A stretch of DNA of 59,621 nt from a phage, in the sequence record PZ049713.1. One strand, 5' to 3'. Positions within the stretch are counted from its first letter, which is position 1; the number at the start of each line of letters is the position of its first letter. Below are positions 1 through 59,621 of this stretch, piece by piece. The notes beneath the pieces were generated by a model. It ran no database searches. It had not been told where the DNA came from and saw only the letters and a list, made by a program, of their open reading frames with translations. A program made the translations under genes and the position numbers.

Positions 1-100
1 ATTCCAATATAAGGCAACCATGCCCAAGCTATATGCGATGTGATAAAAGAAATATCCTGGGAACAGCACCGAATAGAAAGATGCCTGACGCGCTTCTCAT
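1..100 (-). pseudogene. Truncated 5' fragment of the Wzy-like gene (copy of 14986-15082) with 1-bp insertions
   Basis: Reverse complement of 14986-15082 with extra bases (aaggcaacc vs aaggaacc; cagcaccgaat vs cagcacgaat). Start codon cat at 98-100. Confidence 0.8.
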
Positions 101-242
101 ATACCCATCCTTGTAATAACAGCTAAAGAGTCGCTGCTCAGGAAGTCGTGGATTATGCCCGAATGGGGCGACTATCACCACCCGATTGAGACATTCGTTT
201 ACGTCCCGCCAGTCGGGTTTTTTTTCGTCTGAAGGATTACCC

Positions 243-720
243 ATGACCCTCTCTGAAATACGGAGCGCGCCATAGCGCCCGCTCTCGCGCTGCTGCCTGC
301 GCGAATGTCGAGCCGAGAGGCAGAGATCATGCTGCTTGCTATTACTCAGCAGGAAGATCCGGAACAGCGCGCCGCCAGTGGCCGACCGGGCCGGCCCGCG
401 GGCTGCTTCAGTTCGAGCAGGGCGGTGGTGTGCGTGGTGTGCTGAGCCACCCTTCGAGCCGCGACCACGCCCGTCGAGTGTGTGCTGCTCGAGGCGTTGC
501 GCCTGAGCCTGCCGCCGTGTGGGCTGCGCTCGAGCGTGACGACGTGCTGGCGTTCGCCTTCGGCCGGCTTTTGCTATGGACTGACCCGAAGCCTCTGCCA
601 GGCGAGCATGACGCTGCGGGCGGCTGGGATCTGTACCTGCGTACATGGCGCCCTGGAAAACCGCATCCGGATCGCTGGCCAGCCCGATTCGCCGCGGCCG
701 TGCGTGAGGTGATGCGATGA
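243..720 (+). pseudogene. Endolysin copy, frameshifted
   Basis: ATG at 243 gives MTLSEIR, then a G3->G2 deletion (acggagcgcg vs acgggagcgcg) causes an early stop. C-terminal 96 aa are preserved in ORF 430-720. Confidence 0.85.
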
Positions 721-1251
721 CCGCCTGGCTGAAGTTCGTGCCCAGCTGGGCCTGGTGGGTGCTGGCTCTGGCTGCCGTGGCCGGCGGGCAGCAGATCCGG
801 GGCGCTATCGGCGCAGTCTGACGCCGCGCAGGCGCAGGCCGATCTGGCCTCCTACCGCACCGAAGTCAGCGAGCGCGACCGCCGCGCTGCGCTGTTCGTC
901 ATTCAGGAAAACCAGCGGCGCCAGGCCGCGACGGAGAAAGCAGATGCAGAGGCACAGGAACAACTGGCTGCGGCGCGTAGCGATGCTGAGCGCGCTGGTA
1001 GTGCTCTTGAGCGGCTCAAGTTGCGCCTCGCAGCATCTGAGCAGCGCAGTCGTGACGCCGGCAATGCCATCACTGCCCAGCTCAGCCAGGCAGCCGAGGA
1101 CGCCGCCAGAGTGCGAGCCGACTTGTTCGGCCGGATTGGAACGGCTGCTCAACTCTATGCCGCTGTCGCCGATGACCGAGGAATAGCTGGGTCGGCGTGT
1201 GAGAAAGCTTATGACGCGGTGAGGGGAATCGAGATTGCCCGGACGGGCTGA
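717..1251 (+). pseudogene. Rz-like spanin copy, frameshifted
   Basis: Starts MTAWLKFVPSWAWW as in 13852-14367(-). An insertion near 800 breaks the frame. The C-terminal part reappears in ORF 1021-1251. Confidence 0.85.
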
Positions 1252-1412
1252 GATAGGGGGAACCTCGGGCAATTTTTGGGCAGGGTACGGTTTTTCGAGG
1301 GCCCGTGAGGGCATGCAGCCCAGTAAATACGGGAGCATACCCCGCCAAAACCCCCATTAGAACTGCATGGTGATGTTGGCGGTAGAAATCAAGAGGCTTT
1401 ATCTCGCGGGTT

Positions 1413-2602
1413 TCAGAGGCGTAGCGCTACGCTTGGGCACTTTCGGGCAAACTGCAATTTGCGCATCTCAGCCCAATCGCCTTCGCCGTCGATCCAGCGG
1501 GCATACCGAGACAGCAGAATCTGTATCGAATGGCCGAGCTGCTTGGCGATGAATGCCGGTGTCATTCCGGCCATCAGGCACATGGTTGCGTAGGTGTGGC
1601 GCGCATTGTACGGGGGCCGGTAGCGAATACCCAGCGCCTTTAGCGTCGGTCGCCACTGGTGATGCAGGTCGCTTGTCTGCTGCACGAACTGAGAGTTTTT
1701 GCTTGGCGGGAAGCAGAACGGAAAATCTGTCAGCCGCCCGCTGCCGGCCGCGCGCCGCTCGGCGTACTGCTTGGCGAACAGAAGGGCATGCACTGCCCGA
1801 TCATTCAGCAGCACAAACCTTTCCTTCTTGGTCTTCGTCCGCTCGACGACCTTCTTCTTTGCTACGGACCTGCAGACGTGGACCGTACGCCTCTTCAAAT
1901 CGACCTCTTCCCAGCGAAGGGCAGCGATCTCTCCTAACCGCATGCCGGTATAGAAAGCGAACTCGAAGAACGCAGCGTATATCTGGCTGGGCCAGCGCTC
2001 CGTTTCGTAGAGCCTGGCAATGATCCTGTCCGCCTCATCCTGCGTGAACGGGTCGACCTTCGCTTCCGTCCGCGTCGGTATGTCCAGCGCCTGAATTGGG
2101 TTCTCCGTCAGGAGCCTGTCCGAAACCGCCGACTCGAGAACGGCGTCAGCTTGTTCATGGCGTTCGCCTTCACGCCGTCCGAGGTCCATGGGATTTGAAC
2201 GACTAGCTCGCGCATGAAGGCGGTCGTCAGGTTGGGAAGGAGAGTTGTGGCCAGGTACGGCATCCACCAGACATTGAGCACTGACTTGTAGTTGTCGCGC
2301 GTGCCTTCCGAGATCGATCGGCTGTCGAGCCAGACCTGGGCGTACTGGCCGAACCCGCGCGAAACGCTCGATATGGCGTTCGGCGAGCCCGGAAGAGCTC
2401 GGCATACTTACGCTCGTCGAAGATGCCGTGCTTGATCTGCTGGACTACTTGATCGCGTAGACGGGATGCAGCGGCAATGCCCGCTTGCGTCGGGGAGGGC
2501 GAGGGTTTCTGAGCATCGCTTTCCGTTCCAGCTAAATCGGATGCGGATCGTATCGTTGCGTAGCTCAACTCCGGTGGGCAGTGCCATAGGCTTTCTTGCC
2601 AT
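1413..2602 (-). pseudogene. Tyrosine integrase copy, frameshifted
   Basis: ORF 2408-2602 carries the first 37 aa of the integrase and ORF 1413-2405 carries the catalytic C-terminal part. The intact gene is 12471-13652(+). Confidence 0.9.
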
Positions 2603-2790
2603 TCTTCGTACCTTGATCGGCTGTAGTAGATTCGTCCATTGATGCGATTCCAGACGCCCTCGGGAATCTGGTTCCGGCTTCGCCTGCCTTCTAGGGCTCG
2701 ATCGGTTGTGCCAAGTATCATGGCCATCTGCTGCTCAGTCACCTTGTCGGGGAACCACTCCGGCAGATTCTCTAGTTTCTCTGCGCCCAT
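2227..2790 (-). pseudogene. Excisionase-like copy whose 3' end is fused out of frame into the integrase frame
   Basis: First ~100 aa are identical to 12283-12630. The ORF then continues as integrase sequence (TQAGIAAASRLRDQVV), showing an indel. Confidence 0.7.
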
Positions 2791-2793
2791 CCC

Positions 2794-3510
2794 TCACCCC
2801 CTCACCGTTACGCTGGCTGCTTCGATAACTTCAGGCAGCGTGTTCAAGTCCGTCAGCGTGAAATAGCCTTCATCCCGCCAGCCGACAGTGTCGATGTGAA
2901 CGACGTTGCCGAGGATTGCTGGCGTGCGCAGCGGGGTATGGCCGACCACAAGCGCGAGCAGGTCCGGTATCCCGCTTGTGTCGACCATCTCGATTCGAGT
3001 GCGCGACCACATACAGCTGTTCTTGACCAGTTTCAGGCGCTTCGGTGATTCCGGCGCGGTCAGCTCGGCGACCGTCTGAGCCCATGTCGGAAATGGGCAG
3101 TCGGCGTGCACGATGCCAACTAGCCCTGCGTCCGTCTCCAGTTCAATGGCGATCGGCAGCTCACGGAACTGGACGGCGTACTCTGCCTGCTCGTCGCTGT
3201 TGAGCGACAGGAACCAGCCGCCGCCGTTGATGAGCCAGTTGCCCAGCTCGCAGCTGTCGTACCGGCACACGTAGTCGTCGTGGTTGCCGCGCACCGGGTG
3301 GAACCAGGGCTTTGCCAGCCACTCCAGCGCCATGTCACATTCAGGGCCGCGATCAACCAGATCGCCAACCGAGAACAGACGATCGACTGCCGGGTCAAAG
3401 CCGATCCCGTCGAGCGCCTGCTGCAGCTTCGTAAAGCATCCGTGAATGTCGCCCACGGCAAAGTCACGGCCCGCCGTGTTCTTGGCGAACCGCTTGATGA
3501 GTTCGGGCAT
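2794..3510 (-). CDS. Ser/Thr protein phosphatase (lambda PPase-like metallophosphoesterase), duplicate copy
   Basis: 238-aa translation identical to 11563-12279. Motifs GDIHG, GDLVDRG, GNHD. Confidence 0.85.
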   Translation of the reverse strand: MPELIKRFAKNTAGRDFAVGDIHGCFTKLQQALDGIGFDPAVDRLFSVGDLVDRGPECDMALEWLAKPWFHPVRGNHDDYVCRYDSCELGNWLINGGGWFLSLNSDEQAEYAVQFRELPIAIELETDAGLVGIVHADCPFPTWAQTVAELTAPESPKRLKLVKNSCMWSRTRIEMVDTSGIPDLLALVVGHTPLRTPAILGNVVHIDTVGWRDEGYFTLTDLNTLPEVIEAASVTVRG

Positions 3511-3535
3511 GCTCTATCTCCTGCTGCGTGTGGGG

Positions 3536-3748
3536 TTAGGCGAGCTGAGCCGGCGCCCATCCTTTGATCTTGTCGACGGCTATCGACTTGCGTGTTTGGG
3601 CGTCGTACCACATGAAGAAGCACTCATTTCCCATGAAGACTAATGAGGTTGTGGCTGCGCGCGTCCTGCCGTCTTTAAGGAAAAGCTGAATCGGCTTACC
3701 GGCAGGCGGCGGCTCGGTAACGGGTCGCATGAATGGAATTACAGGCAC
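3536..3748 (-). CDS. Hypothetical early protein, duplicate of 11326-11538
   Basis: Same translation as the right-arm copy from VPVIPFMRPV onward. Confidence 0.5.
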   Translation of the reverse strand: MPVIPFMRPVTEPPPAGKPIQLFLKDGRTRAATTSLVFMGNECFFMWYDAQTRKSIAVDKIKGWAPAQLA

Positions 3749-3807
3749 GAGCAAATCCTCCCCGCCGACTCTCGCCGGCAGACTGTGGGTTTGGGTGGGG
3801 TTAGGGG

Positions 3808-4476
3808 TCAGTACGGAATGCACTCTAAGCAGTTGCCGGTCCAGCCTTTCGCTCCACAGCCCGAGCAGACGTGTTCAGGCTCGGCCTCCTTCGCAGCCAT
3901 GGCGGCGCCATTCAGCTCCCCGACAACCTCGCACGCAATTGCGAATGCGTCATCGCCAAGCCGTGTTGCCCGCATGATTCTGTTCATGCCATCGATCAGT
4001 TGTTCGCGCTCGTCAATGACCGTCTTTACACGTAGCGGTATGTCGGCATATCCGTACCGAGTAAGCTCCGGCTCAGGCCCTCGGAGTGCCACTGCTGTCT
4101 TGCTCAGTAGGCCCGACAGCTTATCGCGCAGAGCGTCCAGCTCTGTCACTTCCTCCAGCAGCCTATCCCGCTCGGCGGTCACGGCTGATAGGGCGGTTAG
4201 CGGGACCAGCTGGCGAAGCTCATAGTCATCGCGACGCCGAAGTATTTCCAAGGTCCGCTCATCAGCGGATTGCCAACAGCTCGGGCCTTCGTCTGGGCAA
4301 ACGTATCGTTGCTGCCAAGCCACCACCTCGACCCCTTCCGCCTCTGCGGGCTGTTCAAGAATGGCGCGCAAATCTTCCGCCACCGAACCTTCAACGCAGC
4401 CACCACCTGGCGCGTGCACCTCAAGCCATGTCGCCGCGCTGTCCAACAGCTCCCGATCAACCAATACCTTGCTCAT
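3808..4476 (-). CDS. Hypothetical 222-aa early protein, duplicate of 10595-11263 (one V/I difference)
   Basis: The translation differs only at QQRYVCPDEG vs QQRYICPDEG. Confidence 0.75.
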   Translation of the reverse strand: MSKVLVDRELLDSAATWLEVHAPGGGCVEGSVAEDLRAILEQPAEAEGVEVVAWQQRYVCPDEGPSCWQSADERTLEILRRRDDYELRQLVPLTALSAVTAERDRLLEEVTELDALRDKLSGLLSKTAVALRGPEPELTRYGYADIPLRVKTVIDEREQLIDGMNRIMRATRLGDDAFAIACEVVGELNGAAMAAKEAEPEHVCSGCGAKGWTGNCLECIPY

Positions 4477-5124
4477 TCCACTGCCTCCAATGCCTTAGCC
4501 GGGTAAATCTGCACGCTGTTGCGATGGGCGCTGCTCTCGACTGCGTAGCCCTCTGGTGTCAGTTCCGTGGAGTAGGTGCCGCAGATATGGCCTTCCCACT
4601 CGCTGCCGGTGGACTTCTTCACGAGGTCGCCCATGCGGAACTTGCCTTGCGGGGCGGTCTGCGCGGAGCGGGTGAGTGACGCCGCGATGCGTTCGTGCTG
4701 GGCGACGGTCATATACTCCCCGTCGTCATCATCGGTCATATACGCCTCAACCTCAGAGGCGCGCCCGCAATGCGGCACGCTGGTCATCGGGCTGAACCGC
4801 TCCACCGCCTCCCGCTCATCCTGCGCCGGGCTGGCTCGTCGCCCTCCAGCTCTGCCGCTAGCTCGGGATTGCACACTGAGCAACCATCGCCAACCGTGCG
4901 CTCTCGCATCGTGCAGCGGCATTCCGACTCGGCCTGCTGGGATAGGGCGTCCTGATCCGTCCAGCCAGCGTGATCATGGAAAGGTGCAGGCCGCAGCCAT
5001 CGCCGTAGTGTTCGGCTTGGCAATCGACCACCTGCTGCGACGACCCGCGCATCGCTTCGTTCTCCGCCTTCGCAGCCCCCAGCTCAGCGCCGATTCGCCC
5101 GGCTACCTTCAGTGTGTCGTTCAT
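4473..5124 (-). pseudogene. Frameshifted copy of the DfrB-like fusion gene (9945-10598)
   Basis: The N-terminal part is in ORF 4858-5124 and the C-terminal DfrB-like part in ORF 4473-4922. C4->C3 change at gacgagccagccc(c)ggcgcagg. Confidence 0.85.
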
Positions 5125-5526
5125 TGCTCAATCTCCTTGATTGTGGCCAGCGGCAGCCCGCTCATTGCCAGCGGCTCGTCGTAGCAGACGCCCATCATCT
5201 CGGGCCATTTACGCGGCTCGCCCGGGTTTGATGGCGCCCTGGTATATGCCGGTCCCATGCCAGCCGATGCCGGATGACCTCGATACAAGTCCCACGCAAT
5301 GCCATCCTCGCGGCGCTTCGTGGCCTCCGGCATCAGTGTGCAGCCAGGCGCTGGATCTCGTGCCGCGTGGCGTGGACCTGCTCCCAGTCGCGCCGGTCGT
5401 AGAACCCGGCAGCCGCTCAATGGCGTGATCTGATCTGGCCGATCTTGATGCGTGCCAGTAGCTCACAGGCCTCTTGCAGCTCGGCGGCCTGGCGCTCGAG
5501 TTACGTGTGATGGTGTAGGTGCGCAT
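5121..5526 (-). pseudogene. Frameshifted copy of 9544-9948
   Basis: MRTYTIT start in ORF 5209-5526. The C-terminal ...PLATIKEIEQ sits in ORF 5121-5420 in another frame. Confidence 0.8.
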
Positions 5527-5834
5527 TGGCGCCTCCTCGGCGGCTCCGGTGGGCGGCAGCGGAAACAGGGCGCATGGCCGATCCGCTTCCGTCTGTGCGG
5601 CAGAAGATTGGTGCGTTCACAGCGGCAGCGACCTGCACCGCAAGGCATTCGGCCTCGCCGTGGGGTGATGCAAGCCGATTCACTCGATCGCGCCACTCGT
5701 CCATCGACTCCCTGTGTCAGGGTGGCGGCCCGGCTTGTGGCATTCGGGCTGGAGAGGGCAGGCGCTGCAGCTGCTGCGGGACTTGAAGTTGTAGTGCTGG
5801 CGGCAGAGGGCCTTGGCGGTGTCGGATAGCTGGG

Positions 5835-6077
5835 TCACGGAGCAGATCCTTCGTAGCGGCTCACGCGGCGCAATGCGCGGCTCGACGTCGATGAACCGGA
5901 GCCTCGGAAGTCGCCATCGGTAGCGCGGCGACTGTCCACCTCAAGGCGCGCCGTGGCGTTAACCTCGGCCGCGACCTCGGCTACAGCCTTCGCTTGTCTC
6001 AATCGAGTAGGCTGCCGGCCAGCACGCCCTCCATCGTCTTGCCGAGGCATGGCGCGCAGATCACTGAGGTTGTTCAT
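5835..6077 (-). pseudogene. Frameshifted copy of 8995-9234
   Basis: MNNLSDLRA start and the AKAVA.VAAEVNATARLEVD core are kept. The flanks are out of frame. Confidence 0.7.
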
Positions 6078-6709
6078 GGTGCTCTCCAGTTTGTCGAGCT
6101 TCCGCTCGAACCAGCCGAGCGTTATGGCTGCCTGGCGACCCTCGGGCGGATAGCGTTCGATTGAGTTGCGGCGCATGTCTTGTGCGGGTGACTAGCTCGA
6201 GGTTGTCGATTCCAGATGTTGGCGGGGTTGCGATCCTTGAAGACGAGGAAGTGCCCAGCCGGCACTGGGCCGCTGTGCCTTCCCACAACATCACGTGGAC
6301 CGGGCGCCAGTCAGTGCGCTTGTTGCCGGTGTCCGCCACCTTGCGGTAGAGGATGCCGCCCTTGTCGGTGCGCTCCGCTCCGATGGGGCGCCAGGTGTTC
6401 GATGGTCGGTGACCCAGCTTGAACTGCGTGTCCTTGGCCCGGCCTCCTGCCTGCCATCCTTTGCGGCCAGAGTTCCATGTCTGGTGGCCAGGCTTGAACC
6501 TGCCGCAGCCTGTGATTTCCTTGAACTCATCCGGTCGCGTTAGCTCCGAGTTTCGACACGCGATCGTGAATCGAGCCAGTGCCGCGCCCCATCAAGGCTG
6601 CTATCTCGGTGATGGGGCTTGGTGGCATAACAGTTCTGCCAGTGTTGCTGTCCTCTGCCGGCGTCCAGTGCCGGTATTCCGTGCGCCTCCTGCCGGCCAG
6701 TGGGCTCAT
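6061..6709 (-). pseudogene. Frameshifted copy of the HNH_3 endonuclease gene (8364-9011)
   Basis: The MSPLAGRRRTEYRHWTPAED start is embedded in ORF 6527-6877. The C-terminal ...HHEQPQ is in ORF 6061-6339. Confidence 0.8.
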
Positions 6710-6986
6710 TTCTTCCGTCTCCCGTGCGTTGTGGCTGTCCAGCCCGGCGCTGGCTACTTGGTTGCCGTGGTCAGCTATCAGGCTGTCGATCAGGGCGCCC
6801 ATGTAGGCGACTAGGCCAGTGACTGTTTCACCACGGGCCATCGCGCTGTGGGTGTGCTTCTCGCCGTTGGGCAGCACGAACCACGCGCTGGCGTTCCAGC
6901 TCGGAAGGGCGCCGAGGCTCAGTGCCGCGAACTACTGGCCGCGACACTCGGTTGTCGATTGAATAGAGCGTCACGATGCAGCTCAT
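6706..6986 (-). pseudogene. Disrupted copy of 8089-8367
   Basis: Start codon cat at 6984-6986. Only the C-terminal part (LPNGEKHTHSAMARGETV...) stays in frame, and it is fused to the HNH copy. Confidence 0.7.
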
Positions 6987-7138
6987 GGCTGGCACACCTC
7001 CAGCAGTGCCGCGTCGCTCAGATCACCAAGCGGCGCAGCGATGTATTGAGCAAGCGCGTAGACGCCCCACGGCTTGCCAGCGATTTCCGCCCGGTACGCC
7101 GCGTGACGGATGGCGTCGAGCACGTCGGGGAATCTCAT
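6983..7138 (-). CDS. Hypothetical 51-aa protein, duplicate of 7937-8092 (one T/A difference)
   Basis: MRFPDVLDAIRHAAYRAEIAGKPWGVYALAQYIAAPLGDLSDAALLEVCQP forms the tail of ORF 6983-8116. Confidence 0.6.
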   Translation of the reverse strand: MRFPDVLDAIRHAAYRAEIAGKPWGVYALAQYIAAPLGDLSDAALLEVCQP

Positions 7139-7426
7139 GGCCACTCCTGCCGCAGCACGTCGTTCTGCTTGGCCTGCGGAGTGCCGCGCTTGCGCAGAGG
7201 GAGGCTGTTCGATACGGCAGAGTTGCGGGCGCCACGCTTGCGGCTGCGCTGGTCCGCCTCCGCGTTTCCGGCGTTGTTGAAGACGGCAGGCTTGATCTCT
7301 ATCGGCTTGCCGATGCTGTCGGGCAGCAGCTGGATCTTTCCGCCAGCGCTCAGGAATGCAGCCGGGCCGCGTCATCTGCGCGCGCGGAGCCTCGCCCTGC
7401 GCGACGGCATGGTTGTCGATGAGCGT
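7135..7426 (-). pseudogene. Copy of 7647-7940 with lost start codon and a frameshift
   Basis: The ATG equivalent reads cgt (7424-7426). The translation TLIDNHAVAQGEAPRAQ then shifts frame. Confidence 0.75.
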
Positions 7427-7477
7427 GGGTGCGTACCGGGGAGGGGGCGGTGGCGCCGGGTGGATCAGATCAGCAGC

Positions 7478-7589
7478 AAGGGCAGCCGCAGCAACAGCGT
7501 CAAGGCCAGCCACAACGCAGCCAGCAGGCGGCGCCTCCAGCCTATGATGACGATGTGCCATTCGCCAACCCCTACTGCGGCGCCCGCTC
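7478..7589. other. Unique 112-bp loop (hinge) between the two palindrome arms; native 3' end of the SSB-like gene
   Basis: gatcagcagc (7468-7477) pairs with gctgctgatc (7590-7599). The sequence between them matches 58694-58805 in direct orientation. Confidence 0.9.
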
Positions 7590-7646
7590 GCTGCTGATCT
7601 GATCCACCCCGGGCGCCCAGCGCGCCCTCCTCCCCGGTACACACCC

Positions 7647-7940
7647 ATGCTCATAGACAACCATGCCATAGCGCAGGGCGAGGCTCTGCGCGCGCAAATT
7701 GACGCGGCCACGGCTGCATTCCTGAACGCTGGCGGAAAGATCCAGCTGCTGCCCGACAGCATCGGCAAGCCGATAGAGATCAAGCCTGCCGTCTTCAACA
7801 ACGCCGGAAACGCGGAGGCGGACCAGCGCAGCCGCAAGCGTGGCGCCCGCAACTCTGCCGTATCGAACAGCCTCCCTCTGCGCAAGCGCGGCACTCCGCA
7901 GGCCAAGCAGAACGACGTGCTGCGGCAGGAGTGGCCATGA
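7647..7940 (+). CDS. Hypothetical early protein (97 aa)
   Basis: ORF with an ATGA stop/start overlap to the next gene. Identical second copy at 58863-59156. Confidence 0.7.
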   Translation: MLIDNHAIAQGEALRAQIDAATAAFLNAGGKIQLLPDSIGKPIEIKPAVFNNAGNAEADQRSRKRGARNSAVSNSLPLRKRGTPQAKQNDVLRQEWP

Positions 7941-8092
7941 GATTCCCCGACGTGCTCGACGCCATCCGTCACGCGGCGTACCGGGCGGAAATCACTGGCA
8001 AGCCGTGGGGCGTCTACGCGCTTGCTCAATACATCGCTGCGCCGCTTGGTGATCTGAGCGACGCGGCACTGCTGGAGGTGTGCCAGCCATGA
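7937..8092 (+). CDS. Hypothetical small protein (51 aa)
   Basis: ATGA-type coupling overlaps at both ends (7937-7940 and 8089-8092). Confidence 0.6.
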   Translation: MRFPDVLDAIRHAAYRAEITGKPWGVYALAQYIAAPLGDLSDAALLEVCQP

Positions 8093-8367
8093 GCTGCATC
8101 GTGACGCTCTATTCAATCGACAACCGAGTGTCGCGGCCAGTAGTTCGCGGCACTGAGCCTCGGCGCCCTTCCGACTGGAACGCCAGCGCGTGGTTCGTGC
8201 TGCCCAACGGCGAGAAGCACACCCACAGCGCGATGGCCCGTGGTGAAACAGTCACTGGCCTAGTCGCCTACATGGGCGCCCTGATCGACAGCCTGATAGC
8301 TGACCACGGCAACCAAGTAGCCAGCGCCGGCTGGACGGCCACAACGCACGGGAGACGGAAGAAATGA
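8089..8367 (+). CDS. Hypothetical early protein (92 aa)
   Basis: The ATG at 8089 overlaps the upstream stop, and the stop overlaps the next start at 8364. Confidence 0.7.
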   Translation: MSCIVTLYSIDNRVSRPVVRGTEPRRPSDWNASAWFVLPNGEKHTHSAMARGETVTGLVAYMGALIDSLIADHGNQVASAGWTATTHGRRKK

Positions 8368-9011
8368 GCCCACTGGCCGGCAGGAGGCGCACGGAATACC
8401 GGCACTGGACGCCGGCAGAGGACGCAACACTGGCAGAACTGTATGCCACCAAGCCCATCACCGAGATAGCAGCCTTGATGGGGCGCGGCACTGGCTCGAT
8501 TCACAATCGCGTGTCGAAACTCGGACTGACGCGACCGGATGAGTTCAAGGAAATCACAGGCTGCGGCAGGTTCAAGCCTGGCCACCAGACATGGAACTCT
8601 GGCCGCAAAGGATGGCAGGCAGGAGGCCGGGCCAAGGACACGCAGTTCAAGCTGGGTCACCGACCATCGAACACCTGGCGCCCCATCGGAGCGGAGCGCA
8701 CCGACAAGGGCGGCATCCTCTACCGCAAGGTGGCGGACACCGGCAACAAGCGCACTGACTGGCGCCCGGTCCACGTGATGTTGTGGGAAGAGCACAGCGG
8801 CCCAGTGCCGGCTGGGCACTTCCTCGTCTTCAAGGATCGCAACCCCGCCAACATCTCAATCGACAACCTCGAGCTAGTCACCCGCGCAGAGAACATGCGC
8901 CGCAACTCAATCGAACGCTATCCGCCCGAGTATCGCCAGGCAGCCATAACGCTCGGCTGGTTCAAGCGGAAGCTCAACAAACTGGAGCAGCACCATGAAC
9001 AACCTCAGTGA
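8364..9011 (+). CDS. HNH_3-type homing endonuclease-like protein
   Basis: 215 aa. C-terminal ...NPANISIDNLELVTRAENMRRN is typical of HNH_3 phage endonucleases. N-terminal HTH-like ITEIAALMGRGTGSIHNRVSKLG. Confidence 0.75.
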   Translation: MSPLAGRRRTEYRHWTPAEDATLAELYATKPITEIAALMGRGTGSIHNRVSKLGLTRPDEFKEITGCGRFKPGHQTWNSGRKGWQAGGRAKDTQFKLGHRPSNTWRPIGAERTDKGGILYRKVADTGNKRTDWRPVHVMLWEEHSGPVPAGHFLVFKDRNPANISIDNLELVTRAENMRRNSIERYPPEYRQAAITLGWFKRKLNKLEQHHEQPQ

Positions 9012-9234
9012 TCTGCGCGCCATCCTCGGCAAGACGATGGAGGGCGTGCTGGCCGGCACCTACTCGATTGAACAAGCGAAGGCTGTAGCCCAGGTCGCGG
9101 CCGAAGTTAACGCCACGGCGCGCCTTGAGGTGGACATGGCCCGCGCTACCGATGGCGACTTCCGAGGCTCCGGTTTCATCGACGTCGAGCCGCGCATTGC
9201 GCCGCGTGAGCCGCTACGGAGGATTGCTCCGTGA
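8995..9234 (+). CDS. Hypothetical protein (79 aa)
   Basis: ORF within the co-oriented, tightly packed early operon. Confidence 0.6.
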   Translation: MNNLSDLRAILGKTMEGVLAGTYSIEQAKAVAQVAAEVNATARLEVDMARATDGDFRGSGFIDVEPRIAPREPLRRIAP

Positions 9235-9452
9235 CCGAGCTATCCGACACCGCCAAGGCCATCTGCGCCCAGCACTACAACTTCAAGTCCCGCAGCAGCT
9301 GCAACGCCTGCCCTCTCCAGCCCGAATGCCACAAGCCGGCCGCCACCCTGACACAGGAGTCGATGGACGAGTGGCGCGATCGAGTGAATCGGCTTGCATT
9401 ACCCCACGGCGAGGCCGAATGCCTTGCGGTGCAGGAGTCGCTGCCGCTGTGA
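9231..9452 (+). CDS. Hypothetical Cys-rich protein (73 aa, GTG start)
   Basis: The GTG overlaps the upstream stop. Contains CAQHYNFKSRSSCNACPLQPEC. Confidence 0.55.
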   Translation: MTELSDTAKAICAQHYNFKSRSSCNACPLQPECHKPAATLTQESMDEWRDRVNRLALPHGEAECLAVQESLPL

Positions 9453-9543
9453 ACGCACCAATCTTCTGCCGCACAGACGGAAAGCGGATCGGCCAATGCG
9501 CCTGTTTCCGCTGCCGCCCACCGGAGCCGCCCAAGGAGGCGCC

Positions 9544-9948
9544 ATGCGCACCTACACCATCACCGTAACCGAGCGCCAGGCCGCCGAGCTGCAAGAGGCC
9601 TGTGAGCTACTGGCACGCATCAAGATCGGCCAGATCGATCACGCCATTGAGCGGCTGCCGGGCTTCTACGACCGGCGCGACTGGGAGCAGGTCCACGCCA
9701 CGCGGCACGAGATCCAGCGCCTGGCTAACACACTGATGCCGGAGGCCACGAAGCGCCGCGAGGATGGCATTGCGTGGGACTTGTATCAGGTCATCCGGCA
9801 TCGGCTGGCATGGGACCGGGCATATGACCAGGGCGCCATCAAACCCGGCGAGCCGCGTAAATGGCCCGAGATGATGGGCGTCTGCTACGACGAGCCGCTG
9901 GCAATGAGCGGGCTGCCGCTGGCCACAATCAAGGAGATTGAGCAATGA
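9544..9948 (+). CDS. Hypothetical early protein (134 aa)
   Basis: ATG at 9544 is preceded by an aaggagg RBS. The stop overlaps the next start at 9945. Confidence 0.75.
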   Translation: MRTYTITVTERQAAELQEACELLARIKIGQIDHAIERLPGFYDRRDWEQVHATRHEIQRLANTLMPEATKRREDGIAWDLYQVIRHRLAWDRAYDQGAIKPGEPRKWPEMMGVCYDEPLAMSGLPLATIKEIEQ

Positions 9949-16146: not shown

Positions 16147-18182
16147 CCCTTCCATGATCCAGGCGAGCCCGCTACCACGCAAACCCAGCCGCTGTACTGG
16201 CCTGCGGACGGATATCTATTAACTACTCTGTCGCCGGAGTTCCATGTGCCGGTTGTAGGTATGGCTGTGCCGAACCATTCCTTACCGAAGTTGCCCGCTT
16301 GGAGGGTTTCGTAAAGGTACAGGACACCCCCTACAAATTGATTGTCAGCATAATATCGAAGCGGCTCGGCAGGGTTCTTAAAGCGCATTGCAGTTACACG
16401 GAAGCCACTCACAGTATTGCGCGCCACTGACATTGTTGACTGAGTGCCCGATTCGATGAATATGCCGTGCTCCATGAGCGTGGCGTTACCGCGAATGGTA
16501 TTCCCAGTGATTTCTTTCTCTGACCCTGCGGTGATATGAATACCCAAGCCAGCACCGATGCCGCCTGCACGCCCAACATCCTCCAGCTTGTTATTGCTTA
16601 TCTTTGCACCTACACCGTTTGCGTCGAAAATGCCTTGATACTGGGTTTGGCGAATACTGTTCCCGGTCGCAACTAGGTTCGAATACTGATCAAAATAAAG
16701 GCCGGAACGACCCACTACGGCGACAGAGTTGCCTGTAACGTTGGCGTCGGCCGCATACCGAACCGCAATACCATCTTGACCAACGTTAGCAATCGTATTG
16801 CCCGTAATGGACAAGACCTTGCAGCGCATAGGAGTAGCCGTTGGCCCGGTGTTGATAACCTGAATACCGTCACCACCAGACACACCGCTGATCGTGTTAC
16901 CCGTGATTGAAACCGAACCGCTGTTGCCGCCGCCAGCGTCATAATTTTGAACTTTCAGACCTGACGCAACGGTGTTGCGGATAGTGTTACCAGTAATCGA
17001 AAGCCCAAAAATGCCCGTGTCGCAGTACAAGCCATGCTCGGTAACGATGTCGTGTATCACGTTGCCAGTGACGGTCACATTCTCTGAAAGCTGCCCGATG
17101 ATTCCGCCAGACGCTGTTCCCGATATTCTATTACCAAACACATTTATGTTTTTGCCAACCAGGGTGAAGCCTGTTGTGTTTCTGTAGTTGGGGTCGTTCA
17201 GTACCGCGGCACCCGGACCATGAACAACGTTGTACGCGAAGGTCGCACCGTCGACAGGGAGGTTTGTCATCACCGGCGAATATCGGAAATCACGGAAGAC
17301 GTTACCGATAATTTGCAGATTGATCGCTTCGGAGCCGCTGACCCCGATAGCTTGCGATGCTGGGCTATTTACATAGGTCGCCTCGTCGGCACCAATCAAC
17401 TCCAAACCGGTCACGGTTACATCAGACAGGCCATCAGCATCGAACAGTACCGTTTGCACCGCCGTTTGCCGGATCACTGCATGCCGCCCTGACAGATAAT
17501 GGCCAGACCTTAGCTGGAGCTTCCCATTGACCAGGTAATGATCACTCGCGTCACCGAAATCGACGTATAAGCCTGCATTCAGCGCAGCTTGGATTGCCAC
17601 CGTATCATCAGTAACCCCGTCCGCTACCGCGCCGTAAGAACGAGGGCGCACCGTCTTGTCGCTTTCTAGTATTTCAGCGACGGTCCGCGTACCCAGTCGT
17701 ACAAGACTAGCGCCTTCCGCTGCCGCCAACTCCTGCCGCAGCACGTCATCCCCAAGCAGCACGAGGCTGGCAGAGTCAGTCGCCCAAGTGCCAGTGAGCT
17801 CCAGAGGAAGCGTAGCGTCAGGGCCGGGCCGGTAGAGGCCTGCGGTCGTACCGGTAGTGGCCGCATTGACTGCAACGTACTCGTTCCGCTCCTCCAGTAC
17901 GACATTGGCCGCATAGTCGCCCTTGCTCACATAGCCGGAAGACACGAGAAACGCCTGGAACCGGCTCTCCTTATCGGCCTGACTCAGTGTGAACGCGGTT
18001 TCGCGGCCTTCCTGCGCATTGTTGAAGCTGTTTTCCATGCCGGACCACGACTCGCGCAGCTTGCCCAGTCGGTCGGCATAGAACGGATCTGCGCCGTTGA
18101 CCAGCTTGTCGAGGTTCTCGGCGTTGTCGTACAGGTCGCGCGGATCGGTGGACGGGACGTTGTTGCCGGTATTGAATGTCAT
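16125..18182 (-). CDS. Tailspike / tail fibre with pectate-lyase-like right-handed beta-helix (polysaccharide depolymerase)
   Basis: N-terminal MTFNTGNNVPSTDPRDLYDNAENLDKLVNG. YGAVADGVTDDTVAIQAALNAG. Repeated ITGNTI/VTGNxI beta-helix coils. Confidence 0.85.
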   Translation of the reverse strand: MTFNTGNNVPSTDPRDLYDNAENLDKLVNGADPFYADRLGKLRESWSGMENSFNNAQEGRETAFTLSQADKESRFQAFLVSSGYVSKGDYAANVVLEERNEYVAVNAATTGTTAGLYRPGPDATLPLELTGTWATDSASLVLLGDDVLRQELAAAEGASLVRLGTRTVAEILESDKTVRPRSYGAVADGVTDDTVAIQAALNAGLYVDFGDASDHYLVNGKLQLRSGHYLSGRHAVIRQTAVQTVLFDADGLSDVTVTGLELIGADEATYVNSPASQAIGVSGSEAINLQIIGNVFRDFRYSPVMTNLPVDGATFAYNVVHGPGAAVLNDPNYRNTTGFTLVGKNINVFGNRISGTASGGIIGQLSENVTVTGNVIHDIVTEHGLYCDTGIFGLSITGNTIRNTVASGLKVQNYDAGGGNSGSVSITGNTISGVSGGDGIQVINTGPTATPMRCKVLSITGNTIANVGQDGIAVRYAADANVTGNSVAVVGRSGLYFDQYSNLVATGNSIRQTQYQGIFDANGVGAKISNNKLEDVGRAGGIGAGLGIHITAGSEKEITGNTIRGNATLMEHGIFIESGTQSTMSVARNTVSGFRVTAMRFKNPAEPLRYYADNQFVGGVLYLYETLQAGNFGKEWFGTAIPTTGTWNSGDRVVNRYPSAGQYSGWVCVVAGSPGSWKGYGLIQA

Positions 18183-18255
18183 GCGTTTACTCCAGGCGTG
18201 AAAATCCGCACGGCGTCCTTGCGGGCCGTGTCCGGTATGTGGTGTTGGCTAGTGG

Positions 18256-20958
18256 TTAGGCGGGTGGCGTTGCGTCGTCGTAGGCGTAGACTTCTGGCGC
18301 GTAGTTGACTGCCTCTACTGACGCCCCATCTGTGCCGTTCGGGCTGATTGACGTGATCAGTGCCGGATAGCTCCAGCGGTTGACCGGCCCGAACAAGAGG
18401 TGCGGCGGTTCGATGCTCCACGAGGTGTCGGGCTCAAAGTCCAAGCCGGTGATCGACAGCCGATACTCATCGATGCGCGTCGCGGCGTATGGCCCAGAGA
18501 GCGTGCCATCAGGACGGCGAATACCGACCACATGCGCGCCACCGGCTGACCAGTCGAACGGCTCGGATGACTCGATGATGCCGCTGTCGTAGCTCAGCAT
18601 CAGCGCGCTCTGGCCGTAGCCCGGCACGTCGTCGGCCACATGGCAGAACGACATAAACCCCGAATTCAGCGCATCCAGCTCGGTCGCCCAGCGATACGCC
18701 CAGCGCCTATGTTTGTGCGCCATCCGCTGCCGCATCCCGAGGCGCCAAGCGCGCGTCCTGCTAGTGATGCCCTCTGCCGTAAGCTTCTCGACCTTGCGCC
18801 CGATATCGCCCGGCAGGCGGCACTCAACGGTCTCCACCGCCCAGGTGTTTTCGTCGACGTATTCCACATCCACGCCGTCGAAGTCGTCCGGGCCTACGGC
18901 GGAGAAGTCGCGCTCCAGCTCTTCTGTCATGTTCTGCGGCGTGTACAAGTCGGTTTTCGGCGCGAAGGTCTGCTGTGGCGTGTCGCGCGGCTCATCACGA
19001 GCAGCAGACAAGCGCCCGCGCTCGATAGTCAGGTCGGCAAAGCCGGCTTTTAGCGCATGGCCGATGATCTGCTTGACCGTGGACGCGGACTCGTAGGCCA
19101 TGTCAAAGCGGTCGCCGCGCTGCGCCCATAGGGCTCCGAGGCGATCCAGTTCGGCGAAATCCAGGTCGTCATCGGTATAGCCGATGGATCGTGCAACGTA
19201 GGCCACGAACGGCACGATATCGCGCGTCGGCGTCTCGACATCCCATGCGCCGTCACCTGTTCGAACAGGCAGCACGCGCGTGACCTCAGCGGAAATCAGC
19301 TGCTCTGACTGTGCGGCCAAGCGGTTGCCGCCCTTGACGCGCACGGCCATCACCGTGACGCCCTCGTATGCGGTCGGCGCCTGCAACTTGGCGCGCAGCC
19401 CGTACCACTCCACGCCATCAATGATCTGCGTGCTGTCGGATTTCGCGCCGATGCGCCTCAGCCGCACTTCGGGCCGCATCATGCTCGGCAGCGTCAGCGA
19501 TTCGGTGTAGCCGAGCTGGTCGACCTGCGCGCCGCTGTAGCTCTTGGTGATCGACGTCCAGGCGCCCGCCAGCGCGGCGTCGCGATACTGCATCTCCACG
19601 GTCACGGTAATCGAGAATTTGCGGCCCTTCTTATCGACGCCGCACAGGCCGCCGGGGAACATCACGTCCCACTCGATATGGCTGGCCACCTCGTTCGGCG
19701 GGCAGGCCATGAACGGCCCGGTCCAGTCGCCCTCCTGCGTGGATGCGTCGAGGCTGATCGAGGCGTCGGCACTGTTGAAGTCATCGAATCCCGGCCATGC
19801 GACCGGATCAGGCGCGCCGGTATCGGTCAGGCGCTCAACCGATATGGCCGATATGCCGGCCGCAACGATGCGATAGCGTAGGCCCGCATAGCCCACGCTC
19901 AGGCTCGCAGGGCCAGCCGGCAGCGCCGTAACGGGCGAGCCATTTAGGTAGTTCAGTGTGAGCTGGTCAGGCGCGCCTGGCGTGTAGCTGTGCACGACGA
20001 ACGAGCCGGCATAGTCGCCAGCCACCTCAATGACCATGCCCGCAAACGGCGCCATCCAAGCGAAGCTTCCTTCGATGATGTCTCGATCCGCCCCGCCGTC
20101 GATGACGGTAAAAGGTCGCGGAGCCTCGATGCGGACGATCATGCCCGGCGCCCATCCGGCTGGGAACGAGCCGGCACCGGACGGGATAGTGATGGTGTCG
20201 CCGCTGAAGATGTAGCTGGTTGCCGTAGGTTCTGGGTCGACGGCGTAGGTTGCCGTCAACTCCAGGCCTGCGGAGCCGGTCGAGGTAGCGCCCACTTCGT
20301 CAGCCGAGTGCCACCACTCTGCCGCAGCCTCGCCGGCCAGCGATTGGCCGGGCTGGTAGATCGAATATTCCGCATCGCTGCCGAGGGAAATCAGCGGAGT
20401 ATCGCCGACCAGGATGCGGCTGGCCGGGATTTCGAATTTGCCCTTGCCGATGCACAGCAACATTTCCACCCACTGATCGCGCGGGGCCGAGAAGAAGCGA
20501 TGCGGCGGCAACAGGTAATCGGGGTACACACGCCGCTTGCCTGCAACCTCTCGAATTGGGTCGTTGATTCGGACCTTGTTGCCCTTGGCCGAGGCCTCGT
20601 TGAGCGCATCGCCACGCCCCACTCCGCCGCCGCCTTTCGTCTGCGGCTTGGGCATCATCGAGACGACGAGCACCGCGGCCGCCACTGCGACGGCCGCATA
20701 GACGAGCATCGCGGTCGCGCTGATCGGCTCTTTCGGCTCAGGCGTGATATCCACCACATCGTCCGGCGCGATGACGAAGCTATCCCACTCCCCGGACGGC
20801 ACCAGGGCGCCATTCACCTCGAAGCTGATCGGGTGAACGTCGCGCTCGCTGTATGACGGGACGTTCGCGCGCAGCCAGGCGCCGATGGTCATCGCCGAGC
20901 CGATGTGATGCGTCTCCAGCGGCTCACCTTGGAGCTTGGACGGATAAATCCGAATCAT
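18256..20958 (-). CDS. Host-specificity / central tail tip protein (lambda J-like, with gpI-like N-terminal domain)
   Basis: 900 aa, immediately after the K- and L-like genes. The N-terminal ~100 aa plus a TM segment resemble a tail assembly protein I fusion. Confidence 0.8.
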   Translation of the reverse strand: MIRIYPSKLQGEPLETHHIGSAMTIGAWLRANVPSYSERDVHPISFEVNGALVPSGEWDSFVIAPDDVVDITPEPKEPISATAMLVYAAVAVAAAVLVVSMMPKPQTKGGGGVGRGDALNEASAKGNKVRINDPIREVAGKRRVYPDYLLPPHRFFSAPRDQWVEMLLCIGKGKFEIPASRILVGDTPLISLGSDAEYSIYQPGQSLAGEAAAEWWHSADEVGATSTGSAGLELTATYAVDPEPTATSYIFSGDTITIPSGAGSFPAGWAPGMIVRIEAPRPFTVIDGGADRDIIEGSFAWMAPFAGMVIEVAGDYAGSFVVHSYTPGAPDQLTLNYLNGSPVTALPAGPASLSVGYAGLRYRIVAAGISAISVERLTDTGAPDPVAWPGFDDFNSADASISLDASTQEGDWTGPFMACPPNEVASHIEWDVMFPGGLCGVDKKGRKFSITVTVEMQYRDAALAGAWTSITKSYSGAQVDQLGYTESLTLPSMMRPEVRLRRIGAKSDSTQIIDGVEWYGLRAKLQAPTAYEGVTVMAVRVKGGNRLAAQSEQLISAEVTRVLPVRTGDGAWDVETPTRDIVPFVAYVARSIGYTDDDLDFAELDRLGALWAQRGDRFDMAYESASTVKQIIGHALKAGFADLTIERGRLSAARDEPRDTPQQTFAPKTDLYTPQNMTEELERDFSAVGPDDFDGVDVEYVDENTWAVETVECRLPGDIGRKVEKLTAEGITSRTRAWRLGMRQRMAHKHRRWAYRWATELDALNSGFMSFCHVADDVPGYGQSALMLSYDSGIIESSEPFDWSAGGAHVVGIRRPDGTLSGPYAATRIDEYRLSITGLDFEPDTSWSIEPPHLLFGPVNRWSYPALITSISPNGTDGASVEAVNYAPEVYAYDDATPPA

Positions 20959-21350
20959 GGTTTTTCCCTGTAGTAGACGACCCGTGCGAAGCGGGATTCG
21001 AACCTGGCCACGGTCGACCAGCTCGGGCCTGTCTTGCTGCCGGTGTCGAGCACGGCCAGGCGCCCGTCAATCTCGACAACGATGGCGATATGCACGCAGA
21101 TGCGCCCGCGCCAGACTGTGGCGATAGCACCAGGCCCAGGCCGGCACTCTTCGAACTCTGTCGCCGCCTGCTTGACGCAGCGCGTGAACTCGGCGGGCAT
21201 GGTGTTGCGGACATGGCCGAACGCAGGCAGATCGGCCTTACCGAACACCTCCTGTCGAACCAGCCGCACCAGGCCGTAACAATCCACGAACGGCAGTTCG
21301 CGCCCGCCGTCCCGATATGAGGAGGCGAGGTATTTGGTGAGCCAGGTCAT
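20955..21350 (-). CDS. Tail assembly protein K-like NlpC/P60 (C40) peptidase
   Basis: 131 aa with DCYGLVRLV (Cys) and a later His. Position between the L- and J-like genes. Confidence 0.75.
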   Translation of the reverse strand: MTWLTKYLASSYRDGGRELPFVDCYGLVRLVRQEVFGKADLPAFGHVRNTMPAEFTRCVKQAATEFEECRPGPGAIATVWRGRICVHIAIVVEIDGRLAVLDTGSKTGPSWSTVARFESRFARVVYYREKP

Positions 21351-21838
21351 AGGTAGCGGATGCCGGGAGCGAATGTGGCGGTGTACAGATCGCGCGGGAA
21401 TGCGGTATTGATCAGGTCGAAGAAGCCGGCCGTAACCTGCACCGTAGAGCCCTTGATCTTTCCGTTCAGCACCGTGGCGCGGTATACCTGATCGCTCGGT
21501 GCGGTCAAGTCGCTGGCCAGGTACACGCGGAAAATCAGGCTCACCTTCGCCTCCGCCTCCAGTGCCGCGTCAATTTTCCGCTGCGCCTCGCCGGTCACGT
21601 TGTCGATGGCGAAGGTCAGGTTCTGCGCGCCGGAGTTGGTCTTCTTCGGCAGCGCGACGGCAATGCCTGACGCCAGGAACGTCAGCTGCCGGCCGTCCTC
21701 GGTGATGCAGTGCTGATCATCGAACCCTTCGGCCAGCAGGATCGGCTCTGCCCATGCCTCGCATGTCAGCTCAAGCGTATAGAGGATGGTGTCGCCGCCC
21801 GAGGCATAGACTTTTTCAAGGACTGTCATTCGGGCCAC
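21347..21838 (-). CDS. Minor tail protein (DUF1833, gpL analogue)
   Basis: 163 aa. Synteny between the M-like and K-like genes. Typical C-terminal ...FPRDLYTATFAPGIRYL. Confidence 0.7.
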   Translation of the reverse strand: MARMTVLEKVYASGGDTILYTLELTCEAWAEPILLAEGFDDQHCITEDGRQLTFLASGIAVALPKKTNSGAQNLTFAIDNVTGEAQRKIDAALEAEAKVSLIFRVYLASDLTAPSDQVYRATVLNGKIKGSTVQVTAGFFDLINTAFPRDLYTATFAPGIRYL

Positions 21839-22332
21839 TCCTCGTTAATCCCCTCGTCAAACGCACCCATGAAAGTCTGGTATTTCGATTCGGGCCATTC
21901 GCGGTTCATGGACTTGTCAAATAGGCTCGATAGCAGAATGTACTGCGGCGCATAAACCGCCCAACCAGGCGCAACCTTCGGTTTATCGCGCAGCTCAACC
22001 CTCGCCGTGTAGGCCCATCGATCGATCCCGAACAGAGCCGGCCCTTGCGGGCTTTCGAGGAATCTCGCCTGGTGCTCGGTTAGGCCGATCGGTGTCCTGA
22101 GCGTGAGCGCGAACCAGCCGGCGCCAACCACGTCGTCTGCCCAGCCTTCGAACAGCTGGGCCTGAGGCGTCGTGAATATCCAGCGCAACGACACGAATGA
22201 CGGGACGCTGGTGAACCTTATCCGCTGCCTAGCGCGACCGCTCTGCATCTCGGTGCGAAGGATTTTGTTTGCCGCCTCAAGCGCAAAGCCATCCCTGGTC
22301 GGAAACGGAAGCTCTACTGGATACTCAATCAT
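21826..22332 (-). CDS. Minor/distal tail protein (gpM position)
   Basis: 168 aa, directly downstream of the tape measure gene with overlapping stop/start. Confidence 0.65.
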   Translation of the reverse strand: MIEYPVELPFPTRDGFALEAANKILRTEMQSGRARQRIRFTSVPSFVSLRWIFTTPQAQLFEGWADDVVGAGWFALTLRTPIGLTEHQARFLESPQGPALFGIDRWAYTARVELRDKPKVAPGWAVYAPQYILLSSLFDKSMNREWPESKYQTFMGAFDEGINEEWPE

Positions 22333-25300
22333 CGACCCACTCCAGATATGCCGAACTTCCGTCCGATTGCTTGCGATGCAGGTCCGTCGCTATAGATGTC
22401 AGCGACGAATGCGTTCACGTTCCACGAGCCATCGCTGTTTTTAGTCTTCTCGACCTTGCCAGCCTTGCTTGAGTCCTCGATCAGGTTGACGTTGACAGTC
22501 ATGTCGCCGCCACCCTCACCGCCGCTTGAAAGGAAATCCTTCAGGTCGGCGTTCGTGCGCTGGTCAACGACTCGCTCTCCCTTGTCGAGTAGCCATGTGC
22601 CTTCCCGAGGCACGCTGTCGATACCGTCGTGCGCCATGCCGGCAAGCGCCAAGCCAGAAACCGCGGCAGCCATTGGCTCAGTTACAGCGAGCGCCGATGC
22701 CATTGCGGCAGGGGCCATCGCCCACCCAGTGATTGGTATCGCCGCGGCGCTCGCATAGGCGTTAATCCCAGCTTGCAGCGCGGAGGCTTGCGCATTTGTT
22801 GCCATAGCCGAGGCGGCGCTAGATTGCGTAGTCTTTCCGACTAGCAGCTGTACAGCCTGATAGGCAAGCCATTGCGCAGCCATCTGCCCAAGAGCGTTGA
22901 CTACAGAGCGCGCCATCCCTTCAGCCATGCCAGAAACTGCATCGCTCAACGATTCGGCGTCGAATACCATTGATTCGAAGGCATCGCCGAAGCGGCTGCT
23001 GAATCCTTCCACGACATTGCCGGCCAGCTCGTCGAAATTGCCAAGGCTTTCCTCGGCCGCGGCAAGGTATCGCTCCCAGTAGCTGCCATTGACCTCAAGC
23101 AGCTTCTCGTCGCGCTCCTGCTCCAGCCTGATCATGGCCTCGTTGCGCTCTTCTGCAGTGAGCAGCGTTGCGTCCATGATGATCTGGCGGCGGCGCTCGT
23201 AAGACGCTAGGATGGCCTCCTCTTCGGTCATTAGGGCATCGATGATCGATACCGCTTCCCGATTGGTATTTTCCTCAGCCTCGTTGACCTGACGGAGCGC
23301 CTCCGCTTGCTTCTCGTAAGCCTCAACCGCCTGCAAGGCATTGCGAGCACTAGCCAACTGAGACTCTGATGCGCCGTCCATTGACAGCTTGTACAGCGTC
23401 GCCTCGGTCGCGCTCATGCCAAGCATCTGCGCCTGCAGCTCAAGAGCCGATATCTGCTGCTTGAGGTTCTTCTCGGATGTCTTGCCGCGGGCGCGCTCGG
23501 CTTCTTCTAGTCGATAGAGCTGCGTAGCGAGCTGTTCGGCCTCTTCGCGTTCCTCCTTGGTGGCATCAGCGCCAAGCGACTGGATAGCTGCCAGGCGAGC
23601 CCTGGCTTCACCTTGCAGTTTCGCCAGGTCAAGCTGCTCACGCATCCGGGCAATTGCTTTCTGCCCCTCAGTGCTGGTCGTTGGCTCTTCCTGGTCGCTC
23701 AGTTCAGGTGCCTTGCTGCGCTTCGCTATCTCGTCATCGACGGCGCGCAGGCGCTTGCGGTACTTCTCCAGCGCCTCATCAGCGATCAGTGCCTTCTCTG
23801 CCGTGCGCTCCAGTTCTTCACGCCACTCTTGCGCCTTCGCGCTGTTCGGGTAGCGCTGCAGATTGTTGCGCAGCGTTTCGACGCGGGCGTTTAGTGCGGT
23901 GAGTTCGCCGGCCGCGCCGCTGGATTCGGTTTCAATCTTGGTCAGCAGATCCGCGCGCAGAGCGCGCAGCGTTGCATCGCCGAGGTCATTGACCGACTCG
24001 GTAAGCAGGTCGACCGGCTGCTTGGCGTCACGGGCGTTGCTAGCGAAGGTGTAGAGCGCCCCGGCGGCGAGCAAAACCACGCCGGCCGGGCCGCCGAGCA
24101 ACGCCATGGCACTGCGCAGCCCGCCGGCAACGATGGTTCCGACACGCATTGCGCTGTTGAGTGCGTTCTGTGCTGCGGCCTGGTTGGCTGCAGCCTGAAG
24201 CGCCACGGCTTGCGCGGCCGACAGGTTGCGGGCTGCGATCGCGTGGGCGTTGGTGCCCTTGGCGGCCTCGAACTCTGCCCTGGCGACAGCAAGGGCTGCC
24301 ATGGCCGACTGACGCTCAGCGGTAGCACTGGCAGCCGAAACAGCCAGCACCTCGCGCTCTTTTATGAGGCGCGCCCGCAAGGCAAGAAGAGCCTGCCCAT
24401 TCGCTGCGGTCCACGCCAGCATAGCGCTAGTCAGGCGCGCACCGTACGCAATGGCGACGAGTTCAGCAGCGGTACTGATGCCGTCGAGCGCACCCTTCAT
24501 CGCCTCAGTGTCTTCGCTGAACGCGAGTACTGAGTCAGCGGCTGCGATGATGCTATCGGTGACGCTCTGGATCGCCCCGCTCTGGTTCTCGAATGCGACG
24601 AGAATCGCGGTTGTCGCTGTCTTGGCGCGAACACCTGCATCGGTCAGGTTGCTCGCCATATTGGCGGCGGCCTTGGCGTTCTCGTCCAGCGACTTGCGCA
24701 GGCCTTCGGACAGATCACGCGCAGAGAGCTTTCCGGCGGCGCCCATTGCGCGGATCTCTGCCGAGGAACGACCTGTTGCCGCAGCGATGTCATTGATCAC
24801 CGATGGCAGGGCATTGGTGATTGTTTCCCACTGATCGGCGGCCACCTTGCCGGTGTTCATCGACTTGGAGAATGCGCTGATTGCCGTCTCGGCACGCTCG
24901 GCACTGGTGGCGTTCTTCACGAACGCATAGGACATAGAGTCCGTCACGTCCAGCGCCTGCTGAGTCGAGTAACCCATGCTCCGAAGGCTGTCGGCGGTGC
25001 GGATGTACAGCTCCTGGGCTTCCGACAGCGAACGGTAAGTGCCGTTAGCGGTGGCCAGCAGGCGGCGCTGCACAAGCTCGAACTCGGCTTGGCTGCTTGT
25101 GGCCATCTGCACGCGCTCGGCCATCTCCTGGTACGTCTGCACCAGGCCGGCAGCAGAGCGCAGCGCAGATACCGAAACAGCGGCGGCAAGGGTTGTGCCA
25201 AGCGCAGCCACGGCGGTCTTCAGTTGCCCGGTAGCAATGGCATTGCGGCGCGTCTGGCGCTCCAGCTGATCGAACCCACCTTCAGCCTTGCGGGATGCAG

Positions 25301-25382
25301 CTTCCAGGCGATCCAGATCGCTTGCAGCCTTCAGGCCGCTTGTGCTGTCCACGCTCAGGACAAGGCGGGCGTATTCGGTCAT
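22329..25382 (-). CDS. Tail tape measure protein
   Basis: About 1017 aa, Ala-rich helical/coiled coil with a hydrophobic Gly/Ala segment. ATG at 25382 has a ggaga RBS. Follows the chaperone genes. Confidence 0.9.
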   Translation of the reverse strand: MTEYARLVLSVDSTSGLKAASDLDRLEAASRKAEGGFDQLERQTRRNAIATGQLKTAVAALGTTLAAAVSVSALRSAAGLVQTYQEMAERVQMATSSQAEFELVQRRLLATANGTYRSLSEAQELYIRTADSLRSMGYSTQQALDVTDSMSYAFVKNATSAERAETAISAFSKSMNTGKVAADQWETITNALPSVINDIAAATGRSSAEIRAMGAAGKLSARDLSEGLRKSLDENAKAAANMASNLTDAGVRAKTATTAILVAFENQSGAIQSVTDSIIAAADSVLAFSEDTEAMKGALDGISTAAELVAIAYGARLTSAMLAWTAANGQALLALRARLIKEREVLAVSAASATAERQSAMAALAVARAEFEAAKGTNAHAIAARNLSAAQAVALQAAANQAAAQNALNSAMRVGTIVAGGLRSAMALLGGPAGVVLLAAGALYTFASNARDAKQPVDLLTESVNDLGDATLRALRADLLTKIETESSGAAGELTALNARVETLRNNLQRYPNSAKAQEWREELERTAEKALIADEALEKYRKRLRAVDDEIAKRSKAPELSDQEEPTTSTEGQKAIARMREQLDLAKLQGEARARLAAIQSLGADATKEEREEAEQLATQLYRLEEAERARGKTSEKNLKQQISALELQAQMLGMSATEATLYKLSMDGASESQLASARNALQAVEAYEKQAEALRQVNEAEENTNREAVSIIDALMTEEEAILASYERRRQIIMDATLLTAEERNEAMIRLEQERDEKLLEVNGSYWERYLAAAEESLGNFDELAGNVVEGFSSRFGDAFESMVFDAESLSDAVSGMAEGMARSVVNALGQMAAQWLAYQAVQLLVGKTTQSSAASAMATNAQASALQAGINAYASAAAIPITGWAMAPAAMASALAVTEPMAAAVSGLALAGMAHDGIDSVPREGTWLLDKGERVVDQRTNADLKDFLSSGGEGGGDMTVNVNLIEDSSKAGKVEKTKNSDGSWNVNAFVADIYSDGPASQAIGRKFGISGVGR

Positions 25383-25399
25383 GCTTTTCTCCGGGCATG

Positions 25400-25422
25400 A
25401 AAAAGCCCGCACTAGGCGGGCT
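25400..25422 (-). terminator. Intrinsic terminator after the lipoprotein moron
   Basis: Minus strand: agcccgc-ctagt-gcgggct followed by ttttt. Lies between the lipoprotein stop (25435) and the TMP start (25382). Confidence 0.7.
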
Positions 25423-25434
25423 TCGTGAGGTCAT

Positions 25435-25815
25435 TTACTGCTGCTTTGGTGGCTGGGACTGCTGCATGACTTTGTAAGAGGCCTCAATTGTTTTCTGACT
25501 GGCCTCCATCATATCGGCTGTCAGCGTCTGGTTCCCCCATCGCGCAACCTTCCCGTTCTCAAAGGTCACGACCAATCGATCCTGGGCGAGCTGCTCGTTA
25601 TCTACCGGGGTGAAGCCAATCACGACCGGGTTCCAGTAGATCCAACGCTCGCGATCTTCGTTCACATCAGTTCTTCGGGGGAGGCCCATGGTCGCCTGTA
25701 CGTCAGCTTTTGACATTCCCAGCGACAAGTTCATGGACTGCCGGTTGTAGTCGATACGGTTGTTCGCGCAGCCTGCGATGATGAGCATCGCGGCAAAGAT
25801 GAGAATCTTGCGCAT
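25435..25815 (-). CDS. Lipoprotein, BamE/SmpA_OmlA-like (moron)
   Basis: Signal peptide plus lipobox MRKILIFAAMLIIAGC. SLGMSKADVQATMGLP is BamE-like. Lower GC than the flanks. Own terminator. Confidence 0.8.
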   Translation of the reverse strand: MRKILIFAAMLIIAGCANNRIDYNRQSMNLSLGMSKADVQATMGLPRRTDVNEDRERWIYWNPVVIGFTPVDNEQLAQDRLVVTFENGKVARWGNQTLTADMMEASQKTIEASYKVMQQSQPPKQQ

Positions 25816-25847
25816 GGTTCCTCTCCCTGTTTGAAAGGGTCAGATTA

Positions 25848-26470
25848 TCACCGATTCTCGGCCATCGCCTTCAGTGCAGCGCGCTCCATGATCTGGATCG
25901 CCTCCAGGTGGTCGCGTTGCTGCTTGCGCTTGACGCGGTTCATTCGAAACAGCGACTCAAGGGCCGAGTAGTCAAGCCCTGTCGGCCCATTCATACCCAT
26001 GCGCCACTGGGTCTGCATCGAAAGGAAGATGTCGAACACCTGCCAGTTCTCTGGCCAGATTCCGAACCGCTCTTCCGGGAAGTCTTCGGGGCGAAGGCCG
26101 AAGCGGGCCATCTCTTCGGGGTCGGCGTCCTTCCTGAAAAGCCGCTCGACCGCCCCCTCTAGTTTCCCCGGCGGCCGTCCACCAGGGCGGTGATGTACGC
26201 GGAGAAGATGGCTTTCGGGGCCATGACGTAGTTCTTGCACAGCAGCTCGATGCTGGCCGGGCTGAATTCTTCGTCGAGATCCCAGCCCGCCAGGATTTCT
26301 CCAAGCAATGCGGGGTCTTTGATGCTCTTGTTCTTGACCAGGGCGTCGAGGCTGTCCTTGTCGCGGTGCTTGAACTCCATCACCGGCTTGGCAACCTGGC
26401 CATCAGGCAGCGGGATTTCTACCGGCGCCTTGAAGGTAGGGTTCGGGGTCAGGGTGAATTTCACGCTCAT
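25848..26470 (-). CDS. Tail assembly chaperone G-T fusion made by -1 programmed frameshift
   Basis: A -1 shift at G GGA AAC joins the G frame to ...GKLEGAVERLFRKDADPEEMARFG... (ORF 25848-26240). Confidence 0.75.
26159..26470 (-). CDS. Tail assembly chaperone (gpG-like)
   Basis: 103 aa, between the major tail and tape measure genes. Ends one codon after the slippery site. Confidence 0.8.
   Translation of the reverse strand: MSVKFTLTPNPTFKAPVEIPLPDGQVAKPVMEFKHRDKDSLDALVKNKSIKDPALLGEILAGWDLDEEFSPASIELLCKNYVMAPKAIFSAYITALVDGRRGN
26162..26168 (-). promoter_or_regulatory. -1 frameshift slippery heptamer GGGAAAC
   Basis: Zero-frame CGG GGA AAC TAG. X XXY YYZ pattern, analogous to lambda G GGA AAG. 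Confidence 0.75.
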
Positions 26471-26524
26471 GGATAGTCCCTATCTGGAATTGGTAGGCCC
26501 GCCTAGTGACGGGCCTTAGCTGCC

Positions 26525-27172
26525 TTATGCGGCGTAACGCATCGGCTCCGAAGTCAGCGAAACGGTGCTCTGCAGGCCCATCAGCTCGTTCTTGGTGAGC
26601 GTCGGGGTCTTGTTCAGGGTCACATAGCCGTTGTAGTAGATCGCCGAGCCGGACGGCAGCACGACCGACACAGCACGCGGAATGCGGTCGTCGTTGGCGT
26701 CGGACAAGATGCTGTACCAGGGCAGCTCGGCGTCGTCGCCGATGGTCATGGCGAAGCTCGACGCGCTCTTGACGGTCGGGATCTGGTGCTCGACATCCTC
26801 CTCGAGGAACGAGTAGGTGACGAACTGCTGCTCGCCGCCCGAAGTGGTGAATTCCAGAACCTGGGTAATCTGCTGCCAGGTGCTGACCTTGCGCACGGAG
26901 CCGGCGCCACCGCCAGCCGGGTACAGGTTGGTCGAGGCGGTGTTGATGCCTTCCAGCTCGAAGGTGTCGGCGGTCACGTTGGCGACCCGAGCGACGCGGC
27001 TGTTCAGGCGCGACCAGCCGGAGGTGACTTCGACGATATCGCCATTGGCCAGGCCGTGGCCCACTGCAGAGGCGACCGCCGGATTGGCGTTGGATACAGC
27101 AGTAACTGTGATCGGCGCGGCATACGCGGAAGCGATGGATACTACGGCGCCGTTGGGTAGGCTCACACTCAT
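26525..27172 (-). CDS. Major tail (tube) protein
   Basis: 215 aa, upstream of the chaperone pair. Strong RBS context and a stem-loop after the stop. Confidence 0.8.
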   Translation of the reverse strand: MSVSLPNGAVVSIASAYAAPITVTAVSNANPAVASAVGHGLANGDIVEVTSGWSRLNSRVARVANVTADTFELEGINTASTNLYPAGGGAGSVRKVSTWQQITQVLEFTTSGGEQQFVTYSFLEEDVEHQIPTVKSASSFAMTIGDDAELPWYSILSDANDDRIPRAVSVVLPSGSAIYYNGYVTLNKTPTLTKNELMGLQSTVSLTSEPMRYAA

Positions 27173-27234
27173 GGGTTTTTCCTCTGGGTATAAAAAAACC
27201 GCCTTTCGGCGGCTCTGGATTGCCCAACGGGCGG

Positions 27235-27648
27235 TTAAATCGTGTCGGCTCGGTAGGTGAAGCTAACCGGGAGCATGAAATGGGTGTCTTCATTGATCGG
27301 CGGGCCTTCACTGCAGGGGCTCGTGATCTGCAGGGCGAAGCTGCCGGACGTGAGGCGATCGTTCAGCGGGAACAGCTCGGCGATGTCAGCGGCCAGCGTT
27401 TCCGCCTCTGTCGGCCCCTTGCCTTTCGGCACGAACACGCTGATCTGGCACACGCCGCTGTACTCGCGGTGCGCTCCGGCCAGGTCGGCGCTGTCGGTCG
27501 GCGCTTTGAGCAGGTTGAAGCGAAGGTATTGCCCTGCAGGAGGCACGAACTGAACGTTTTCCCAGGCAACCGGCAACGTGCGCGCCGTAGCAAAGGTGTT
27601 CAGCCTGCCTTGGAGCAGCGAGCGAATCAGCTTTTGAGACATGGTCAC
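27235..27648 (-). CDS. Tail terminator-like protein (DUF4128-like)
   Basis: 137 aa, positioned between the neck proteins and the major tail protein. Confidence 0.65.
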   Translation of the reverse strand: MTMSQKLIRSLLQGRLNTFATARTLPVAWENVQFVPPAGQYLRFNLLKAPTDSADLAGAHREYSGVCQISVFVPKGKGPTEAETLAADIAELFPLNDRLTSGSFALQITSPCSEGPPINEDTHFMLPVSFTYRADTI

Positions 27649-28040
27649 ACCTTGTTCTTGGCAACGGCCACGGCGACCATCTTCTGCACTCTGGCGAAGT
27701 TGATCCGGACCATCCCGGCGGGGGCTTGGGTGCTGCTGCCGTATTCAAGCGAGTAGATGTACGGCAGGTTGTTGGTCAGGAACACCTCCTGTCCCGCGCC
27801 CTCGGGCGTTTTAGCCTGCACCTCTGTCAGCGCCTGCGCGCCACTCTTGTCGTCTCGGTCGATCTCGTTTGGCGTTGGCTGGCCGACCGACGTCTGCCAG
27901 TTACCGCGGGCTCGGCCGGTATCGACAGGAGTCGAGCGGATCACGCTAGAGAACAACTCAAGGGCTGCAGTACGGGCGATTTTGTCGTGTGCCTCCGCAG
28001 CTTTAGCGGTAAACCTGCGGATGTCTTCGGAGAACGACAT
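27645..28040 (-). CDS. HK97 gp10-family tail completion/neck protein
   Basis: ...VIRSTPVDTGRARGNWQTSVG... is the characteristic HK97-gp10 motif. Confidence 0.75.
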   Translation of the reverse strand: MSFSEDIRRFTAKAAEAHDKIARTAALELFSSVIRSTPVDTGRARGNWQTSVGQPTPNEIDRDDKSGAQALTEVQAKTPEGAGQEVFLTNNLPYIYSLEYGSSTQAPAGMVRINFARVQKMVAVAVAKNKV

Positions 28041-28426
28041 CAGCGCCTCCCCTGGACCTCATAGGCCAGCACTTCACCGGTTGGATTGAGCGTGGAGACG
28101 GCAACGACTGTCCACACCTGGCCGGCTGCGGTGATCGTCGTCTCCAGCGTTGGCGGCCATTCAAGGCCAGCAGCGCCGAAGAAGATCTTCTTGTCGTCGC
28201 GCAGGATCATCGAGCCATCCGCGTACTGCGTGCCGGATGACTGCAGGGTGTAGTTGTCGAGGATTGCTTTCGCGGTCTGGGTTAGCGTCTGCCCCGGCGT
28301 GACGGAACCAGTCACAGGGTCGTAGCCACCAGCCTGCTCGAGCGTCAGCGTGATCGTTTCGCCGATCTCCTCGACGACAGCCAGCGCCTCGGCAGCACCT
28401 TCTAGAATCTCGTCGCGCAGCGCCAT
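28040..28426 (-). CDS. Head-tail adaptor / head closure protein
   Basis: 128 aa. Synteny between the connector and the gp10-like gene. Confidence 0.6.
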   Translation of the reverse strand: MALRDEILEGAAEALAVVEEIGETITLTLEQAGGYDPVTGSVTPGQTLTQTAKAILDNYTLQSSGTQYADGSMILRDDKKIFFGAAGLEWPPTLETTITAAGQVWTVVAVSTLNPTGEVLAYEVQGRR

Positions 28427-28427
28427 G

Positions 28428-28802
28428 TCAGACCCTCTTTAGGAGCGTGGTTGCCGACCGCCGCGTCCATGGCACCAGTAGCGCCAGGGCAAACGACTCG
28501 GCCGCGCTTACCGCCTTTGCACCCTTTGCATAGGTCTTCGAGCTGGTGACCGGCCCAGCGGTAACGCTCGTGCTGACAACCTCTCGATCTTCCGTGGCAA
28601 ACAGCCTTCCGGCTGCCGCCTCTTTTGCTACCTGCGCCCCTGCCAGCTTGATCTCGCCAGGTGCCGGGTCAGGCACAGGCCGCGTTATCTTGGCCGTCAA
28701 CCAGGCGTTGGCCATGGTCACGGCAAGGACCGCATCACCAGTGCCAGCCCAGTCAGGACCAAGCAGGGCATCCACATCGGCAGCGGTGATGAAGTCAGTC
28801 AT
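28428..28802 (-). CDS. Head-tail connector (gp6/DnaT-like) protein
   Basis: 124 aa. MTDFITAADVDALLG... N-terminus is typical of gp6-like connectors. Confidence 0.6.
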   Translation of the reverse strand: MTDFITAADVDALLGPDWAGTGDAVLAVTMANAWLTAKITRPVPDPAPGEIKLAGAQVAKEAAAGRLFATEDREVVSTSVTAGPVTSSKTYAKGAKAVSAAESFALALLVPWTRRSATTLLKRV

Positions 28803-28805
28803 GAA

Positions 28806-28937
28806 TCAGTCCTCGGCTTTTGCGGCTTTCGGCTTCGGAGCCGGCTTCTTCTGCTCGACCAGCTCAGGCTTTGCCTTCTCGGCTTTTGCGGCTTTCGCGT
28901 CTTTCCGTCGCCGCGCGTTGTGTGCTGCAAGTCCCAT
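28806..28937 (-). CDS. Small Lys/Ala-rich protein (43 aa)
   Basis: aggagg RBS upstream of the ATG at 28937. MGLAAHNARRRKDAKAAKAEKAKPELVEQKKPAPKPKAAKAED. Confidence 0.5.
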   Translation of the reverse strand: MGLAAHNARRRKDAKAAKAEKAKPELVEQKKPAPKPKAAKAED

Positions 28938-28979
28938 CACATCCTCCTAATGGGGCGACCCGAAGGCCGCCCCGTCCGG

Positions 28980-29954
28980 TTAGGCCTTGGAAACCAGGCT
29001 GGCGATGCGGATCTGCTTGCGGTCGTAGACGCGGTTCCAGTTCGCAGCGGCAGCCAGCTCGGTGTTGGACGGCGCAGCGCCTGCAACCGAAGCGCCCAGC
29101 CAGCGGATGCCGCGCGGATGCATCAGGAAGTGGCGGCGAGTGATCAGGTACTCGATACCAGCCAGCGAGTCGCGGTCGGTTTCGGTGGGGACCTTTGGAG
29201 CGCCCTCGCCGTAACCGATGGCGCCATCACCGAACAGGTAGCTGGTGAACACGCGATCAGCGCCGGAGCCGCTTACCGGCATACCGTCATCGACCAGCAC
29301 GCGCTTGCCCATGTAGACGGCAATGGTCGGCTTGCCTTCGGAGTCAGGCAGGAAGTCGATCAGGTTCTGTTTGCGCATGGCGTTGTAGATGACGCTGTGC
29401 ACAGCCACGCCAGCAACCTGGCCGATGGCATCGCCAAAGGTCGCCTCGGCATCCAGATAAGCCTCTGCGCTGAACTTGGCGCCGTCGCCGACGACTGCAG
29501 ACACGTCGTGCACCATGTCGCTTGCATCGTTGGCCACGTTGTCAGCGAACACGCCACGCAGCGAGGAGATCAGGGTCTTCTGCTGCTGGCGAGCCCAGTA
29601 GCCGGCGACCAGATCAGCTACGCCGCGCATCGGGTCGTCACCAGCCAGAGCAGCAGCCAGGTCGTTGACGGCCCATGCCTTACCACGCAGATGCAGGACA
29701 GCAACGTCCTGGCCGGCAGTGATAGCCTCAGGGGTAAGCGGCGCGGAATCGTCCAGCACCTCATCAGCGCCGGTCAGGTCGTTCCAGAACGGCATGTTGA
29801 GGGTGTTGCCGCCAGTCGATGCCAGGCGGTCAAGCTCCGCATCGTTGGACACGATGCCGCCCATGCGGAGCAGGGTCAGTTCTCGGGTCAGGTTCCAGAC
29901 ATAGGGGTTGAATACCTCGGGAACGATTACGTCCGAGATTTTGGTGTCAGCCAT
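28980..29954 (-). CDS. Major capsid protein
   Basis: 324 aa, directly downstream of the scaffold gene. A 9-bp stem with TTCG loop follows the stop. Confidence 0.85.
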   Translation of the reverse strand: MADTKISDVIVPEVFNPYVWNLTRELTLLRMGGIVSNDAELDRLASTGGNTLNMPFWNDLTGADEVLDDSAPLTPEAITAGQDVAVLHLRGKAWAVNDLAAALAGDDPMRGVADLVAGYWARQQQKTLISSLRGVFADNVANDASDMVHDVSAVVGDGAKFSAEAYLDAEATFGDAIGQVAGVAVHSVIYNAMRKQNLIDFLPDSEGKPTIAVYMGKRVLVDDGMPVSGSGADRVFTSYLFGDGAIGYGEGAPKVPTETDRDSLAGIEYLITRRHFLMHPRGIRWLGASVAGAAPSNTELAAAANWNRVYDRKQIRIASLVSKA

Positions 29955-30052
29955 GGGAAATTCTCCAGTATTGGCGGGGTTTGTTTGGTTTCAGGGTCGG
30001 CGCAGCCGATAGGGTTGCGGTCGGCAGCGCAGCCGCCAGCACCGGGGATTTA

Positions 30053-30826
30053 CTAGGCCGCTGCCTCGGACTTGAGGCGCGCGGCCAGTTGCGGGTTCTC
30101 ACGCTGAATGCGGGCCTGTTCGGTCAGATTCAGCGAGTCTTTCTTGAATGGGTTGCTTGCGATTTGGGCGCCTTGCTTGCCGCCCTGCGAGCCAACACCT
30201 TTGGCGGTAGGCAGGAGATAGCCGTGTTCTTGGCGAACGATGCGGTCGATCCACTCTTTTTGCGTGATCGGGCCTTTTTCGCCGGTCACGATTTGGCCGT
30301 CTGCGTCGCGCATGATCGGCTGCCCGTCTTCGACCTTGAACGCCTGGCGCGCGAGCATCGTGATGATCTTCAGTTTGCCTTCGCCCTCGATGCCGAACTC
30401 ACTGGCGGCTTGAATGGCGGCGTTGTCGATCATGATCTCGGCCAGCTTGGCGTCACGCTCAGACAGCGCTGCTTCCAGCTCAGCAACGCGCTTTGAGCTG
30501 CTTTCGAGAGCCGCTTTATGCTGCGCGCTCACCTTCTCAATCTTGCGGTCGATGACCTCTTGGGTTTTGCCCTCGGCGATCAGCTTGGCCTCCTCGTCAT
30601 TTTCGAAGCGGCTCATGATGGCCCGCACCTGGGCGGGGTCGATACCGTCGAACTCTTTGAGCTTGTCGGCCTGCTGCTGGCGAGCTTTGCGCTCTTCCTT
30701 CAGTTCGTCGAGGATCTGCTGCTTGTTGGTTTCAAGGCCGGCACGGTCTTGCTTGATCGCGTTGAGCAGCTGGCTGCGCTGGGCTTCATCGGTCACCGAT
30801 TGAGCCAACAGTTCTTCCAAGGTCAT
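30053..30826 (-). CDS. Scaffolding protein
   Basis: 257 aa, highly charged coiled coil, upstream of the capsid gene. Confidence 0.8.
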   Translation of the reverse strand: MTLEELLAQSVTDEAQRSQLLNAIKQDRAGLETNKQQILDELKEERKARQQQADKLKEFDGIDPAQVRAIMSRFENDEEAKLIAEGKTQEVIDRKIEKVSAQHKAALESSSKRVAELEAALSERDAKLAEIMIDNAAIQAASEFGIEGEGKLKIITMLARQAFKVEDGQPIMRDADGQIVTGEKGPITQKEWIDRIVRQEHGYLLPTAKGVGSQGGKQGAQIASNPFKKDSLNLTEQARIQRENPQLAARLKSEAAA

Positions 30827-30868
30827 GCGTGTCTCCTACCCCGCAGGGGATTGATGCGGCGCGGCCGC

Positions 30869-30898
30869 AAACGAAAAAGCCCCGCACGATGGCGAGGC
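30869..30898 (-). terminator. Intrinsic terminator (GCCTCGC..GCGGGGC family) inside the head operon
   Basis: Minus strand gcctcgc-catcgt-gcggggc followed by tttttcgttt. Same stem as the 38514-38543 element. Confidence 0.65.
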
Positions 30899-30951
30899 TC
30901 TAGAAATGGAAAACCCGGCGCGGGCCGGGTCTGGTGTCCTGTTCTGGCGGT

Positions 30952-31203
30952 TTAGGCCAAAACCACGTGCTGCCCCTTCATCAGGCAGAAGGCGCACAGA
31001 AGCTGCTTTGTGCCGCCCTGTGGCTTGCCATTCTTTACGATCATGCCGGTCTTTACCTCGACGACGCTCGAGCTGCCGCACCTATGGCAGTTGAGCAGGT
31101 ATGCAGTATCGGGCCTCGCCTTCTTTAGCTTTTCAGCCTTGATGCGCGGCGTTTCGTCTGTAGCGGTGCCGTCGATGACGGTGAGGCGTGGTTTGTTGGT
31201 CAT
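30952..31203 (-). CDS. Small Zn-ribbon protein (83 aa)
   Basis: CHRC...CAFC pairs. Its start abuts the GIY-YIG gene stop. Confidence 0.6.
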   Translation of the reverse strand: MTNKPRLTVIDGTATDETPRIKAEKLKKARPDTAYLLNCHRCGSSSVVEVKTGMIVKNGKPQGGTKQLLCAFCLMKGQHVVLA

Positions 31204-32184
31204 TCAGCCATCATAGGCCGGCATGGCTATCGGCGCCAAGATGGGCAGGTGCCTCCACGACTTCCCGATGACGATGCCGCGAATGACGGACCTATGCTTC
31301 CCGTAGTCGCGCGCAATCTGAACCAAGGGCTCACCCCTCTGCGCTCTCCGCCTGATGTCCATGATCTCAGCTTCTGTGAAGGCCGCGTTGTAGACCTTTT
31401 CGCCACGGTGGTTTATTGGCGGGGTATCGCCTAGCGGGAGGTGCCTCCATGTTTCGCCGCTAATAATCTTGCTTACAGCACTCCTGCTCACCCCGTACAT
31501 CTCGGCAATCTTTGCAGCGCTATTGCCGGCCGCCCGCAGACGCCTTATCTCCAGAACCTTTTGATCATTCAGCTTGGCCGATGAGATGTGCTCGCCCTGC
31601 GCGGTCCCCTCTGTCCGCCTTTGCTCCCAGTTGGCACGGCCAGCTATGGAGCTTATAGCTGACCTCTTGGCGTCGGATATCGCCATGCGCCCTCGGCGCG
31701 CCCTTTCGCTGCGCACCGCCGGGCCTACCATCATGCGGGCTTCGTGCTGCGCGTCAGTCCATGGAACATCTTTCTTCACAGCAGACATGCGAGCGCGGTA
31801 CTCATCGCAGCTCCACAGCCTCTGCACTGCCGACCTTATTCGGTCTCTGAGCTCTGGCGGAGCATCCAGCATCCCTTCGCCGCCCGCTGTGTGATTGACC
31901 AGATTGGCGCCGCCGGCCTTGAGCTTTGCTATCCAGTAGCGCTCAGATTCGTTCCATGTGGCGTCTCGCTGCAAGACTCTCACGCAGGCCTCATCGCCCC
32001 GCGCTATAACTGACCGGACCCAGTAGTCGCGGTGGGTTGGCCTGCTGGTTGACCCTGAGCGGGTTACGTGCTGGCGCAGCCGTCGCTCCACGGAGACCAC
32101 GGTCTGCCCGACATAGCGCATCAGTCCGTCAGATTTTGCATATAGCGCGTATACCGTGCACGTGCGAGAATTGGCGTCAGCCAT
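31204..32184 (-). CDS. GIY-YIG homing endonuclease-like protein with two HTH repeats
   Basis: N-terminal VYALYAKSDGLMRYVGQT..RRLRQH (GIY-YIG). Duplicated C-terminal modules end in ...SGETWRHLP and ...IGKSWRHLP. Confidence 0.75.
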   Translation of the reverse strand: MADANSRTCTVYALYAKSDGLMRYVGQTVVSVERRLRQHVTRSGSTSRPTHRDYWVRSVIARGDEACVRVLQRDATWNESERYWIAKLKAGGANLVNHTAGGEGMLDAPPELRDRIRSAVQRLWSCDEYRARMSAVKKDVPWTDAQHEARMMVGPAVRSERARRGRMAISDAKRSAISSIAGRANWEQRRTEGTAQGEHISSAKLNDQKVLEIRRLRAAGNSAAKIAEMYGVSRSAVSKIISGETWRHLPLGDTPPINHRGEKVYNAAFTEAEIMDIRRRAQRGEPLVQIARDYGKHRSVIRGIVIGKSWRHLPILAPIAMPAYDG

Positions 32185-32263
32185 GGCCGTGACTCCTTAA
32201 CAGTCAGGTTGTGGTTAGAGCCCGCACGGTGTTGGTAGCACCTGCGGGCTCGCTTATTCTAGC

Positions 32264-33349
32264 TTAAAGCCCAGCCTTCTTGAACGCTTCGGCGTCCTTC
32301 CTGCGCAATTCCTCAATCGTATATTCCCTACCCTTTGAGTCCACGAACCTGTCAAGGGTTAGGCCGCCATCACGGAACAGCTTTCCCTTAGTCGGGCCTA
32401 GGATGTCATCCTGAAACGCAGCCGGCTTCGACTTTAGCCAAGACTGGTAAGTCGTTGATCCAGCGACCTGGCCATCCATAGACGCCCTGTCAGCTTCGGC
32501 TATCTCGGTCTCGCTCAACCCGAGCGCCTCCCAGGCTGACTTCAAAACCGGCGCAGTCGACGAGCGGCAGCCCCAATGAGCAGGAGGTCGCGGACCCTTG
32601 TCTATCGGGAACACCTGACCGTCTCTGGCCTGACAGACGCTGGATGTCCTGCCGTCGAGTGTGCTGACCCATTGAACCTCTTTCACGATGTCGGCATTTG
32701 CCTCGAACACCGCCTGCCTGGCGTAGTTAGCCGTGTGGTTGACCGCGGTGCGCACCAATGCCTCGGCGCCTCGCCGGTCGATCTCCATCAGCCCATCGGC
32801 ATACCCTAGCGCGCGAGTGCCGCGCAGCCGGCGAACCATCTGGCTAATCGTCTCGCCTTCCACGAACCCCATGCGGATTGCATCGCGGATGCGTATCGCC
32901 TTCGCGGTCTCGATGTCCTTCAGCGCCTCCTTCAGCAGCTTGCCCTGGAATGGCCTAGCCATCGCCGCGGCATAGACCTGATTGGCCGAAACCGTGTTCA
33001 GGACCAGGGCGTCAGCCACTTGTGCAGGCAGAACGCTCTGTAGGACTCGATGCTGATAGCTCGCCTCATATCCAGCAAGCTCCAGCAGCGCCCCATCCAG
33101 CTCCTCTCCAGCGGCGCGGTAAGCCTCAGCGTTAAGGCCCCGCACCTGCACTAGCATCTGATCGAGACGCTGAACCGTGAACGACTCTGGTGGCAGACGC
33201 TCAAGCGCTTCGGTCAGCCTGGCGAACAGATCATCATCCACCCGGTTGAGCAGCTGCATGAAGCGCCGCACGACGCCGCCGCCGTAACGCTGCAGGTAAA
33301 TCTGATGAGAGATGGCAAGGTCAGCCAGCTTTTCGTTGGCAGTGGGCAT
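32264..33349 (-). CDS. Head morphogenesis protein (SPP1 gp7 / Mu F family)
   Basis: ...TSSVCQARDGQVFPIDKGPRPPAHWGCRS... is the Mu F signature. Downstream of the portal gene. Confidence 0.85.
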   Translation of the reverse strand: MPTANEKLADLAISHQIYLQRYGGGVVRRFMQLLNRVDDDLFARLTEALERLPPESFTVQRLDQMLVQVRGLNAEAYRAAGEELDGALLELAGYEASYQHRVLQSVLPAQVADALVLNTVSANQVYAAAMARPFQGKLLKEALKDIETAKAIRIRDAIRMGFVEGETISQMVRRLRGTRALGYADGLMEIDRRGAEALVRTAVNHTANYARQAVFEANADIVKEVQWVSTLDGRTSSVCQARDGQVFPIDKGPRPPAHWGCRSSTAPVLKSAWEALGLSETEIAEADRASMDGQVAGSTTYQSWLKSKPAAFQDDILGPTKGKLFRDGGLTLDRFVDSKGREYTIEELRRKDAEAFKKAGL

Positions 33350-34692
33350 TACATACCTCCAAGGCCCGGCCCCTGCTCCTGAATCAGCTCAAGCTCAGCC
33401 AGCCAGTCGCGCTCAGGCAGCTTCCCGGTCGAGATGTAGCGCCAGAACGAGTCATGGCTAACGATGCCGGCCTGCGCCGCGGTGAGCAGCTGAGCCGCAA
33501 TCTGAGGATCAACGCCGGCGGAGGAAAAGTCAGGCTTAACAGCGAATCGCAGGTCACCGCTGGTAGCGACGATCTCAGCCGCATAGCGCAGGCACTGCTC
33601 GATAGCCTCTGCAACGGTGATAACAATCGTGTAGAGCGTGCTGTGCTGATCGCTTTGACGCGCCAGTCGCGCCTCGCCGGACTCGGTGCCACCGAGATCC
33701 ACGACGCGCGCCCCAGCCTCAAGCGCTGCATTGCGCTGCTGCTCCATCAGGCGCTCATTGATCGCGCTGCCAGCCCCGCTCGGCTCCAGATAGAACGCAT
33801 TTCCGCCAGTAGGCAGGCACCACGCAGCGGACGGCCCAGTGACGCGCAGGTCTTGATCATCATCCAGTCCAACCACAACAGGCTGCGCATGACAGGTAGC
33901 GTGCGCATTGCTGAACAGGTCGGCGCTGAGCTGGTAGCTCTTGAGCGCGGCCTTGGCCATGGTCAGCAGCGGGATCTCGTCAACGTCAGCGGCATTGTCG
34001 GTCGAACCGGCAATCACCATCGGGATGTAGCGGATAGCGCCGGCTACGCCACGAGCTGACTGCGGCTCCTCAATGGCAGCCCCCTTGTCGTCGAAAAGCT
34101 GCGAGGCATACGCCCCATCTTCCAGGCTCAGCACGCGGTAAACCGTGTCGACTTCATGGGCGAACCGATCATCACCCTTGCGGCGATCTTCCTGCAGGAC
34201 GACCAATGCCAAGTCCTGCCGGCCGCGCTGGTCGCTGAGCCCCCAATTGATGAGACTGAGCGCTGGATATAGCGTGATGTACGGGGCGCCGTCTGAGTCG
34301 ACGTCCACGAGCAGGCCAGCCCGTCCGAACAGAATCACATCGCGACAGGCGCGCATGAAGAGCTGACGCAGGCCGAAACCATCAGCGGTCGCGTCATCTT
34401 CCATCCGAGCGATACCAGCCGGCAGCGTGATCTCAGGCTGCAGGCGGGACACCATGCCGATCATGCTACGCAGCGCGTCCTTTACCCAATGCGGGTATTG
34501 GGCACGGAGCGTGTAGGCTTCGTACAGGTATGAGTTGGTCGGGTCGTCCTTCTCAGCTTCGACCATGCCGGCCGGCTTCGGCAGATTCGCCGGGTTCGCC
34601 TTTACGGCAGACTCGCCTTTTACCGCTTCGGCCATTATCAGCCAGTCGGCCAGGTGTGCCGTGTAGTCTGGATGACGGCTTGATACGGGCAT
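33349..34692 (-). CDS. Portal protein
   Basis: 447 aa from the ATG at 34692 (TAATG overlap with the terminase stop). Synteny TerL-portal-MuF. Confidence 0.85.
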   Translation of the reverse strand: MPVSSRHPDYTAHLADWLIMAEAVKGESAVKANPANLPKPAGMVEAEKDDPTNSYLYEAYTLRAQYPHWVKDALRSMIGMVSRLQPEITLPAGIARMEDDATADGFGLRQLFMRACRDVILFGRAGLLVDVDSDGAPYITLYPALSLINWGLSDQRGRQDLALVVLQEDRRKGDDRFAHEVDTVYRVLSLEDGAYASQLFDDKGAAIEEPQSARGVAGAIRYIPMVIAGSTDNAADVDEIPLLTMAKAALKSYQLSADLFSNAHATCHAQPVVVGLDDDQDLRVTGPSAAWCLPTGGNAFYLEPSGAGSAINERLMEQQRNAALEAGARVVDLGGTESGEARLARQSDQHSTLYTIVITVAEAIEQCLRYAAEIVATSGDLRFAVKPDFSSAGVDPQIAAQLLTAAQAGIVSHDSFWRYISTGKLPERDWLAELELIQEQGPGLGGM

Positions 34693-35978
34693 TATGTGAG
34701 TCCTCGGATGCGGCGGGTGCCCGCTGCGCGCTTGATGATCGGGAAGCGGTGAACGACGAAGTAGCCGAAGGCATCGGCCGGGTCTTCCGTGCCGTCCTTG
34801 TTGGGCTCTCCGTGTTCGTTGTATGCCTGCTGCTCGAGCACCTGGGTGGTGACCGGGCATTTGTCGGTATTGACCTTCAGCCGGCGCACGCCCTCGCCAT
34901 TGAGGAACATGGCGTTAACGGCCAGAACGCGGTCACGAACCATTGGGTTAGCCGGGTTGACGCGAACCGTGAAGCCGGCCTGCTTGAGCAGGCTGTGATC
35001 CGACTCGCTGCCGTTGACGCTCTTGCGGTTCTTGCCGCTGGCGTCGGGGTAGACGGTGATCTTGTGGCCGGGGAATCGCTCCAGTAGCGCAGCGATCATT
35101 GCAGGCGTGTCGAACAGGCTGGTCAACTCATCCAGTTGCCGCGGCTCACCATCACGAATGACGAACACGCAGGCCGCCATCCGATTGATGTTGAAGTCCA
35201 TACCTACATGCAGCTCTTCACCCGGGCGAATCGTCTCGTCGGTGTGATTCAGGCGCCGGCAGAAGTTCGGATAGACCGATCCGCTCACTAGGTTGACGAA
35301 CTGGCCGTCAATGTAGGCGTCGACCAGGTTGGCCGGGTACGACTCGCGCAGCGAAGGGATGTAGTCCTTCGGCAGGTTCTTGGCGTTCTGCCGCGTGCTG
35401 GCATGGACGATGCCATACAGCGGGCGCTGGCTCGGATTGGCGGCCAGCTCCTTGACGAACTTGCGATATACCCAGTTGAACCCCTCCGGCGTGGTCGTCA
35501 CGTCGATGGTGTTCTCTCCGCGCGTCGGCCAGACAGTCGACATACGGGCGATGATCTTTTTCCAGGCGCTGTCAGCCTTCTTGATCGGCATGCAGTCGAT
35601 CTCGTCGACCAAGGCGTGCGCAATGTTGAAGCCGACGATGCGGCCAGGGTGCTCCATGCTCTTGCAGACGATCGTCGACAGGCAGCGGCCTTTCGAGTCG
35701 CGCAGATGCACCCGCTTGTTGCTCGGCACGATGTCAGCGAACAGCCCGAAGGCCTCGGCAACGCCCGGTATCGTGTCGTAGAAGATGTCCGCGATCTGCG
35801 GATAGGTAGGCGCGAAGTAGCCCTGCGGAATGCCGGGGTGCTCCAGCGCGTTGATACACAGCCGCACGCAGCCTACGAACGTCTTGCCGCTTCGATACCC
35901 GCCGACGAACGCTGAGAACTTCTTCGGGTGGCTGATAAACTCGAACTGCGGCTTATTCAGCTTCAGGGTCGCTTGCAT
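34692..35978 (-). CDS. terL: Terminase large subunit
   Basis: Walker A GGYRSGKT. 428 aa. Nuclease-domain acidic residues near the C-terminus. Confidence 0.9.
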   Translation of the reverse strand: MQATLKLNKPQFEFISHPKKFSAFVGGYRSGKTFVGCVRLCINALEHPGIPQGYFAPTYPQIADIFYDTIPGVAEAFGLFADIVPSNKRVHLRDSKGRCLSTIVCKSMEHPGRIVGFNIAHALVDEIDCMPIKKADSAWKKIIARMSTVWPTRGENTIDVTTTPEGFNWVYRKFVKELAANPSQRPLYGIVHASTRQNAKNLPKDYIPSLRESYPANLVDAYIDGQFVNLVSGSVYPNFCRRLNHTDETIRPGEELHVGMDFNINRMAACVFVIRDGEPRQLDELTSLFDTPAMIAALLERFPGHKITVYPDASGKNRKSVNGSESDHSLLKQAGFTVRVNPANPMVRDRVLAVNAMFLNGEGVRRLKVNTDKCPVTTQVLEQQAYNEHGEPNKDGTEDPADAFGYFVVHRFPIIKRAAGTRRIRGLT

Positions 35979-36426
35979 CTTCCACCCCGATGATGACTTG
36001 CTTCGGCTCAGGCAAGCCCTGATTCGGGTCTTCCAGTTCGCGGCGCAGCTTCTCGTTGGTCAGACGCTTGGTGTCGAGCTCTTCGCGCGTCTTGGTCAGC
36101 GACTCGATGCGCGCCAAGTAGCGGTCAGCCAGCAGGTCGTAGCCGTCCGCCTTCGCCATCAGCACGCGATTCAGCAGAACCTTCGTCAGCCGAAGCTCTT
36201 GGTCGATCTGGTCAATCTCGGCAGCATGGAAGTCGGCCTGCTCTTCATCCGTCAGGTACTTGCTATAAATCGATCCAGGCTTGGCGGCATGCCTGTTGCC
36301 GTACTGCCTTGCAGGCTCTTTCGGCCCCGTGCTTTTACCGCCATGAAGGGAGCAGCGGCTTTTCCCCGCAACAGCATCTCTTTGGCATTCCCCGCCCGCA
36401 CGGGTACGAGCCCAGCACTTAGGCAT
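35953..36426 (-). CDS. Terminase small subunit-like protein
   Basis: 157 aa. N-terminal Cys knuckle CWARTRAGGECQRDAVAGKSRCSLHGG plus a coiled coil. Overlaps the TerL start. Confidence 0.6.
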   Translation of the reverse strand: MPKCWARTRAGGECQRDAVAGKSRCSLHGGKSTGPKEPARQYGNRHAAKPGSIYSKYLTDEEQADFHAAEIDQIDQELRLTKVLLNRVLMAKADGYDLLADRYLARIESLTKTREELDTKRLTNEKLRRELEDPNQGLPEPKQVIIGVEDASDPEAE

Positions 36427-36470
36427 GGTTCAACCTCGCTCATGGGGTTTCGTTTTCTCAGATCAGCGAA

Positions 36471-37205
36471 TCACATTAGAAGCGTGAACTGCCCATCCCA
36501 CGAATCGGACTTCTTTAGGTTCAGCTTGGCCCACATGGGGCGCAGGTTGTTTAGGCTGTTTGCAGCTTTTAGCTGCACGGGGTCAGTCAGATCAAAGGAT
36601 GACAGCGGTCTAATGTGGTCGATATGCCACTTATCCCTGTTGTGCCAGCCCATTCCACTATGGAATAGCGCTTCAAGGTGCTGGGCAAGGTCAGAGGCTG
36701 AATAGCCTAGGCATTCGGCAGTAACGTCTTCTTTCGCCTTCCCAACAAGCTCCAAGCAGCGCCTTATCATGCATCTTGATGCCTCTGCCGCCATCCCTTG
36801 CGGCGTCGATCTTCGACGCTTGCCTCTAATTGAGATTGACACTCTGCCCTTTTCAGACTTGGCATACTCAGCCTTGCGCTGGCGATACTCTTTAGTTTTG
36901 CGTTTGGCGCGAATCTTCTCTTGGAATTCAGGAGAGTAGTATTTCCTCCTAAGGCGCTCTTTTGCTTGTGGCGTAGCGTTTCTGGACTTCGCCCTTGCGC
37001 TACGCTTCGCCCGGTACTCCTCAGACTCTTCGCGTCTTGCTGCTCGCTCTCTCTCGCACTCTAGACAGTGCCCGGTTGCAGAAGACCTTTCCGAGTAATG
37101 CTCTCTGCGGCACGGGATGCCCGTAAAGTATTTGCTGAGCCCGACCTCTTTCGCTACTGAGCGCGAGACAATATGAATGCACGCGGATAGACTTGCGTCA
37201 GTCAT
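36471..37205 (-). CDS. HNH endonuclease with one N-terminal Zn-ribbon repeat (terminase-associated position)
   Basis: YFTGIPCRREHYSERSSATGHCLEC repeat. C-terminal WHIDHIRPLSSF...NNLRPMWAKLNLKK HNH motif. Confidence 0.8.
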   Translation of the reverse strand: MTDASLSACIHIVSRSVAKEVGLSKYFTGIPCRREHYSERSSATGHCLECERERAARREESEEYRAKRSARAKSRNATPQAKERLRRKYYSPEFQEKIRAKRKTKEYRQRKAEYAKSEKGRVSISIRGKRRRSTPQGMAAEASRCMIRRCLELVGKAKEDVTAECLGYSASDLAQHLEALFHSGMGWHNRDKWHIDHIRPLSSFDLTDPVQLKAANSLNNLRPMWAKLNLKKSDSWDGQFTLLM

Positions 37206-37294
37206 TGCCGTGATCCTCGACCGATCAGGTGGTGGCTAGAAGCCCGGAAGTGTTAGCGCACTCCGGGCTTCGTCATTATAGCGCTTCGCTTAAT

Positions 37295-37480
37295 CTATTT
37301 CCCCACCATTTCCATCCACTCCTCCACGATCCGCTGCAACACGGGCTCGGTCAGGATGCTGGATGGCTGCCTTCCGGCTATTACGTCGCGAAGGAGGCTG
37401 TGCGGTATCTGGTGCACTGCGTCAGACGCATCGATGATGACGTGCGGCTGCCTGTCGGCTAGATCGACGACGTTTTGCAT
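37295..37480 (-). CDS. Hypothetical protein (61 aa)
   Basis: ORF co-oriented with the late genes. No recognisable motif. Confidence 0.4.
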   Translation of the reverse strand: MQNVVDLADRQPHVIIDASDAVHQIPHSLLRDVIAGRQPSSILTEPVLQRIVEEWMEMVGK

Positions 37481-37579
37481 GGGCGCGCTCTCGGTTTACT
37501 GCCAACCACACCTCTTTCCCGATCATCACAGCGACACAGGCTGCGATGTATAGGAACAGGATGGTGGCGTGCAGGCGTT

Positions 37580-37795
37580 TCACTTCGGCTCACCAGTCAC
37601 CTTCGGCTGCGACACCACCCGGGCGACAGCCATAGCCACGCCGAGAACCATGTTCACGCTGGCCCATGCGACGGGGCTGATGTGGCCCTCGAACGCTACC
37701 CATGCACCGGCTGCGGCGTTGAGCACTGCGGTCAGGATGGCGAGCTGCACACTGGTCAGACGCCAGCACTTGCGCCATTCAGGAATCAGGTTCAT
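37580..37795 (-). CDS. Holin-like two-TM protein (71 aa)
   Basis: Two hydrophobic helices (LAILTAVLNAAAGAWVAF; VNMVLGVAMAVARVV) and a charged C-terminus. Start overlaps the upstream stop. Confidence 0.55.
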   Translation of the reverse strand: MNLIPEWRKCWRLTSVQLAILTAVLNAAAGAWVAFEGHISPVAWASVNMVLGVAMAVARVVSQPKVTGEPK

Positions 37796-38106
37796 GAGCC
37801 GAACCCCTTAGCCACGAACGGCCATAGCTTGTCGAAAACTGCCACCATCACCACGCCGGCGCCAATCCCATAGGTGAGCTTGTTGCTCAGTGTGTCCACC
37901 TTCCCGGCTACCTCGTCCTGGCTCTCTCCGATTGCGGTGAGCTGGCGGGTCATGTGCTCGAACTGCTGCTCGAGCTTGGTGAGGCGGTTGGGTGACTGGG
38001 CGTGGTCGCGGTCGAATCTGTCTAGGCGGTGCCGGGTTACGGCTGCCTCTTGCTCCAGGGCGCCGACTCGCTCATGCACTGTCCTGCCCTCATGGCTGTC
38101 GGTCAT
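37792..38106 (-). CDS. Membrane-anchored coiled-coil protein (holin/antiholin candidate)
   Basis: 104 aa. Coiled-coil N-terminal part and C-terminal TM YGIGAGVVMVAVFDKLWPFV. Confidence 0.5.
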   Translation of the reverse strand: MTDSHEGRTVHERVGALEQEAAVTRHRLDRFDRDHAQSPNRLTKLEQQFEHMTRQLTAIGESQDEVAGKVDTLSNKLTYGIGAGVVMVAVFDKLWPFVAKGFGS

Positions 38107-38213
38107 AGTGGAGTCTCGTTGGTGTTTGGTCCGGCCTCACATGCGCGTGCGATCCGCTCGGGGCAAGGAGGCAGGCATGGGGCCGGAATAGGGTTTAGGC
38201 GCGTGCGCCTGAA

Positions 38214-38462
38214 TCAGTCAGCTGGGGAAATGTCCACGTAGTAGGCTTTCCCCAGCTCAAGCTTGTTAGCCACCTCAGTGACCATGCCTGCCCGGAACTC
38301 ACCGTAAGGGGTCAGCCTGCCGAACACAGCGTTTTCATCTTCTTCCGTCCCGGTTACGCCGCTCGCATATACCGCGCCGAACCGAACGAGCGACATGCCT
38401 TCGGTGTGCTGGTTAAGCGAGATTTCGTGACAGATCATCTTGCAGCGAATGCGATGGGTCAT
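38214..38462 (-). CDS. Hypothetical protein (82 aa), first gene of the late region
   Basis: First ORF after the terminator-rich leader. No recognisable motif. Confidence 0.55.
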   Translation of the reverse strand: MTHRIRCKMICHEISLNQHTEGMSLVRFGAVYASGVTGTEEDENAVFGRLTPYGEFRAGMVTEVANKLELGKAYYVDISPAD

Positions 38463-38513
38463 CTTGTGGTCCTTTGGTTGGTGCAGGATGGCCTATCAGT
38501 CTTTCGCCTGCTG

Positions 38514-38543
38514 AAACGAAGAAAGCCCCGCACTTGGCGAGGC
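38514..38543 (-). terminator. Intrinsic terminator (GCCTCGC..GCGGGGC family), late leader, distal
   Basis: Minus strand gcctcgc-caagt-gcggggc followed by tttcttcgttt. Confidence 0.65.
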
Positions 38544-38759
38544 CGAAAGATGTAGATCCCGATTCCCCGCACGTCTACGGGGCGATACCTGTTATCAGGT
38601 CGCGCAGTGTGCTGCGTGTGGCGCGTAGCCGATCGCAAGCAGGCCGGGGATTTGATGCGCTGTATTGGATGACGCGAGTATTAGCAGCGCTTGCCGTCGC
38701 ACGGCGTGGTGTTTGATGGGCGCAGGATGGCGAGGCCTTCGTCAGCCAGGTTCCGCCCG

Positions 38760-38790
38760 AAACGAAAAAGCCCCGACCGAAGTCAGGGCT
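38760..38790 (-). terminator. Strong intrinsic terminator in the late leader, proximal
   Basis: Minus strand agccctgac-ttcg-gtcggggct (9-bp stem, TTCG loop) followed by ttttcgttt. Confidence 0.75.
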
Positions 38791-39035
38791 CTTGAAGTTG
38801 TCCAAGGGGACTCTCCCCCTTGAGGCCACACCACTTTCTACTTGCGCTGATCAGACGCTTTCGCAGCAGGTGTCGCTGTATGCCGCGCCCGTAACGACAT
38901 TGGACCGGGACGATTCGCGACTCTCGGCCATCTCAACGCGAGAAATGACCAAGATAGGCATAGGATGGCTCATTGGCTCACAGGATGCAATAGCTGATTT
39001 GCACAAATCTGCGCTTTTTTGAGCAAATCTGCTGT

Positions 39036-39581
39036 TTATGCCGCTTGCTCAGCAATCAACCCCTCATTACCGAGGATCTCCTGCGCCTCAACCAGCGCTT
39101 GATCCACTTGGCGCTCCAGGTCACGGCGAATGTCCCGGCGCCACCGCTCCAGTGTCTTTTGCGGGCGGCCGTCTTCGTCCCAGCGGTCAAGCTCATACCA
39201 TGCGGCCGGCAATACGCTCGTGCTTCGCTTCCCTTCCGCGCCGGGCAGCTTCGGGAATGCCCAGGTGGCTACGGCGCACTGGATGAACCGGCCAGGTGCT
39301 GGCGACTTCACCGATCCGGCCAGCGCCATCATCGCATCGTGCTTGCGCTCCAGATGGGTGCTGTACTTGGCGACGAGCGCCAGCCACAGACCAACCGGCA
39401 GCGCCTTGTGCAGGCGACCATGGACCCAGCAGTCGGTTAAGAATGCCTCTTCCTTGCCGCAGATCGCCCCAGGCACTCGCTGGTCTTGCACCTTGGGGTC
39501 AAAGTCCACGCCGCCAGCGCTATTGATCGTCTCCGCAGCCAGAGCCCGGACTACTGCTGATACAACTGATGGGTAGGTCAT
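39036..39581 (-). CDS. Hypothetical 181-aa protein in the position of a late-gene antiterminator (Q-like by synteny only)
   Basis: Last gene of the Nin-like block, immediately upstream of a 570-bp leader with tandem terminators. No motif recognised. Confidence 0.6.
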   Translation of the reverse strand: MTYPSVVSAVVRALAAETINSAGGVDFDPKVQDQRVPGAICGKEEAFLTDCWVHGRLHKALPVGLWLALVAKYSTHLERKHDAMMALAGSVKSPAPGRFIQCAVATWAFPKLPGAEGKRSTSVLPAAWYELDRWDEDGRPQKTLERWRRDIRRDLERQVDQALVEAQEILGNEGLIAEQAA

Positions 39582-40723
39582 CAGAACAATCTCCCAAGGG
39601 ATGCTGCGAATTCGTAAGGGTCTTTAGCGCTCTTGCGCAGGTTGCAAGGCGGGCACGCGATAACCAGATTGTCGACCACGTGCATTCCACCCTTCGATAG
39701 CGGCTGATAGTGGTCAACGTGATAGTTGTTTTCACACTTTGATTTGCACCAGTGGCAAAACTTTGGAACTGATCGCTCCCAGGCCATAATCACGGACGTA
39801 CTATCGCCACCAGCCTCTAGCTGTCTGCGCCTAGCCTTGTACGCTTTAGATATCGCCTTCCTGATCTCTGGATTCTTCTTTGCCCACTCTTTGGCTTTCT
39901 GCGCCCTTACTTCCCTGTTTTGTTCGTTGCGAATTCTCGCAAGTTGAATGATCCGATCCCTGTTTTCAGCAAGGTATTTCCGGTCGTACTCTTTTTTAAG
40001 TTCAGACCGTGAGAAAATTGCCAAGCACTCGACACATGATCCGGAGGCTGTATATTTCATGCCGCTGTGGCCCTTCGAGCACGGCCGTCCGACATACATT
40101 AAGGCGCCGCTTTCGAGCGCTATCTTTCGTGCGCTCTTGGCTATCCTGCGCTCCTTGCGACGAGCAGCTACCTCCGCCAGCCGAGACGATCGCTCTTCTG
40201 AGATTCGCTTGCGCTCTGCCTTCCCCTTCTCGTACTCCTCCAGCGTCATTCCGAACTTGGCGGCTGCCGATATAGCCTCGCATGTCCGGCAGCGATCAGT
40301 TGATACGTAGCGCTCTGCTGAATGTCCGTTAACGCACGGCAATCCGATGCTGTAGAACATCAGCCCGGCATCCATAGCAGCTTGCCGGAGAGAAGCGCGC
40401 CGTTCCCTCTCAGCTTTCCGCACGGCCAGCCCTGGATCTCGCTTCAGCCGTCGCGACATTTTCTTCTCTGCGCACAAAGGGTCAGAGTCACGCCGCAGCT
40501 TTTGCTCAGCGCGCTCGGCCTCTATGTTCGCGTGATACTTAGCTTTCCTCTTCAGCCTGGCGCACTCACAGCACGCGCCATTGATCGTGGCCCTGCTGGC
40601 GACGTGACCGGCAGGGCAAGGCTTGCCAGTGAAATAGGATTTGCTGCCGGCCTCCTTCGCCTCTTTTCGGCTGCAAGGAAGGTTCAAGTCATCTTGATCT
40701 TTGTTAGAATTCAAATCAGCCAT
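39581..40723 (-). CDS. HNH endonuclease with three Zn-ribbon repeats
   Basis: ATG at 40723 has a gggag RBS (longest ORF runs to 40816). Repeats YFTGKPCPAGH..GACCEC, FYSIGLPCVNGH..DRCRTC, MYVGRPCSKGH..GSCVEC. C-terminal CHWC..HVDHYQPLSKGG..NLVIACPPCN. Confidence 0.8.
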   Translation of the reverse strand: MADLNSNKDQDDLNLPCSRKEAKEAGSKSYFTGKPCPAGHVASRATINGACCECARLKRKAKYHANIEAERAEQKLRRDSDPLCAEKKMSRRLKRDPGLAVRKAERERRASLRQAAMDAGLMFYSIGLPCVNGHSAERYVSTDRCRTCEAISAAAKFGMTLEEYEKGKAERKRISEERSSRLAEVAARRKERRIAKSARKIALESGALMYVGRPCSKGHSGMKYTASGSCVECLAIFSRSELKKEYDRKYLAENRDRIIQLARIRNEQNREVRAQKAKEWAKKNPEIRKAISKAYKARRRQLEAGGDSTSVIMAWERSVPKFCHWCKSKCENNYHVDHYQPLSKGGMHVVDNLVIACPPCNLRKSAKDPYEFAASLGRLF

Positions 40724-40806
40724 TTGTCGCTCCCATATAGCGCTAATGGTTAGGGCCGGCAGTGTGTTCCCGCACTCTGCTGGCCCGTTCAATTCTACCA
40801 AATTAA

Positions 40807-41934
40807 TCAAGCACATAACATTTCCGGCACAACTTCGTTAACTGCTACTCGCCCATATTCCTTGTGGTAGGTAATACCTATTGCGCGGCGGTTAGAGGCA
40901 TAGCCGAGTCTGGCTGCATATGATCCGGTCGCAGTCAGCGTCGGATGCCTGCGAACTATCATTCCGTTATGCGTAGCGACCTCTTCCTTGTGGTAGTGGC
41001 CGGTGTGCGCCTCTCTGTGCTTTGTGCAGCCCCAAATCTCGGGGAAGTTCGCCGCGAAGATGCCCGGCAGGTCCGAATTGCGCGCCTTGTGGCCGTGATG
41101 AAAGCCGAGCATCGTCTTGCCGTGCTGGTAGACGTAATACGGCGTCTCGCTCATGTTCACTTTCAATCTCGGCTCGTTTTCATATAGAGCCTCGAACATA
41201 TGGCGCAACCACAGCGATCCGGCCAAGTCATGGTTGCCCTCTGCAATTACCAGATGGACTTCCTCGTGCTTTGCCAGCGCCATATCAATAATGCTGCGTA
41301 GAACTTTGATACTAACCCGCACCAACTCTGCATATATGCCAGAGACGTTGAGCGGGTGCCGATTGGTTGGCGTTACTGGCTCCAGTCCGTCAAACGTCAG
41401 GAAGTCGCCTAGCTGGTTGATGACGCAATATCTCGCCTTGGCCGATGCGTTGATCATTGCGGCAAAGCAGCCGACAAGCACGCGCTCGGCTTCTTCGAGG
41501 TTCCAGTCGGCGCCACCCTGGATGGCAGTCGCGTATTCCCCGATGTGACAGTCCGTCAGGGTGTACAGGTTGCACAGCGCGTCGTCGGTTTGGGCAGGCC
41601 CGCCCATTGGCGCCAAGCGGTCTATCTGTTCGCCCATTGCTGCGGCTGCGGCGTGCATTAGCTCTAGCTGCCGTTCGTGGTCGATGCTGGACTTGACCCA
41701 CTGCAGCTTCTGCTCGCCGTCCTTGCCGTACAGTGTCGACGTGCCTTTCAGGTGGAAGCCGTCCGGCACGCTCTTGGTCATGTCGTGCTCCGGGCTCCAC
41801 CCCTGACGAGCCAAGCGCGCCTTATGGGTGTAGACGTTGCGCTCGTGCAGCCCAAGGATCTGCGCAGCCTCTGCCACAGTGCGGCCAGTCAGCGCGGCCT
41901 TGATTTCGTCGTCTGTCGCTTTGCGTGCGGCCAT
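40807..41934 (-). CDS. HTH-containing calcineurin-like metallophosphoesterase
   Basis: N-terminal TVAEAAQILGLHERNVYTHKARLARQG. Phosphoesterase motifs LVIAEGNHD, GFHHGH, HTGHYH. Confidence 0.7.
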   Translation of the reverse strand: MAARKATDDEIKAALTGRTVAEAAQILGLHERNVYTHKARLARQGWSPEHDMTKSVPDGFHLKGTSTLYGKDGEQKLQWVKSSIDHERQLELMHAAAAAMGEQIDRLAPMGGPAQTDDALCNLYTLTDCHIGEYATAIQGGADWNLEEAERVLVGCFAAMINASAKARYCVINQLGDFLTFDGLEPVTPTNRHPLNVSGIYAELVRVSIKVLRSIIDMALAKHEEVHLVIAEGNHDLAGSLWLRHMFEALYENEPRLKVNMSETPYYVYQHGKTMLGFHHGHKARNSDLPGIFAANFPEIWGCTKHREAHTGHYHKEEVATHNGMIVRRHPTLTATGSYAARLGYASNRRAIGITYHKEYGRVAVNEVVPEMLCA

Positions 41935-42299
41935 TAGGCTGCCTCCCCCGAGGTGTACTGCATGATGCGAACGCGTACCGCGCCGCCCTTCACGGTTTCG
42001 TCGCTCACGCTGAGCTGAGTCACGAACCGGTTGTCATCGATGCCCAGCGCGTCTGCCAGGCCGTCTCTGCCCGCCTTGAACGCGGCGAGCATGTTGTCGT
42101 CGTCCCGCTTGCGCCGATCGGGCGGCAGGAACTCGATTGCGAGCAGTGCGCGGCCTTCCGGCATTACCAGCCCGGCCGCCTTGCAGAGCAGGTGGCAGTC
42201 GGCTCGGTACTTCTTGGCGATCGGCGCCTTTGCTCGCCAGTGCTTGCGCGAGTTCGGGCTGAGTTCCTTCGGCGGCCAGGGCAGCAGGACTTCGGTCAT
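41934..42299 (-). CDS. rusA: RusA Holliday junction resolvase
   Basis: ...PPKELSPNSRKHWRAKA...DDDNMLAAFKAGRDGLADALGIDD... matches RusA family motifs. Confidence 0.85.
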   Translation of the reverse strand: MTEVLLPWPPKELSPNSRKHWRAKAPIAKKYRADCHLLCKAAGLVMPEGRALLAIEFLPPDRRKRDDDNMLAAFKAGRDGLADALGIDDNRFVTQLSVSDETVKGGAVRVRIMQYTSGEAA

Positions 42300-42523
42300 C
42301 TACTCCCCCTCGCCTTCGCTTCCAGCGCAGCGCGCACCATCTTGCGCAGCAGCGGGCTCATCCTCGACAGTTCGGCCGATACCCACTGGCGCCACTTCGG
42401 CAGACCCATTGGCTTGCAGCGCTCCCGCATCTTGTCCGCGATTGCGAGAGCAAGTGCTTCCGCATTGGCCTTTGCAGTCAGGCCTTCCGCTGTTAATCCA
42501 CGCCTCGCCGCAGAGCACTTCAT
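42296..42523 (-). CDS. Hypothetical protein (75 aa)
   Basis: ORF with a stop/start overlap to rusA. Confidence 0.55.
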   Translation of the reverse strand: MKCSAARRGLTAEGLTAKANAEALALAIADKMRERCKPMGLPKWRQWVSAELSRMSPLLRKMVRAALEAKARGSR

Positions 42524-42559
42524 CGCCTAGCCTCGCCTGTACGTCGATTCGAGAGAGCT

Positions 42560-42889
42560 TCATACGATGTACGCCTTCTCTTCTGGAGTGCGGCAGTCGA
42601 TGGTGTTCTGCTGGCCGAACTCTGGCGGCAGGCGGTCCTCGGCCAACTTCGCGTAGCCTTGGATGTCGTGCCAGTTGTCGGCGTAGTTCGGGTCGCCTGA
42701 GAGGATGCGCCCCACCTTGTCTGCGATTACCTCGAGCGATTGCTTCTGCACGTCAGTCAGGCGATCCCAGCCGGCTTCGGCGCACATGGTGCGTTTCAGG
42801 TTCTGGCAGATCCGGGCGTGGTCGGTGAAGTCGCCGTAACGGCTGCCGCGCTCTGCCAGGGTTTGTGCGAGTTTGTTTGCGTCAGTCAT
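42560..42889 (-). CDS. Conserved Nin-region phage protein (109 aa; DUF6378-like)
   Basis: ATG at 42889 has an aggaag RBS. ...ERGSRYGDFTDHARICQNLKRTM... motif. The longer ORF to 43054 is Pro/Arg-rich and looks like a non-coding extension. Confidence 0.6.
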   Translation of the reverse strand: MTDANKLAQTLAERGSRYGDFTDHARICQNLKRTMCAEAGWDRLTDVQKQSLEVIADKVGRILSGDPNYADNWHDIQGYAKLAEDRLPPEFGQQNTIDCRTPEEKAYIV

Positions 42890-43047
42890 TGCGGCTTCCT
42901 GTCTTGTCTGTTGTTTGCGATCAGGGGGAGCTGGCCGGGCTTTAGCGGCCATGGGTGTTCCTTGCGGCAGTCGTGGCACCAGACGATCTGGCGGCTGCTG
43001 AATGCCGTGGTGTCGTGGTTGGCGTTGGTGGGGCATGGGACTTTCAA
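42886..43047 (-). CDS. Possible small Zn-ribbon protein (53 aa, TTG start)
   Basis: Coupling overlaps at both ends (TTGA with the upstream stop, ATGA with the downstream start). CPTNANH...CHDC. Confidence 0.4.
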   Translation of the reverse strand: MKVPCPTNANHDTTAFSSRQIVWCHDCRKEHPWPLKPGQLPLIANNRQDRKPQ

Positions 43048-43349
43048 GCTGCACCCCGCACAGTCAGCACGCCGGCCTGAATCAGCGCGATATGCGTTTC
43101 GGCGATTGCGCGCGGCATGTCCTGCCAGTCCACCTCGCCCCGGCCACGGCCATCGATTGCGTCGTGGCACGAGCTGCAGGCGAACACAGCAACGGTGTCC
43201 AGCCCTTTCATACCGACCCCGCGCTGGCCACATGGCAGGTGTGCCAGAACGGTGGTCTCGGGGTTGAAGTTGCAGACGCCCGGAATGCGGACGGTACAGT
43301 CCTGGCCGCGGGCGCTGTCGCGGAGCTTCTTGGAGACGATGCGGGTCAT
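43044..43349 (-). CDS. DUF1364 (YbcO-like) putative nuclease
   Basis: KKLRDSARGQDCTVRIPGVCNFNPETTVLAHL is typical of DUF1364 lambdoid Nin-region proteins. Confidence 0.75.
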   Translation of the reverse strand: MTRIVSKKLRDSARGQDCTVRIPGVCNFNPETTVLAHLPCGQRGVGMKGLDTVAVFACSSCHDAIDGRGRGEVDWQDMPRAIAETHIALIQAGVLTVRGAA

Positions 43350-43786
43350 GCTGCCCTCCGCTCGCCATAGATGGCGTACATCAGGTCTTCCGGGTGCGGC
43401 AGCAGCAGGCCCAGCTGCTCGGCGCAGTAGGCGTCAAGCAGCTCCAGGTAAGTGGTCATCTGCTGGATCGTGAAGGCTCGAGTCTTGGCTCGGCCTACCC
43501 GGTACCGGGCGCCGTCCGGCAGCTCTACCGGGTGCACCTCGGACGGCCATAGCTTGCTGACCAGGATCTCGTGCCATTCCTCAGCGCTGGCGATCTGCCC
43601 GAACGACTCGCGAAGGTGCTGCTGGATCAGGCCGTTCCACTGCCAGAGCAGACGGTTTTGGGCGTCGGAGCGCTTGCTGCGAATCTCGGTGATTGCGACC
43701 TTGCGAGGCTTGGAGAGGTCCAAGCCCTGCAGGAAGCTGATCAGGCGCTGGCGGTCCATGTCGGAGCGGAGCATGAGGTCAGCCAT
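43346..43786 (-). CDS. ninB: NinB/Orf-family recombination mediator
   Basis: RSKRSDAQNRLLWQWNGLI aligns with lambda NinB RNRSLDQNRKLWACLGDV. Confidence 0.75.
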   Translation of the reverse strand: MADLMLRSDMDRQRLISFLQGLDLSKPRKVAITEIRSKRSDAQNRLLWQWNGLIQQHLRESFGQIASAEEWHEILVSKLWPSEVHPVELPDGARYRVGRAKTRAFTIQQMTTYLELLDAYCAEQLGLLLPHPEDLMYAIYGERRAA

Positions 43787-44480
43787 TTACGCGGCCTCCT
43801 TCAAAGCTGGCAGCGAGCTCAACGAATGCTGCGTAAGCCACTGCTGCCACTTGCCCGTTTCCAGAGGAGCGGTATCGGTCCACCCTTCCGGCCATCCCAT
43901 CAGCCACTCGTGGATTTCCGGGCTCGGACGCCCAAACACTCGCCGGAACTCGCGCGCGGCCGGCCACTTCTGCATTGAATCGGCGCAGTAGTTCGCCTTG
44001 GTCGTCGGCGTGTGCAAGTAGCCAGTAGCGCTGCCGAACGTGGTCAGCACCCAGGTCTGCCGCGGAGAGGGGAAGCATTCGGACTTGGTAACCCATGCGA
44101 ACGAGGTCGCGTCCGGCTTCTTCAATTGCTCGCTCGGCGACGTTCTCGGCGAAGACAAGCCTGGGAGCGACATCTGCCACGATCCGGCGCATCTCCGGCC
44201 AAAGGTTTTCAGCGTTGTTGCGTCCAGCAGCGGCAGTGCTGAAGGCCTGGCAGGGAAAGCCTCCAGATACGACGTCAACAATTCCGCGCCACGGTAGGCC
44301 GTCAAACGTTCGAACGTCATCCCAGATGGGGAACGGCGGGAGGACTCCATCGTTTTGTCGCTGGACCAGTACCCGCTGACAGTGCTCGTCGTGCTCGACG
44401 GCGCAGACAGGAGTGATGCCGAGCAGGTGGCTTGCGAGCAGGCCGCCACCAACGCCCGCGAATAGAGAAAGCTCATACAC
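43779..44480 (-). CDS. Short C5 DNA cytosine methyltransferase-like protein (233 aa)
   Basis: Motif I LFAGVGG, motif IV GGFPCQAFS, motif VI ENV, QRYW region. No recognisable TRD or motifs IX-X. Confidence 0.75.
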   Translation of the reverse strand: MYELSLFAGVGGGLLASHLLGITPVCAVEHDEHCQRVLVQRQNDGVLPPFPIWDDVRTFDGLPWRGIVDVVSGGFPCQAFSTAAAGRNNAENLWPEMRRIVADVAPRLVFAENVAERAIEEAGRDLVRMGYQVRMLPLSAADLGADHVRQRYWLLAHADDQGELLRRFNAEVAGRARVPASVWASEPGNPRVADGMAGRVDRYRSSGNGQVAAVAYAAFVELAASFEGGRVNG

Positions 44481-44736
44481 GGCGCGCCTCCCGCTTGTCG
44501 TGGTCGTCCTGGCATTCCTTGCAGCGCACGGCGTTCTTGACTGCGTGTAGCCGGCGCGGGTCGATGTCCTCGCCGCAATCCAGGCAGTCCGGCCGGCTTT
44601 CGCCAGTCATGCGCGACAGCACCATCGCCACGCCACCGATACGATCCGCTTCCTCTAGGCCAGAGGCGCGGTCTGTTACGTCGGGAGCCGTGCGGGCCTG
44701 CTCGAAGGCTTCGGCCATTTCCATGTAGTCGGTCAT
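44473..44736 (-). CDS. TraR/DksA-family zinc finger protein
   Basis: CLDCGEDIDPRRLHAVKNAVRCKEC four-Cys finger. Confidence 0.8.
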   Translation of the reverse strand: MTDYMEMAEAFEQARTAPDVTDRASGLEEADRIGGVAMVLSRMTGESRPDCLDCGEDIDPRRLHAVKNAVRCKECQDDHDKREARRV

Positions 44737-44891
44737 TTCCGTGCTCCTACGCCGCGCTGGGTGCTTCCGTCAGCACAGACGACGCGATGGTCATTGCCGC
44801 GTGATAGGCCTATGCCGGTCGCGGTGGTTTTTCGTATCTGGTAGCCCTGGCGCTGCAGGAGCTGGATGGCGTGCTGCTGGATAGGGGTCAT
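44733..44891 (-). CDS. Hypothetical small protein (52 aa)
   Basis: ATGA overlaps at both ends (with the dnaB stop and the traR-like start). Confidence 0.5.
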   Translation of the reverse strand: MTPIQQHAIQLLQRQGYQIRKTTATGIGLSRGNDHRVVCADGSTQRGVGARK

Positions 44892-46258
44892 GCGAAATCC
44901 CCCGATGCACTGCGACTGCGGAACCGGCCCATCTCAACTTCTTCCTGGCTGATCTCGCGCGCACCCGCGAAGCTCACGAACCGCGCGAACTGGCCTTGCT
45001 GCTGAAGGAGGCACGAGCCAACTTGCGCATGACGGCACTTTGTCATCAGGATTTCGGTGACGCCGTTCTGGCCTTCCTCGGTGTCCATGTCCCGGTGAAC
45101 CATGAGGATGCAGTGGGCGTCTGCCTCGATTTCGCCAGAGTCGCGCAGGTCAGCCGAGACGGGCTTTTTGCCTACGCGTTTGGTCGAATCACGGTTGAGC
45201 TGGGAAAGCAGGATTACGGGAATCCCAAGCTCTTTGGAGAGGTTCAACATCGCTTTGCTGATCTTGCCGACCTCTTCCGAGCGACTGCGCCCCTTCGCGT
45301 CAGCCGGGATCAGGCCGAGGTAATCGACCATCACGATGTCAAGGCCATGGTTGCGCTGAACCTGACGGGCTATCGACCGAATGCGCGCCGGGGTCATTCC
45401 AGGGCGGTCGCAGACGTAAAGTGGCTTGTCGACACACTTGGCTACTGCGGCGGTCATGCCCTGCCAATCGCCGTCCTGCATGTCTACGCCAGAGTCGAGC
45501 CGGCCGATATCAACCGACCCGAGAGATGCAATGACGCGCTGGCCAAGCTCTTCCTCTGGCATTTCCAGACTGAAGACCAGGCCAACACCCGCGCCGATCA
45601 TTGCGATGTTCTGAACGATCTGCAGGCCAAGCGTCGTCTTGCCGCTGCCAGGCAGGCCGGCAATCACGGTGACAGTACGGGGACGTAGGTGTCGGGTCAG
45701 CTTGTCGAGGTCAGGCAAGCCGGTGGAAAGCCCCACGACGCGCTTACCGTTGTGCTTCTCGTCGATCGTGTCGACGTTCTTGCGCACGATTTCGTCGATT
45801 CGCTTGTAGCCTGGCTCTCCGTCTTCCAAGTCGCGCAGGTCGGCCATCGCCTGCTGTGCGCTCGCGATAATGTCTGCAAGCGGCTTTTCCTCGGTCGCCA
45901 TCTCTGTCACGGCATTGGCGGCGTCCACCAGTCGGCGCAGAACGGCACGCTCGCGCACGGCTTTGGCATACGCTTCCCAGTTCGCCGTGCTGTAGGTGGC
46001 CTTTGCGATCTCTCCGGCATAGGCGATAGTCGAGTCGCCAGAAGGCAGCTCAGGGCGGAAGATCCCGACCGTCACAGGGTCGATAGGCTCGCCAGCGGCG
46101 TGGCAGTCGAGAATGGCCTGATACAGCGCGGCGTTTTCGATGTCGTAGAAGTCAGCCGCCACGACCTTGCCGCTGATCGCGTCAAACAGGCTCGGGTCGA
46201 GCATCATCGCGCCAAGCACGCCCCATTCGGCTTCGACGCTGTACAGTTCGCGGCTCAT
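44888..46258 (-). CDS. dnaB: Replicative DNA helicase DnaB
   Basis: 456 aa. Walker A GLPGSGKTT and typical DnaB N- and C-terminal domains. Confidence 0.95.
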   Translation of the reverse strand: MSRELYSVEAEWGVLGAMMLDPSLFDAISGKVVAADFYDIENAALYQAILDCHAAGEPIDPVTVGIFRPELPSGDSTIAYAGEIAKATYSTANWEAYAKAVRERAVLRRLVDAANAVTEMATEEKPLADIIASAQQAMADLRDLEDGEPGYKRIDEIVRKNVDTIDEKHNGKRVVGLSTGLPDLDKLTRHLRPRTVTVIAGLPGSGKTTLGLQIVQNIAMIGAGVGLVFSLEMPEEELGQRVIASLGSVDIGRLDSGVDMQDGDWQGMTAAVAKCVDKPLYVCDRPGMTPARIRSIARQVQRNHGLDIVMVDYLGLIPADAKGRSRSEEVGKISKAMLNLSKELGIPVILLSQLNRDSTKRVGKKPVSADLRDSGEIEADAHCILMVHRDMDTEEGQNGVTEILMTKCRHAQVGSCLLQQQGQFARFVSFAGAREISQEEVEMGRFRSRSASGDFA

Positions 46259-47046
46259 ACCTCACCCCCGCGCGCCGAGTCCCAATCAAAGATCACTGCT
46301 AGGCCTCCGTTTTCGCGCAGCCGGTCAAGCGCGCGATCGCCGATGTATGCAGCCAGCTCAGCGCTTGGCAGGTTCGAAGTCACGATGGTGGGAAACATGT
46401 TCCGGTAGCGGGCGTCGATGATCGTGTGCAGCGCCTGGCGCTCGAACTCGGTTCCGCCCTGGGCGCCGATCTCGTCGATCAGCAGCAGATCAACACTTGC
46501 CAGCTCTTCGAAAATCGCCTGCTCAGTCACCGCAGAGTCGCGCCCAAAACTGGACTTGATTGCGGCGATGATGTCGGCGGCCGGCACATAGAGCGCCGTC
46601 GCGCCGTACTGGCGAACCACGGCCTTGAGCACGGCGCAGCCAAGATGGGTCTTGCCGTTGCCGAAGTTCCCCAGCAGCAGCAAGCAGCGGCCTGCGTCGT
46701 AGTTCTCTTGGAACTGATCGACATAGGCTCGGCACTCATCGAGAGCGGCCTTCTGTCCAGCCAGCGGCGTGCGGTAGTTATCCAGCGAGCACTGACGGAA
46801 ACGTGCGGCGATGCCAGTTGCAAACAGAGCAGCGTTGACCGCCTCCCACTGCTTCGACTCGACGGCAGCGGCACGTGCAGCTTCGTCCGTCCCGTGGATG
46901 GCATCGAACCGGCAGCGCGGGCATCCGGTGACGCGGTGCTTGTCGTCAAATGATTCGATCAAGGTACGCTGGTACTCGCCGTGCAGTTCGCACTGCTCCG
47001 GGCGAGATTTGATCCGCGGCGAGGCGCCGAAGTTAGAAGTTCGCAC
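46255..47046 (-). CDS. DnaC/IstB-like helicase loader ATPase
   Basis: Walker A GNFGNGKTH and Walker B LLLIDEIG. Between the initiator and dnaB. Confidence 0.85.
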   Translation of the reverse strand: MRTSNFGASPRIKSRPEQCELHGEYQRTLIESFDDKHRVTGCPRCRFDAIHGTDEAARAAAVESKQWEAVNAALFATGIAARFRQCSLDNYRTPLAGQKAALDECRAYVDQFQENYDAGRCLLLLGNFGNGKTHLGCAVLKAVVRQYGATALYVPAADIIAAIKSSFGRDSAVTEQAIFEELASVDLLLIDEIGAQGGTEFERQALHTIIDARYRNMFPTIVTSNLPSAELAAYIGDRALDRLRENGGLAVIFDWDSARGGEV

Positions 47047-47842
47047 GACGAACCCCCAGGCGCTTGTTCTCTTCGGTCTTGGCGCGGATCTCTGCGGCGT
47101 TCACGGGCGGCAGGTTGGTGAATCGCGACATCTGGATCGGGCGGACATTGGCGGTCACCTTCTCAGGGAACAATCCGGTCCAGCCATTGGTGATCGAGAG
47201 CAGGATCACGGCGTCAGGGCTCGCGTGACCTTCCAGTTCCTTCGCCTGACGCTTGCAGCTCGTTTCGGTCAGCGGCTTGCGGATTTCCTTGCGGTGAGCA
47301 ACCCAGTCTGCCCAAACCTCAGCGGACACGTTGGCAGGCTTTGCAGCCAGAGCATCAAACTTCTTTCCCTTCGCCGGCGCGTCAGCGCCGTGCTCTTTCG
47401 GATCATTGATGGTTAAAGGATGGTTAAAGGACGGATTGGGTGCAGGAGCTGCACCCCGTTCTGTCGTGAGCTGCACCCCGTTCGTGCATGAGCTGCACCC
47501 CGTTGTGTCGTCAGATTCACCCCGTTCAGAACCGGGTGCATCTGCTGCACCCCGATCCATGCACAGGTCATATACCACTGGACGGCGGTCGTGGCGGTCA
47601 ATGTAGGCCGCAGCGATCGCCTGATTGCCCAGGGTGATTACCTCAGCCTCACGCAGAGACTCCAGCGCCGTGCGGATCGTGCGAACGGACAGGCCGGTGT
47701 CTTCGCTCAGGCTGCTTGCGGAAGGGAATGCGGCCTTACCATTCTTATCGGCGTAGTTCGCCAGGCACAGAAGAACATGGCGCGCCGTTGGCGAGGTAAC
47801 GATGCGCTGCTCAAGCGCCCAGGTCATGGCTTGAACACTCAT
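47033..47842 (-). CDS. Replication initiator (lambda O-like role) with N-terminal winged-HTH
   Basis: ATG at 47842 has a ggag RBS. ...LLCLANYADKNGKAFPSASSLSEDTGLSVRTIRTALESL... Iterons lie inside the gene. Confidence 0.75.
   Translation of the reverse strand: MSVQAMTWALEQRIVTSPTARHVLLCLANYADKNGKAAFPSASSLSEDTGLSVRTIRTALESLREAEVITLGNQAIAAAYIDRHDRRPVVYDLCMDRGAADAPGSERGESDDTTGCSSCTNGVQLTTERGAAPAPNPSFNHPLTINDPKEHGADAPAKGKKFDALAAKPANVSAEVWADWVAHRKEIRKPLTETSCKRQAKELEGHASPDAVILLSITNGWTGLFPEKVTANVRPIQMSRFTNLPPVNAAEIRAKTEENKRLGVRRANF
47446..47556. repeat. Origin iterons: 5 copies of (g)agctGCACCCCGtt
   Basis: gagctgcaccccgtt at 47446, 47468 and 47490 (22-bp spacing). Variants at 47512 and 47542. Adjacent tandem ggttaaagga at 47411 and 47422. 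Confidence 0.85.
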
Positions 47843-47843
47843 C

Positions 47844-48074
47844 TCAAATCTCCAGCTCGTCAGTGACGCGCTTGATGAACTCGTCGTAGCTCTCGGCCAT
47901 CTGAATACCCAGCTCTTCCAGGGCGCCGCGATAAGCCTTGGCCGATCCGTAGAGAGCCCAGCGATCACGCTCATGCAGATGCTTGAATGCCGAGTAGGAA
48001 GGCCACGGCCCTGCGATAACGGCGCTTGCGCGCTGCTGGTCGATGGTGTTGCGGTGGAAGTCGTGTTGGCGCAT
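47844..48074 (-). CDS. Hypothetical protein (76 aa)
   Basis: ORF between the CII-like and initiator genes. Its stop abuts the initiator start. Confidence 0.6.
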   Translation of the reverse strand: MRQHDFHRNTIDQQRASAVIAGPWPSYSAFKHLHERDRWALYGSAKAYRGALEELGIQMAESYDEFIKRVTDELEI

Positions 48075-48106
48075 AATTCACTCCAGTTCAGTTGTACCGC
48101 TGTTGA

Positions 48107-48132
48107 GAGCCCACCCTGTCCGGTGGGCTTTT
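48107..48132 (+). terminator. Hairpin plus T-run (plus-strand polarity) between minus-strand early genes
   Basis: agcccacc-ctgtcc-ggtgggct followed by ttttt. Paralogous to the 52032-52055 terminator module. Confidence 0.55.
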
Positions 48133-48145
48133 TATTGCCTGCGAT

Positions 48146-48568
48146 TCAGGCGACCTTTACCGACTCGATCAGCACGTCGAGGCTCTTTTGCGCCTCTCCG
48201 ATCTCGCGCTTGATCAAGGCTTTCTCGGTTTGGGATACATGGCCGTCTTCCAGCGCTGCGGTGACGGCGCGGGTCACGTCGGCGACCTCTGCGTGCATGT
48301 GCAGGACGGCTGTGGAAAGCTGTTCCGACTTGGGGCGCTCCTTGGCTACCAGCTCGAAGCCGAACGAATCAGCCAGCGCTTCCAAGGGGCGCATATCGCC
48401 TGTGTGCAGCAGGATTCCGAACAGGTGCTCGATGGTCAGGTGATGGGCATCGTTGTCCGGGTTTGCGCGCTGAAGCAGGCTCACATGCGGAACGCCCATC
48501 TTTGCTGCCAGGGCCTTGGCTTCGTGGTCCAGCACTGCGGACTGGGTGGCTCTGAGGAAATCTTCCAT
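48146..48568 (-). CDS. CII-type regulatory protein (CP76 family-like)
   Basis: 140 aa, second gene of the rightward-equivalent operon after cro. HTH-like AAKMGVPHVSLLQRANP. Confidence 0.55.
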   Translation of the reverse strand: MEDFLRATQSAVLDHEAKALAAKMGVPHVSLLQRANPDNDAHHLTIEHLFGILLHTGDMRPLEALADSFGFELVAKERPKSEQLSTAVLHMHAEVADVTRAVTAALEDGHVSQTEKALIKREIGEAQKSLDVLIESVKVA

Positions 48569-48655
48569 CGCGTAAAACCTCTTTTCTCTTTCCGTGGAGC
48601 CCTACCGTTCGTCGGGCAATACTGGATTCATGGAAACCACTGACAGGGATGTCGC

Positions 48656-48838
48656 TTATGCAGCTACTGGAGCCTTGCGAACCGCCTTGAACTTGCCGCG
48701 GGACAGGACCTGAATTTGGTACTGGCGAGACTCGGGAACCGTCTCCCCCCACATGGTTACTGCGCTGGGGCGGATACCGAGGGCGTCCGCTAGCTTCTTC
48801 TTGCTGCCGAAGAAATCGGCCACGTCTTGAGTCTTCAT
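48656..48838 (-). CDS. cro: Cro-like repressor
   Basis: 60 aa HTH (KKKLADALGIRPSAVTMW), divergent from the cI-like gene across the operator region. Confidence 0.8.
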   Translation of the reverse strand: MKTQDVADFFGSKKKLADALGIRPSAVTMWGETVPESRQYQIQVLSRGKFKAVRKAPVAA

Positions 48839-48864
48839 TGCTCGACCTCGGGTTAGCTTGCCGC

Positions 48865-48941
48865 AATTTCAGCATGCTTAAATTACTAGGTCAAGCAATT
48901 ACTTAAGCGCAGTGCATGCTTAAATTCAGGATGCTTAACAT
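48865..48941. promoter_or_regulatory. OR: three operator sites with divergent PR/PRM
   Basis: aatttcagcatgcttaaatt (48865-48884), gcgcagtgcatgcttaaatt (48907-48926), aaattcaggatgcttaacat (48922-48941). Minus-strand PR is TTGACC(48894-48889)-17 nt-TGAAAT(48871-48866). Confidence 0.7.
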
Positions 48942-48948
48942 GTGTGTT

Positions 48949-49590
48949 ATGGAAAGACACGAACGCATCGCCCGCGCCATCCAGCTCAGCGGGCTAAAGA
49001 AGGGCGACATAGCCGCGAAGTGCAACGTGGCGAACTCGGCCGTCACTCAATGGCTTTCAGGCGAGAGCAAAAGCCTCAAGCCTGAAAACCTGTTTGCCTT
49101 AGCCAAGGCGACAGGCTTCAGCGCTATGTGGCTTGCTATCGAGGAAGGCCCAGAGCGCATCGAGAGCAACGTCGAGCTTGGGCCAGACATCACCAGCCCA
49201 TACCGCGAGATTCAGATCGTGGGCACTGCGCAGATGGGCACAGAGGGTTACTGGTACGCGCTGGATGAGGCGGACGGCATTGTTGAAGTGCCATCCCGCG
49301 ATCCTGGCGCCTACGCCCTGCGCCTTAAGGGGGACTCAATGGCCCCTGCGATCCGCTCTGGCTGGATTGCAGTCGTTGAGCCGAACCACCGTCTCGTTCC
49401 GCTCGAATACGTGATGATCCGACTGCATGACGGCGAGTGCATGCTCAAGGAGCTGCTTCAAGCCACCGATGAGGAAGTGGTTGTGCAGTCAGTCAACGAG
49501 CAGTTCGGGCGCCGAACCATTCCGACAGACCAGATTGAAACGATCCACTATGTCGGCCACATCGTGGCGCCTAGCAAGGTTAGGGTTTAA
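48949..49590 (+). CDS. cI: CI-like repressor (XRE HTH plus S24 LexA-like peptidase)
   Basis: HTH KKGDIAAKCNVANSAVTQWLSG. S24 motifs LKGDSMAP and MLKEL. The ATG at 48949 leaves almost no leader (longest ORF from 48916 starts inside the operators). Confidence 0.85.
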   Translation: MERHERIARAIQLSGLKKGDIAAKCNVANSAVTQWLSGESKSLKPENLFALAKATGFSAMWLAIEEGPERIESNVELGPDITSPYREIQIVGTAQMGTEGYWYALDEADGIVEVPSRDPGAYALRLKGDSMAPAIRSGWIAVVEPNHRLVPLEYVMIRLHDGECMLKELLQATDEEVVVQSVNEQFGRRTIPTDQIETIHYVGHIVAPSKVRV

Positions 49591-49619
49591 GGGTGCGTTG
49601 AGTTGAGCGAGCAGGGATA

Positions 49620-50330
49620 GTGCGGCACAGCGATTGGATTGTCTTCGTAGATGAAAGCGGAGATCACAGCCTAGAATCGATTGACGATGCGTACCCAGTG
49701 TTCGTGCTGACTTTCTGCGTGATCAGCAAAGACGAATACCTGCAGAAGCTAGTGCCCCGAGTGAAGCGCCTAAAGTTCGACCTGTTTGGGCACGATAAGG
49801 TCATCCTTCACGAATCTGAGATAAACCGGAAGAAGGGCGCATTCTCTCGCATGCCGAAAGAGGATCGGGATTCGCTGATGGTCACGCTTGGAGCAATCGT
49901 TGCCGAGACACACTTTCAAATCTTCGCGATCATCATCGACAAGATTCAACACAAGCGGCGCTATTCAAAGCCTGCCCACCCATACCATCTAGCCATGCAG
50001 CTCGGGCTTGAACGCATATATGGCTTCTTGCGTAGCAAAGGACAATGCGAGCGGGACACGCACTTCATCTTTGAGGCGCGAGGAAACAAGGAGGACCTTG
50101 ACCTTGAGCTGGCCTTTAGGCGAGTTTGCGACGGAGATAATTTCGCTGGAGCTACCTACCCGTTTCAAATCGTAATTGCGGACAAAAAGACTAACTGCGA
50201 AGGCTTGCAGGTCGCCGACCTTACAGCTCGTCCAATCGGACTATCTGTGCTGAGGCCGGAACAAGAAAATCGAGCGTATGAGATTCTGCGGAAGAAGATG
50301 AATCGGTACGGAAGAAAGATCTTCCCGTAG
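49620..50330 (+). CDS. DUF3800-family protein
   Basis: N-terminal WIVFVDESGDHS is typical of DUF3800. 30 nt downstream of cI on the same strand. Confidence 0.65.
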   Translation: MRHSDWIVFVDESGDHSLESIDDAYPVFVLTFCVISKDEYLQKLVPRVKRLKFDLFGHDKVILHESEINRKKGAFSRMPKEDRDSLMVTLGAIVAETHFQIFAIIIDKIQHKRRYSKPAHPYHLAMQLGLERIYGFLRSKGQCERDTHFIFEARGNKEDLDLELAFRRVCDGDNFAGATYPFQIVIADKKTNCEGLQVADLTARPIGLSVLRPEQENRAYEILRKKMNRYGRKIFP

Positions 50331-50497
50331 CCCAGAAAGCGAAAAGCCCCTGAGACAAGTCCCAAGGGCTTAGCGCCGGCCGCGTAGTCGCAACCCATTT
50401 ATCGAAATTCTATTGCGAAACCTACCCCGGCCTTCACCGGATCAATCTCGCAATCCAACTATAGGACAACCTTTATCCGAATGCAATCGGACACCAA

Positions 50498-50521
50498 GCC
50501 CCGCACCACGCGGGGCTTTTT
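50498..50521 (+). terminator. Strong intrinsic terminator
   Basis: gccccgc-accac-gcggggc followed by ttttt. Confidence 0.8.
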
Positions 50522-50653
50522 GTGTCTGCACCACCCTCCCCTACTTAGGTCTGAGCAACTTCTTTACATGTGGCAACCGGCCACCATGTTTCCTCTTGCC
50601 CGGTGAAACCCTCACAATTACTGTGTGGATATCCAGCATTAAGGAGGGCCACA

Positions 50654-50911
50654 ATGAATCGGATGCAACCTCACGCCATCACCCACCACTGCCAAGCATC
50701 GACCTATAGCCGCTTGGTGCGCCGGGTAAATCTAGCGCTGACGGCGCCAACAGCGCAGCGCGAACGCCAAGCCAATCTCAGGCCAGGCCCGGATGATCGC
50801 CCCGAAGACTGGGAGCGCCTTCTTGAGGAAATCGAACAGGCCGACAACGTGACCATGCGACGACGACCAGACGGAAGCGTCCATGTGATCTGGCGGTGCG
50901 CAAGCTGCTAG
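50654..50911 (+). CDS. Hypothetical protein (85 aa)
   Basis: ATG at 50654 is preceded by an aaggagg RBS. The upstream part of ORF 50570-50911 lacks an RBS. Confidence 0.6.
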   Translation: MNRMQPHAITHHCQASTYSRLVRRVNLALTAPTAQRERQANLRPGPDDRPEDWERLLEEIEQADNVTMRRRPDGSVHVIWRCASC

Positions 50912-50996
50912 CTGCATGCTTGCATTTCATGTTTGACATGCTTGCTTAGCGGTGGCCAAATGCAAGCACATAAAACTGTGCGAGGATTTTGCAAGC

Positions 50997-52010
50997 ATGA
51001 GCGAGCCAACCGGAAAGGCCAAAGGAGGAGTCGCGCGCGCCCATGCGCTAACGGCTGACGAGAGGAAGGATATCGCCAAGAAGGCTGCGGAGGCCCGTTG
51101 GGCTGCGCCAAAGGCGTTATACGTCGGAGAGCTGTCTATCGGGGAGCTAACCATCGATTGCGCAGTGCTGCCAGACGGCACGCGAGTGCTCTCGCAACGC
51201 GGAGTCGGTCGGGCGCTTGGCCGCAGCTATGGTGGCAAAGACTTCCGCGTCTCCGGCGACGAAGATGCCGGTGGGAAACTACCCTTTTTCATGAATGCAA
51301 ACACCCTAAAACCCTTTATTTCCAGTGAGTTAGCGGCGCTGGTCTCAAAGCCAATTCCGTATCGACACGAGCAAGGCGGCGGCGTGGCGCACGGTATAAG
51401 TGCAAGCGCCCTTCCCCAGATATGCGAAGTTTGGCTCAAGGCAAGGGAGGCTGGCGGGCTTACCAAGGTTCAGCTACCAATGGCGGCAAAGGCCGAAATA
51501 ATCATGCGCGGCCTGGCGCACATTGGCATCACCGCGCTTGTCGATGAAGCGACCGGTTACCAAGAGGTCCGCGACAAGCAGGCGCTCCAGGCGATCCTTG
51601 ACCAGTACCTGCGCAAGGAGCTGGCTGCATGGGCTAAGCGGTTTCCAGACGAATTCTATGCTCAGATGTTCAGGCTGAAAGGTTGGCAGCGAAAAGACCT
51701 AAGCTCGCCTTCACGGCGCCCAGGTGCTGCTGGGATGTACACCAATGATCTGGTCTACGAGCGGCTGGCTCCGAACATCCTTGCAGAGCTGGAGGCTCGC
51801 AACCCAAAGGACGCTAAAGGCAATAGGAGAGGCAAGCACCACCAGCTTCTAACCGATGACGTAGGGCACCCGGCGCTAGCGCAGCACTTGCACGCACTGA
51901 TCGCTCTAATGCGCGCCTCGCCTTCCTGGGACCAGTTCATGCTTATGGTCAACACAGCCTTCCCAAAAAAGAACGACACCCTGCTGCTGGACTTGCAGCC
52001 CTGCGACTAG
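50997..52010 (+). CDS. P63C-domain protein
   Basis: ...GELTIDCAVLPDGTRVLSQRGVGRALG... resembles the P63C domain N-terminus. Alternative GTG start at 50952. Confidence 0.55.
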   Translation: MSEPTGKAKGGVARAHALTADERKDIAKKAAEARWAAPKALYVGELSIGELTIDCAVLPDGTRVLSQRGVGRALGRSYGGKDFRVSGDEDAGGKLPFFMNANTLKPFISSELAALVSKPIPYRHEQGGGVAHGISASALPQICEVWLKAREAGGLTKVQLPMAAKAEIIMRGLAHIGITALVDEATGYQEVRDKQALQAILDQYLRKELAAWAKRFPDEFYAQMFRLKGWQRKDLSSPSRRPGAAGMYTNDLVYERLAPNILAELEARNPKDAKGNRRGKHHQLLTDDVGHPALAQHLHALIALMRASPSWDQFMLMVNTAFPKKNDTLLLDLQPCD

Positions 52011-52031
52011 TTGCGGGAACACTGAAACTAT

Positions 52032-52055
52032 AGCCCGCCACTGAGCGGGCTTTTT
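52032..52055 (+). terminator. Intrinsic terminator after the P63C gene
   Basis: agcccgc-cactga-gcgggct followed by tttt. Confidence 0.8.
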
Positions 52056-52065
52056 CTTGCCTGCG

Positions 52066-52119
52066 AATTTCAGCAAGCTTAAAAAAAGACTTGACCGATA
52101 AATTCAGCATGCTTAAATT
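52066..52119 (+). promoter_or_regulatory. OL/PL: early-left promoter with two operator sites
   Basis: aatttcagcaagcttaaaaa (52066-52085). TTGACC (52091-52096)-17 nt-TAAATT (52114-52119), with operator aaattcagcatgcttaaatt (52100-52119) across the spacer and -10. Confidence 0.7.
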
Positions 52120-52380
52120 ACACCCATCGACGCAGCACACCGCGCCGACAGGCCGAGAGGCCTCGGGTGATCCCGAAATGCTCTTTATACAACTCGACGT
52201 GACCCAACGACGTACCGGCCAACCCGGTGGTGAGAAAGCTAAACCGTCGTCCATGCCAGCTCTGGAACTGGCCGTGGCTCCACATGCAGCCACGCGAAGT
52301 TGCGAAATGTCACCCGGTGCGACGCCAGTTGCGGCAGCGGGAAAGAGACGACTCAGACAAGGAATCGCAGCGGAGACAGG

Positions 52381-52401
52381 TAATTCGGAATTTCCGAATT
52401 A
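52381..52401. promoter_or_regulatory. Perfect 21-bp palindrome TAATTCGGAA-T-TTCCGAATTA in the early-left leader
   Basis: 10-bp arms with a 1-nt centre, AT-rich, about 105 bp upstream of the first early-left gene. Confidence 0.6.
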
Positions 52402-52507
52402 TCAGCCAAGCCCACCGTGGCAAGTAACGGAGGCTAGCAAGACAGAAGATTCCTCGGTGCGCCTCAAGTTGGGCGCATCAGGGGGAATCCACTGGAAGGA
52501 GTGAGTA

Positions 52508-52720
52508 ATGAACATCAGCGTTTTGAATTTCGAAGCCTACAAGATCGACGTAAACCCAGCCAGCCGCACGCTAATGGGCGTCTCGGCATACGACGCGGAC
52601 GGCGCCACGGTGCTGGACAACTTCGACATCGAGCAGATCGTGAACCACTTCGGGGCCGGCGAATTGCTGGATGAGATCGGCGAGCAGGTCGCCCGCCGCC
52701 ACTTTGAGATTGAGGGATAG
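52508..52720 (+). CDS. Hypothetical early protein (70 aa)
   Basis: Strong RBS ggaaggag upstream of the ATG. Confidence 0.7.
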   Translation: MNISVLNFEAYKIDVNPASRTLMGVSAYDADGATVLDNFDIEQIVNHFGAGELLDEIGEQVARRHFEIEG

Positions 52721-52723
52721 CAC

Positions 52724-52930
52724 ATGGCCCAGTTCAACATCGACGCCAGCTTGAGCGACGGAAAGAAGCTCAAATGGCTGGCCATTGCAGATGAAGGCGA
52801 AAGCCTGCAGTCGGTAGCCGATCAGGTGAAGCGTGCGGCGGGCAAGAAGTTCGGGCCTGCCGTGATGCTGAACCGCTGGAGTGTGATGCGAGCCAGCAAC
52901 GGCTGCATCACGGTGACGATGAACGCCTAA
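52724..52930 (+). CDS. Hypothetical early protein (68 aa)
   Basis: ORF 3 nt after the upstream stop. Confidence 0.65.
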   Translation: MAQFNIDASLSDGKKLKWLAIADEGESLQSVADQVKRAAGKKFGPAVMLNRWSVMRASNGCITVTMNA

Positions 52931-53089
52931 CCCCACCCCCGCAGCTTGGCGACAGGCTGCATTGGGAAACACACACGCAGCCCGCCCTATCCGCCGCCCA
53001 GAAGCCACACGCTCTCAGACGGTGGAGCGCATACAGCGGATGGATGAGGCGCAGATGGCGGCTTGATGAATCACTCAGGGGGAAAGGAC

Positions 53090-53368
53090 ATGACTCAGAT
53101 AGCAATTGTTGGTTACGAGAGCGACTGCAACTGCGATCACTGCGGGCGCGCCTTGCGCCACGGAGTTCGCCTGAATGACGGGCGCGTGGTTGGCGCCACT
53201 TGCCTGGATAAGAAGCTGACGAAGCCCCGCCAGTACCAGGGTAATTCGTTCCGATTCGGGGCTGAGCACATCGTCAGGATCGCAAAAACCGTTCAGTTCT
53301 ATTCACCATCCAACTGGTCGCGCTTTGGTGTTTCGGCATCTAGCACAATCTTCGAGGCAGTCACATGA
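53090..53368 (+). CDS. Hypothetical Cys-containing protein (92 aa)
   Basis: ATG at 53090 has a gggggaaagga RBS. CNCDHC motif. Confidence 0.65.
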   Translation: MTQIAIVGYESDCNCDHCGRALRHGVRLNDGRVVGATCLDKKLTKPRQYQGNSFRFGAEHIVRIAKTVQFYSPSNWSRFGVSASSTIFEAVT

Positions 53369-53538
53369 AATTGAAGCCGAAGCGTGGGCAAGCAGACCTA
53401 AGGGGCGATGGGCGCGACTACTCGCGATTGGTGCTCGCAGCATTTGATTCGATTGAGGATGACGCGGAAACAGAGCGACTGATTGAGCTGAATCGGCGCA
53501 GCCGTGAGGTCAATGAGAATGCCAAGAAGCGTTTCTAA
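53365..53538 (+). CDS. Hypothetical small protein (57 aa)
   Basis: ATGA overlap with the upstream stop. Confidence 0.5.
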   Translation: MKLKPKRGQADLRGDGRDYSRLVLAAFDSIEDDAETERLIELNRRSREVNENAKKRF

Positions 53539-53631
53539 CCCGCCGGCCCTGCCGGTACTGAATTAAGCCGCCGACCGAAGGACGGTCGGCTTGGATGAAC
53601 TGTTATGCGACAGCGAACTACGGAGAATAAA

Positions 53632-53952
53632 ATGCAAACACAACACACGCCGGGGCCGTGGGCGTACAAAGGAAAAGAAACCGCAGGCGCGGGAGGATTG
53701 CTACTCGGGCGAGATGGTGAGCCGATTGCGGTGGTATATGGTGAGAAAACCAACCCGCGAGCAGAGCATGACGGGAACATAATGGAGGCCGCGCCTGACC
53801 TGCTGGAAGCGCTGGAGGCTGCCAACGCACAGATGCGCATCGCCTATGAGTGCGTAGAAGCGGGACGCTACGACGAGGCACTACTGCACCTCGGGAGCAT
53901 GCCTAGACAACGCACTGAAGCCATCGCCAAGGCCCGCGGCGCCCCATGCTAA
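53632..53952 (+). CDS. Ead/Ea22-like early protein (106 aa)
   Basis: HTPGPW...EAAPDLLEALEAA motif, common in lambdoid early-left proteins. ggaga RBS. Confidence 0.6.
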   Translation: MQTQHTPGPWAYKGKETAGAGGLLLGRDGEPIAVVYGEKTNPRAEHDGNIMEAAPDLLEALEAANAQMRIAYECVEAGRYDEALLHLGSMPRQRTEAIAKARGAPC

Positions 53953-54039
53953 CCGGCCCCGAAGCCCTGATCCTATGCGCCATCCTCGCAGCGCTGTACA
54001 TGTGGGATTGGTGGAGAAGGAATTGGAAAGGAGATTGAC

Positions 54040-54306
54040 ATGACCATTGAAACAGGCGGCCCGGCGTTTCCGGTTCAAGGGTTTGAGTATCTGAACGACG
54101 CCAACACAGCAGACCCGGAGCGGGTAGTGCACACCCCGTACCCGGGCATGACCCTTCGCGACTACCTGGCAGCCAAGGCGATGCAGTCACTTATGCGTGC
54201 AAACGGACTTTCTATCTGCCACCCATCGACCGATGGTGACAACCAGGCCGTAGCGAAAGTGGCATACGCGATGGCTGACGCAATGCTCGCAGCCCGCACC
54301 AAATAA
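54040..54306 (+). CDS. Hypothetical early protein (88 aa)
   Basis: ggaaaggag RBS upstream of the ATG at 54040. Confidence 0.7.
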   Translation: MTIETGGPAFPVQGFEYLNDANTADPERVVHTPYPGMTLRDYLAAKAMQSLMRANGLSICHPSTDGDNQAVAKVAYAMADAMLAARTK

Positions 54307-54769
54307 CCCCCGCCTGAACCAGCCAGGCCAGACCCCCAGGTCTGCGATAACCGTACGGCGCGCGGTGCTGGTAGCGCCATGAACAAACCGCCGAGCGCAG
54401 CGGCCCTTCGGGATACCTGCGACGAGGATCAGCCGGACAGTGCCTCGATTGCAGAAAACCCCGGCAGCCATCCATGGGATTTTCCACAGCTTTGCCCGAG
54501 GGGATGGCCGAGTGACTGGCGTTACCAGTCGGCATCGGAGAGTGATCTGAATGCGCAGGCTGATGCGACGCCCATAGCGAGGCGACACGGCGGTAAAGCC
54601 ATTACGTTGTGCCGGGATCAGCTCCGGCCAGATCACTCCCCGATGCCACTGCATCACCCCTTCCCACGCCCATCCGGGCAACCGAGGTATCGACCATGAA
54701 GCACTACGGACCCATAGGGCGCCGCGAACAGCCGTGCCCGGATGACAGCGTTTCCGCGAGGATTCAACG

Positions 54770-55045
54770 ATGAAATTCGAGATCGACCTAGATGAATACC
54801 TCCTCTCCGTTGAGGTAACCCATTGCGCAGTCGTTGAACCTGACTGTCGGTGCCGGGACAGCGCGGACGATTACTACGGCTACAGCGAGCTTGAATTCAC
54901 CATCACCAGCGGCTCTGTCTTTGACGAAGACGGAAACGAAACGGAGATGGATCTGAATGGTTGCGCAGCGGTTGCCGATGAGCACGCGGAGCGGATCAAA
55001 GATCGGCTGTGGAACATGATCGACGCCAAGCGGGAGGCAGCATGA
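54770..55045 (+). CDS. Hypothetical acidic protein (91 aa)
   Basis: First ORF of a chain of translationally coupled genes. Confidence 0.65.
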   Translation: MKFEIDLDEYLLSVEVTHCAVVEPDCRCRDSADDYYGYSELEFTITSGSVFDEDGNETEMDLNGCAAVADEHAERIKDRLWNMIDAKREAA

Positions 55046-55257
55046 AGACCGAAGACACCATTCGCGAGCACTTCAAGCACCTGCGCGGCGCTCGGTACGC
55101 AGCGACCGCCGACTACCACTGCAACGTGCTGTACGGCTACCTGAAAGCCCTGCGCGACACCGGACAGATCGAGACGAGCCTTTACCTGCGGATGAATCAC
55201 GCAGTCACGAAGGCATGGACGCTCAAGACGAAATTCACCGTGAGGACTGCGGCATGA
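55042..55257 (+). CDS. Hypothetical protein (71 aa)
   Basis: ATGA overlaps at both ends. Confidence 0.65.
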   Translation: MKTEDTIREHFKHLRGARYAATADYHCNVLYGYLKALRDTGQIETSLYLRMNHAVTKAWTLKTKFTVRTAA

Positions 55258-55517
55258 AAGCCACCGTATACATCGCGCCGCACGGTCGCGCCGAGGTCAT
55301 TGAAGTGACCAAGGTGCGCCCAGAGGACGAGGCCTACTTCGTCCAGAACAACATCCAGATCAGCATGGAACAGCTTGCTGGCGAAACCATCGTTTACGCA
55401 GACATTGGCCAGACTGACGACGAGGGTGAGCCAGTCGAACTGACCGAGTTCGCCGGCACCCGATCTTGTGAAGAAACCCTGGCTGCGCTGCGCAAGGCAT
55501 GCGAGGAGGCGGCATGA
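55254..55517 (+). CDS. Hypothetical protein (87 aa)
   Basis: ATGA overlaps at both ends. Confidence 0.65.
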   Translation: MKATVYIAPHGRAEVIEVTKVRPEDEAYFVQNNIQISMEQLAGETIVYADIGQTDDEGEPVELTEFAGTRSCEETLAALRKACEEAA

Positions 55518-55795
55518 GCAAGGAAGTGAAACGGTACGACCCTCTGTTAGGGCTGGCGCGCAACGCGAAGCTACGGCGAATGGACATGCAGTGCGACCCG
55601 CAGTGGGTGCTGGACCTCGCAGCTGAACGCGACGCCCTTCTCGCTGAGCGGGATCGGCTGAAGGAGGCGCTGGCAGCAATGCTTGAAATTCACGGCGTAA
55701 CCCAGCGCTTCGCAGACACCCATATCGAAATACCTCAGTCGTGGGTAGATGTTTCTGACTTTGCCCGCGCCGCCCTGCAAGGAGAGCAGCCATGA
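55514..55795 (+). CDS. Hypothetical protein (93 aa)
   Basis: ATGA overlaps at both ends. Confidence 0.65.
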   Translation: MSKEVKRYDPLLGLARNAKLRRMDMQCDPQWVLDLAAERDALLAERDRLKEALAAMLEIHGVTQRFADTHIEIPQSWVDVSDFARAALQGEQP

Positions 55796-55893
55796 CCATC
55801 CAACTCAAGGAGCTGGCCGGCGCTGTCGGCATCCTCATCGTAGCCCTGTTCATCGGGGCGCTGTGCCACGTTGCGCTGATAGGGGGTGTGTGA
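55792..55893 (+). CDS. Small single-TM peptide (33 aa)
   Basis: ATGA overlap upstream and TGATG overlap downstream. MTIQLKELAGAVGILIVALFIGALCHVALIGGV. Confidence 0.45.
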   Translation: MTIQLKELAGAVGILIVALFIGALCHVALIGGV

Positions 55894-56462
55894 TGGATGA
55901 CCGCGAACTGTTGGAGATGGCGGCTAAGGCCAAGCACGCCAAAGAGCGCCACGGGATGAACAAGAGCCCAGAACACCGGGCCTGGGTGAGCATGCGACAG
56001 CGCTGCAGTAATCCTAATAAGAAGGAGTTTAAGCACTACGGAGGGCGAGGTATCAAGGTCTGTCAGCGCTGGTCCTACTTCGCAAACTTCATAGCGGACA
56101 TGGGGCGCCGCCCTAGCTCGGCTCACTCCCTTGACCGAATTGATGTGAACGGAGACTACGAGCCGGGCAACGTTCGCTGGGCCACAAAACAGACACAAGC
56201 AGAGAACACGACGGTTGCACGGATACTTTCCCATGATGGCGAAGCGCTGACAGTAAGTGAGTGGGAGCGTCGGAAGTGTCTCGCTCGAGGCACGATTTGT
56301 CGGCGCCTAGCAAGTGGATGGTCAATCGCTGAAGCAATCGATACGAGGCCTGTCATTGGGCAAAAGGTTCACCCCGAACCACCAAGGGACGTTTCTCGCC
56401 AAGCTCGAGGTAGCCATGGTGAGTTCGTCCGCGCTGCAGCCGAGATCGGGAGGGCCATGTGA
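55893..56462 (+). CDS. Phage DNA-binding / homing-endonuclease-like protein (189 aa)
   Basis: SPEHRAWVSMRQRCSNPNKKEFKHYGGRGIKVCQRW...LDRIDVNGDYEPGNVRWAT is a motif shared by phage proteins usually annotated HNH/AP2-like endonuclease. Confidence 0.6.
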   Translation: MDDRELLEMAAKAKHAKERHGMNKSPEHRAWVSMRQRCSNPNKKEFKHYGGRGIKVCQRWSYFANFIADMGRRPSSAHSLDRIDVNGDYEPGNVRWATKQTQAENTTVARILSHDGEALTVSEWERRKCLARGTICRRLASGWSIAEAIDTRPVIGQKVHPEPPRDVSRQARGSHGEFVRAAAEIGRAM

Positions 56463-56581
56463 TGGCATCAGCCTACCAACGCGCCAAGCGCATCTGGTTC
56501 TGGAAATTCTACGGCTACGGCCTGGCAGTGTTCTCGCTGCTGGCTGTGATTAGCGGACTGGCAGGGGAGGTGACGGGATGA
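56462..56581 (+). CDS. Small TM peptide (39 aa)
   Basis: Coupling overlaps at both ends. Hydrophobic core YGLAVFSLLAVISGLAG. Confidence 0.4.
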   Translation: MASAYQRAKRIWFWKFYGYGLAVFSLLAVISGLAGEVTG

Positions 56582-57084
56582 ACGCTCAAGAACGCAAAGC
56601 CTTCGCCGAGACCATACGCCCCGCAGTGAATGGCCAGTCTGACAAGTTCTCCTGGCGGCTATATCAGCGGGCTCTGAAGAAGGGGCGTGAGCAGGTCTAT
56701 CTGATGGCGTGGAACGTCATCGATGGATACCGCGCTCCGAGCCTCGGCGACCTAGAAGCAGGGAATACGCCAGCCTACCAAATTGCAATCGGCGTGAAGG
56801 CAGATGGCTGGTTCCACGGAAACAATCTTCGCAACATTTGCACCCCAGGCTCGGCCAGGCACGACTGGGCGTATAGCCCAGCCCACCACGTGGACGAGTG
56901 GATCGAGATTACCGACTGGTTCTGGGAGAACTACCTACGCGTCGGCCGCTGCCTGTTCTGGAAGTACGAACACAACTGGATTGCCATCAATCGCAACGCA
57001 CGCAAGTGCGCACATTGCGGGGAGCATCAGCGCCGCAGCATTAGGACAAAGCGCGTTATCGAGCGAAAGGAGATTTGGGCATGA
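56578..57084 (+). CDS. Hypothetical protein (168 aa)
   Basis: ORF in the coupled chain. C-terminal CAHCGEH. Confidence 0.7.
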   Translation: MNAQERKAFAETIRPAVNGQSDKFSWRLYQRALKKGREQVYLMAWNVIDGYRAPSLGDLEAGNTPAYQIAIGVKADGWFHGNNLRNICTPGSARHDWAYSPAHHVDEWIEITDWFWENYLRVGRCLFWKYEHNWIAINRNARKCAHCGEHQRRSIRTKRVIERKEIWA

Positions 57085-57251
57085 ACCGCACCCTCCCCAT
57101 CCCCTACGACACCGGCCCGCACGACGACACCCCATCAGGCCACAGCTTCGCCGCTGCTTGGTGGACCCTTACCGGGTTCGGCGTCCTTTCCGCAACGCTC
57201 GCTTTCGGCCTCATTGGTGAGGCGGCGATCTTTCACTTCTTCGGAGGTTGA
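57081..57251 (+). CDS. Small TM protein (56 aa)
   Basis: ATGA overlap upstream. Hydrophobic WWTLTGFGVLSATLAFGLIGEAAIF. Confidence 0.45.
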   Translation: MNRTLPIPYDTGPHDDTPSGHSFAAAWWTLTGFGVLSATLAFGLIGEAAIFHFFGG

Positions 57252-57253
57252 GC

Positions 57254-57976
57254 ATGAACAACCAGAACATGAGCATCTGGAGCCAGGTTGAGAAGACCGC
57301 CCCAGAGGCCACCAAGTCCGCGAAGGTCAACGGCCAGCAGATCACCTCGATCAGCGGCCAGCACATGATCAAGCGCGCAACGGAGGTGTTCGGCCCGGTC
57401 GGTATCGGCTGGGGCTGGACGGTCGCCGAGGAGCGCTTCGACCAGGGCGGCGAGATCCGCAACGACAAGGGCGACCTGATCGGCCACGAGATCGGCCACA
57501 CGATCCGCGTGAAGCTCTGGTTCATGCAGGGCGACAAGCGCGGCGAGGTTGAGCAGTACGGGTGCACGCCGTTCACCTACAAGAGCAAGTGGGGCGTAAC
57601 CACGGACACCGAGGCGCCGAAGAAGTCGCTGACCGACGCCGTGAAGAAGGCGCTGGCGATGCTTGGCTTCAGCGCTGACATCTTCCTTGGTCTGTACGAC
57701 GACCGCGATTACGTGGCCGAGCGCGAGGCCGAGGCCCAGCTTGAGCAGGCCGAGAACAAGGAAGCCGAGGCAGCTCGTCAAGCCCAAGAGCGCCTCGATT
57801 GGCTCAAGGCTGCTCTCGACACTATGGCCGGCGCGCAGACCATGCACGAGCTTTCCAAGCTCCACGCCTCTTACGTCCGCAGCGCCACGCGCCGCAATGA
57901 GGATAAGTTCGTCAAGCGCCTTGCCCTGTCATTCGATGAGCGCAAAGCCCAGCTTGAGCAAAAGGAGGCAGCATGA
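57254..57976 (+). CDS. Rad52/Sak-like single-strand annealing protein
   Basis: ggagg RBS. ...KKSLTDAVKKALAMLGFSADIFLG... is typical of Rad52/22-family phage recombinases. Followed by Gp157 and an SSB-like gene. Confidence 0.6.
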   Translation: MNNQNMSIWSQVEKTAPEATKSAKVNGQQITSISGQHMIKRATEVFGPVGIGWGWTVAEERFDQGGEIRNDKGDLIGHEIGHTIRVKLWFMQGDKRGEVEQYGCTPFTYKSKWGVTTDTEAPKKSLTDAVKKALAMLGFSADIFLGLYDDRDYVAEREAEAQLEQAENKEAEAARQAQERLDWLKAALDTMAGAQTMHELSKLHASYVRSATRRNEDKFVKRLALSFDERKAQLEQKEAA

Positions 57977-58470
57977 GCGCGCTCTACGAAATCACCGGCC
58001 AGTTCAAGGAGCTGGCCACGCTGCAGGAGACGGCCGACGAGGATCTGGCCGTCGCCATCCGCGACACGATGGCGGGCATAGAAGCCGAGTTCAACGACAA
58101 GGCGCTGGCCGTGTCGCACATCATCCTGAATTTCGACGCCGACGTTGCCGCACTCGACAAGGAGATCGAACGCCTGCAGGAGCGCAAGCGGCTGGTCACC
58201 AACCGCCAGCGCGAGATCAAGGAGTACCTGCGCGAAAACATGGAAGCGTGCGGCATGACGAAGATCAGCTGCCCGCTCTTCACCATCACCCTGGCCAAAG
58301 GCCGCGAGTCGGTCGTCGTGGATGACGAGAACAGCATCCCGGACGACCTGATGCGCGTGAAGACCGAGATCGCGCCAGACAAAACTGCCATCGCGGCCAA
58401 GCTTAAGGCCGGCGAGGAAGTACCCGGTGCGCGCTTGGAGCGCGGCCAATCATCCATCCGCATTAAGTAA
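57973..58470 (+). CDS. Siphovirus Gp157-family protein
   Basis: MSALYEITGQFKEL... coiled coil ...SCPLFTITLAKGRESVVVDDENSIP matches the Gp157 family pattern. Confidence 0.7.
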   Translation: MSALYEITGQFKELATLQETADEDLAVAIRDTMAGIEAEFNDKALAVSHIILNFDADVAALDKEIERLQERKRLVTNRQREIKEYLRENMEACGMTKISCPLFTITLAKGRESVVVDDENSIPDDLMRVKTEIAPDKTAIAAKLKAGEEVPGARLERGQSSIRIK

Positions 58471-58479
58471 GGAGCCAGA

Positions 58480-58818
58480 ATGGCCAAGCACAAATACGAC
58501 GTGGTAGCCACGGTCGGAAAGTACGAGAAGAACGGCGAAACCAAGTACATCAGCCGGAAGGTCGGCGCGGTCATCCAGACCGACAAGGGCTTCCGCATGA
58601 AGATGGACGCCTTCTTCAATCCGGCCGGCTGCAAGGTCGACGAAGACGGATCTATCTGGCTTGCCCTTTTTGAGCCGCGCGACGATCAGCAGCAAGGGCA
58701 GCCGCAGCAACAGCGTCAAGGCCAGCCACAACGCAGCCAGCAGGCGGCGCCTCCAGCCTATGATGACGATGTGCCATTCGCCAACCCCTACTGCGGCGCC
58801 CGCTCGCTGCTGATCTGA
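58480..58818 (+). CDS. ssDNA-binding-like protein with Q/P-rich linker and SSB-type acidic DDDVPF motif
   Basis: 112 aa. ...QQQGQPQQQRQGQPQRSQQAAPPAYDDDVPF followed by 12 more residues. Recombination-module position. Confidence 0.6.
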   Translation: MAKHKYDVVATVGKYEKNGETKYISRKVGAVIQTDKGFRMKMDAFFNPAGCKVDEDGSIWLALFEPRDDQQQGQPQQQRQGQPQRSQQAAPPAYDDDVPFANPYCGARSLLI

Positions 58819-58862
58819 TCCACCCCGGGCGCCCAGCGCGCCCTCCTCCCCGGTACACACCC

Positions 58863-59156
58863 ATGCTCATAGACAACCATGCCATAGCGCAGGGCGAGGC
58901 TCTGCGCGCGCAAATTGACGCGGCCACGGCTGCATTCCTGAACGCTGGCGGAAAGATCCAGCTGCTGCCCGACAGCATCGGCAAGCCGATAGAGATCAAG
59001 CCTGCCGTCTTCAACAACGCCGGAAACGCGGAGGCGGACCAGCGCAGCCGCAAGCGTGGCGCCCGCAACTCTGCCGTATCGAACAGCCTCCCTCTGCGCA
59101 AGCGCGGCACTCCGCAGGCCAAGCAGAACGACGTGCTGCGGCAGGAGTGGCCATGA
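58863..59156 (+). CDS. Hypothetical early protein (second copy of 7647-7940)
   Basis: Identical translation. Confidence 0.7.
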   Translation: MLIDNHAIAQGEALRAQIDAATAAFLNAGGKIQLLPDSIGKPIEIKPAVFNNAGNAEADQRSRKRGARNSAVSNSLPLRKRGTPQAKQNDVLRQEWP

Positions 59157-59308
59157 GATTCCCCGACGTGCTCGACGCCATCCGTCACGCGGCGTACCGG
59201 GCGGAAATCACTGGCAAGCCGTGGGGCGTCTACGCGCTTGCTCAATACATCGCTGCGCCGCTTGGTGATCTGAGCGACGCGGCACTGCTGGAGGTGTGCC
59301 AGCCATGA
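59153..59308 (+). CDS. Hypothetical small protein (second copy of 7937-8092)
   Basis: Same sequence at +51216. Confidence 0.55.
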   Translation: MRFPDVLDAIRHAAYRAEITGKPWGVYALAQYIAAPLGDLSDAALLEVCQP

Positions 59309-59583
59309 GCTGCATCGTGACGCTCTATTCAATCGACAACCGAGTGTCGCGGCCAGTAGTTCGCGGCACTGAGCCTCGGCGCCCTTCCGACTGGAACGCC
59401 AGCGCGTGGTTCGTGCTGCCCAACGGCGAGAAGCACACCCACAGCGCGATGGCCCGTGGTGAAACAGTCACTGGCCTAGTCGCCTACATGGGCGCCCTGA
59501 TCGACAGCCTGATAGCTGACCACGGCAACCAAGTAGCCAGCGCCGGCTGGACGGCCACAACGCACGGGAGACGGAAGAAATGA
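59305..59583 (+). CDS. Hypothetical early protein (second copy of 8089-8367)
   Basis: Identical translation. Confidence 0.7.
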   Translation: MSCIVTLYSIDNRVSRPVVRGTEPRRPSDWNASAWFVLPNGEKHTHSAMARGETVTGLVAYMGALIDSLIADHGNQVASAGWTATTHGRRKK

Positions 59584-59621
59584 GCCCACTGGCCGGCAGG
59601 AGGCTCAAGCGGCGCACGAAA
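59580..59621 (+). CDS. 5' end of second HNH_3 endonuclease copy (truncated by window end; last bases divergent)
   Basis: MSPLAGRR start as at 8364. The sequence diverges after 59604. Confidence 0.5.
   Translation, partial: MSPLAGRRLKRRTK

What the first reader, a model, noticed from the sequence alone, without database searches (positions are those of the whole stretch)
48839..48948. Immunity switch built on a 20-bp AATTTnAGCATGCTnAAATT operator, with identical PR and PL architecture
The near-palindrome aatttcagcatgcttaaatt occurs at 48865-48884 (OR), with two overlapping variants at 48907-48926 and 48922-48941. It recurs at 52066-52085 and 52100-52119 (OL). Both early promoters have the same layout. 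On the minus strand, TTGACC (48894-48889), 17 nt containing the operator, then TGAAAT (48871-48866), driving cro. On the plus strand, TTGACC (52091-52096), 17 nt containing the operator, then TAAATT (52114-52119), driving the early-left operon. The most plausible cI start (ATG 48949) lies 8 nt after the last operator, implying a leaderless or near-leaderless cI mRNA, as from lambda PRM. This gives a fully readable, testable bistable switch for an uncharacterised immunity group.
Basis: partly seen in the sequence, partly recalled or inferred. Interest (0 to 1): 0.5.

Follow-up and report, generated by a model that had tools for sequence, protein, structure and literature searches.

The report
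Lambda-like prophage switch, new operator
This is the on/off control region of a Pseudomonas-type prophage: a lambda-style repressor (CI) and anti-repressor (Cro) pair with a 20-bp palindromic binding site that has not been described before, an ordinary design but one that over 100 related prophages keep base for base.

Summary
The palindrome AATTTCAGCATGCTTAAATT (48865-84) and its variants at 48922-41, 52066-85 and 52100-19 are the only four strong matches in 59.6 kb. The fifth site (48907-26) is only a half-site here.

The sites lie between divergent cro (P22-Cro family) and cI (HTH + S24 peptidase), and again 3.2 kb downstream at a TTGACC-17-TAAATT promoter that faces a recombination operon. 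That is the lambda OR/OL layout.

- 111 distinct relatives sharing the CI N-terminal domain conserve the operators, the PR -35 and the cI ATG. The spacers between them vary.
- Ten loci with the same CI C-terminal domain but a different N-terminal domain have no such sites.
- Cro-less copies keep the sites.

Together these point to CI as the binding protein.

Start of cI at ATG 48949 on a leaderless mRNA is well supported. A TAnnnT hexamer lies 6-7 nt upstream in 107/111 relatives, a Shine-Dalgarno core occurs in only 2/111, and most relatives have an in-frame stop upstream.

Open points:
- which register CI uses in the O2 region, and whether CI activates PRM;
- the PR -10, which is weak;
- binding itself, which is untested.

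Verdict: a new immunity specificity of a known kind. It is widespread, includes cultured P. aeruginosa phages, and I found no experimental work on it. Interest is modest.

The parts
48656..48838 (-). cro (60 aa), the first gene of the PR operon. A GAGG Shine-Dalgarno sequence lies 7 nt upstream of its ATG (plus-strand CCTC, 48846-49).
   Evidence: Pfam P22_Cro at 69 bits against a cut-off of 30.2. P22 Cro structure 1RZS, E=3e-9. The CCTC columns are conserved in relatives.
48865..48884 (.). O1 (OR1-like), AATTTCAGCATGCTTAAATT, the strongest operator. It covers the spacer and the -10 of PR.
   Evidence: 20/20 to the consensus and 38.5 bits. A site of >=8 bits sits at the same position in 107/111 relatives. 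Columns 48865-81 carry 1.1-2.0 bits.
48865..48894 (-). PR, the candidate promoter for cro. -35 TTGACC (48894-48889). -10 is either TGAAAT (48871-66; 17-nt spacer, with TGC immediately upstream) or GAAATT (48870-65; 18-nt spacer).
   Evidence: Read from the sequence. TTGAC/TTGAT is present in 103/111 relatives, and GTCAA carries 1.1-1.9 bits per column. The consensus scanner does not call it.
48900..48926 (.). O2 region, a composite. It has a perfect right half-site TGCTTAAATT (48917-26) and a left half-site-like TACTTAAGC (48900-08) placed 7 bp too far away.
   Evidence: Half-site scores. Block 48912-29 is highly conserved. Among relatives the -42 register reaches >=8 bits in 45/111 and the -48/-49 register in 8/111.
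48922..48941 (.). O3 (OR3-like), AAATTCAGGATGCTTAACAT. It overlaps the -10 of the cI promoter.
   Evidence: 16/20 and 22.0 bits. The outer arms are conserved while the 4-bp centre varies. The site scores >=0 bits at this position in 107/111 relatives.
48912..48949 (+). PRM, the candidate maintenance promoter. It has a weak -35 CTGCAT (48912-17), an 18-nt spacer, -10 TAACAT (48936-41), then 7 nt to A48949, which would be both the transcription start and the first base of the cI AUG (leaderless).
   Evidence: TAnnnT lies 7 nt (79/111) or 6 nt (28/111) before the ATG, and a Shine-Dalgarno core occurs in only 2/111. Conservation is high at 48937 and 48941.
48949..49590 (+). cI repressor (213 aa). 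N-terminal HTH domain with recognition helix NSAVTQW. C-terminal S24 autopeptidase with Ser130/Lys167 and a probable cleavage site at Met96-Gly97.
   Evidence: Pfam HTH_3 and Peptidase_S24. The start is set by relatives: an in-frame TAG in L001 and an in-frame TAA in most others. Automatic gene calls use ATG 48916, giving 224 aa.
49620..52010 (+). Variable cargo between cI and OL: a DUF3800 gene (49620-50330), a terminator-like hairpin (50496-50518) and a P63C-domain gene (50952-52010).
   Evidence: Pfam and terminator scan. Relatives carry different cargo, putting OL 1044-2431 nt after the cI start.
52032..52051 (+). Intrinsic terminator that closes the cI-side transcripts just before OL.
   Evidence: Terminator scan. 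In relatives the hairpin and T-run are kept while the loop and some stem bases change.
52066..52085 (.). OL2, AATTTCAGCAAGCTTAAAAA, the distal operator. It ends 5 nt upstream of the PL -35.
   Evidence: 17/20 and 23.4 bits. Present in all window-family relatives.
52091..52119 (+). PL: -35 TTGACC (52091-96), 17-nt spacer, -10 TAAATT (52114-19). OL1 (52100-19, AAATTCAGCATGCTTAAATT) covers the spacer and the -10.
   Evidence: The only promoter the scanner calls in 48500-52700. OL1 scores 36.0 bits. It is invariant in relatives. A boxA-like element follows 42-61 nt downstream of OL1 in 44 of 63 distinct leaders.

Best explanation
This is the immunity (lysis/lysogeny) control region of a lambdoid prophage of the Pseudomonas/Stutzerimonas/Azomonas group.

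Inferred mechanism:
- Dimers of the CI repressor recognise a dyad-symmetric operator through the N-terminal HTH domain. The core is TTMAGCATGCTKAA and the outer arms are AAT/ATT.
- In a lysogen, CI fills the two strongest sites. O1 (48865-84) covers the spacer and -10 of PR and shuts off cro-cII-replication. OL1 (52100-19) covers the spacer and -10 of PL and shuts off the recombination/early-left operon.
- OL2 (34 bp upstream of OL1) and the O2 region probably stabilise binding by cooperativity.
- cI is transcribed rightward from a weak promoter whose -10 (TAACAT) is the outer arm of O3. Transcription would start on the A of the AUG at 48949, giving a leaderless mRNA.
- Occupation of O3 by excess CI, or by Cro after induction, turns this promoter down.
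- Cro (P22-Cro fold) is expected to use the same sites with a different preference.
- In all three promoters the candidate -10 hexamer coincides with operator positions 15-20 (KAAATT or TAACAT). One bound dimer is therefore enough to block RNA polymerase.

Shown here: site positions, their significance, their conservation, their linkage to the CI N-terminal domain, and the promoter and leaderless signatures.

Inferred only: actual binding, order of occupancy, cooperativity or looping, bistability, and SOS-induced cleavage.
For: 1. Gene content and order match lambda: cII <- cro <- PR/OR/PRM -> cI -> cargo -> terminator, then OL/PL -> an early-left operon. That operon contains a Rad52-family recombinase.

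2. The four strong sites are the only ones in 59.6 kb.

3. In 137 distinct related loci (749 kb), matrix hits of >=8 bits fall at fixed OR positions (-84/-83, -48/-49, -42, -27/-26 from the cI ATG) or in OL clusters downstream of cI. Only 5 lie elsewhere.

4. The footprint across 111 distinct OR regions is sharp. O1, the PR -35, block 48912-29, the O3 arms and the ATG are conserved. Positions 48882-88, 48895-48911, the O3 centre and 48942-48 are not.

5. Specificity control. Ten loci whose CI shares the C-terminal domain but has a different N-terminal domain, including phage PS-1, have 0 hits. The same N-terminal domain fused to three different C-terminal domains keeps the operators.

6. In cro-less chromosomal copies such as L126 (host GST upstream and a small Cys/His-rich ORF that I read, untested, as a SEC-C motif), one site remains upstream of cI and a PL-type promoter with sites remains downstream. 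The sites therefore follow cI rather than cro.

7. OL site spacings fall into classes of 22/23, 34 and 45 bp. The last two differ by one helical turn, which fits phased cooperative binding.

8. Leaderless cI. TAnnnT lies 6-7 nt before the ATG in 107/111 relatives. A Shine-Dalgarno core occurs in 2/111, against at least 62/107 for cro. Most relatives have an in-frame stop upstream.

9. A boxA-like GCTCTTTA lies 42-61 nt downstream of OL1 in 44 of 63 distinct leaders. This marks the region as a transcribed early leader.
Against: - There are no binding or transcript data for this phage or for any relative I could find.
- PR is weak by consensus and the scanner does not call it. TGAAAT has G at -11, and GAAATT matches only 3/6.
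- The PRM -35 is very poor (CTGCAT).
- The O2 region covers that -35 and overlaps O3 by 5 bp. Lambda-style activation of PRM from O2 therefore cannot be assumed.
- The probable autocleavage site is Met-Gly rather than the usual Ala-Gly or Cys-Gly. I placed it by its position relative to Ser130, not by a tested alignment, so SOS inducibility is uncertain.
- CI has no sequence-detectable solved homologue.
Confidence: 0.85

Rival explanations
1. The repeated 20-mer is mainly the Cro operator, or the site of another phage or host regulator, and CI acts elsewhere.
For: Cro is encoded next to the sites. In lambdoid phages Cro does bind the same operators, so sequence alone cannot separate the two proteins at OR.
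Against: The sites co-occur with the CI N-terminal domain whatever the C-terminal domain. They are absent when that N-terminal domain is replaced. They persist beside cI in cro-less loci. The motif does not resemble a CTG-N10-CAG LexA box (direct reading of the sequence; the box consensus is from my own knowledge).
Confidence: 0.07
2. The repeats are simply shared promoter sequence: the same -10 region copied at three promoters. They are not protein-binding operators.
For: The outer arm of the motif (TAAATT, GAAATT, TAACAT) coincides with the candidate -10 of PL, PR and PRM. Part of the conservation could therefore be promoter constraint.
Against: - The motif is a 20-bp dyad. Its promoter-distal arm and its CATG centre are as conserved as the -10 arm.
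- OL2 lies upstream of the -35, and the distal OL sites of relatives lie outside any promoter element.
- Promoter reuse would not track the repressor's HTH domain.
Confidence: 0.03
3. The switch differs from lambda in its middle operator. O2 and O3 overlap by 5 bp and cannot be filled together. O2 sits on the PRM -35, so CI only represses its own leaderless promoter and does not activate it. Stability of lysogeny then rests on O1/OL1 plus long-range OL-OR contacts.
For: The 15-bp centre-to-centre overlap of O2 and O3 is invariant across relatives, and block 48912-29 is the best-conserved part of OR. The O2 centre lies at -32.5 from the proposed start, against about -42 for lambda OR2 (the lambda figure is from my own knowledge).
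Against: An alternative register (48900-19) would put a dimer at -39.5 and 22 bp from O3, which is lambda-like. That register is a full site in 8/111 relatives. Nothing here measures activation.
Confidence: 0.3

Closest known systems
Bacteriophage lambda immunity region (OR/OL, PR, PL, PRM, cI/cro)
   Same: - Divergent cI (HTH + S24-type C-terminal domain) and cro.
- A multipartite dyad operator between them and a second cluster at the early-left promoter on the far side of cI plus accessory genes.
- The strongest sites over PR and PL, and a weak site over the cI promoter.
- A leaderless cI message.
- cII downstream of cro, and recombination genes in the PL operon.
   Different: - CI identity to lambda-type repressors is only about 31%.
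- The operator is 20 bp (14-bp core) with an unrelated sequence.
- Site spacing is 34/35, 42 and 57 bp rather than 23-24 bp, and O2 and O3 overlap by 5 bp.
- OL has two sites in this window.
- Cro has the P22-Cro all-alpha type.
- cII is CP76 (186-like), not lambda CII.
Pseudomonas aeruginosa phage D3 immunity region (annotated operators in NC_002484)
   Same: A Pseudomonas lambdoid switch with divergent cI and cro and annotated repressor-binding sites between them. The cI ATG lies close behind a -10-like GATAAT with no Shine-Dalgarno sequence, so it too looks leaderless.
   Different: D3 CI is only 26% identical. D3 has three 14-bp sites of a different sequence (ATGGGCACTCCCAT type) at a regular 24-bp spacing. 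It is therefore a different immunity specificity and geometry.
Cultured P. aeruginosa temperate phages vB_Pae_LC3I3, BUCT566, PAShipCat1, Flu_PA14_3/4 and Komp_PA14_gP
   Same: The CI N-terminal domain is 67% identical. I read only LC3I3, and it has the same design: O1 AATTTCAGCACACTGAAATA over a PR-like promoter, TAACAT 6 nt before the cI ATG, and OL sites flanking TTGACT.
   Different: The C-terminal domain differs (242 aa in LC3I3; by my recollection it resembles P. aeruginosa PrtR, not tested). OL spacing is 45 bp. The published LC3I3 description does not mention operator, repressor, immunity or promoter.
Pseudomonas phage PS-1
   Same: Its CI is the closest cultured-phage relative over the full length (58% identity), and the C-terminal half of cI and downstream DNA are 83% identical at nucleotide level.
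   Different: The N-terminal domain and the OR repeats differ (TTACAA/TTGTAA type), and the operator matrix gives no hits. It belongs to a different immunity group.
Stx phage 933W switch
   Same: Its CI is about 31% identical, in the same range as lambda-type repressors. From my own knowledge, not tested here, 933W also has a two-site OL.
   Different: Unrelated operator sequence. Nothing further was compared.

Membership tests
Lambdoid CI/Cro genetic switch | Divergently transcribed repressor (HTH + S24/LexA-like C-terminal domain) and small Cro-type repressor | tested here: met
   cI: HTH_3 at 29.4 bits and Peptidase_S24 at 54.1 bits. cro: P22_Cro at 69 bits. All exceed the Pfam cut-offs. 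The two genes are 110 bp apart on opposite strands.
Lambdoid CI/Cro genetic switch | Several dyad-symmetric operators in the cI-cro intergenic region that overlap divergent promoters | tested here: met
   O1 and O3 are significant full sites, and O2 is a conserved half or composite site. O1 overlaps the PR spacer and -10, and O3 overlaps the PRM -10. The promoters are consensus-level predictions only.
Lambdoid CI/Cro genetic switch | A second operator cluster (OL) at an early promoter on the far side of cI | tested here: met
   OL2 and OL1 flank and overlap TTGACC-17-TAAATT. OL clusters of two or three sites, each downstream of cI after cargo of variable length, were found in 73 of 137 relatives; flanking sequence was limited in the others.
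Lambdoid CI/Cro genetic switch | The repressor binds these operators and confers immunity | not testable with these tools
   Indirect support only: the sites co-occur with the CI N-terminal domain and are absent when that domain differs.
Lambdoid CI/Cro genetic switch | RecA-stimulated autocleavage (Ser/Lys dyad plus an Ala-Gly or Cys-Gly site) | tested here: inconclusive
   GDSM Ser130 and Lys167 are present at LexA-like spacing (37 residues; LexA figure from my own knowledge). The residue pair at the expected cleavage position is Met96-Gly97 (AQMG), which is not canonical. Most relatives carry a different C-terminal domain with VAAG.
Lambdoid CI/Cro genetic switch | Leaderless cI mRNA from the maintenance promoter | tested here: inconclusive
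   The sequence signature is strong: TAnnnT lies 6-7 nt before the ATG in 107/111 relatives, a Shine-Dalgarno core occurs in 2/111, and an in-frame stop lies upstream in most. No transcript 5' end is available.
P22 Cro family (PF14549) | Sequence match to the family profile and to the solved P22 Cro | tested here: met
   69 bits against a cut-off of 30.2. 1RZS at E=3e-9 over residues 3-53.
Immunity group of phage PS-1 or phage D3 | Same DNA-binding domain and same operator sequence | tested here: not met
   PS-1 has a different N-terminal domain and different OR repeats, and gives 0 matrix hits. D3 CI is 26% identical and its annotated operators are of a different sequence.

The most novel reading that the evidence does not exclude
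The switch may follow a design rule not described for lambda. Under this rule the operator's outer arm is itself the -10 hexamer of all three promoters. The middle site would be a stretched operator that overlaps both O3 and the PRM -35, so that CI occupancy of O2 and O3 is mutually exclusive. Autoregulation of the leaderless cI would then be purely negative, or register-dependent. In addition, the DNA-binding domain together with OR/OL behaves as a portable cassette, found recombined onto at least three different S24 sensor domains.
Probability: 0.25. Interest if true: 0.5.

Novelty: new member of a known kind. Interest (0 to 1): 0.3.

Why it matters
- It gives a base-level, testable map of the lysis/lysogeny switch for a large and previously undescribed immunity group of Pseudomonas-type prophages. 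The group comprises over 160 loci in viral and metagenome collections, plus cultured P. aeruginosa phages that appear in phage-therapy screens.
- The operator matrix can predict which prophages should be homoimmune.
- The cI start used by automatic annotation is probably 11 codons too long, and this analysis corrects it.
- The CI/operator pair is a candidate orthogonal repressor-operator part for Pseudomonas engineering.
- Conceptually it is another lambda-type switch, so the gain is in coverage and detail rather than in principle.

Tried and rejected
- **Literature.** Searches for the operator strings and for the related cultured phages found only unrelated primer matches and no operator work.
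- **Solved structures.** A sequence search with CI returned nothing at E<=1e-3.
- **Exact-protein look-up.** The 213-aa CI is not on record. The 224-aa call from ATG 48916 is on record, which shows how gene callers annotate it.
- **Upstream starts.** I considered the in-frame ATGs at 48916, 48931 and 48940 as cI starts and rejected them. L001 has an in-frame TAG, and most relatives have an in-frame TAA at the position of 48931.
- **Alternative O2 register.** Register 48900-19 fits the spacing classes but scores -15 bits here and is a full site in only 8/111 relatives. It remains unresolved rather than adopted.
- **Middle operator over the PR -35.** Most relatives have such a site at PL. I found none at PR by direct reading.
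- **nutR-type boxA.** None is present downstream of PR on the minus strand.
- **PL leader fold.** Its folding energy is not better than that of shuffled sequences (z = -0.42).
- **Defence annotation.** PADLOC gave no hit for the DUF3800 or P63C cargo genes.
- **Other RNA genes.** tRNA and Rfam scans found nothing in the switch itself.

Full report
**1. What is in the sequence**

The 110-bp gap between two divergent genes holds the motif. On the minus strand lies a 60-aa P22-Cro-family gene (48656-48838). On the plus strand lies a repressor gene with an HTH_3 domain and a Peptidase_S24 domain.

Beyond cro come a CP76-type cII (48146-48568) and replication genes (an HTH_36 initiator-like protein and an IstB/DnaC-like loader). 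Beyond cI come a DUF3800 gene, a P63C-domain gene and a strong terminator (52032-51). A promoter-like site facing rightward follows the terminator. Further downstream are small ORFs, a Rad52-family recombinase (57248-57976) and a Gp157-family gene. This is the lambda arrangement: PR operon <- OR -> cI - accessory genes - OL/PL -> early-left operon.

**2. Checking the observation**

Matches to the symmetric consensus AATTTMAGCATGCTKAAATT are:

| Site | Match |
|---|---|
| 48865-84 | 20/20 |
| 52100-19 | 19/20 |
| 52066-85 | 17/20 |
| 48922-41 | 16/20 |
| 48907-26 | 13/20 |

Seven windows in the 59.6 kb reach 13/20, and nothing else exceeds 14/20. Shuffles predict 0.01 sites at <=3 mismatches, against 3 found.

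A weight matrix built only from the O1 sites of relatives recovers exactly four sites in the window: 38.5, 36.0, 23.4 and 22.0 bits. No other position reaches 5 bits.

The fifth site scores -5 bits as a 20-mer, but its right half (TGCTTAAATT) is a perfect half-site.

**3. Related sequences**

A search with the whole CI found ten viral contigs with 86-100% identical CI. It also found an Azomonas macrocytogenes prophage at 72% identity.

All ten close relatives keep O1 at -84 and O3 at -27 from the cI ATG. All keep an OL pair, which lies 1044-2431 nt downstream of the cI start, so the cargo between cI and OL is variable. The Azomonas prophage has a variant operator, GATTTCAGCATACTGAAATT, at the same position, together with TTGACT-17-TGAAAT.

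A search with only the first 74 residues of CI found more than 160 further loci at 66-95% identity. These gave 111 distinct OR regions of the same geometry.

**4. Phylogenetic footprint**

Column information across the 111 regions is high at these positions:
- O1 (48865-81);
- the PR -35 (GTCAA, 48890-94);
- the block CTGCATGCTTAAATTCAG (48912-29);
- the O3 right arm CTTAAyAT (48934-41);
- the ATG.

It is low at 48882-88, 48895-48911, the 4-bp centre of O3 and the 7 nt before the ATG.

In 137 distinct loci (749 kb), matrix hits of >=8 bits fall at -84/-83, -48/-49, -42 and -27/-26, or in OL clusters. Only five lie anywhere else.

**5. Which protein binds**

Three lines of evidence point to the CI N-terminal domain.

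First, ten loci have a CI that shares the C-terminal domain but carries another N-terminal domain. Cultured phage PS-1 is among them, with 83% nucleotide identity over the 3' half of cI. None has a single matrix hit, and all show other repeats in OR.

Second, the same N-terminal domain, with its invariant NSAVTQW helix, is found on at least three unrelated S24 C-terminal domains. All of them keep the operators.

Third, chromosomal copies without cro still have a site upstream of cI and a PL-type promoter with sites downstream. In L126 the upstream genes are a host GST and a small Cys/His-rich ORF that I read, without testing, as a SEC-C motif.

**6. Promoters**

PL is TTGACC-17-TAAATT (52091-52119). 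It is the only promoter the consensus scanner calls in 48500-52700. OL1 covers its spacer and -10. In most relatives OL has three sites 22-23 bp apart, and the middle site contains the -35. The window's family has lost the middle site and is 11 bp shorter: 34 bp instead of 45 bp between the outer sites, which is one helical turn.

A boxA-like GCTCTTTA lies 42-61 nt downstream of OL1 in 44 of 63 distinct leaders. In the window it reads TGCTCTTTA at 52179-87 and follows two small hairpins. This marks the region as an early transcribed leader.

PR is TTGACC (48894-89) followed by either TGAAAT (17-nt spacer, TGC just upstream) or GAAATT (18-nt spacer). The first has G where A is nearly universal. 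The second keeps A at -11 and T at -7 and corresponds to operator positions 15-20, as do TAAATT at PL and TAACAT at PRM. The -35 is conserved in 103/111 relatives, but the scanner does not call PR. 'Identical architecture' is therefore close but not exact. The operator begins 4 nt after the -35 at PR and 3 nt after it at PL.

**7. The cI start**

The window has four in-frame ATGs: 48916, 48931, 48940 and 48949. Automatic gene calls use 48916, giving 224 aa.

Relatives align from the ATG equivalent to 48949. The Azomonas prophage has TAG 12 nt upstream in frame. Most others have TAA where the window has ATG 48931.

A TAnnnT hexamer (TAATAT in 63 relatives, TAACAT here) lies 7 nt upstream in 79/111 and 6 nt upstream in 28/111. 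A Shine-Dalgarno core occurs in 2/111, against at least 62/107 for cro. This is the signature of a leaderless message and matches what is known for lambda PRM (my own knowledge). Phage D3 shows a similar arrangement.

**8. The O2 problem**

It is nevertheless a full site (>=8 bits) in 45/111 relatives and lies in the best-conserved block. In every relative it overlaps O3 by 5 bp. It also covers the only candidate PRM -35 (CTGCAT, 48912-17).

A second register (48900-19) uses the left half-site-like TACTTAAGC. It is a full site in only 8/111 relatives. Its spacings, 35 bp to O1 and 22 bp to O3, match the OL spacing classes.

Sequence alone cannot settle which register CI uses, whether O2 and O3 are mutually exclusive, or whether CI activates PRM.

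**9. Comparison with known systems**

The layout and logic are lambda's. Membership in the lambdoid CI/Cro class is met for the features I could test.

The specificity is new:
- CI is about 31% identical to lambda and 933W-type repressors.
- CI is 26% identical to D3 CI, whose annotated 14-bp operators are unrelated in sequence.
- PS-1 belongs to a different immunity group.

The nearest cultured phages are P. aeruginosa LC3I3, BUCT566, PAShipCat1 and the Flu/Komp_PA14 phages, with 67% identity in the DNA-binding domain. LC3I3, the one I read, shares the design. The published LC3I3 description does not mention operator, repressor, immunity or promoter. The operator strings occur in no paper of the searched library other than as unrelated primers.

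**10. Verdict**

It is a well-resolved, widespread but experimentally untouched immunity group of an already well-known kind.

Points of some interest beyond the ordinary:
- the operator arm doubles as the -10 of all three promoters;
- the O2/O3 overlap is conserved;
- the one-turn deletion in OL;
- the modular reuse of the DNA-binding domain with its operators.

None of these is established as functionally novel without experiments.

Noticed in passing
window 52151-52187: The PL leader carries two small hairpins, GGCCGAGAGGCC (GAGA loop; relatives have GGCAGAGATGCC, a compensatory C-G to A-T change) and TCGGGTGATCCCGA. TGCTCTTTA follows directly; from my own knowledge this matches the rrn-type boxA. 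A GCTCTTTA lies 42-61 nt after OL1 in 44 of 63 distinct relatives, usually preceded by a hairpin with a purine-rich loop. This looks like a nut-type or rrn-type antitermination signal. No counterpart was found downstream of PR.
   Followed up: partly
window 52251-52304: A 54-nt block (CCATGCCAGCTCTGGAACTGGCCGTGGCTCCACATGCAGCCACGCGAAGTTGCG) is invariant in all window-family relatives, while the flanks vary and carry indels that break any reading frame. Rfam has no family for it and its function is unknown.
   Followed up: partly
window 54390-54469 (+): Rfam match to Proteo-phage-1 RNA (RF03044): 70.2 bits against a gathering score of 42, inside the early-left operon.
   Followed up: no
window 48916-48948: Automatic gene calls in public assemblies start cI at ATG 48916 (224 aa). 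Comparative evidence puts the start at 48949 (213 aa), so the deposited protein is probably 11 residues too long.
   Followed up: yes
window 49228-49239 (CI residues 94-97, AQMG): At the position where LexA-type repressors have Ala-Gly, this CI has Met96-Gly97. Nine distinct relatives with this C-terminal domain share AQMG. Ser130 and Lys167 are present. Whether RecA-stimulated cleavage works at Met-Gly is unknown.
   Followed up: partly
window 48949-49590 compared with L036/L043/L061 and L181: Domain shuffling. The same DNA-binding domain is joined to at least three unrelated S24 C-terminal domains: the PS-1 type (here), a type with a VAAG motif (the majority; it looks lambda-CI-like, not tested), and the longer type seen in LC3I3 (it looks like P. 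aeruginosa PrtR, from memory). The operators travel with the N-terminal domain.
   Followed up: partly
window 49620-52010: The cargo between cI and OL differs among otherwise near-identical phages. Here it is a DUF3800 gene plus a P63C-domain gene, with terminator-like hairpins in and after the interval. Relatives carry DUF3800 + DUF1654 or shorter inserts. Neither protein hits PADLOC. The position corresponds to lambda rexAB (my own knowledge).
   Followed up: partly
L126 2900-4260 (also L123, L130, L133, L168, L174): These are cro-less copies of the repressor. In L126, the only one I examined, host genes lie directly upstream, one operator lies at -72, a DUF1654 gene follows cI, and a PL-type promoter (ATGTTCAGCAAACTTGACGA + TATTTAAGTATGCTTAAATT) lies downstream. 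They may be cryptic prophage remnants or domesticated elements.
   Followed up: partly
window 52086-52099 compared with relatives: Most relatives have a three-site OL in which the middle site contains the -35 (22-23 bp steps, 45 bp overall). In the window's family the middle site is replaced by an A-run and the outer sites are 34 bp apart, exactly one helical turn less. One relative has 33 bp.
   Followed up: yes
L183 and L184 compared with window 44000-48000: An identical cro-OR-cI-DUF3800 module sits next to different replication modules in different contigs: DnaB + DnaC-like, as in the window, or primase + DEAD-box helicase, as in PS-1. This is mosaic exchange at the immunity-region borders.
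   Followed up: no

What the first reader, a model, noticed from the sequence alone, without database searches (positions are those of the whole stretch)
49620..52010. Lysogen-expressed cargo in the rexAB position: DUF3800, an 85-aa ORF and a P63C-domain protein between OR and OL
The cI-like gene (48949-49590) is followed on the same strand, 30 nt later, by a DUF3800 protein (49620-50330). Next come a strong terminator (50498-50521), an 85-aa ORF with a perfect RBS (50654-50911), and a P63C-domain protein (50997-52010) with its own terminator (52032-52055). The whole block is bracketed by the OR operators (48865-48941) and the OL/PL operators (52066-52119). In lambda this interval holds rexA-rexB, transcribed with cI in the lysogen and mediating exclusion of other phages (established). 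By analogy these genes are candidates for prophage-encoded superinfection exclusion or abortive infection. As far as I know neither DUF3800 nor P63C has an assigned defence role. The P63C gene has its own TTGACA (50933-50938) and a cluster of CATGCTTGC motifs (50915-50923, 50937-50945, inverted at 50991-50999) that share CATGCTT with the immunity operators, hinting at repressor-linked control.
Basis: inference. Interest (0 to 1): 0.65.

Follow-up and report, generated by a model that had tools for sequence, protein, structure and literature searches.

The report
Three accessory cassettes plus hidden sRNA
The stretch between the repressor gene and the leftward promoter of this Pseudomonas phage holds three independent accessory gene cassettes, and one of them pairs an RNase H-like nuclease with a previously unnoticed small structured RNA that always travels with it and often sits inside restriction-enzyme operons, which makes it a good candidate for a new kind of phage-defence or addiction module.

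Summary

The block is not one rexAB-like unit. It is a mosaic of three separately mobile cassettes.

1. DUF3800 is an RNase HII-like nuclease with no promoter of its own, so it is probably read with cI. This RNA follows the gene in 139 of 139 loci across many phyla. On the minus strand, 18 of 22 base pairs show compensatory changes. No Rfam family matches it. The pair recurs after cI in other phages, at Pf prophage ends, on plasmids, and between hsdS and hsdR in type I restriction operons.
2. DUF1654 lies behind a conserved LexA-type box, so it is probably SOS-induced rather than lysogen-expressed.
3. The P63C gene carries its own promoter with four ATGCTTGCAT-type sites. These sites travel with the gene into unrelated prophage positions, so they are not CI operators.

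A defence or toxin-antitoxin-like role for DUF3800+sRNA is plausible but untested.

The parts
48868..48938 (.). OR: two CI operator cores (48868-48881, 48925-48938) between cro (minus strand) and cI (plus strand)
   Evidence: the only matches in the window apart from OL; expected by chance 0.33
48949..49590 (+). cI-type repressor (HTH_3 + Peptidase_S24)
   Evidence: Pfam 1.5e-14 and 8e-7; phrog_4, 1.6e-34
49620..50330 (+). DUF3800 protein, 236 aa, RNase HII-like fold, GTG start. Carries the DE motif (VDESGDH) and the QxxD motif (QVADL)
50331..50404 (-). Convergent structured sRNA gene, about 68-74 nt. It has hairpin P2', then a long hairpin P1a+P1 followed by UUCU (an intrinsic terminator ending 4-7 nt past the DUF3800 stop codon).
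   Evidence: conserved motif, model R1, window score 79 bits; 135 C·A/A·C cells against 2 G·U on the plus strand; minus strand: 95.1% of cells paired, 18 of 22 pairs with compensatory changes, 290 cells against 75 in shuffles; MFE -35.8, z -4.8 on minus; -21.3, z -2.2 on plus; present in 139 of 139 DUF3800 loci; no Rfam match
50407..50412 (-). Candidate -10 box (TAGAAT) of the sRNA, at the position where most loci have a sigma-70 -10 box. The window has no good -35 here
   Evidence: the -10 ends 8-15 nt before P2' in 62 of 85 loci; inference for this window
50458..50487 (-). Alternative sRNA promoter: ATTGCA (50487..50482), 18 nt, TATAGT (50463..50458). It would give a longer 5' leader
   Evidence: inference. 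The Pseudomonas clade shares TGCTTTAAT at a similar distance
50496..50526 (+). Intrinsic terminator ending the cI-DUF3800 transcript. It lies at the junction with the DUF1654 cassette
   Evidence: 9-bp stem, 7 G-C pairs, T-run; window 50495-50653 is 94% identical to PS-1
50621..50636 (+). LexA-type SOS box CTGTGTGGATATCCAG, 4 nt before the DUF1654 ribosome-binding site
   Evidence: the same box precedes DUF1654 in PS-1 and in L097, and a near-box in L003; bioRxiv 10.1101/072470; its function is inferred
50654..50911 (+). DUF1654 protein, 85 aa
   Evidence: PF07867, 1.4e-17; phrog_2707, 4.5e-23
50915..50999 (+). P63C cassette control region. Four ATGCTTGCAT/ATGCAAGCAT-type sites (cores at 50917-23, 50939-45, 50962-68, 50991-97) lie around TTGACA (50933-50938) and over the ribosome-binding site and start codon
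   Evidence: clustering; the same layout precedes P63C genes in L086-L090, and partly in ST104 and Lodos
50997..52010 (+). P63C-domain protein, 337 aa. It has an N-terminal basic KGGxARAxxLxxEER motif, a small beta-rich domain, and the helical P63C domain with invariant LVDEATGYQ
52032..52059 (+). Intrinsic terminator of the P63C cassette
   Evidence: (a similar terminator follows the gene in L086 and ST104)
52069..52119 (+). OL operators (52069-52082, 52103-52116) and PL-like promoter TTGACC-17-TAAATT (52091-52119)

Best explanation
The cI-to-PL interval of this ~51-kb lambdoid Pseudomonas phage is a hotspot that has collected three independent cassettes, each regulated in its own way.

Cassette 1: a two-gene module.
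- It holds a DUF3800 RNase HII-like nuclease and a dedicated ~70-nt structured sRNA.
- The sRNA is transcribed towards the nuclease gene from the opposite strand. It ends in an intrinsic terminator just past the DUF3800 stop codon.
- DUF3800 has no promoter of its own and borrows that of the gene in front: cI here, hsdS or an integrase elsewhere. In a lysogen it would therefore be made together with the repressor.
- The cI-DUF3800 transcript runs antisense through the whole sRNA gene up to the terminator at 50496-50526.
- I propose that protein and RNA work as one unit. The RNA binds the nuclease and either holds it in check (antitoxin-like) or directs it. The unit would act as an abortive-infection or addiction module, comparable in position and logic to PrrC in type I restriction loci.

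Cassette 2: DUF1654. It is a small protein behind a LexA-type box, repressed in the quiet lysogen and induced by DNA damage.

Cassette 3: the P63C protein. It is a self-contained moron with its own promoter, four palindromic sites and a terminator. It most likely encodes a DNA-binding protein that regulates itself.

Shown: the anatomy, the RNA structure and its strand, the strict linkage of RNA and gene, the RNase H fold, the modularity and the genomic contexts. Inferred: co-transcription with cI, RNA-protein binding, the defence or toxin role, LexA control and P63C autoregulation.

The confidence of 0.6 is for the whole picture. For the parts: about 0.9 for the three-cassette anatomy and the existence of the minus-strand structured RNA, about 0.45 for a defence or addiction role of the pair, and about 0.3 for the specific idea that the RNA restrains or directs the nuclease.
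For: RNA gene:
- Nucleotide-level conservation right after the DUF3800 stop codon, from Pseudomonas to Chlamydiae, Verrucomicrobia and Nitrospirae.
- Covariance model hits in 139 of 139 loci, and none in control loci apart from one 18-bit hit.
- Minus-strand structure: 95.1% of cells paired, 18 of 22 pairs with compensatory changes, 290 cells against 75 in shuffles, and at most 37 in slid controls.
- Strand: 135 C·A/A·C cells against 2 G·U on the plus strand, and folding energy -35.8 against -21.3 kcal/mol.
- A sigma-70 promoter at a fixed distance on the minus strand in 62 of 85 loci.
- The U-rich tail was flagged as a minus-strand terminator.

Arguments that the RNA is more than an antisense transcript:
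- Its sequence is better conserved than the protein (75-90% nucleotide identity against 48-60% amino-acid identity).
- The two hairpin loops change together: TAGT in both, or GAAC/GAAT-type in both.

Context:
- Type I specificity subunit upstream in 13 of 67 loci, and type I restriction subunit downstream in 15 of 79. A 4-nt hsdS/DUF3800 overlap is seen in L011, L014 and L037.
- After cI in 11 of 41 viral contigs, and in JBD68, L003 and L097.
- At the Pf prophage end after the integrase, once beside a SIR2 gene.
- On plasmids beside parA or DUF4238.

Modularity.
LexA box: and bioRxiv 10.1101/072470.
P63C control region conserved across unrelated positions.

Literature: DUF3800 genes associate with at least 11 other structured RNA motifs of unknown function, often ending in terminators (PMC5737381). 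DUF3800 is the accessory domain of type VII retrons (PMC7736814).
Against: - There are no expression data for this phage.
- In the window and its Pseudomonas relatives the sRNA promoter is weak or non-consensus. The window has TAGAAT without a -35, or ATTGCA-18-TATAGT further upstream.
- PADLOC, NCBIfam and PHROGs give DUF3800 no functional hit.
- About 70-80% of genomic loci have ordinary housekeeping neighbours.
- A JBD68 lysogen lacking p-fimU, which still carries the DUF3800 homologue gp43, was sensitive to all F10-like phages tested (PMC12952977). Any protection is therefore not broad.
- RNA-protein binding and toxicity are pure inference.
- The LexA box has C where the consensus has A in its right arm. 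The pattern itself is not rare in the window (7 matches, 3.7 expected). Only its conserved position argues for function.
Confidence: 0.6

Rival explanations
1. The three genes form one rexAB-like, lysogen-expressed exclusion block under CI-linked control, and the CATGCTTGC sites act as weak CI operators for the P63C gene.
For: The position between cI and PL is bracketed by operators. DUF3800 directly follows cI. The CATGCTT heptamer is shared between the operators and the P63C sites. ST104-type phages also place P63C between cI and N.
Against: The genes assort independently. Identical DUF3800 genes sit next to different cI alleles and different downstream genes. The DUF1654 segment is shared with PS-1, which has no DUF3800. 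P63C genes with the same four-site promoter lie in tail, lysis and integrase regions of other prophages. A strong terminator separates DUF3800 from the rest. DUF1654 has a LexA-type box. There is no homology to RexA or RexB.
Confidence: 0.1
2. The conserved element after DUF3800 is not a separate RNA gene. It is only a cis element of the DUF3800 mRNA, either a 3'-UTR stabiliser or a bidirectional terminator.
For: It lies immediately after the stop codon in every locus. One hairpin looks like a terminator. The window itself has no strong sigma-70 promoter for it.
Against: The mismatch pattern is strand-specific: 135 C·A/A·C cells against 2 G·U on the mRNA strand. The element therefore folds well only as the opposite strand. 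The U-tract follows the hairpin on the minus strand only. A promoter sits at a fixed distance on the minus strand in 62 of 85 loci. A simple terminator would not keep its loop and linker sequences across phyla.
Confidence: 0.1
3. The sRNA is a classical cis-antisense regulator, like a type I toxin-antitoxin pair. It would pair with the 3' end of the DUF3800 mRNA and trigger its decay, with no protein-RNA complex.
For: The two genes converge. In this phage the cI-DUF3800 transcript must read through the full complement of the sRNA before the terminator at 50496. Convergent 3'-overlapping antitoxin RNAs are known in Bacillus type I systems (my own knowledge).
Against: Antisense pairing is automatic and places no constraint on sequence. 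Yet sequence, structure and loop motifs are conserved more strongly than the protein. Other DUF3800 genes have unrelated structured RNAs on either side and in either orientation, without overlap (PMC5737381), which points to a trans-acting partner. The 'toxin' would be a 236-aa nuclease, not a small membrane peptide. The two roles do not exclude each other.
Confidence: 0.2
4. DUF3800 plus its RNA is a selfish mobile element. An RNase H-fold recombinase or nuclease would use its RNA for its own spread, as IS605 TnpB uses its omega RNA. There would be no benefit to the phage or the host.
For: The distribution is patchy across phyla, phages, plasmids and chromosomes. An identical cassette sits in different backgrounds. 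The fold is RNase H-like. RNase H-fold nucleases with adjacent RNAs include TnpB and IscB (my own knowledge).
Against: No conserved sequence lies upstream of the gene, and no second end or terminal repeat was found. The protein is small, with no added DNA-binding or guide-binding domain. The RNA has no obvious variable guide segment. The best fold matches are RNase HII and HIII, not transposases.
Confidence: 0.1

Closest known systems
DUF3800-associated RNA motifs (DUF3800-I to -XI; Weinberg et al. 2017, PMC5737381; Rfam RF02969 and RF02968 among others)
   Same: A conserved structured non-coding RNA lies next to a DUF3800 gene and ends in an intrinsic terminator. It can lie on the opposite strand. 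Its function is unknown.
   Different: No Rfam 15 family matches this RNA in the window or in 17 other loci. This motif is tied to one highly conserved ~245-aa DUF3800 subfamily. It has a fixed convergent position and is found in prophage immunity regions and in type I restriction operons. I could not read the supplement that describes motifs II-XI, so identity with a motif that is not in Rfam cannot be fully excluded.
Lambda rexA-rexB (and sieB or 933W stk as other cargo of the immunity region)
   Same: Accessory genes sit between cI and PL, on the cI strand, in a position to be transcribed with the repressor in the lysogen.
   Different: There is no sequence or domain similarity. Here there are three unrelated cassettes with three different predicted controls, and one of them includes an RNA gene.
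PrrC / RloC anticodon nucleases embedded in type I restriction-modification loci (my own knowledge)
   Same: In 13-15 of about 79 species-level loci the DUF3800+sRNA pair sits between hsdS and hsdR on the same strand. I recall prrC occupying this slot in the prr locus.
   Different: The fold is different (RNase H-like, not ABC-ATPase plus ACNase). The likely partner is a dedicated sRNA rather than the restriction complex. No activity has been shown.
Type VII retrons (RT + msr/msd + DUF3800; Mestre et al. 2020, PMC7736814)
   Same: A DUF3800 RNase H2-like protein is coupled to a structured non-coding nucleic acid in a predicted defence system.
   Different: There is no reverse transcriptase here. 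PADLOC retron models do not match. This protein keeps the C-terminal QxxD motif that the paper says the retron clade lacks.
Type III toxin-antitoxin/abortive-infection systems (ToxIN, my own knowledge)
   Same: A nuclease is paired with a dedicated structured RNA, carried on phages and plasmids, with a terminator between the partners.
   Different: There are no tandem RNA repeats. The RNA gene lies downstream and converges on the nuclease gene rather than lying upstream on the same strand. The nuclease fold is different.
P63C / KilA-N / Bro / Ant family of modular phage DNA-binding proteins (Pfam PF10546; phrog_2899 'anti-repressor Ant')
   Same: The C-terminal P63C domain is shared. The genes are stand-alone and sit in moron positions (between cI and N in ST104, in the nin region of 933W).
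   Different: This subfamily (phrog_2384) has no assigned function. Its conserved four-site promoter has not, to my knowledge, been described.

Membership tests
Lambda RexAB-type exclusion operon | Genes lie between cI and PL on the cI strand | tested here: met
   the block 49620-52010 lies between OR and OL/PL, all on the plus strand like cI
Lambda RexAB-type exclusion operon | Homology to RexA/RexB | tested here: not met
   the Pfam hits are DUF3800, DUF1654 and P63C only
Lambda RexAB-type exclusion operon | Co-transcribed with cI in the lysogen; excludes superinfecting phages | not testable with these tools
   Needs RNA-seq and plaque assays. Only DUF3800 lacks an intervening terminator
DUF3800 (PF12686) | Pfam score above the gathering cut-off | tested here: met
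   63.4 bits against a cut-off of 21
DUF3800 (PF12686) | N-terminal DE motif and C-terminal QxxD motif (PMC7736814) | tested here: met
   D11, E12, Q197 and D200 are invariant in 26 sequences
DUF3800 (PF12686) | RNase H2-like fold | tested here: met
DUF3800-associated structured RNAs (Weinberg 2017) | Conserved structured RNA next to a DUF3800 gene, supported by covariation | tested here: met
DUF3800-associated structured RNAs (Weinberg 2017) | Match to one of the described motifs held in Rfam | tested here: not met
   (E up to 5) and 29: no Rfam hit at the element in the window or in 17 loci
Type VII retron | Adjacent reverse transcriptase and msr/msd | tested here: not met
   no PADLOC hit; no RT among the neighbours
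Type III toxin-antitoxin (ToxIN-like) | Tandem repeats of the antitoxin RNA upstream of the toxin gene | tested here: not met
   a single RNA copy, downstream and convergent; no conserved upstream sequence
Type III toxin-antitoxin (ToxIN-like) | RNA binds and neutralises the nuclease | not testable with these tools
   Needs biochemistry or genetics
Known defence systems (PADLOC-DB 2.0.0) | HMM match of any of the three proteins | tested here: not met
   no hit at E up to 0.1, apart from a chance HamB fragment at E 0.075
RM-embedded suicide nucleases (PrrC-like), by position | Located between hsdS and hsdR of a type I system | tested here: met
   13 of 67 upstream and 15 of 79 downstream neighbours. 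This holds in other genomes, not in this window
DUF1654 (PF07867) | Pfam score above the cut-off | tested here: met
   63.6 bits against 27
LexA (SOS) regulon | CTGT-N8-ACAG box in the promoter region | tested here: inconclusive
   CTGTGTGGATATCCAG (C in place of A in the right arm). It is conserved in position before DUF1654 in 3 contexts, with a near-match in a fourth. Binding was not tested
P63C (PF10546) | Pfam score above the cut-off | tested here: met
   106.4 bits against 26.1

The most novel reading that the evidence does not exclude
DUF3800 plus its convergent sRNA is a new, widespread class of RNA-dependent immunity or addiction module. It would be a minimal RNase H-fold nuclease whose activity is gated or targeted by one dedicated structured sRNA. 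It would be distinct from CRISPR, Argonaute, retron and type III toxin-antitoxin systems. Temperate phages (behind cI), filamentous prophages, plasmids and type I restriction operons would carry it as a second line of defence. That would also give a function to the family of 'curious' DUF3800 RNA motifs left unexplained since 2017.
Probability: 0.3. Interest if true: 0.85.

Novelty: new variant of a known kind. Interest (0 to 1): 0.62.

Why it matters
Cargo in the repressor-to-PL slot is a proven source of phage-exclusion genes. Splitting this block into three units with different predicted controls shows which gene to test under which condition: with cI, under SOS, or autoregulated.

The larger point concerns DUF3800. 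Its link to many unrelated structured RNAs has been known since 2017 with no functional idea attached. Here one such pair is strictly linked in 139 of 139 loci and has a defined strand, structure, promoter and terminator. It sits in contexts that point to defence or addiction: restriction operons at the prrC slot, prophage immunity regions, Pf prophage ends and plasmid maintenance regions.

A relative also lies in a tractable model. It is phage JBD68 in P. aeruginosa PAO1, for which stranded lysogen RNA-seq is already public (PRJNA1364051). The question can therefore be tested directly.

Tried and rejected
- Rfam: gathering thresholds on the whole window, E up to 5 on 48500-52600, and gathering thresholds on 17 other loci. 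Nothing matched the element. The only hits were terminator look-alikes and a Proteo-phage-1 RNA elsewhere.
- PADLOC, NCBIfam and PHROGs gave no function for DUF3800.
- PDB sequence searches found nothing for P63C and only chance hits for DUF1654.
- The supplement of Weinberg 2017, needed to compare motifs II-XI, is not held.
- E. coli genomes have no copy of the module.
- The literature holds no functional study under 'PF12686', 'DUF3800' or 'DUF1654'. A search for 'P63C' returned almost only unrelated p63 and crystallography papers.
- I first modelled the RNA on the plus strand. I rejected that strand once the C·A/G·U asymmetry and the folding energies were counted.
- I considered the CATGCTTGC cluster as CI operators. 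I rejected this because the sites travel with the P63C gene.
- I looked for a conserved upstream end of a mobile element and found none.
- I did not test co-evolution of protein residues with RNA loops, because shared ancestry would confound it.


Full report
**1. The observation**

The region is a textbook lambdoid immunity region.
- cII (Phage_CP76, 48146-48568) and cro (P22_Cro, 48656-48838) lie on the minus strand.
- The cI-type repressor (HTH_3 + Peptidase_S24, 48949-49590) lies on the plus strand.

The CI operator core TTCAGCATGCTTAA occurs, with up to two mismatches, at four places only. Two lie between cro and cI (48868-81, 48925-38). Two lie at 52069-82 and 52103-16, around a TTGACC-17-TAAATT promoter that points away from cI. 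By chance 0.33 sites are expected.

Between these operator sets, all on the cI strand, lie:
- DUF3800 (49620-50330; Pfam E 5e-17);
- a strong terminator (stem 50496-50518);
- an 85-aa ORF with an AAGGAGG ribosome-binding site (50654-50911), which is a DUF1654 protein (E 1.4e-17);
- a P63C protein (E 1e-30);
- a second terminator (stem 52032-52051).

Alignment with homologues supports the ATG at 50997 as the start of the P63C gene. All three copies of CATGCTTGC in the window fall within 50915-50999.

**2. The window itself**

Positions 70-7364 are an almost perfect inverted copy of 7711-15016. Positions 7468-7767 recur at 58684-58983, a spacing of 51,216 nt. An IMG/VR contig of 50,962 bp carries an identical DUF3800 gene. 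The window looks like a ~51-kb phage genome with a fold-back artefact at one end. No host flanks are visible.

**3. A missed RNA gene**

*Conservation and linkage.* The first ~72 nt after the DUF3800 stop codon are conserved at 75-90% nucleotide identity after DUF3800 homologues from Pseudomonas, Burkholderiales, Chlamydiae, Verrucomicrobia, Nitrospirae and others. The proteins are only 48-60% identical. A covariance model built from 30 copies finds the element 0-40 nt after the gene in every locus examined:
- 80 species-representative genomes, plus JBD68 and the window;
- 55 viral, Pf-prophage and other loci;
- two plasmids.

That makes 139 of 139. Control loci without DUF3800 give nothing except one 18-bit hit.

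*Strand.* On the gene's strand the non-Watson-Crick cells are 135 C·A/A·C against 2 G·U. The element therefore folds properly only as the opposite strand.

*Structure.* On the minus strand a three-helix structure fits: P2' with 7 bp, P1a with 4 bp and P1 with 11 bp. In 99 distinct sequences 95.1% of cells are paired. Eighteen of 22 pairs show compensatory double changes, in 290 cells against 75 in column shuffles and at most 37 in slid controls. The window's minus-strand RNA folds at -35.8 kcal/mol (z -4.8). The plus strand gives -21.3 (z -2.2).

*Terminator and promoter.* On the minus strand the long hairpin is followed by a U-rich tail. It was scored as a minus-strand terminator and abuts the DUF3800 stop codon. 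In 62 of 85 loci the best sigma-70 promoter upstream on that strand has its -10 box ending 8-15 nt before the first helix. In the window a TAGAAT sits at that position (50412..50407) without a good -35. An ATTGCA-18-TATAGT promoter lies 50 nt further upstream. Pseudomonas relatives share a TGCTTTAAT extended -10 at a similar distance.

*Relation to known RNAs.* No Rfam 15 family matches the element. Weinberg et al. described eleven unrelated structured RNAs next to DUF3800 genes, several with terminators and on either strand, with no functional hypothesis (PMC5737381). This RNA belongs to that phenomenon but matches none of the motifs held in Rfam.

**4. The DUF3800 protein**

**5. Where the pair lives**

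- After an S24 repressor on the same strand: the window, JBD68 (gp44→gp43), P. khavaziana, M. otitidis, and 11 of 41 viral contigs.
- At the end of Pf filamentous prophages in P. aeruginosa, after the integrase, and once beside a SIR2 gene.
- On 50 plasmid records, for example next to parA in M. extorquens p2METDI and next to DUF4238 in Shinella.
- Between hsdS and hsdR of type I restriction systems. The upstream neighbour is a type I specificity subunit in 13 of 67 loci. The downstream neighbour is a type I restriction subunit in 15 of 79. The gene sometimes overlaps hsdS by 4 nt.
- Four further loci have MmeI-type restriction enzymes upstream.

As I recall, the hsdS-hsdR slot is where prrC sits in the prr locus.

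No sequence upstream of the start codon is conserved across these contexts. The mobile unit is therefore the coding sequence plus the convergent RNA gene, and it uses the promoter of whatever gene lies in front. In this phage that is cI. Expression in the lysogen is thus likely but inferred.

**6. Mechanism proposed for the pair**

Four features argue that the RNA is a partner of the protein and not merely an antisense transcript.
- The linkage is strict.
- The RNA sequence is conserved more than the protein.
- The two hairpin loops change in parallel (TAGT-type in both, or GAAC/GAAT-type in both).
- Other DUF3800 genes have non-overlapping RNAs.

I propose a nuclease-RNA unit in which the RNA restrains or directs the RNase H-like enzyme. 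It would act as an abortive-infection or addiction module.

In this phage the cI-DUF3800 transcript must also read through the complement of the whole sRNA gene before the terminator at 50496. An added antisense layer is therefore possible.

Evidence against a broad defence role:
- PADLOC has no match.
- Most chromosomal neighbours are housekeeping genes.
- A JBD68 lysogen without p-fimU was sensitive to all F10-like phages tested (PMC12952977).

**7. The other two cassettes**

*The junction.* Window 50495-50653, which holds the terminator and the DUF1654 upstream region, is 94% identical to phage PS-1. There it follows different genes behind cI. Phages with 100% identical DUF3800 have different cI alleles and different downstream genes. 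The DUF3800 and DUF1654 cassettes therefore join at about 50483-50495.

*DUF1654.* A LexA-type box, CTGTGTGGATATCCAG (50621-50636), lies 4 nt before the ribosome-binding site. The same box precedes DUF1654 in PS-1 and in M. otitidis, where the surrounding sequence differs. A near-match precedes it in P. khavaziana. Chromosomal DUF1654 genes of P. fluorescens are needed for cisplatin tolerance and are predicted LexA targets (bioRxiv 10.1101/072470). I infer SOS induction rather than expression in the quiet lysogen.

*P63C.* Upstream of the P63C gene there are four ATGCTTGCAT/ATGCAAGCAT-type sites. One lies before the -35 TTGACA box and one overlaps it. One covers the -10 region and one covers the ribosome-binding site and start codon. 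P63C genes in a tail-gene cluster (P. chlororaphis) and next to lysis or integrase genes (P. gorinensis) carry the same four-site layout. ST104 and Lodos carry part of it. The sites therefore belong to the cassette and not to this phage's repressor.

**8. Verdict**

- The rexAB analogy holds for position, and probably for co-transcription of DUF3800 only.
- The idea of one CI-linked block is not supported.
- The most interesting content is the DUF3800-sRNA pair. It is a new variant of the known but unexplained DUF3800-RNA association. Its genomic contexts make a defence or addiction role plausible, at about 0.45, and testable.

Noticed in passing
window 70-7364 vs 7711-15016; 7468-7767 vs 58684-58983: The first 7.4 kb of the window is a near-perfect inverted copy of the next 7.4 kb. 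About 0.3-0.9 kb recurs directly 51,216 nt later. This looks like a ~51-kb circularly permuted phage genome with a fold-back assembly artefact. No host DNA is visible.
   Followed up: partly
window 54390-54469 (+): Rfam Proteo-phage-1 sRNA (RF03044), 70.2 bits against a gathering score of 42, in the early-left operon downstream of PL.
   Followed up: no
window 50621-50636: A LexA-type box lies directly before the DUF1654 gene. Its position is conserved before DUF1654 genes in PS-1 (L001) and M. otitidis (L097), with a near-match in P. khavaziana (L003).
   Followed up: partly
L064 5352-5449, L069 5611-5684, L076 4887-4954: Some genomes carry a second, lower-scoring copy of the DUF3800-linked RNA motif a few hundred nt downstream of the first. 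Whether a second DUF3800 gene goes with it was not checked.
   Followed up: no
L011, L014, L037 (about 3953-3956): In type I restriction operons the DUF3800 start codon overlaps the hsdS stop codon by 4 nt. This suggests translational coupling with the specificity subunit.
   Followed up: no
L091-L096 (P. aeruginosa): The DUF3800+sRNA pair sits directly after the integrase at the end of Pf-type filamentous prophages (Zot, integrase). In L096 a SIR2_2 gene follows. As I recall, Pf4 of PAO1 carries the PfiT/PfiA toxin-antitoxin pair in this slot.
   Followed up: partly
L098, L099, L101 (IMG/VR contigs): Three viral contigs have DUF3800 genes 100% identical to the window's. Their repressors differ in length (262, 233 and 224 aa) and so do the downstream genes. 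The recombination junction appears to lie inside the 3' end of cI.
   Followed up: partly
window 48865-48884 and 52100-52119: The CI operator is a 20-bp near-palindrome, AATTT(C/A)AGCATGCT(G/T)AAATT. Only two cores were found on each side, not lambda's three per side, unless a weaker third site exists.
   Followed up: no
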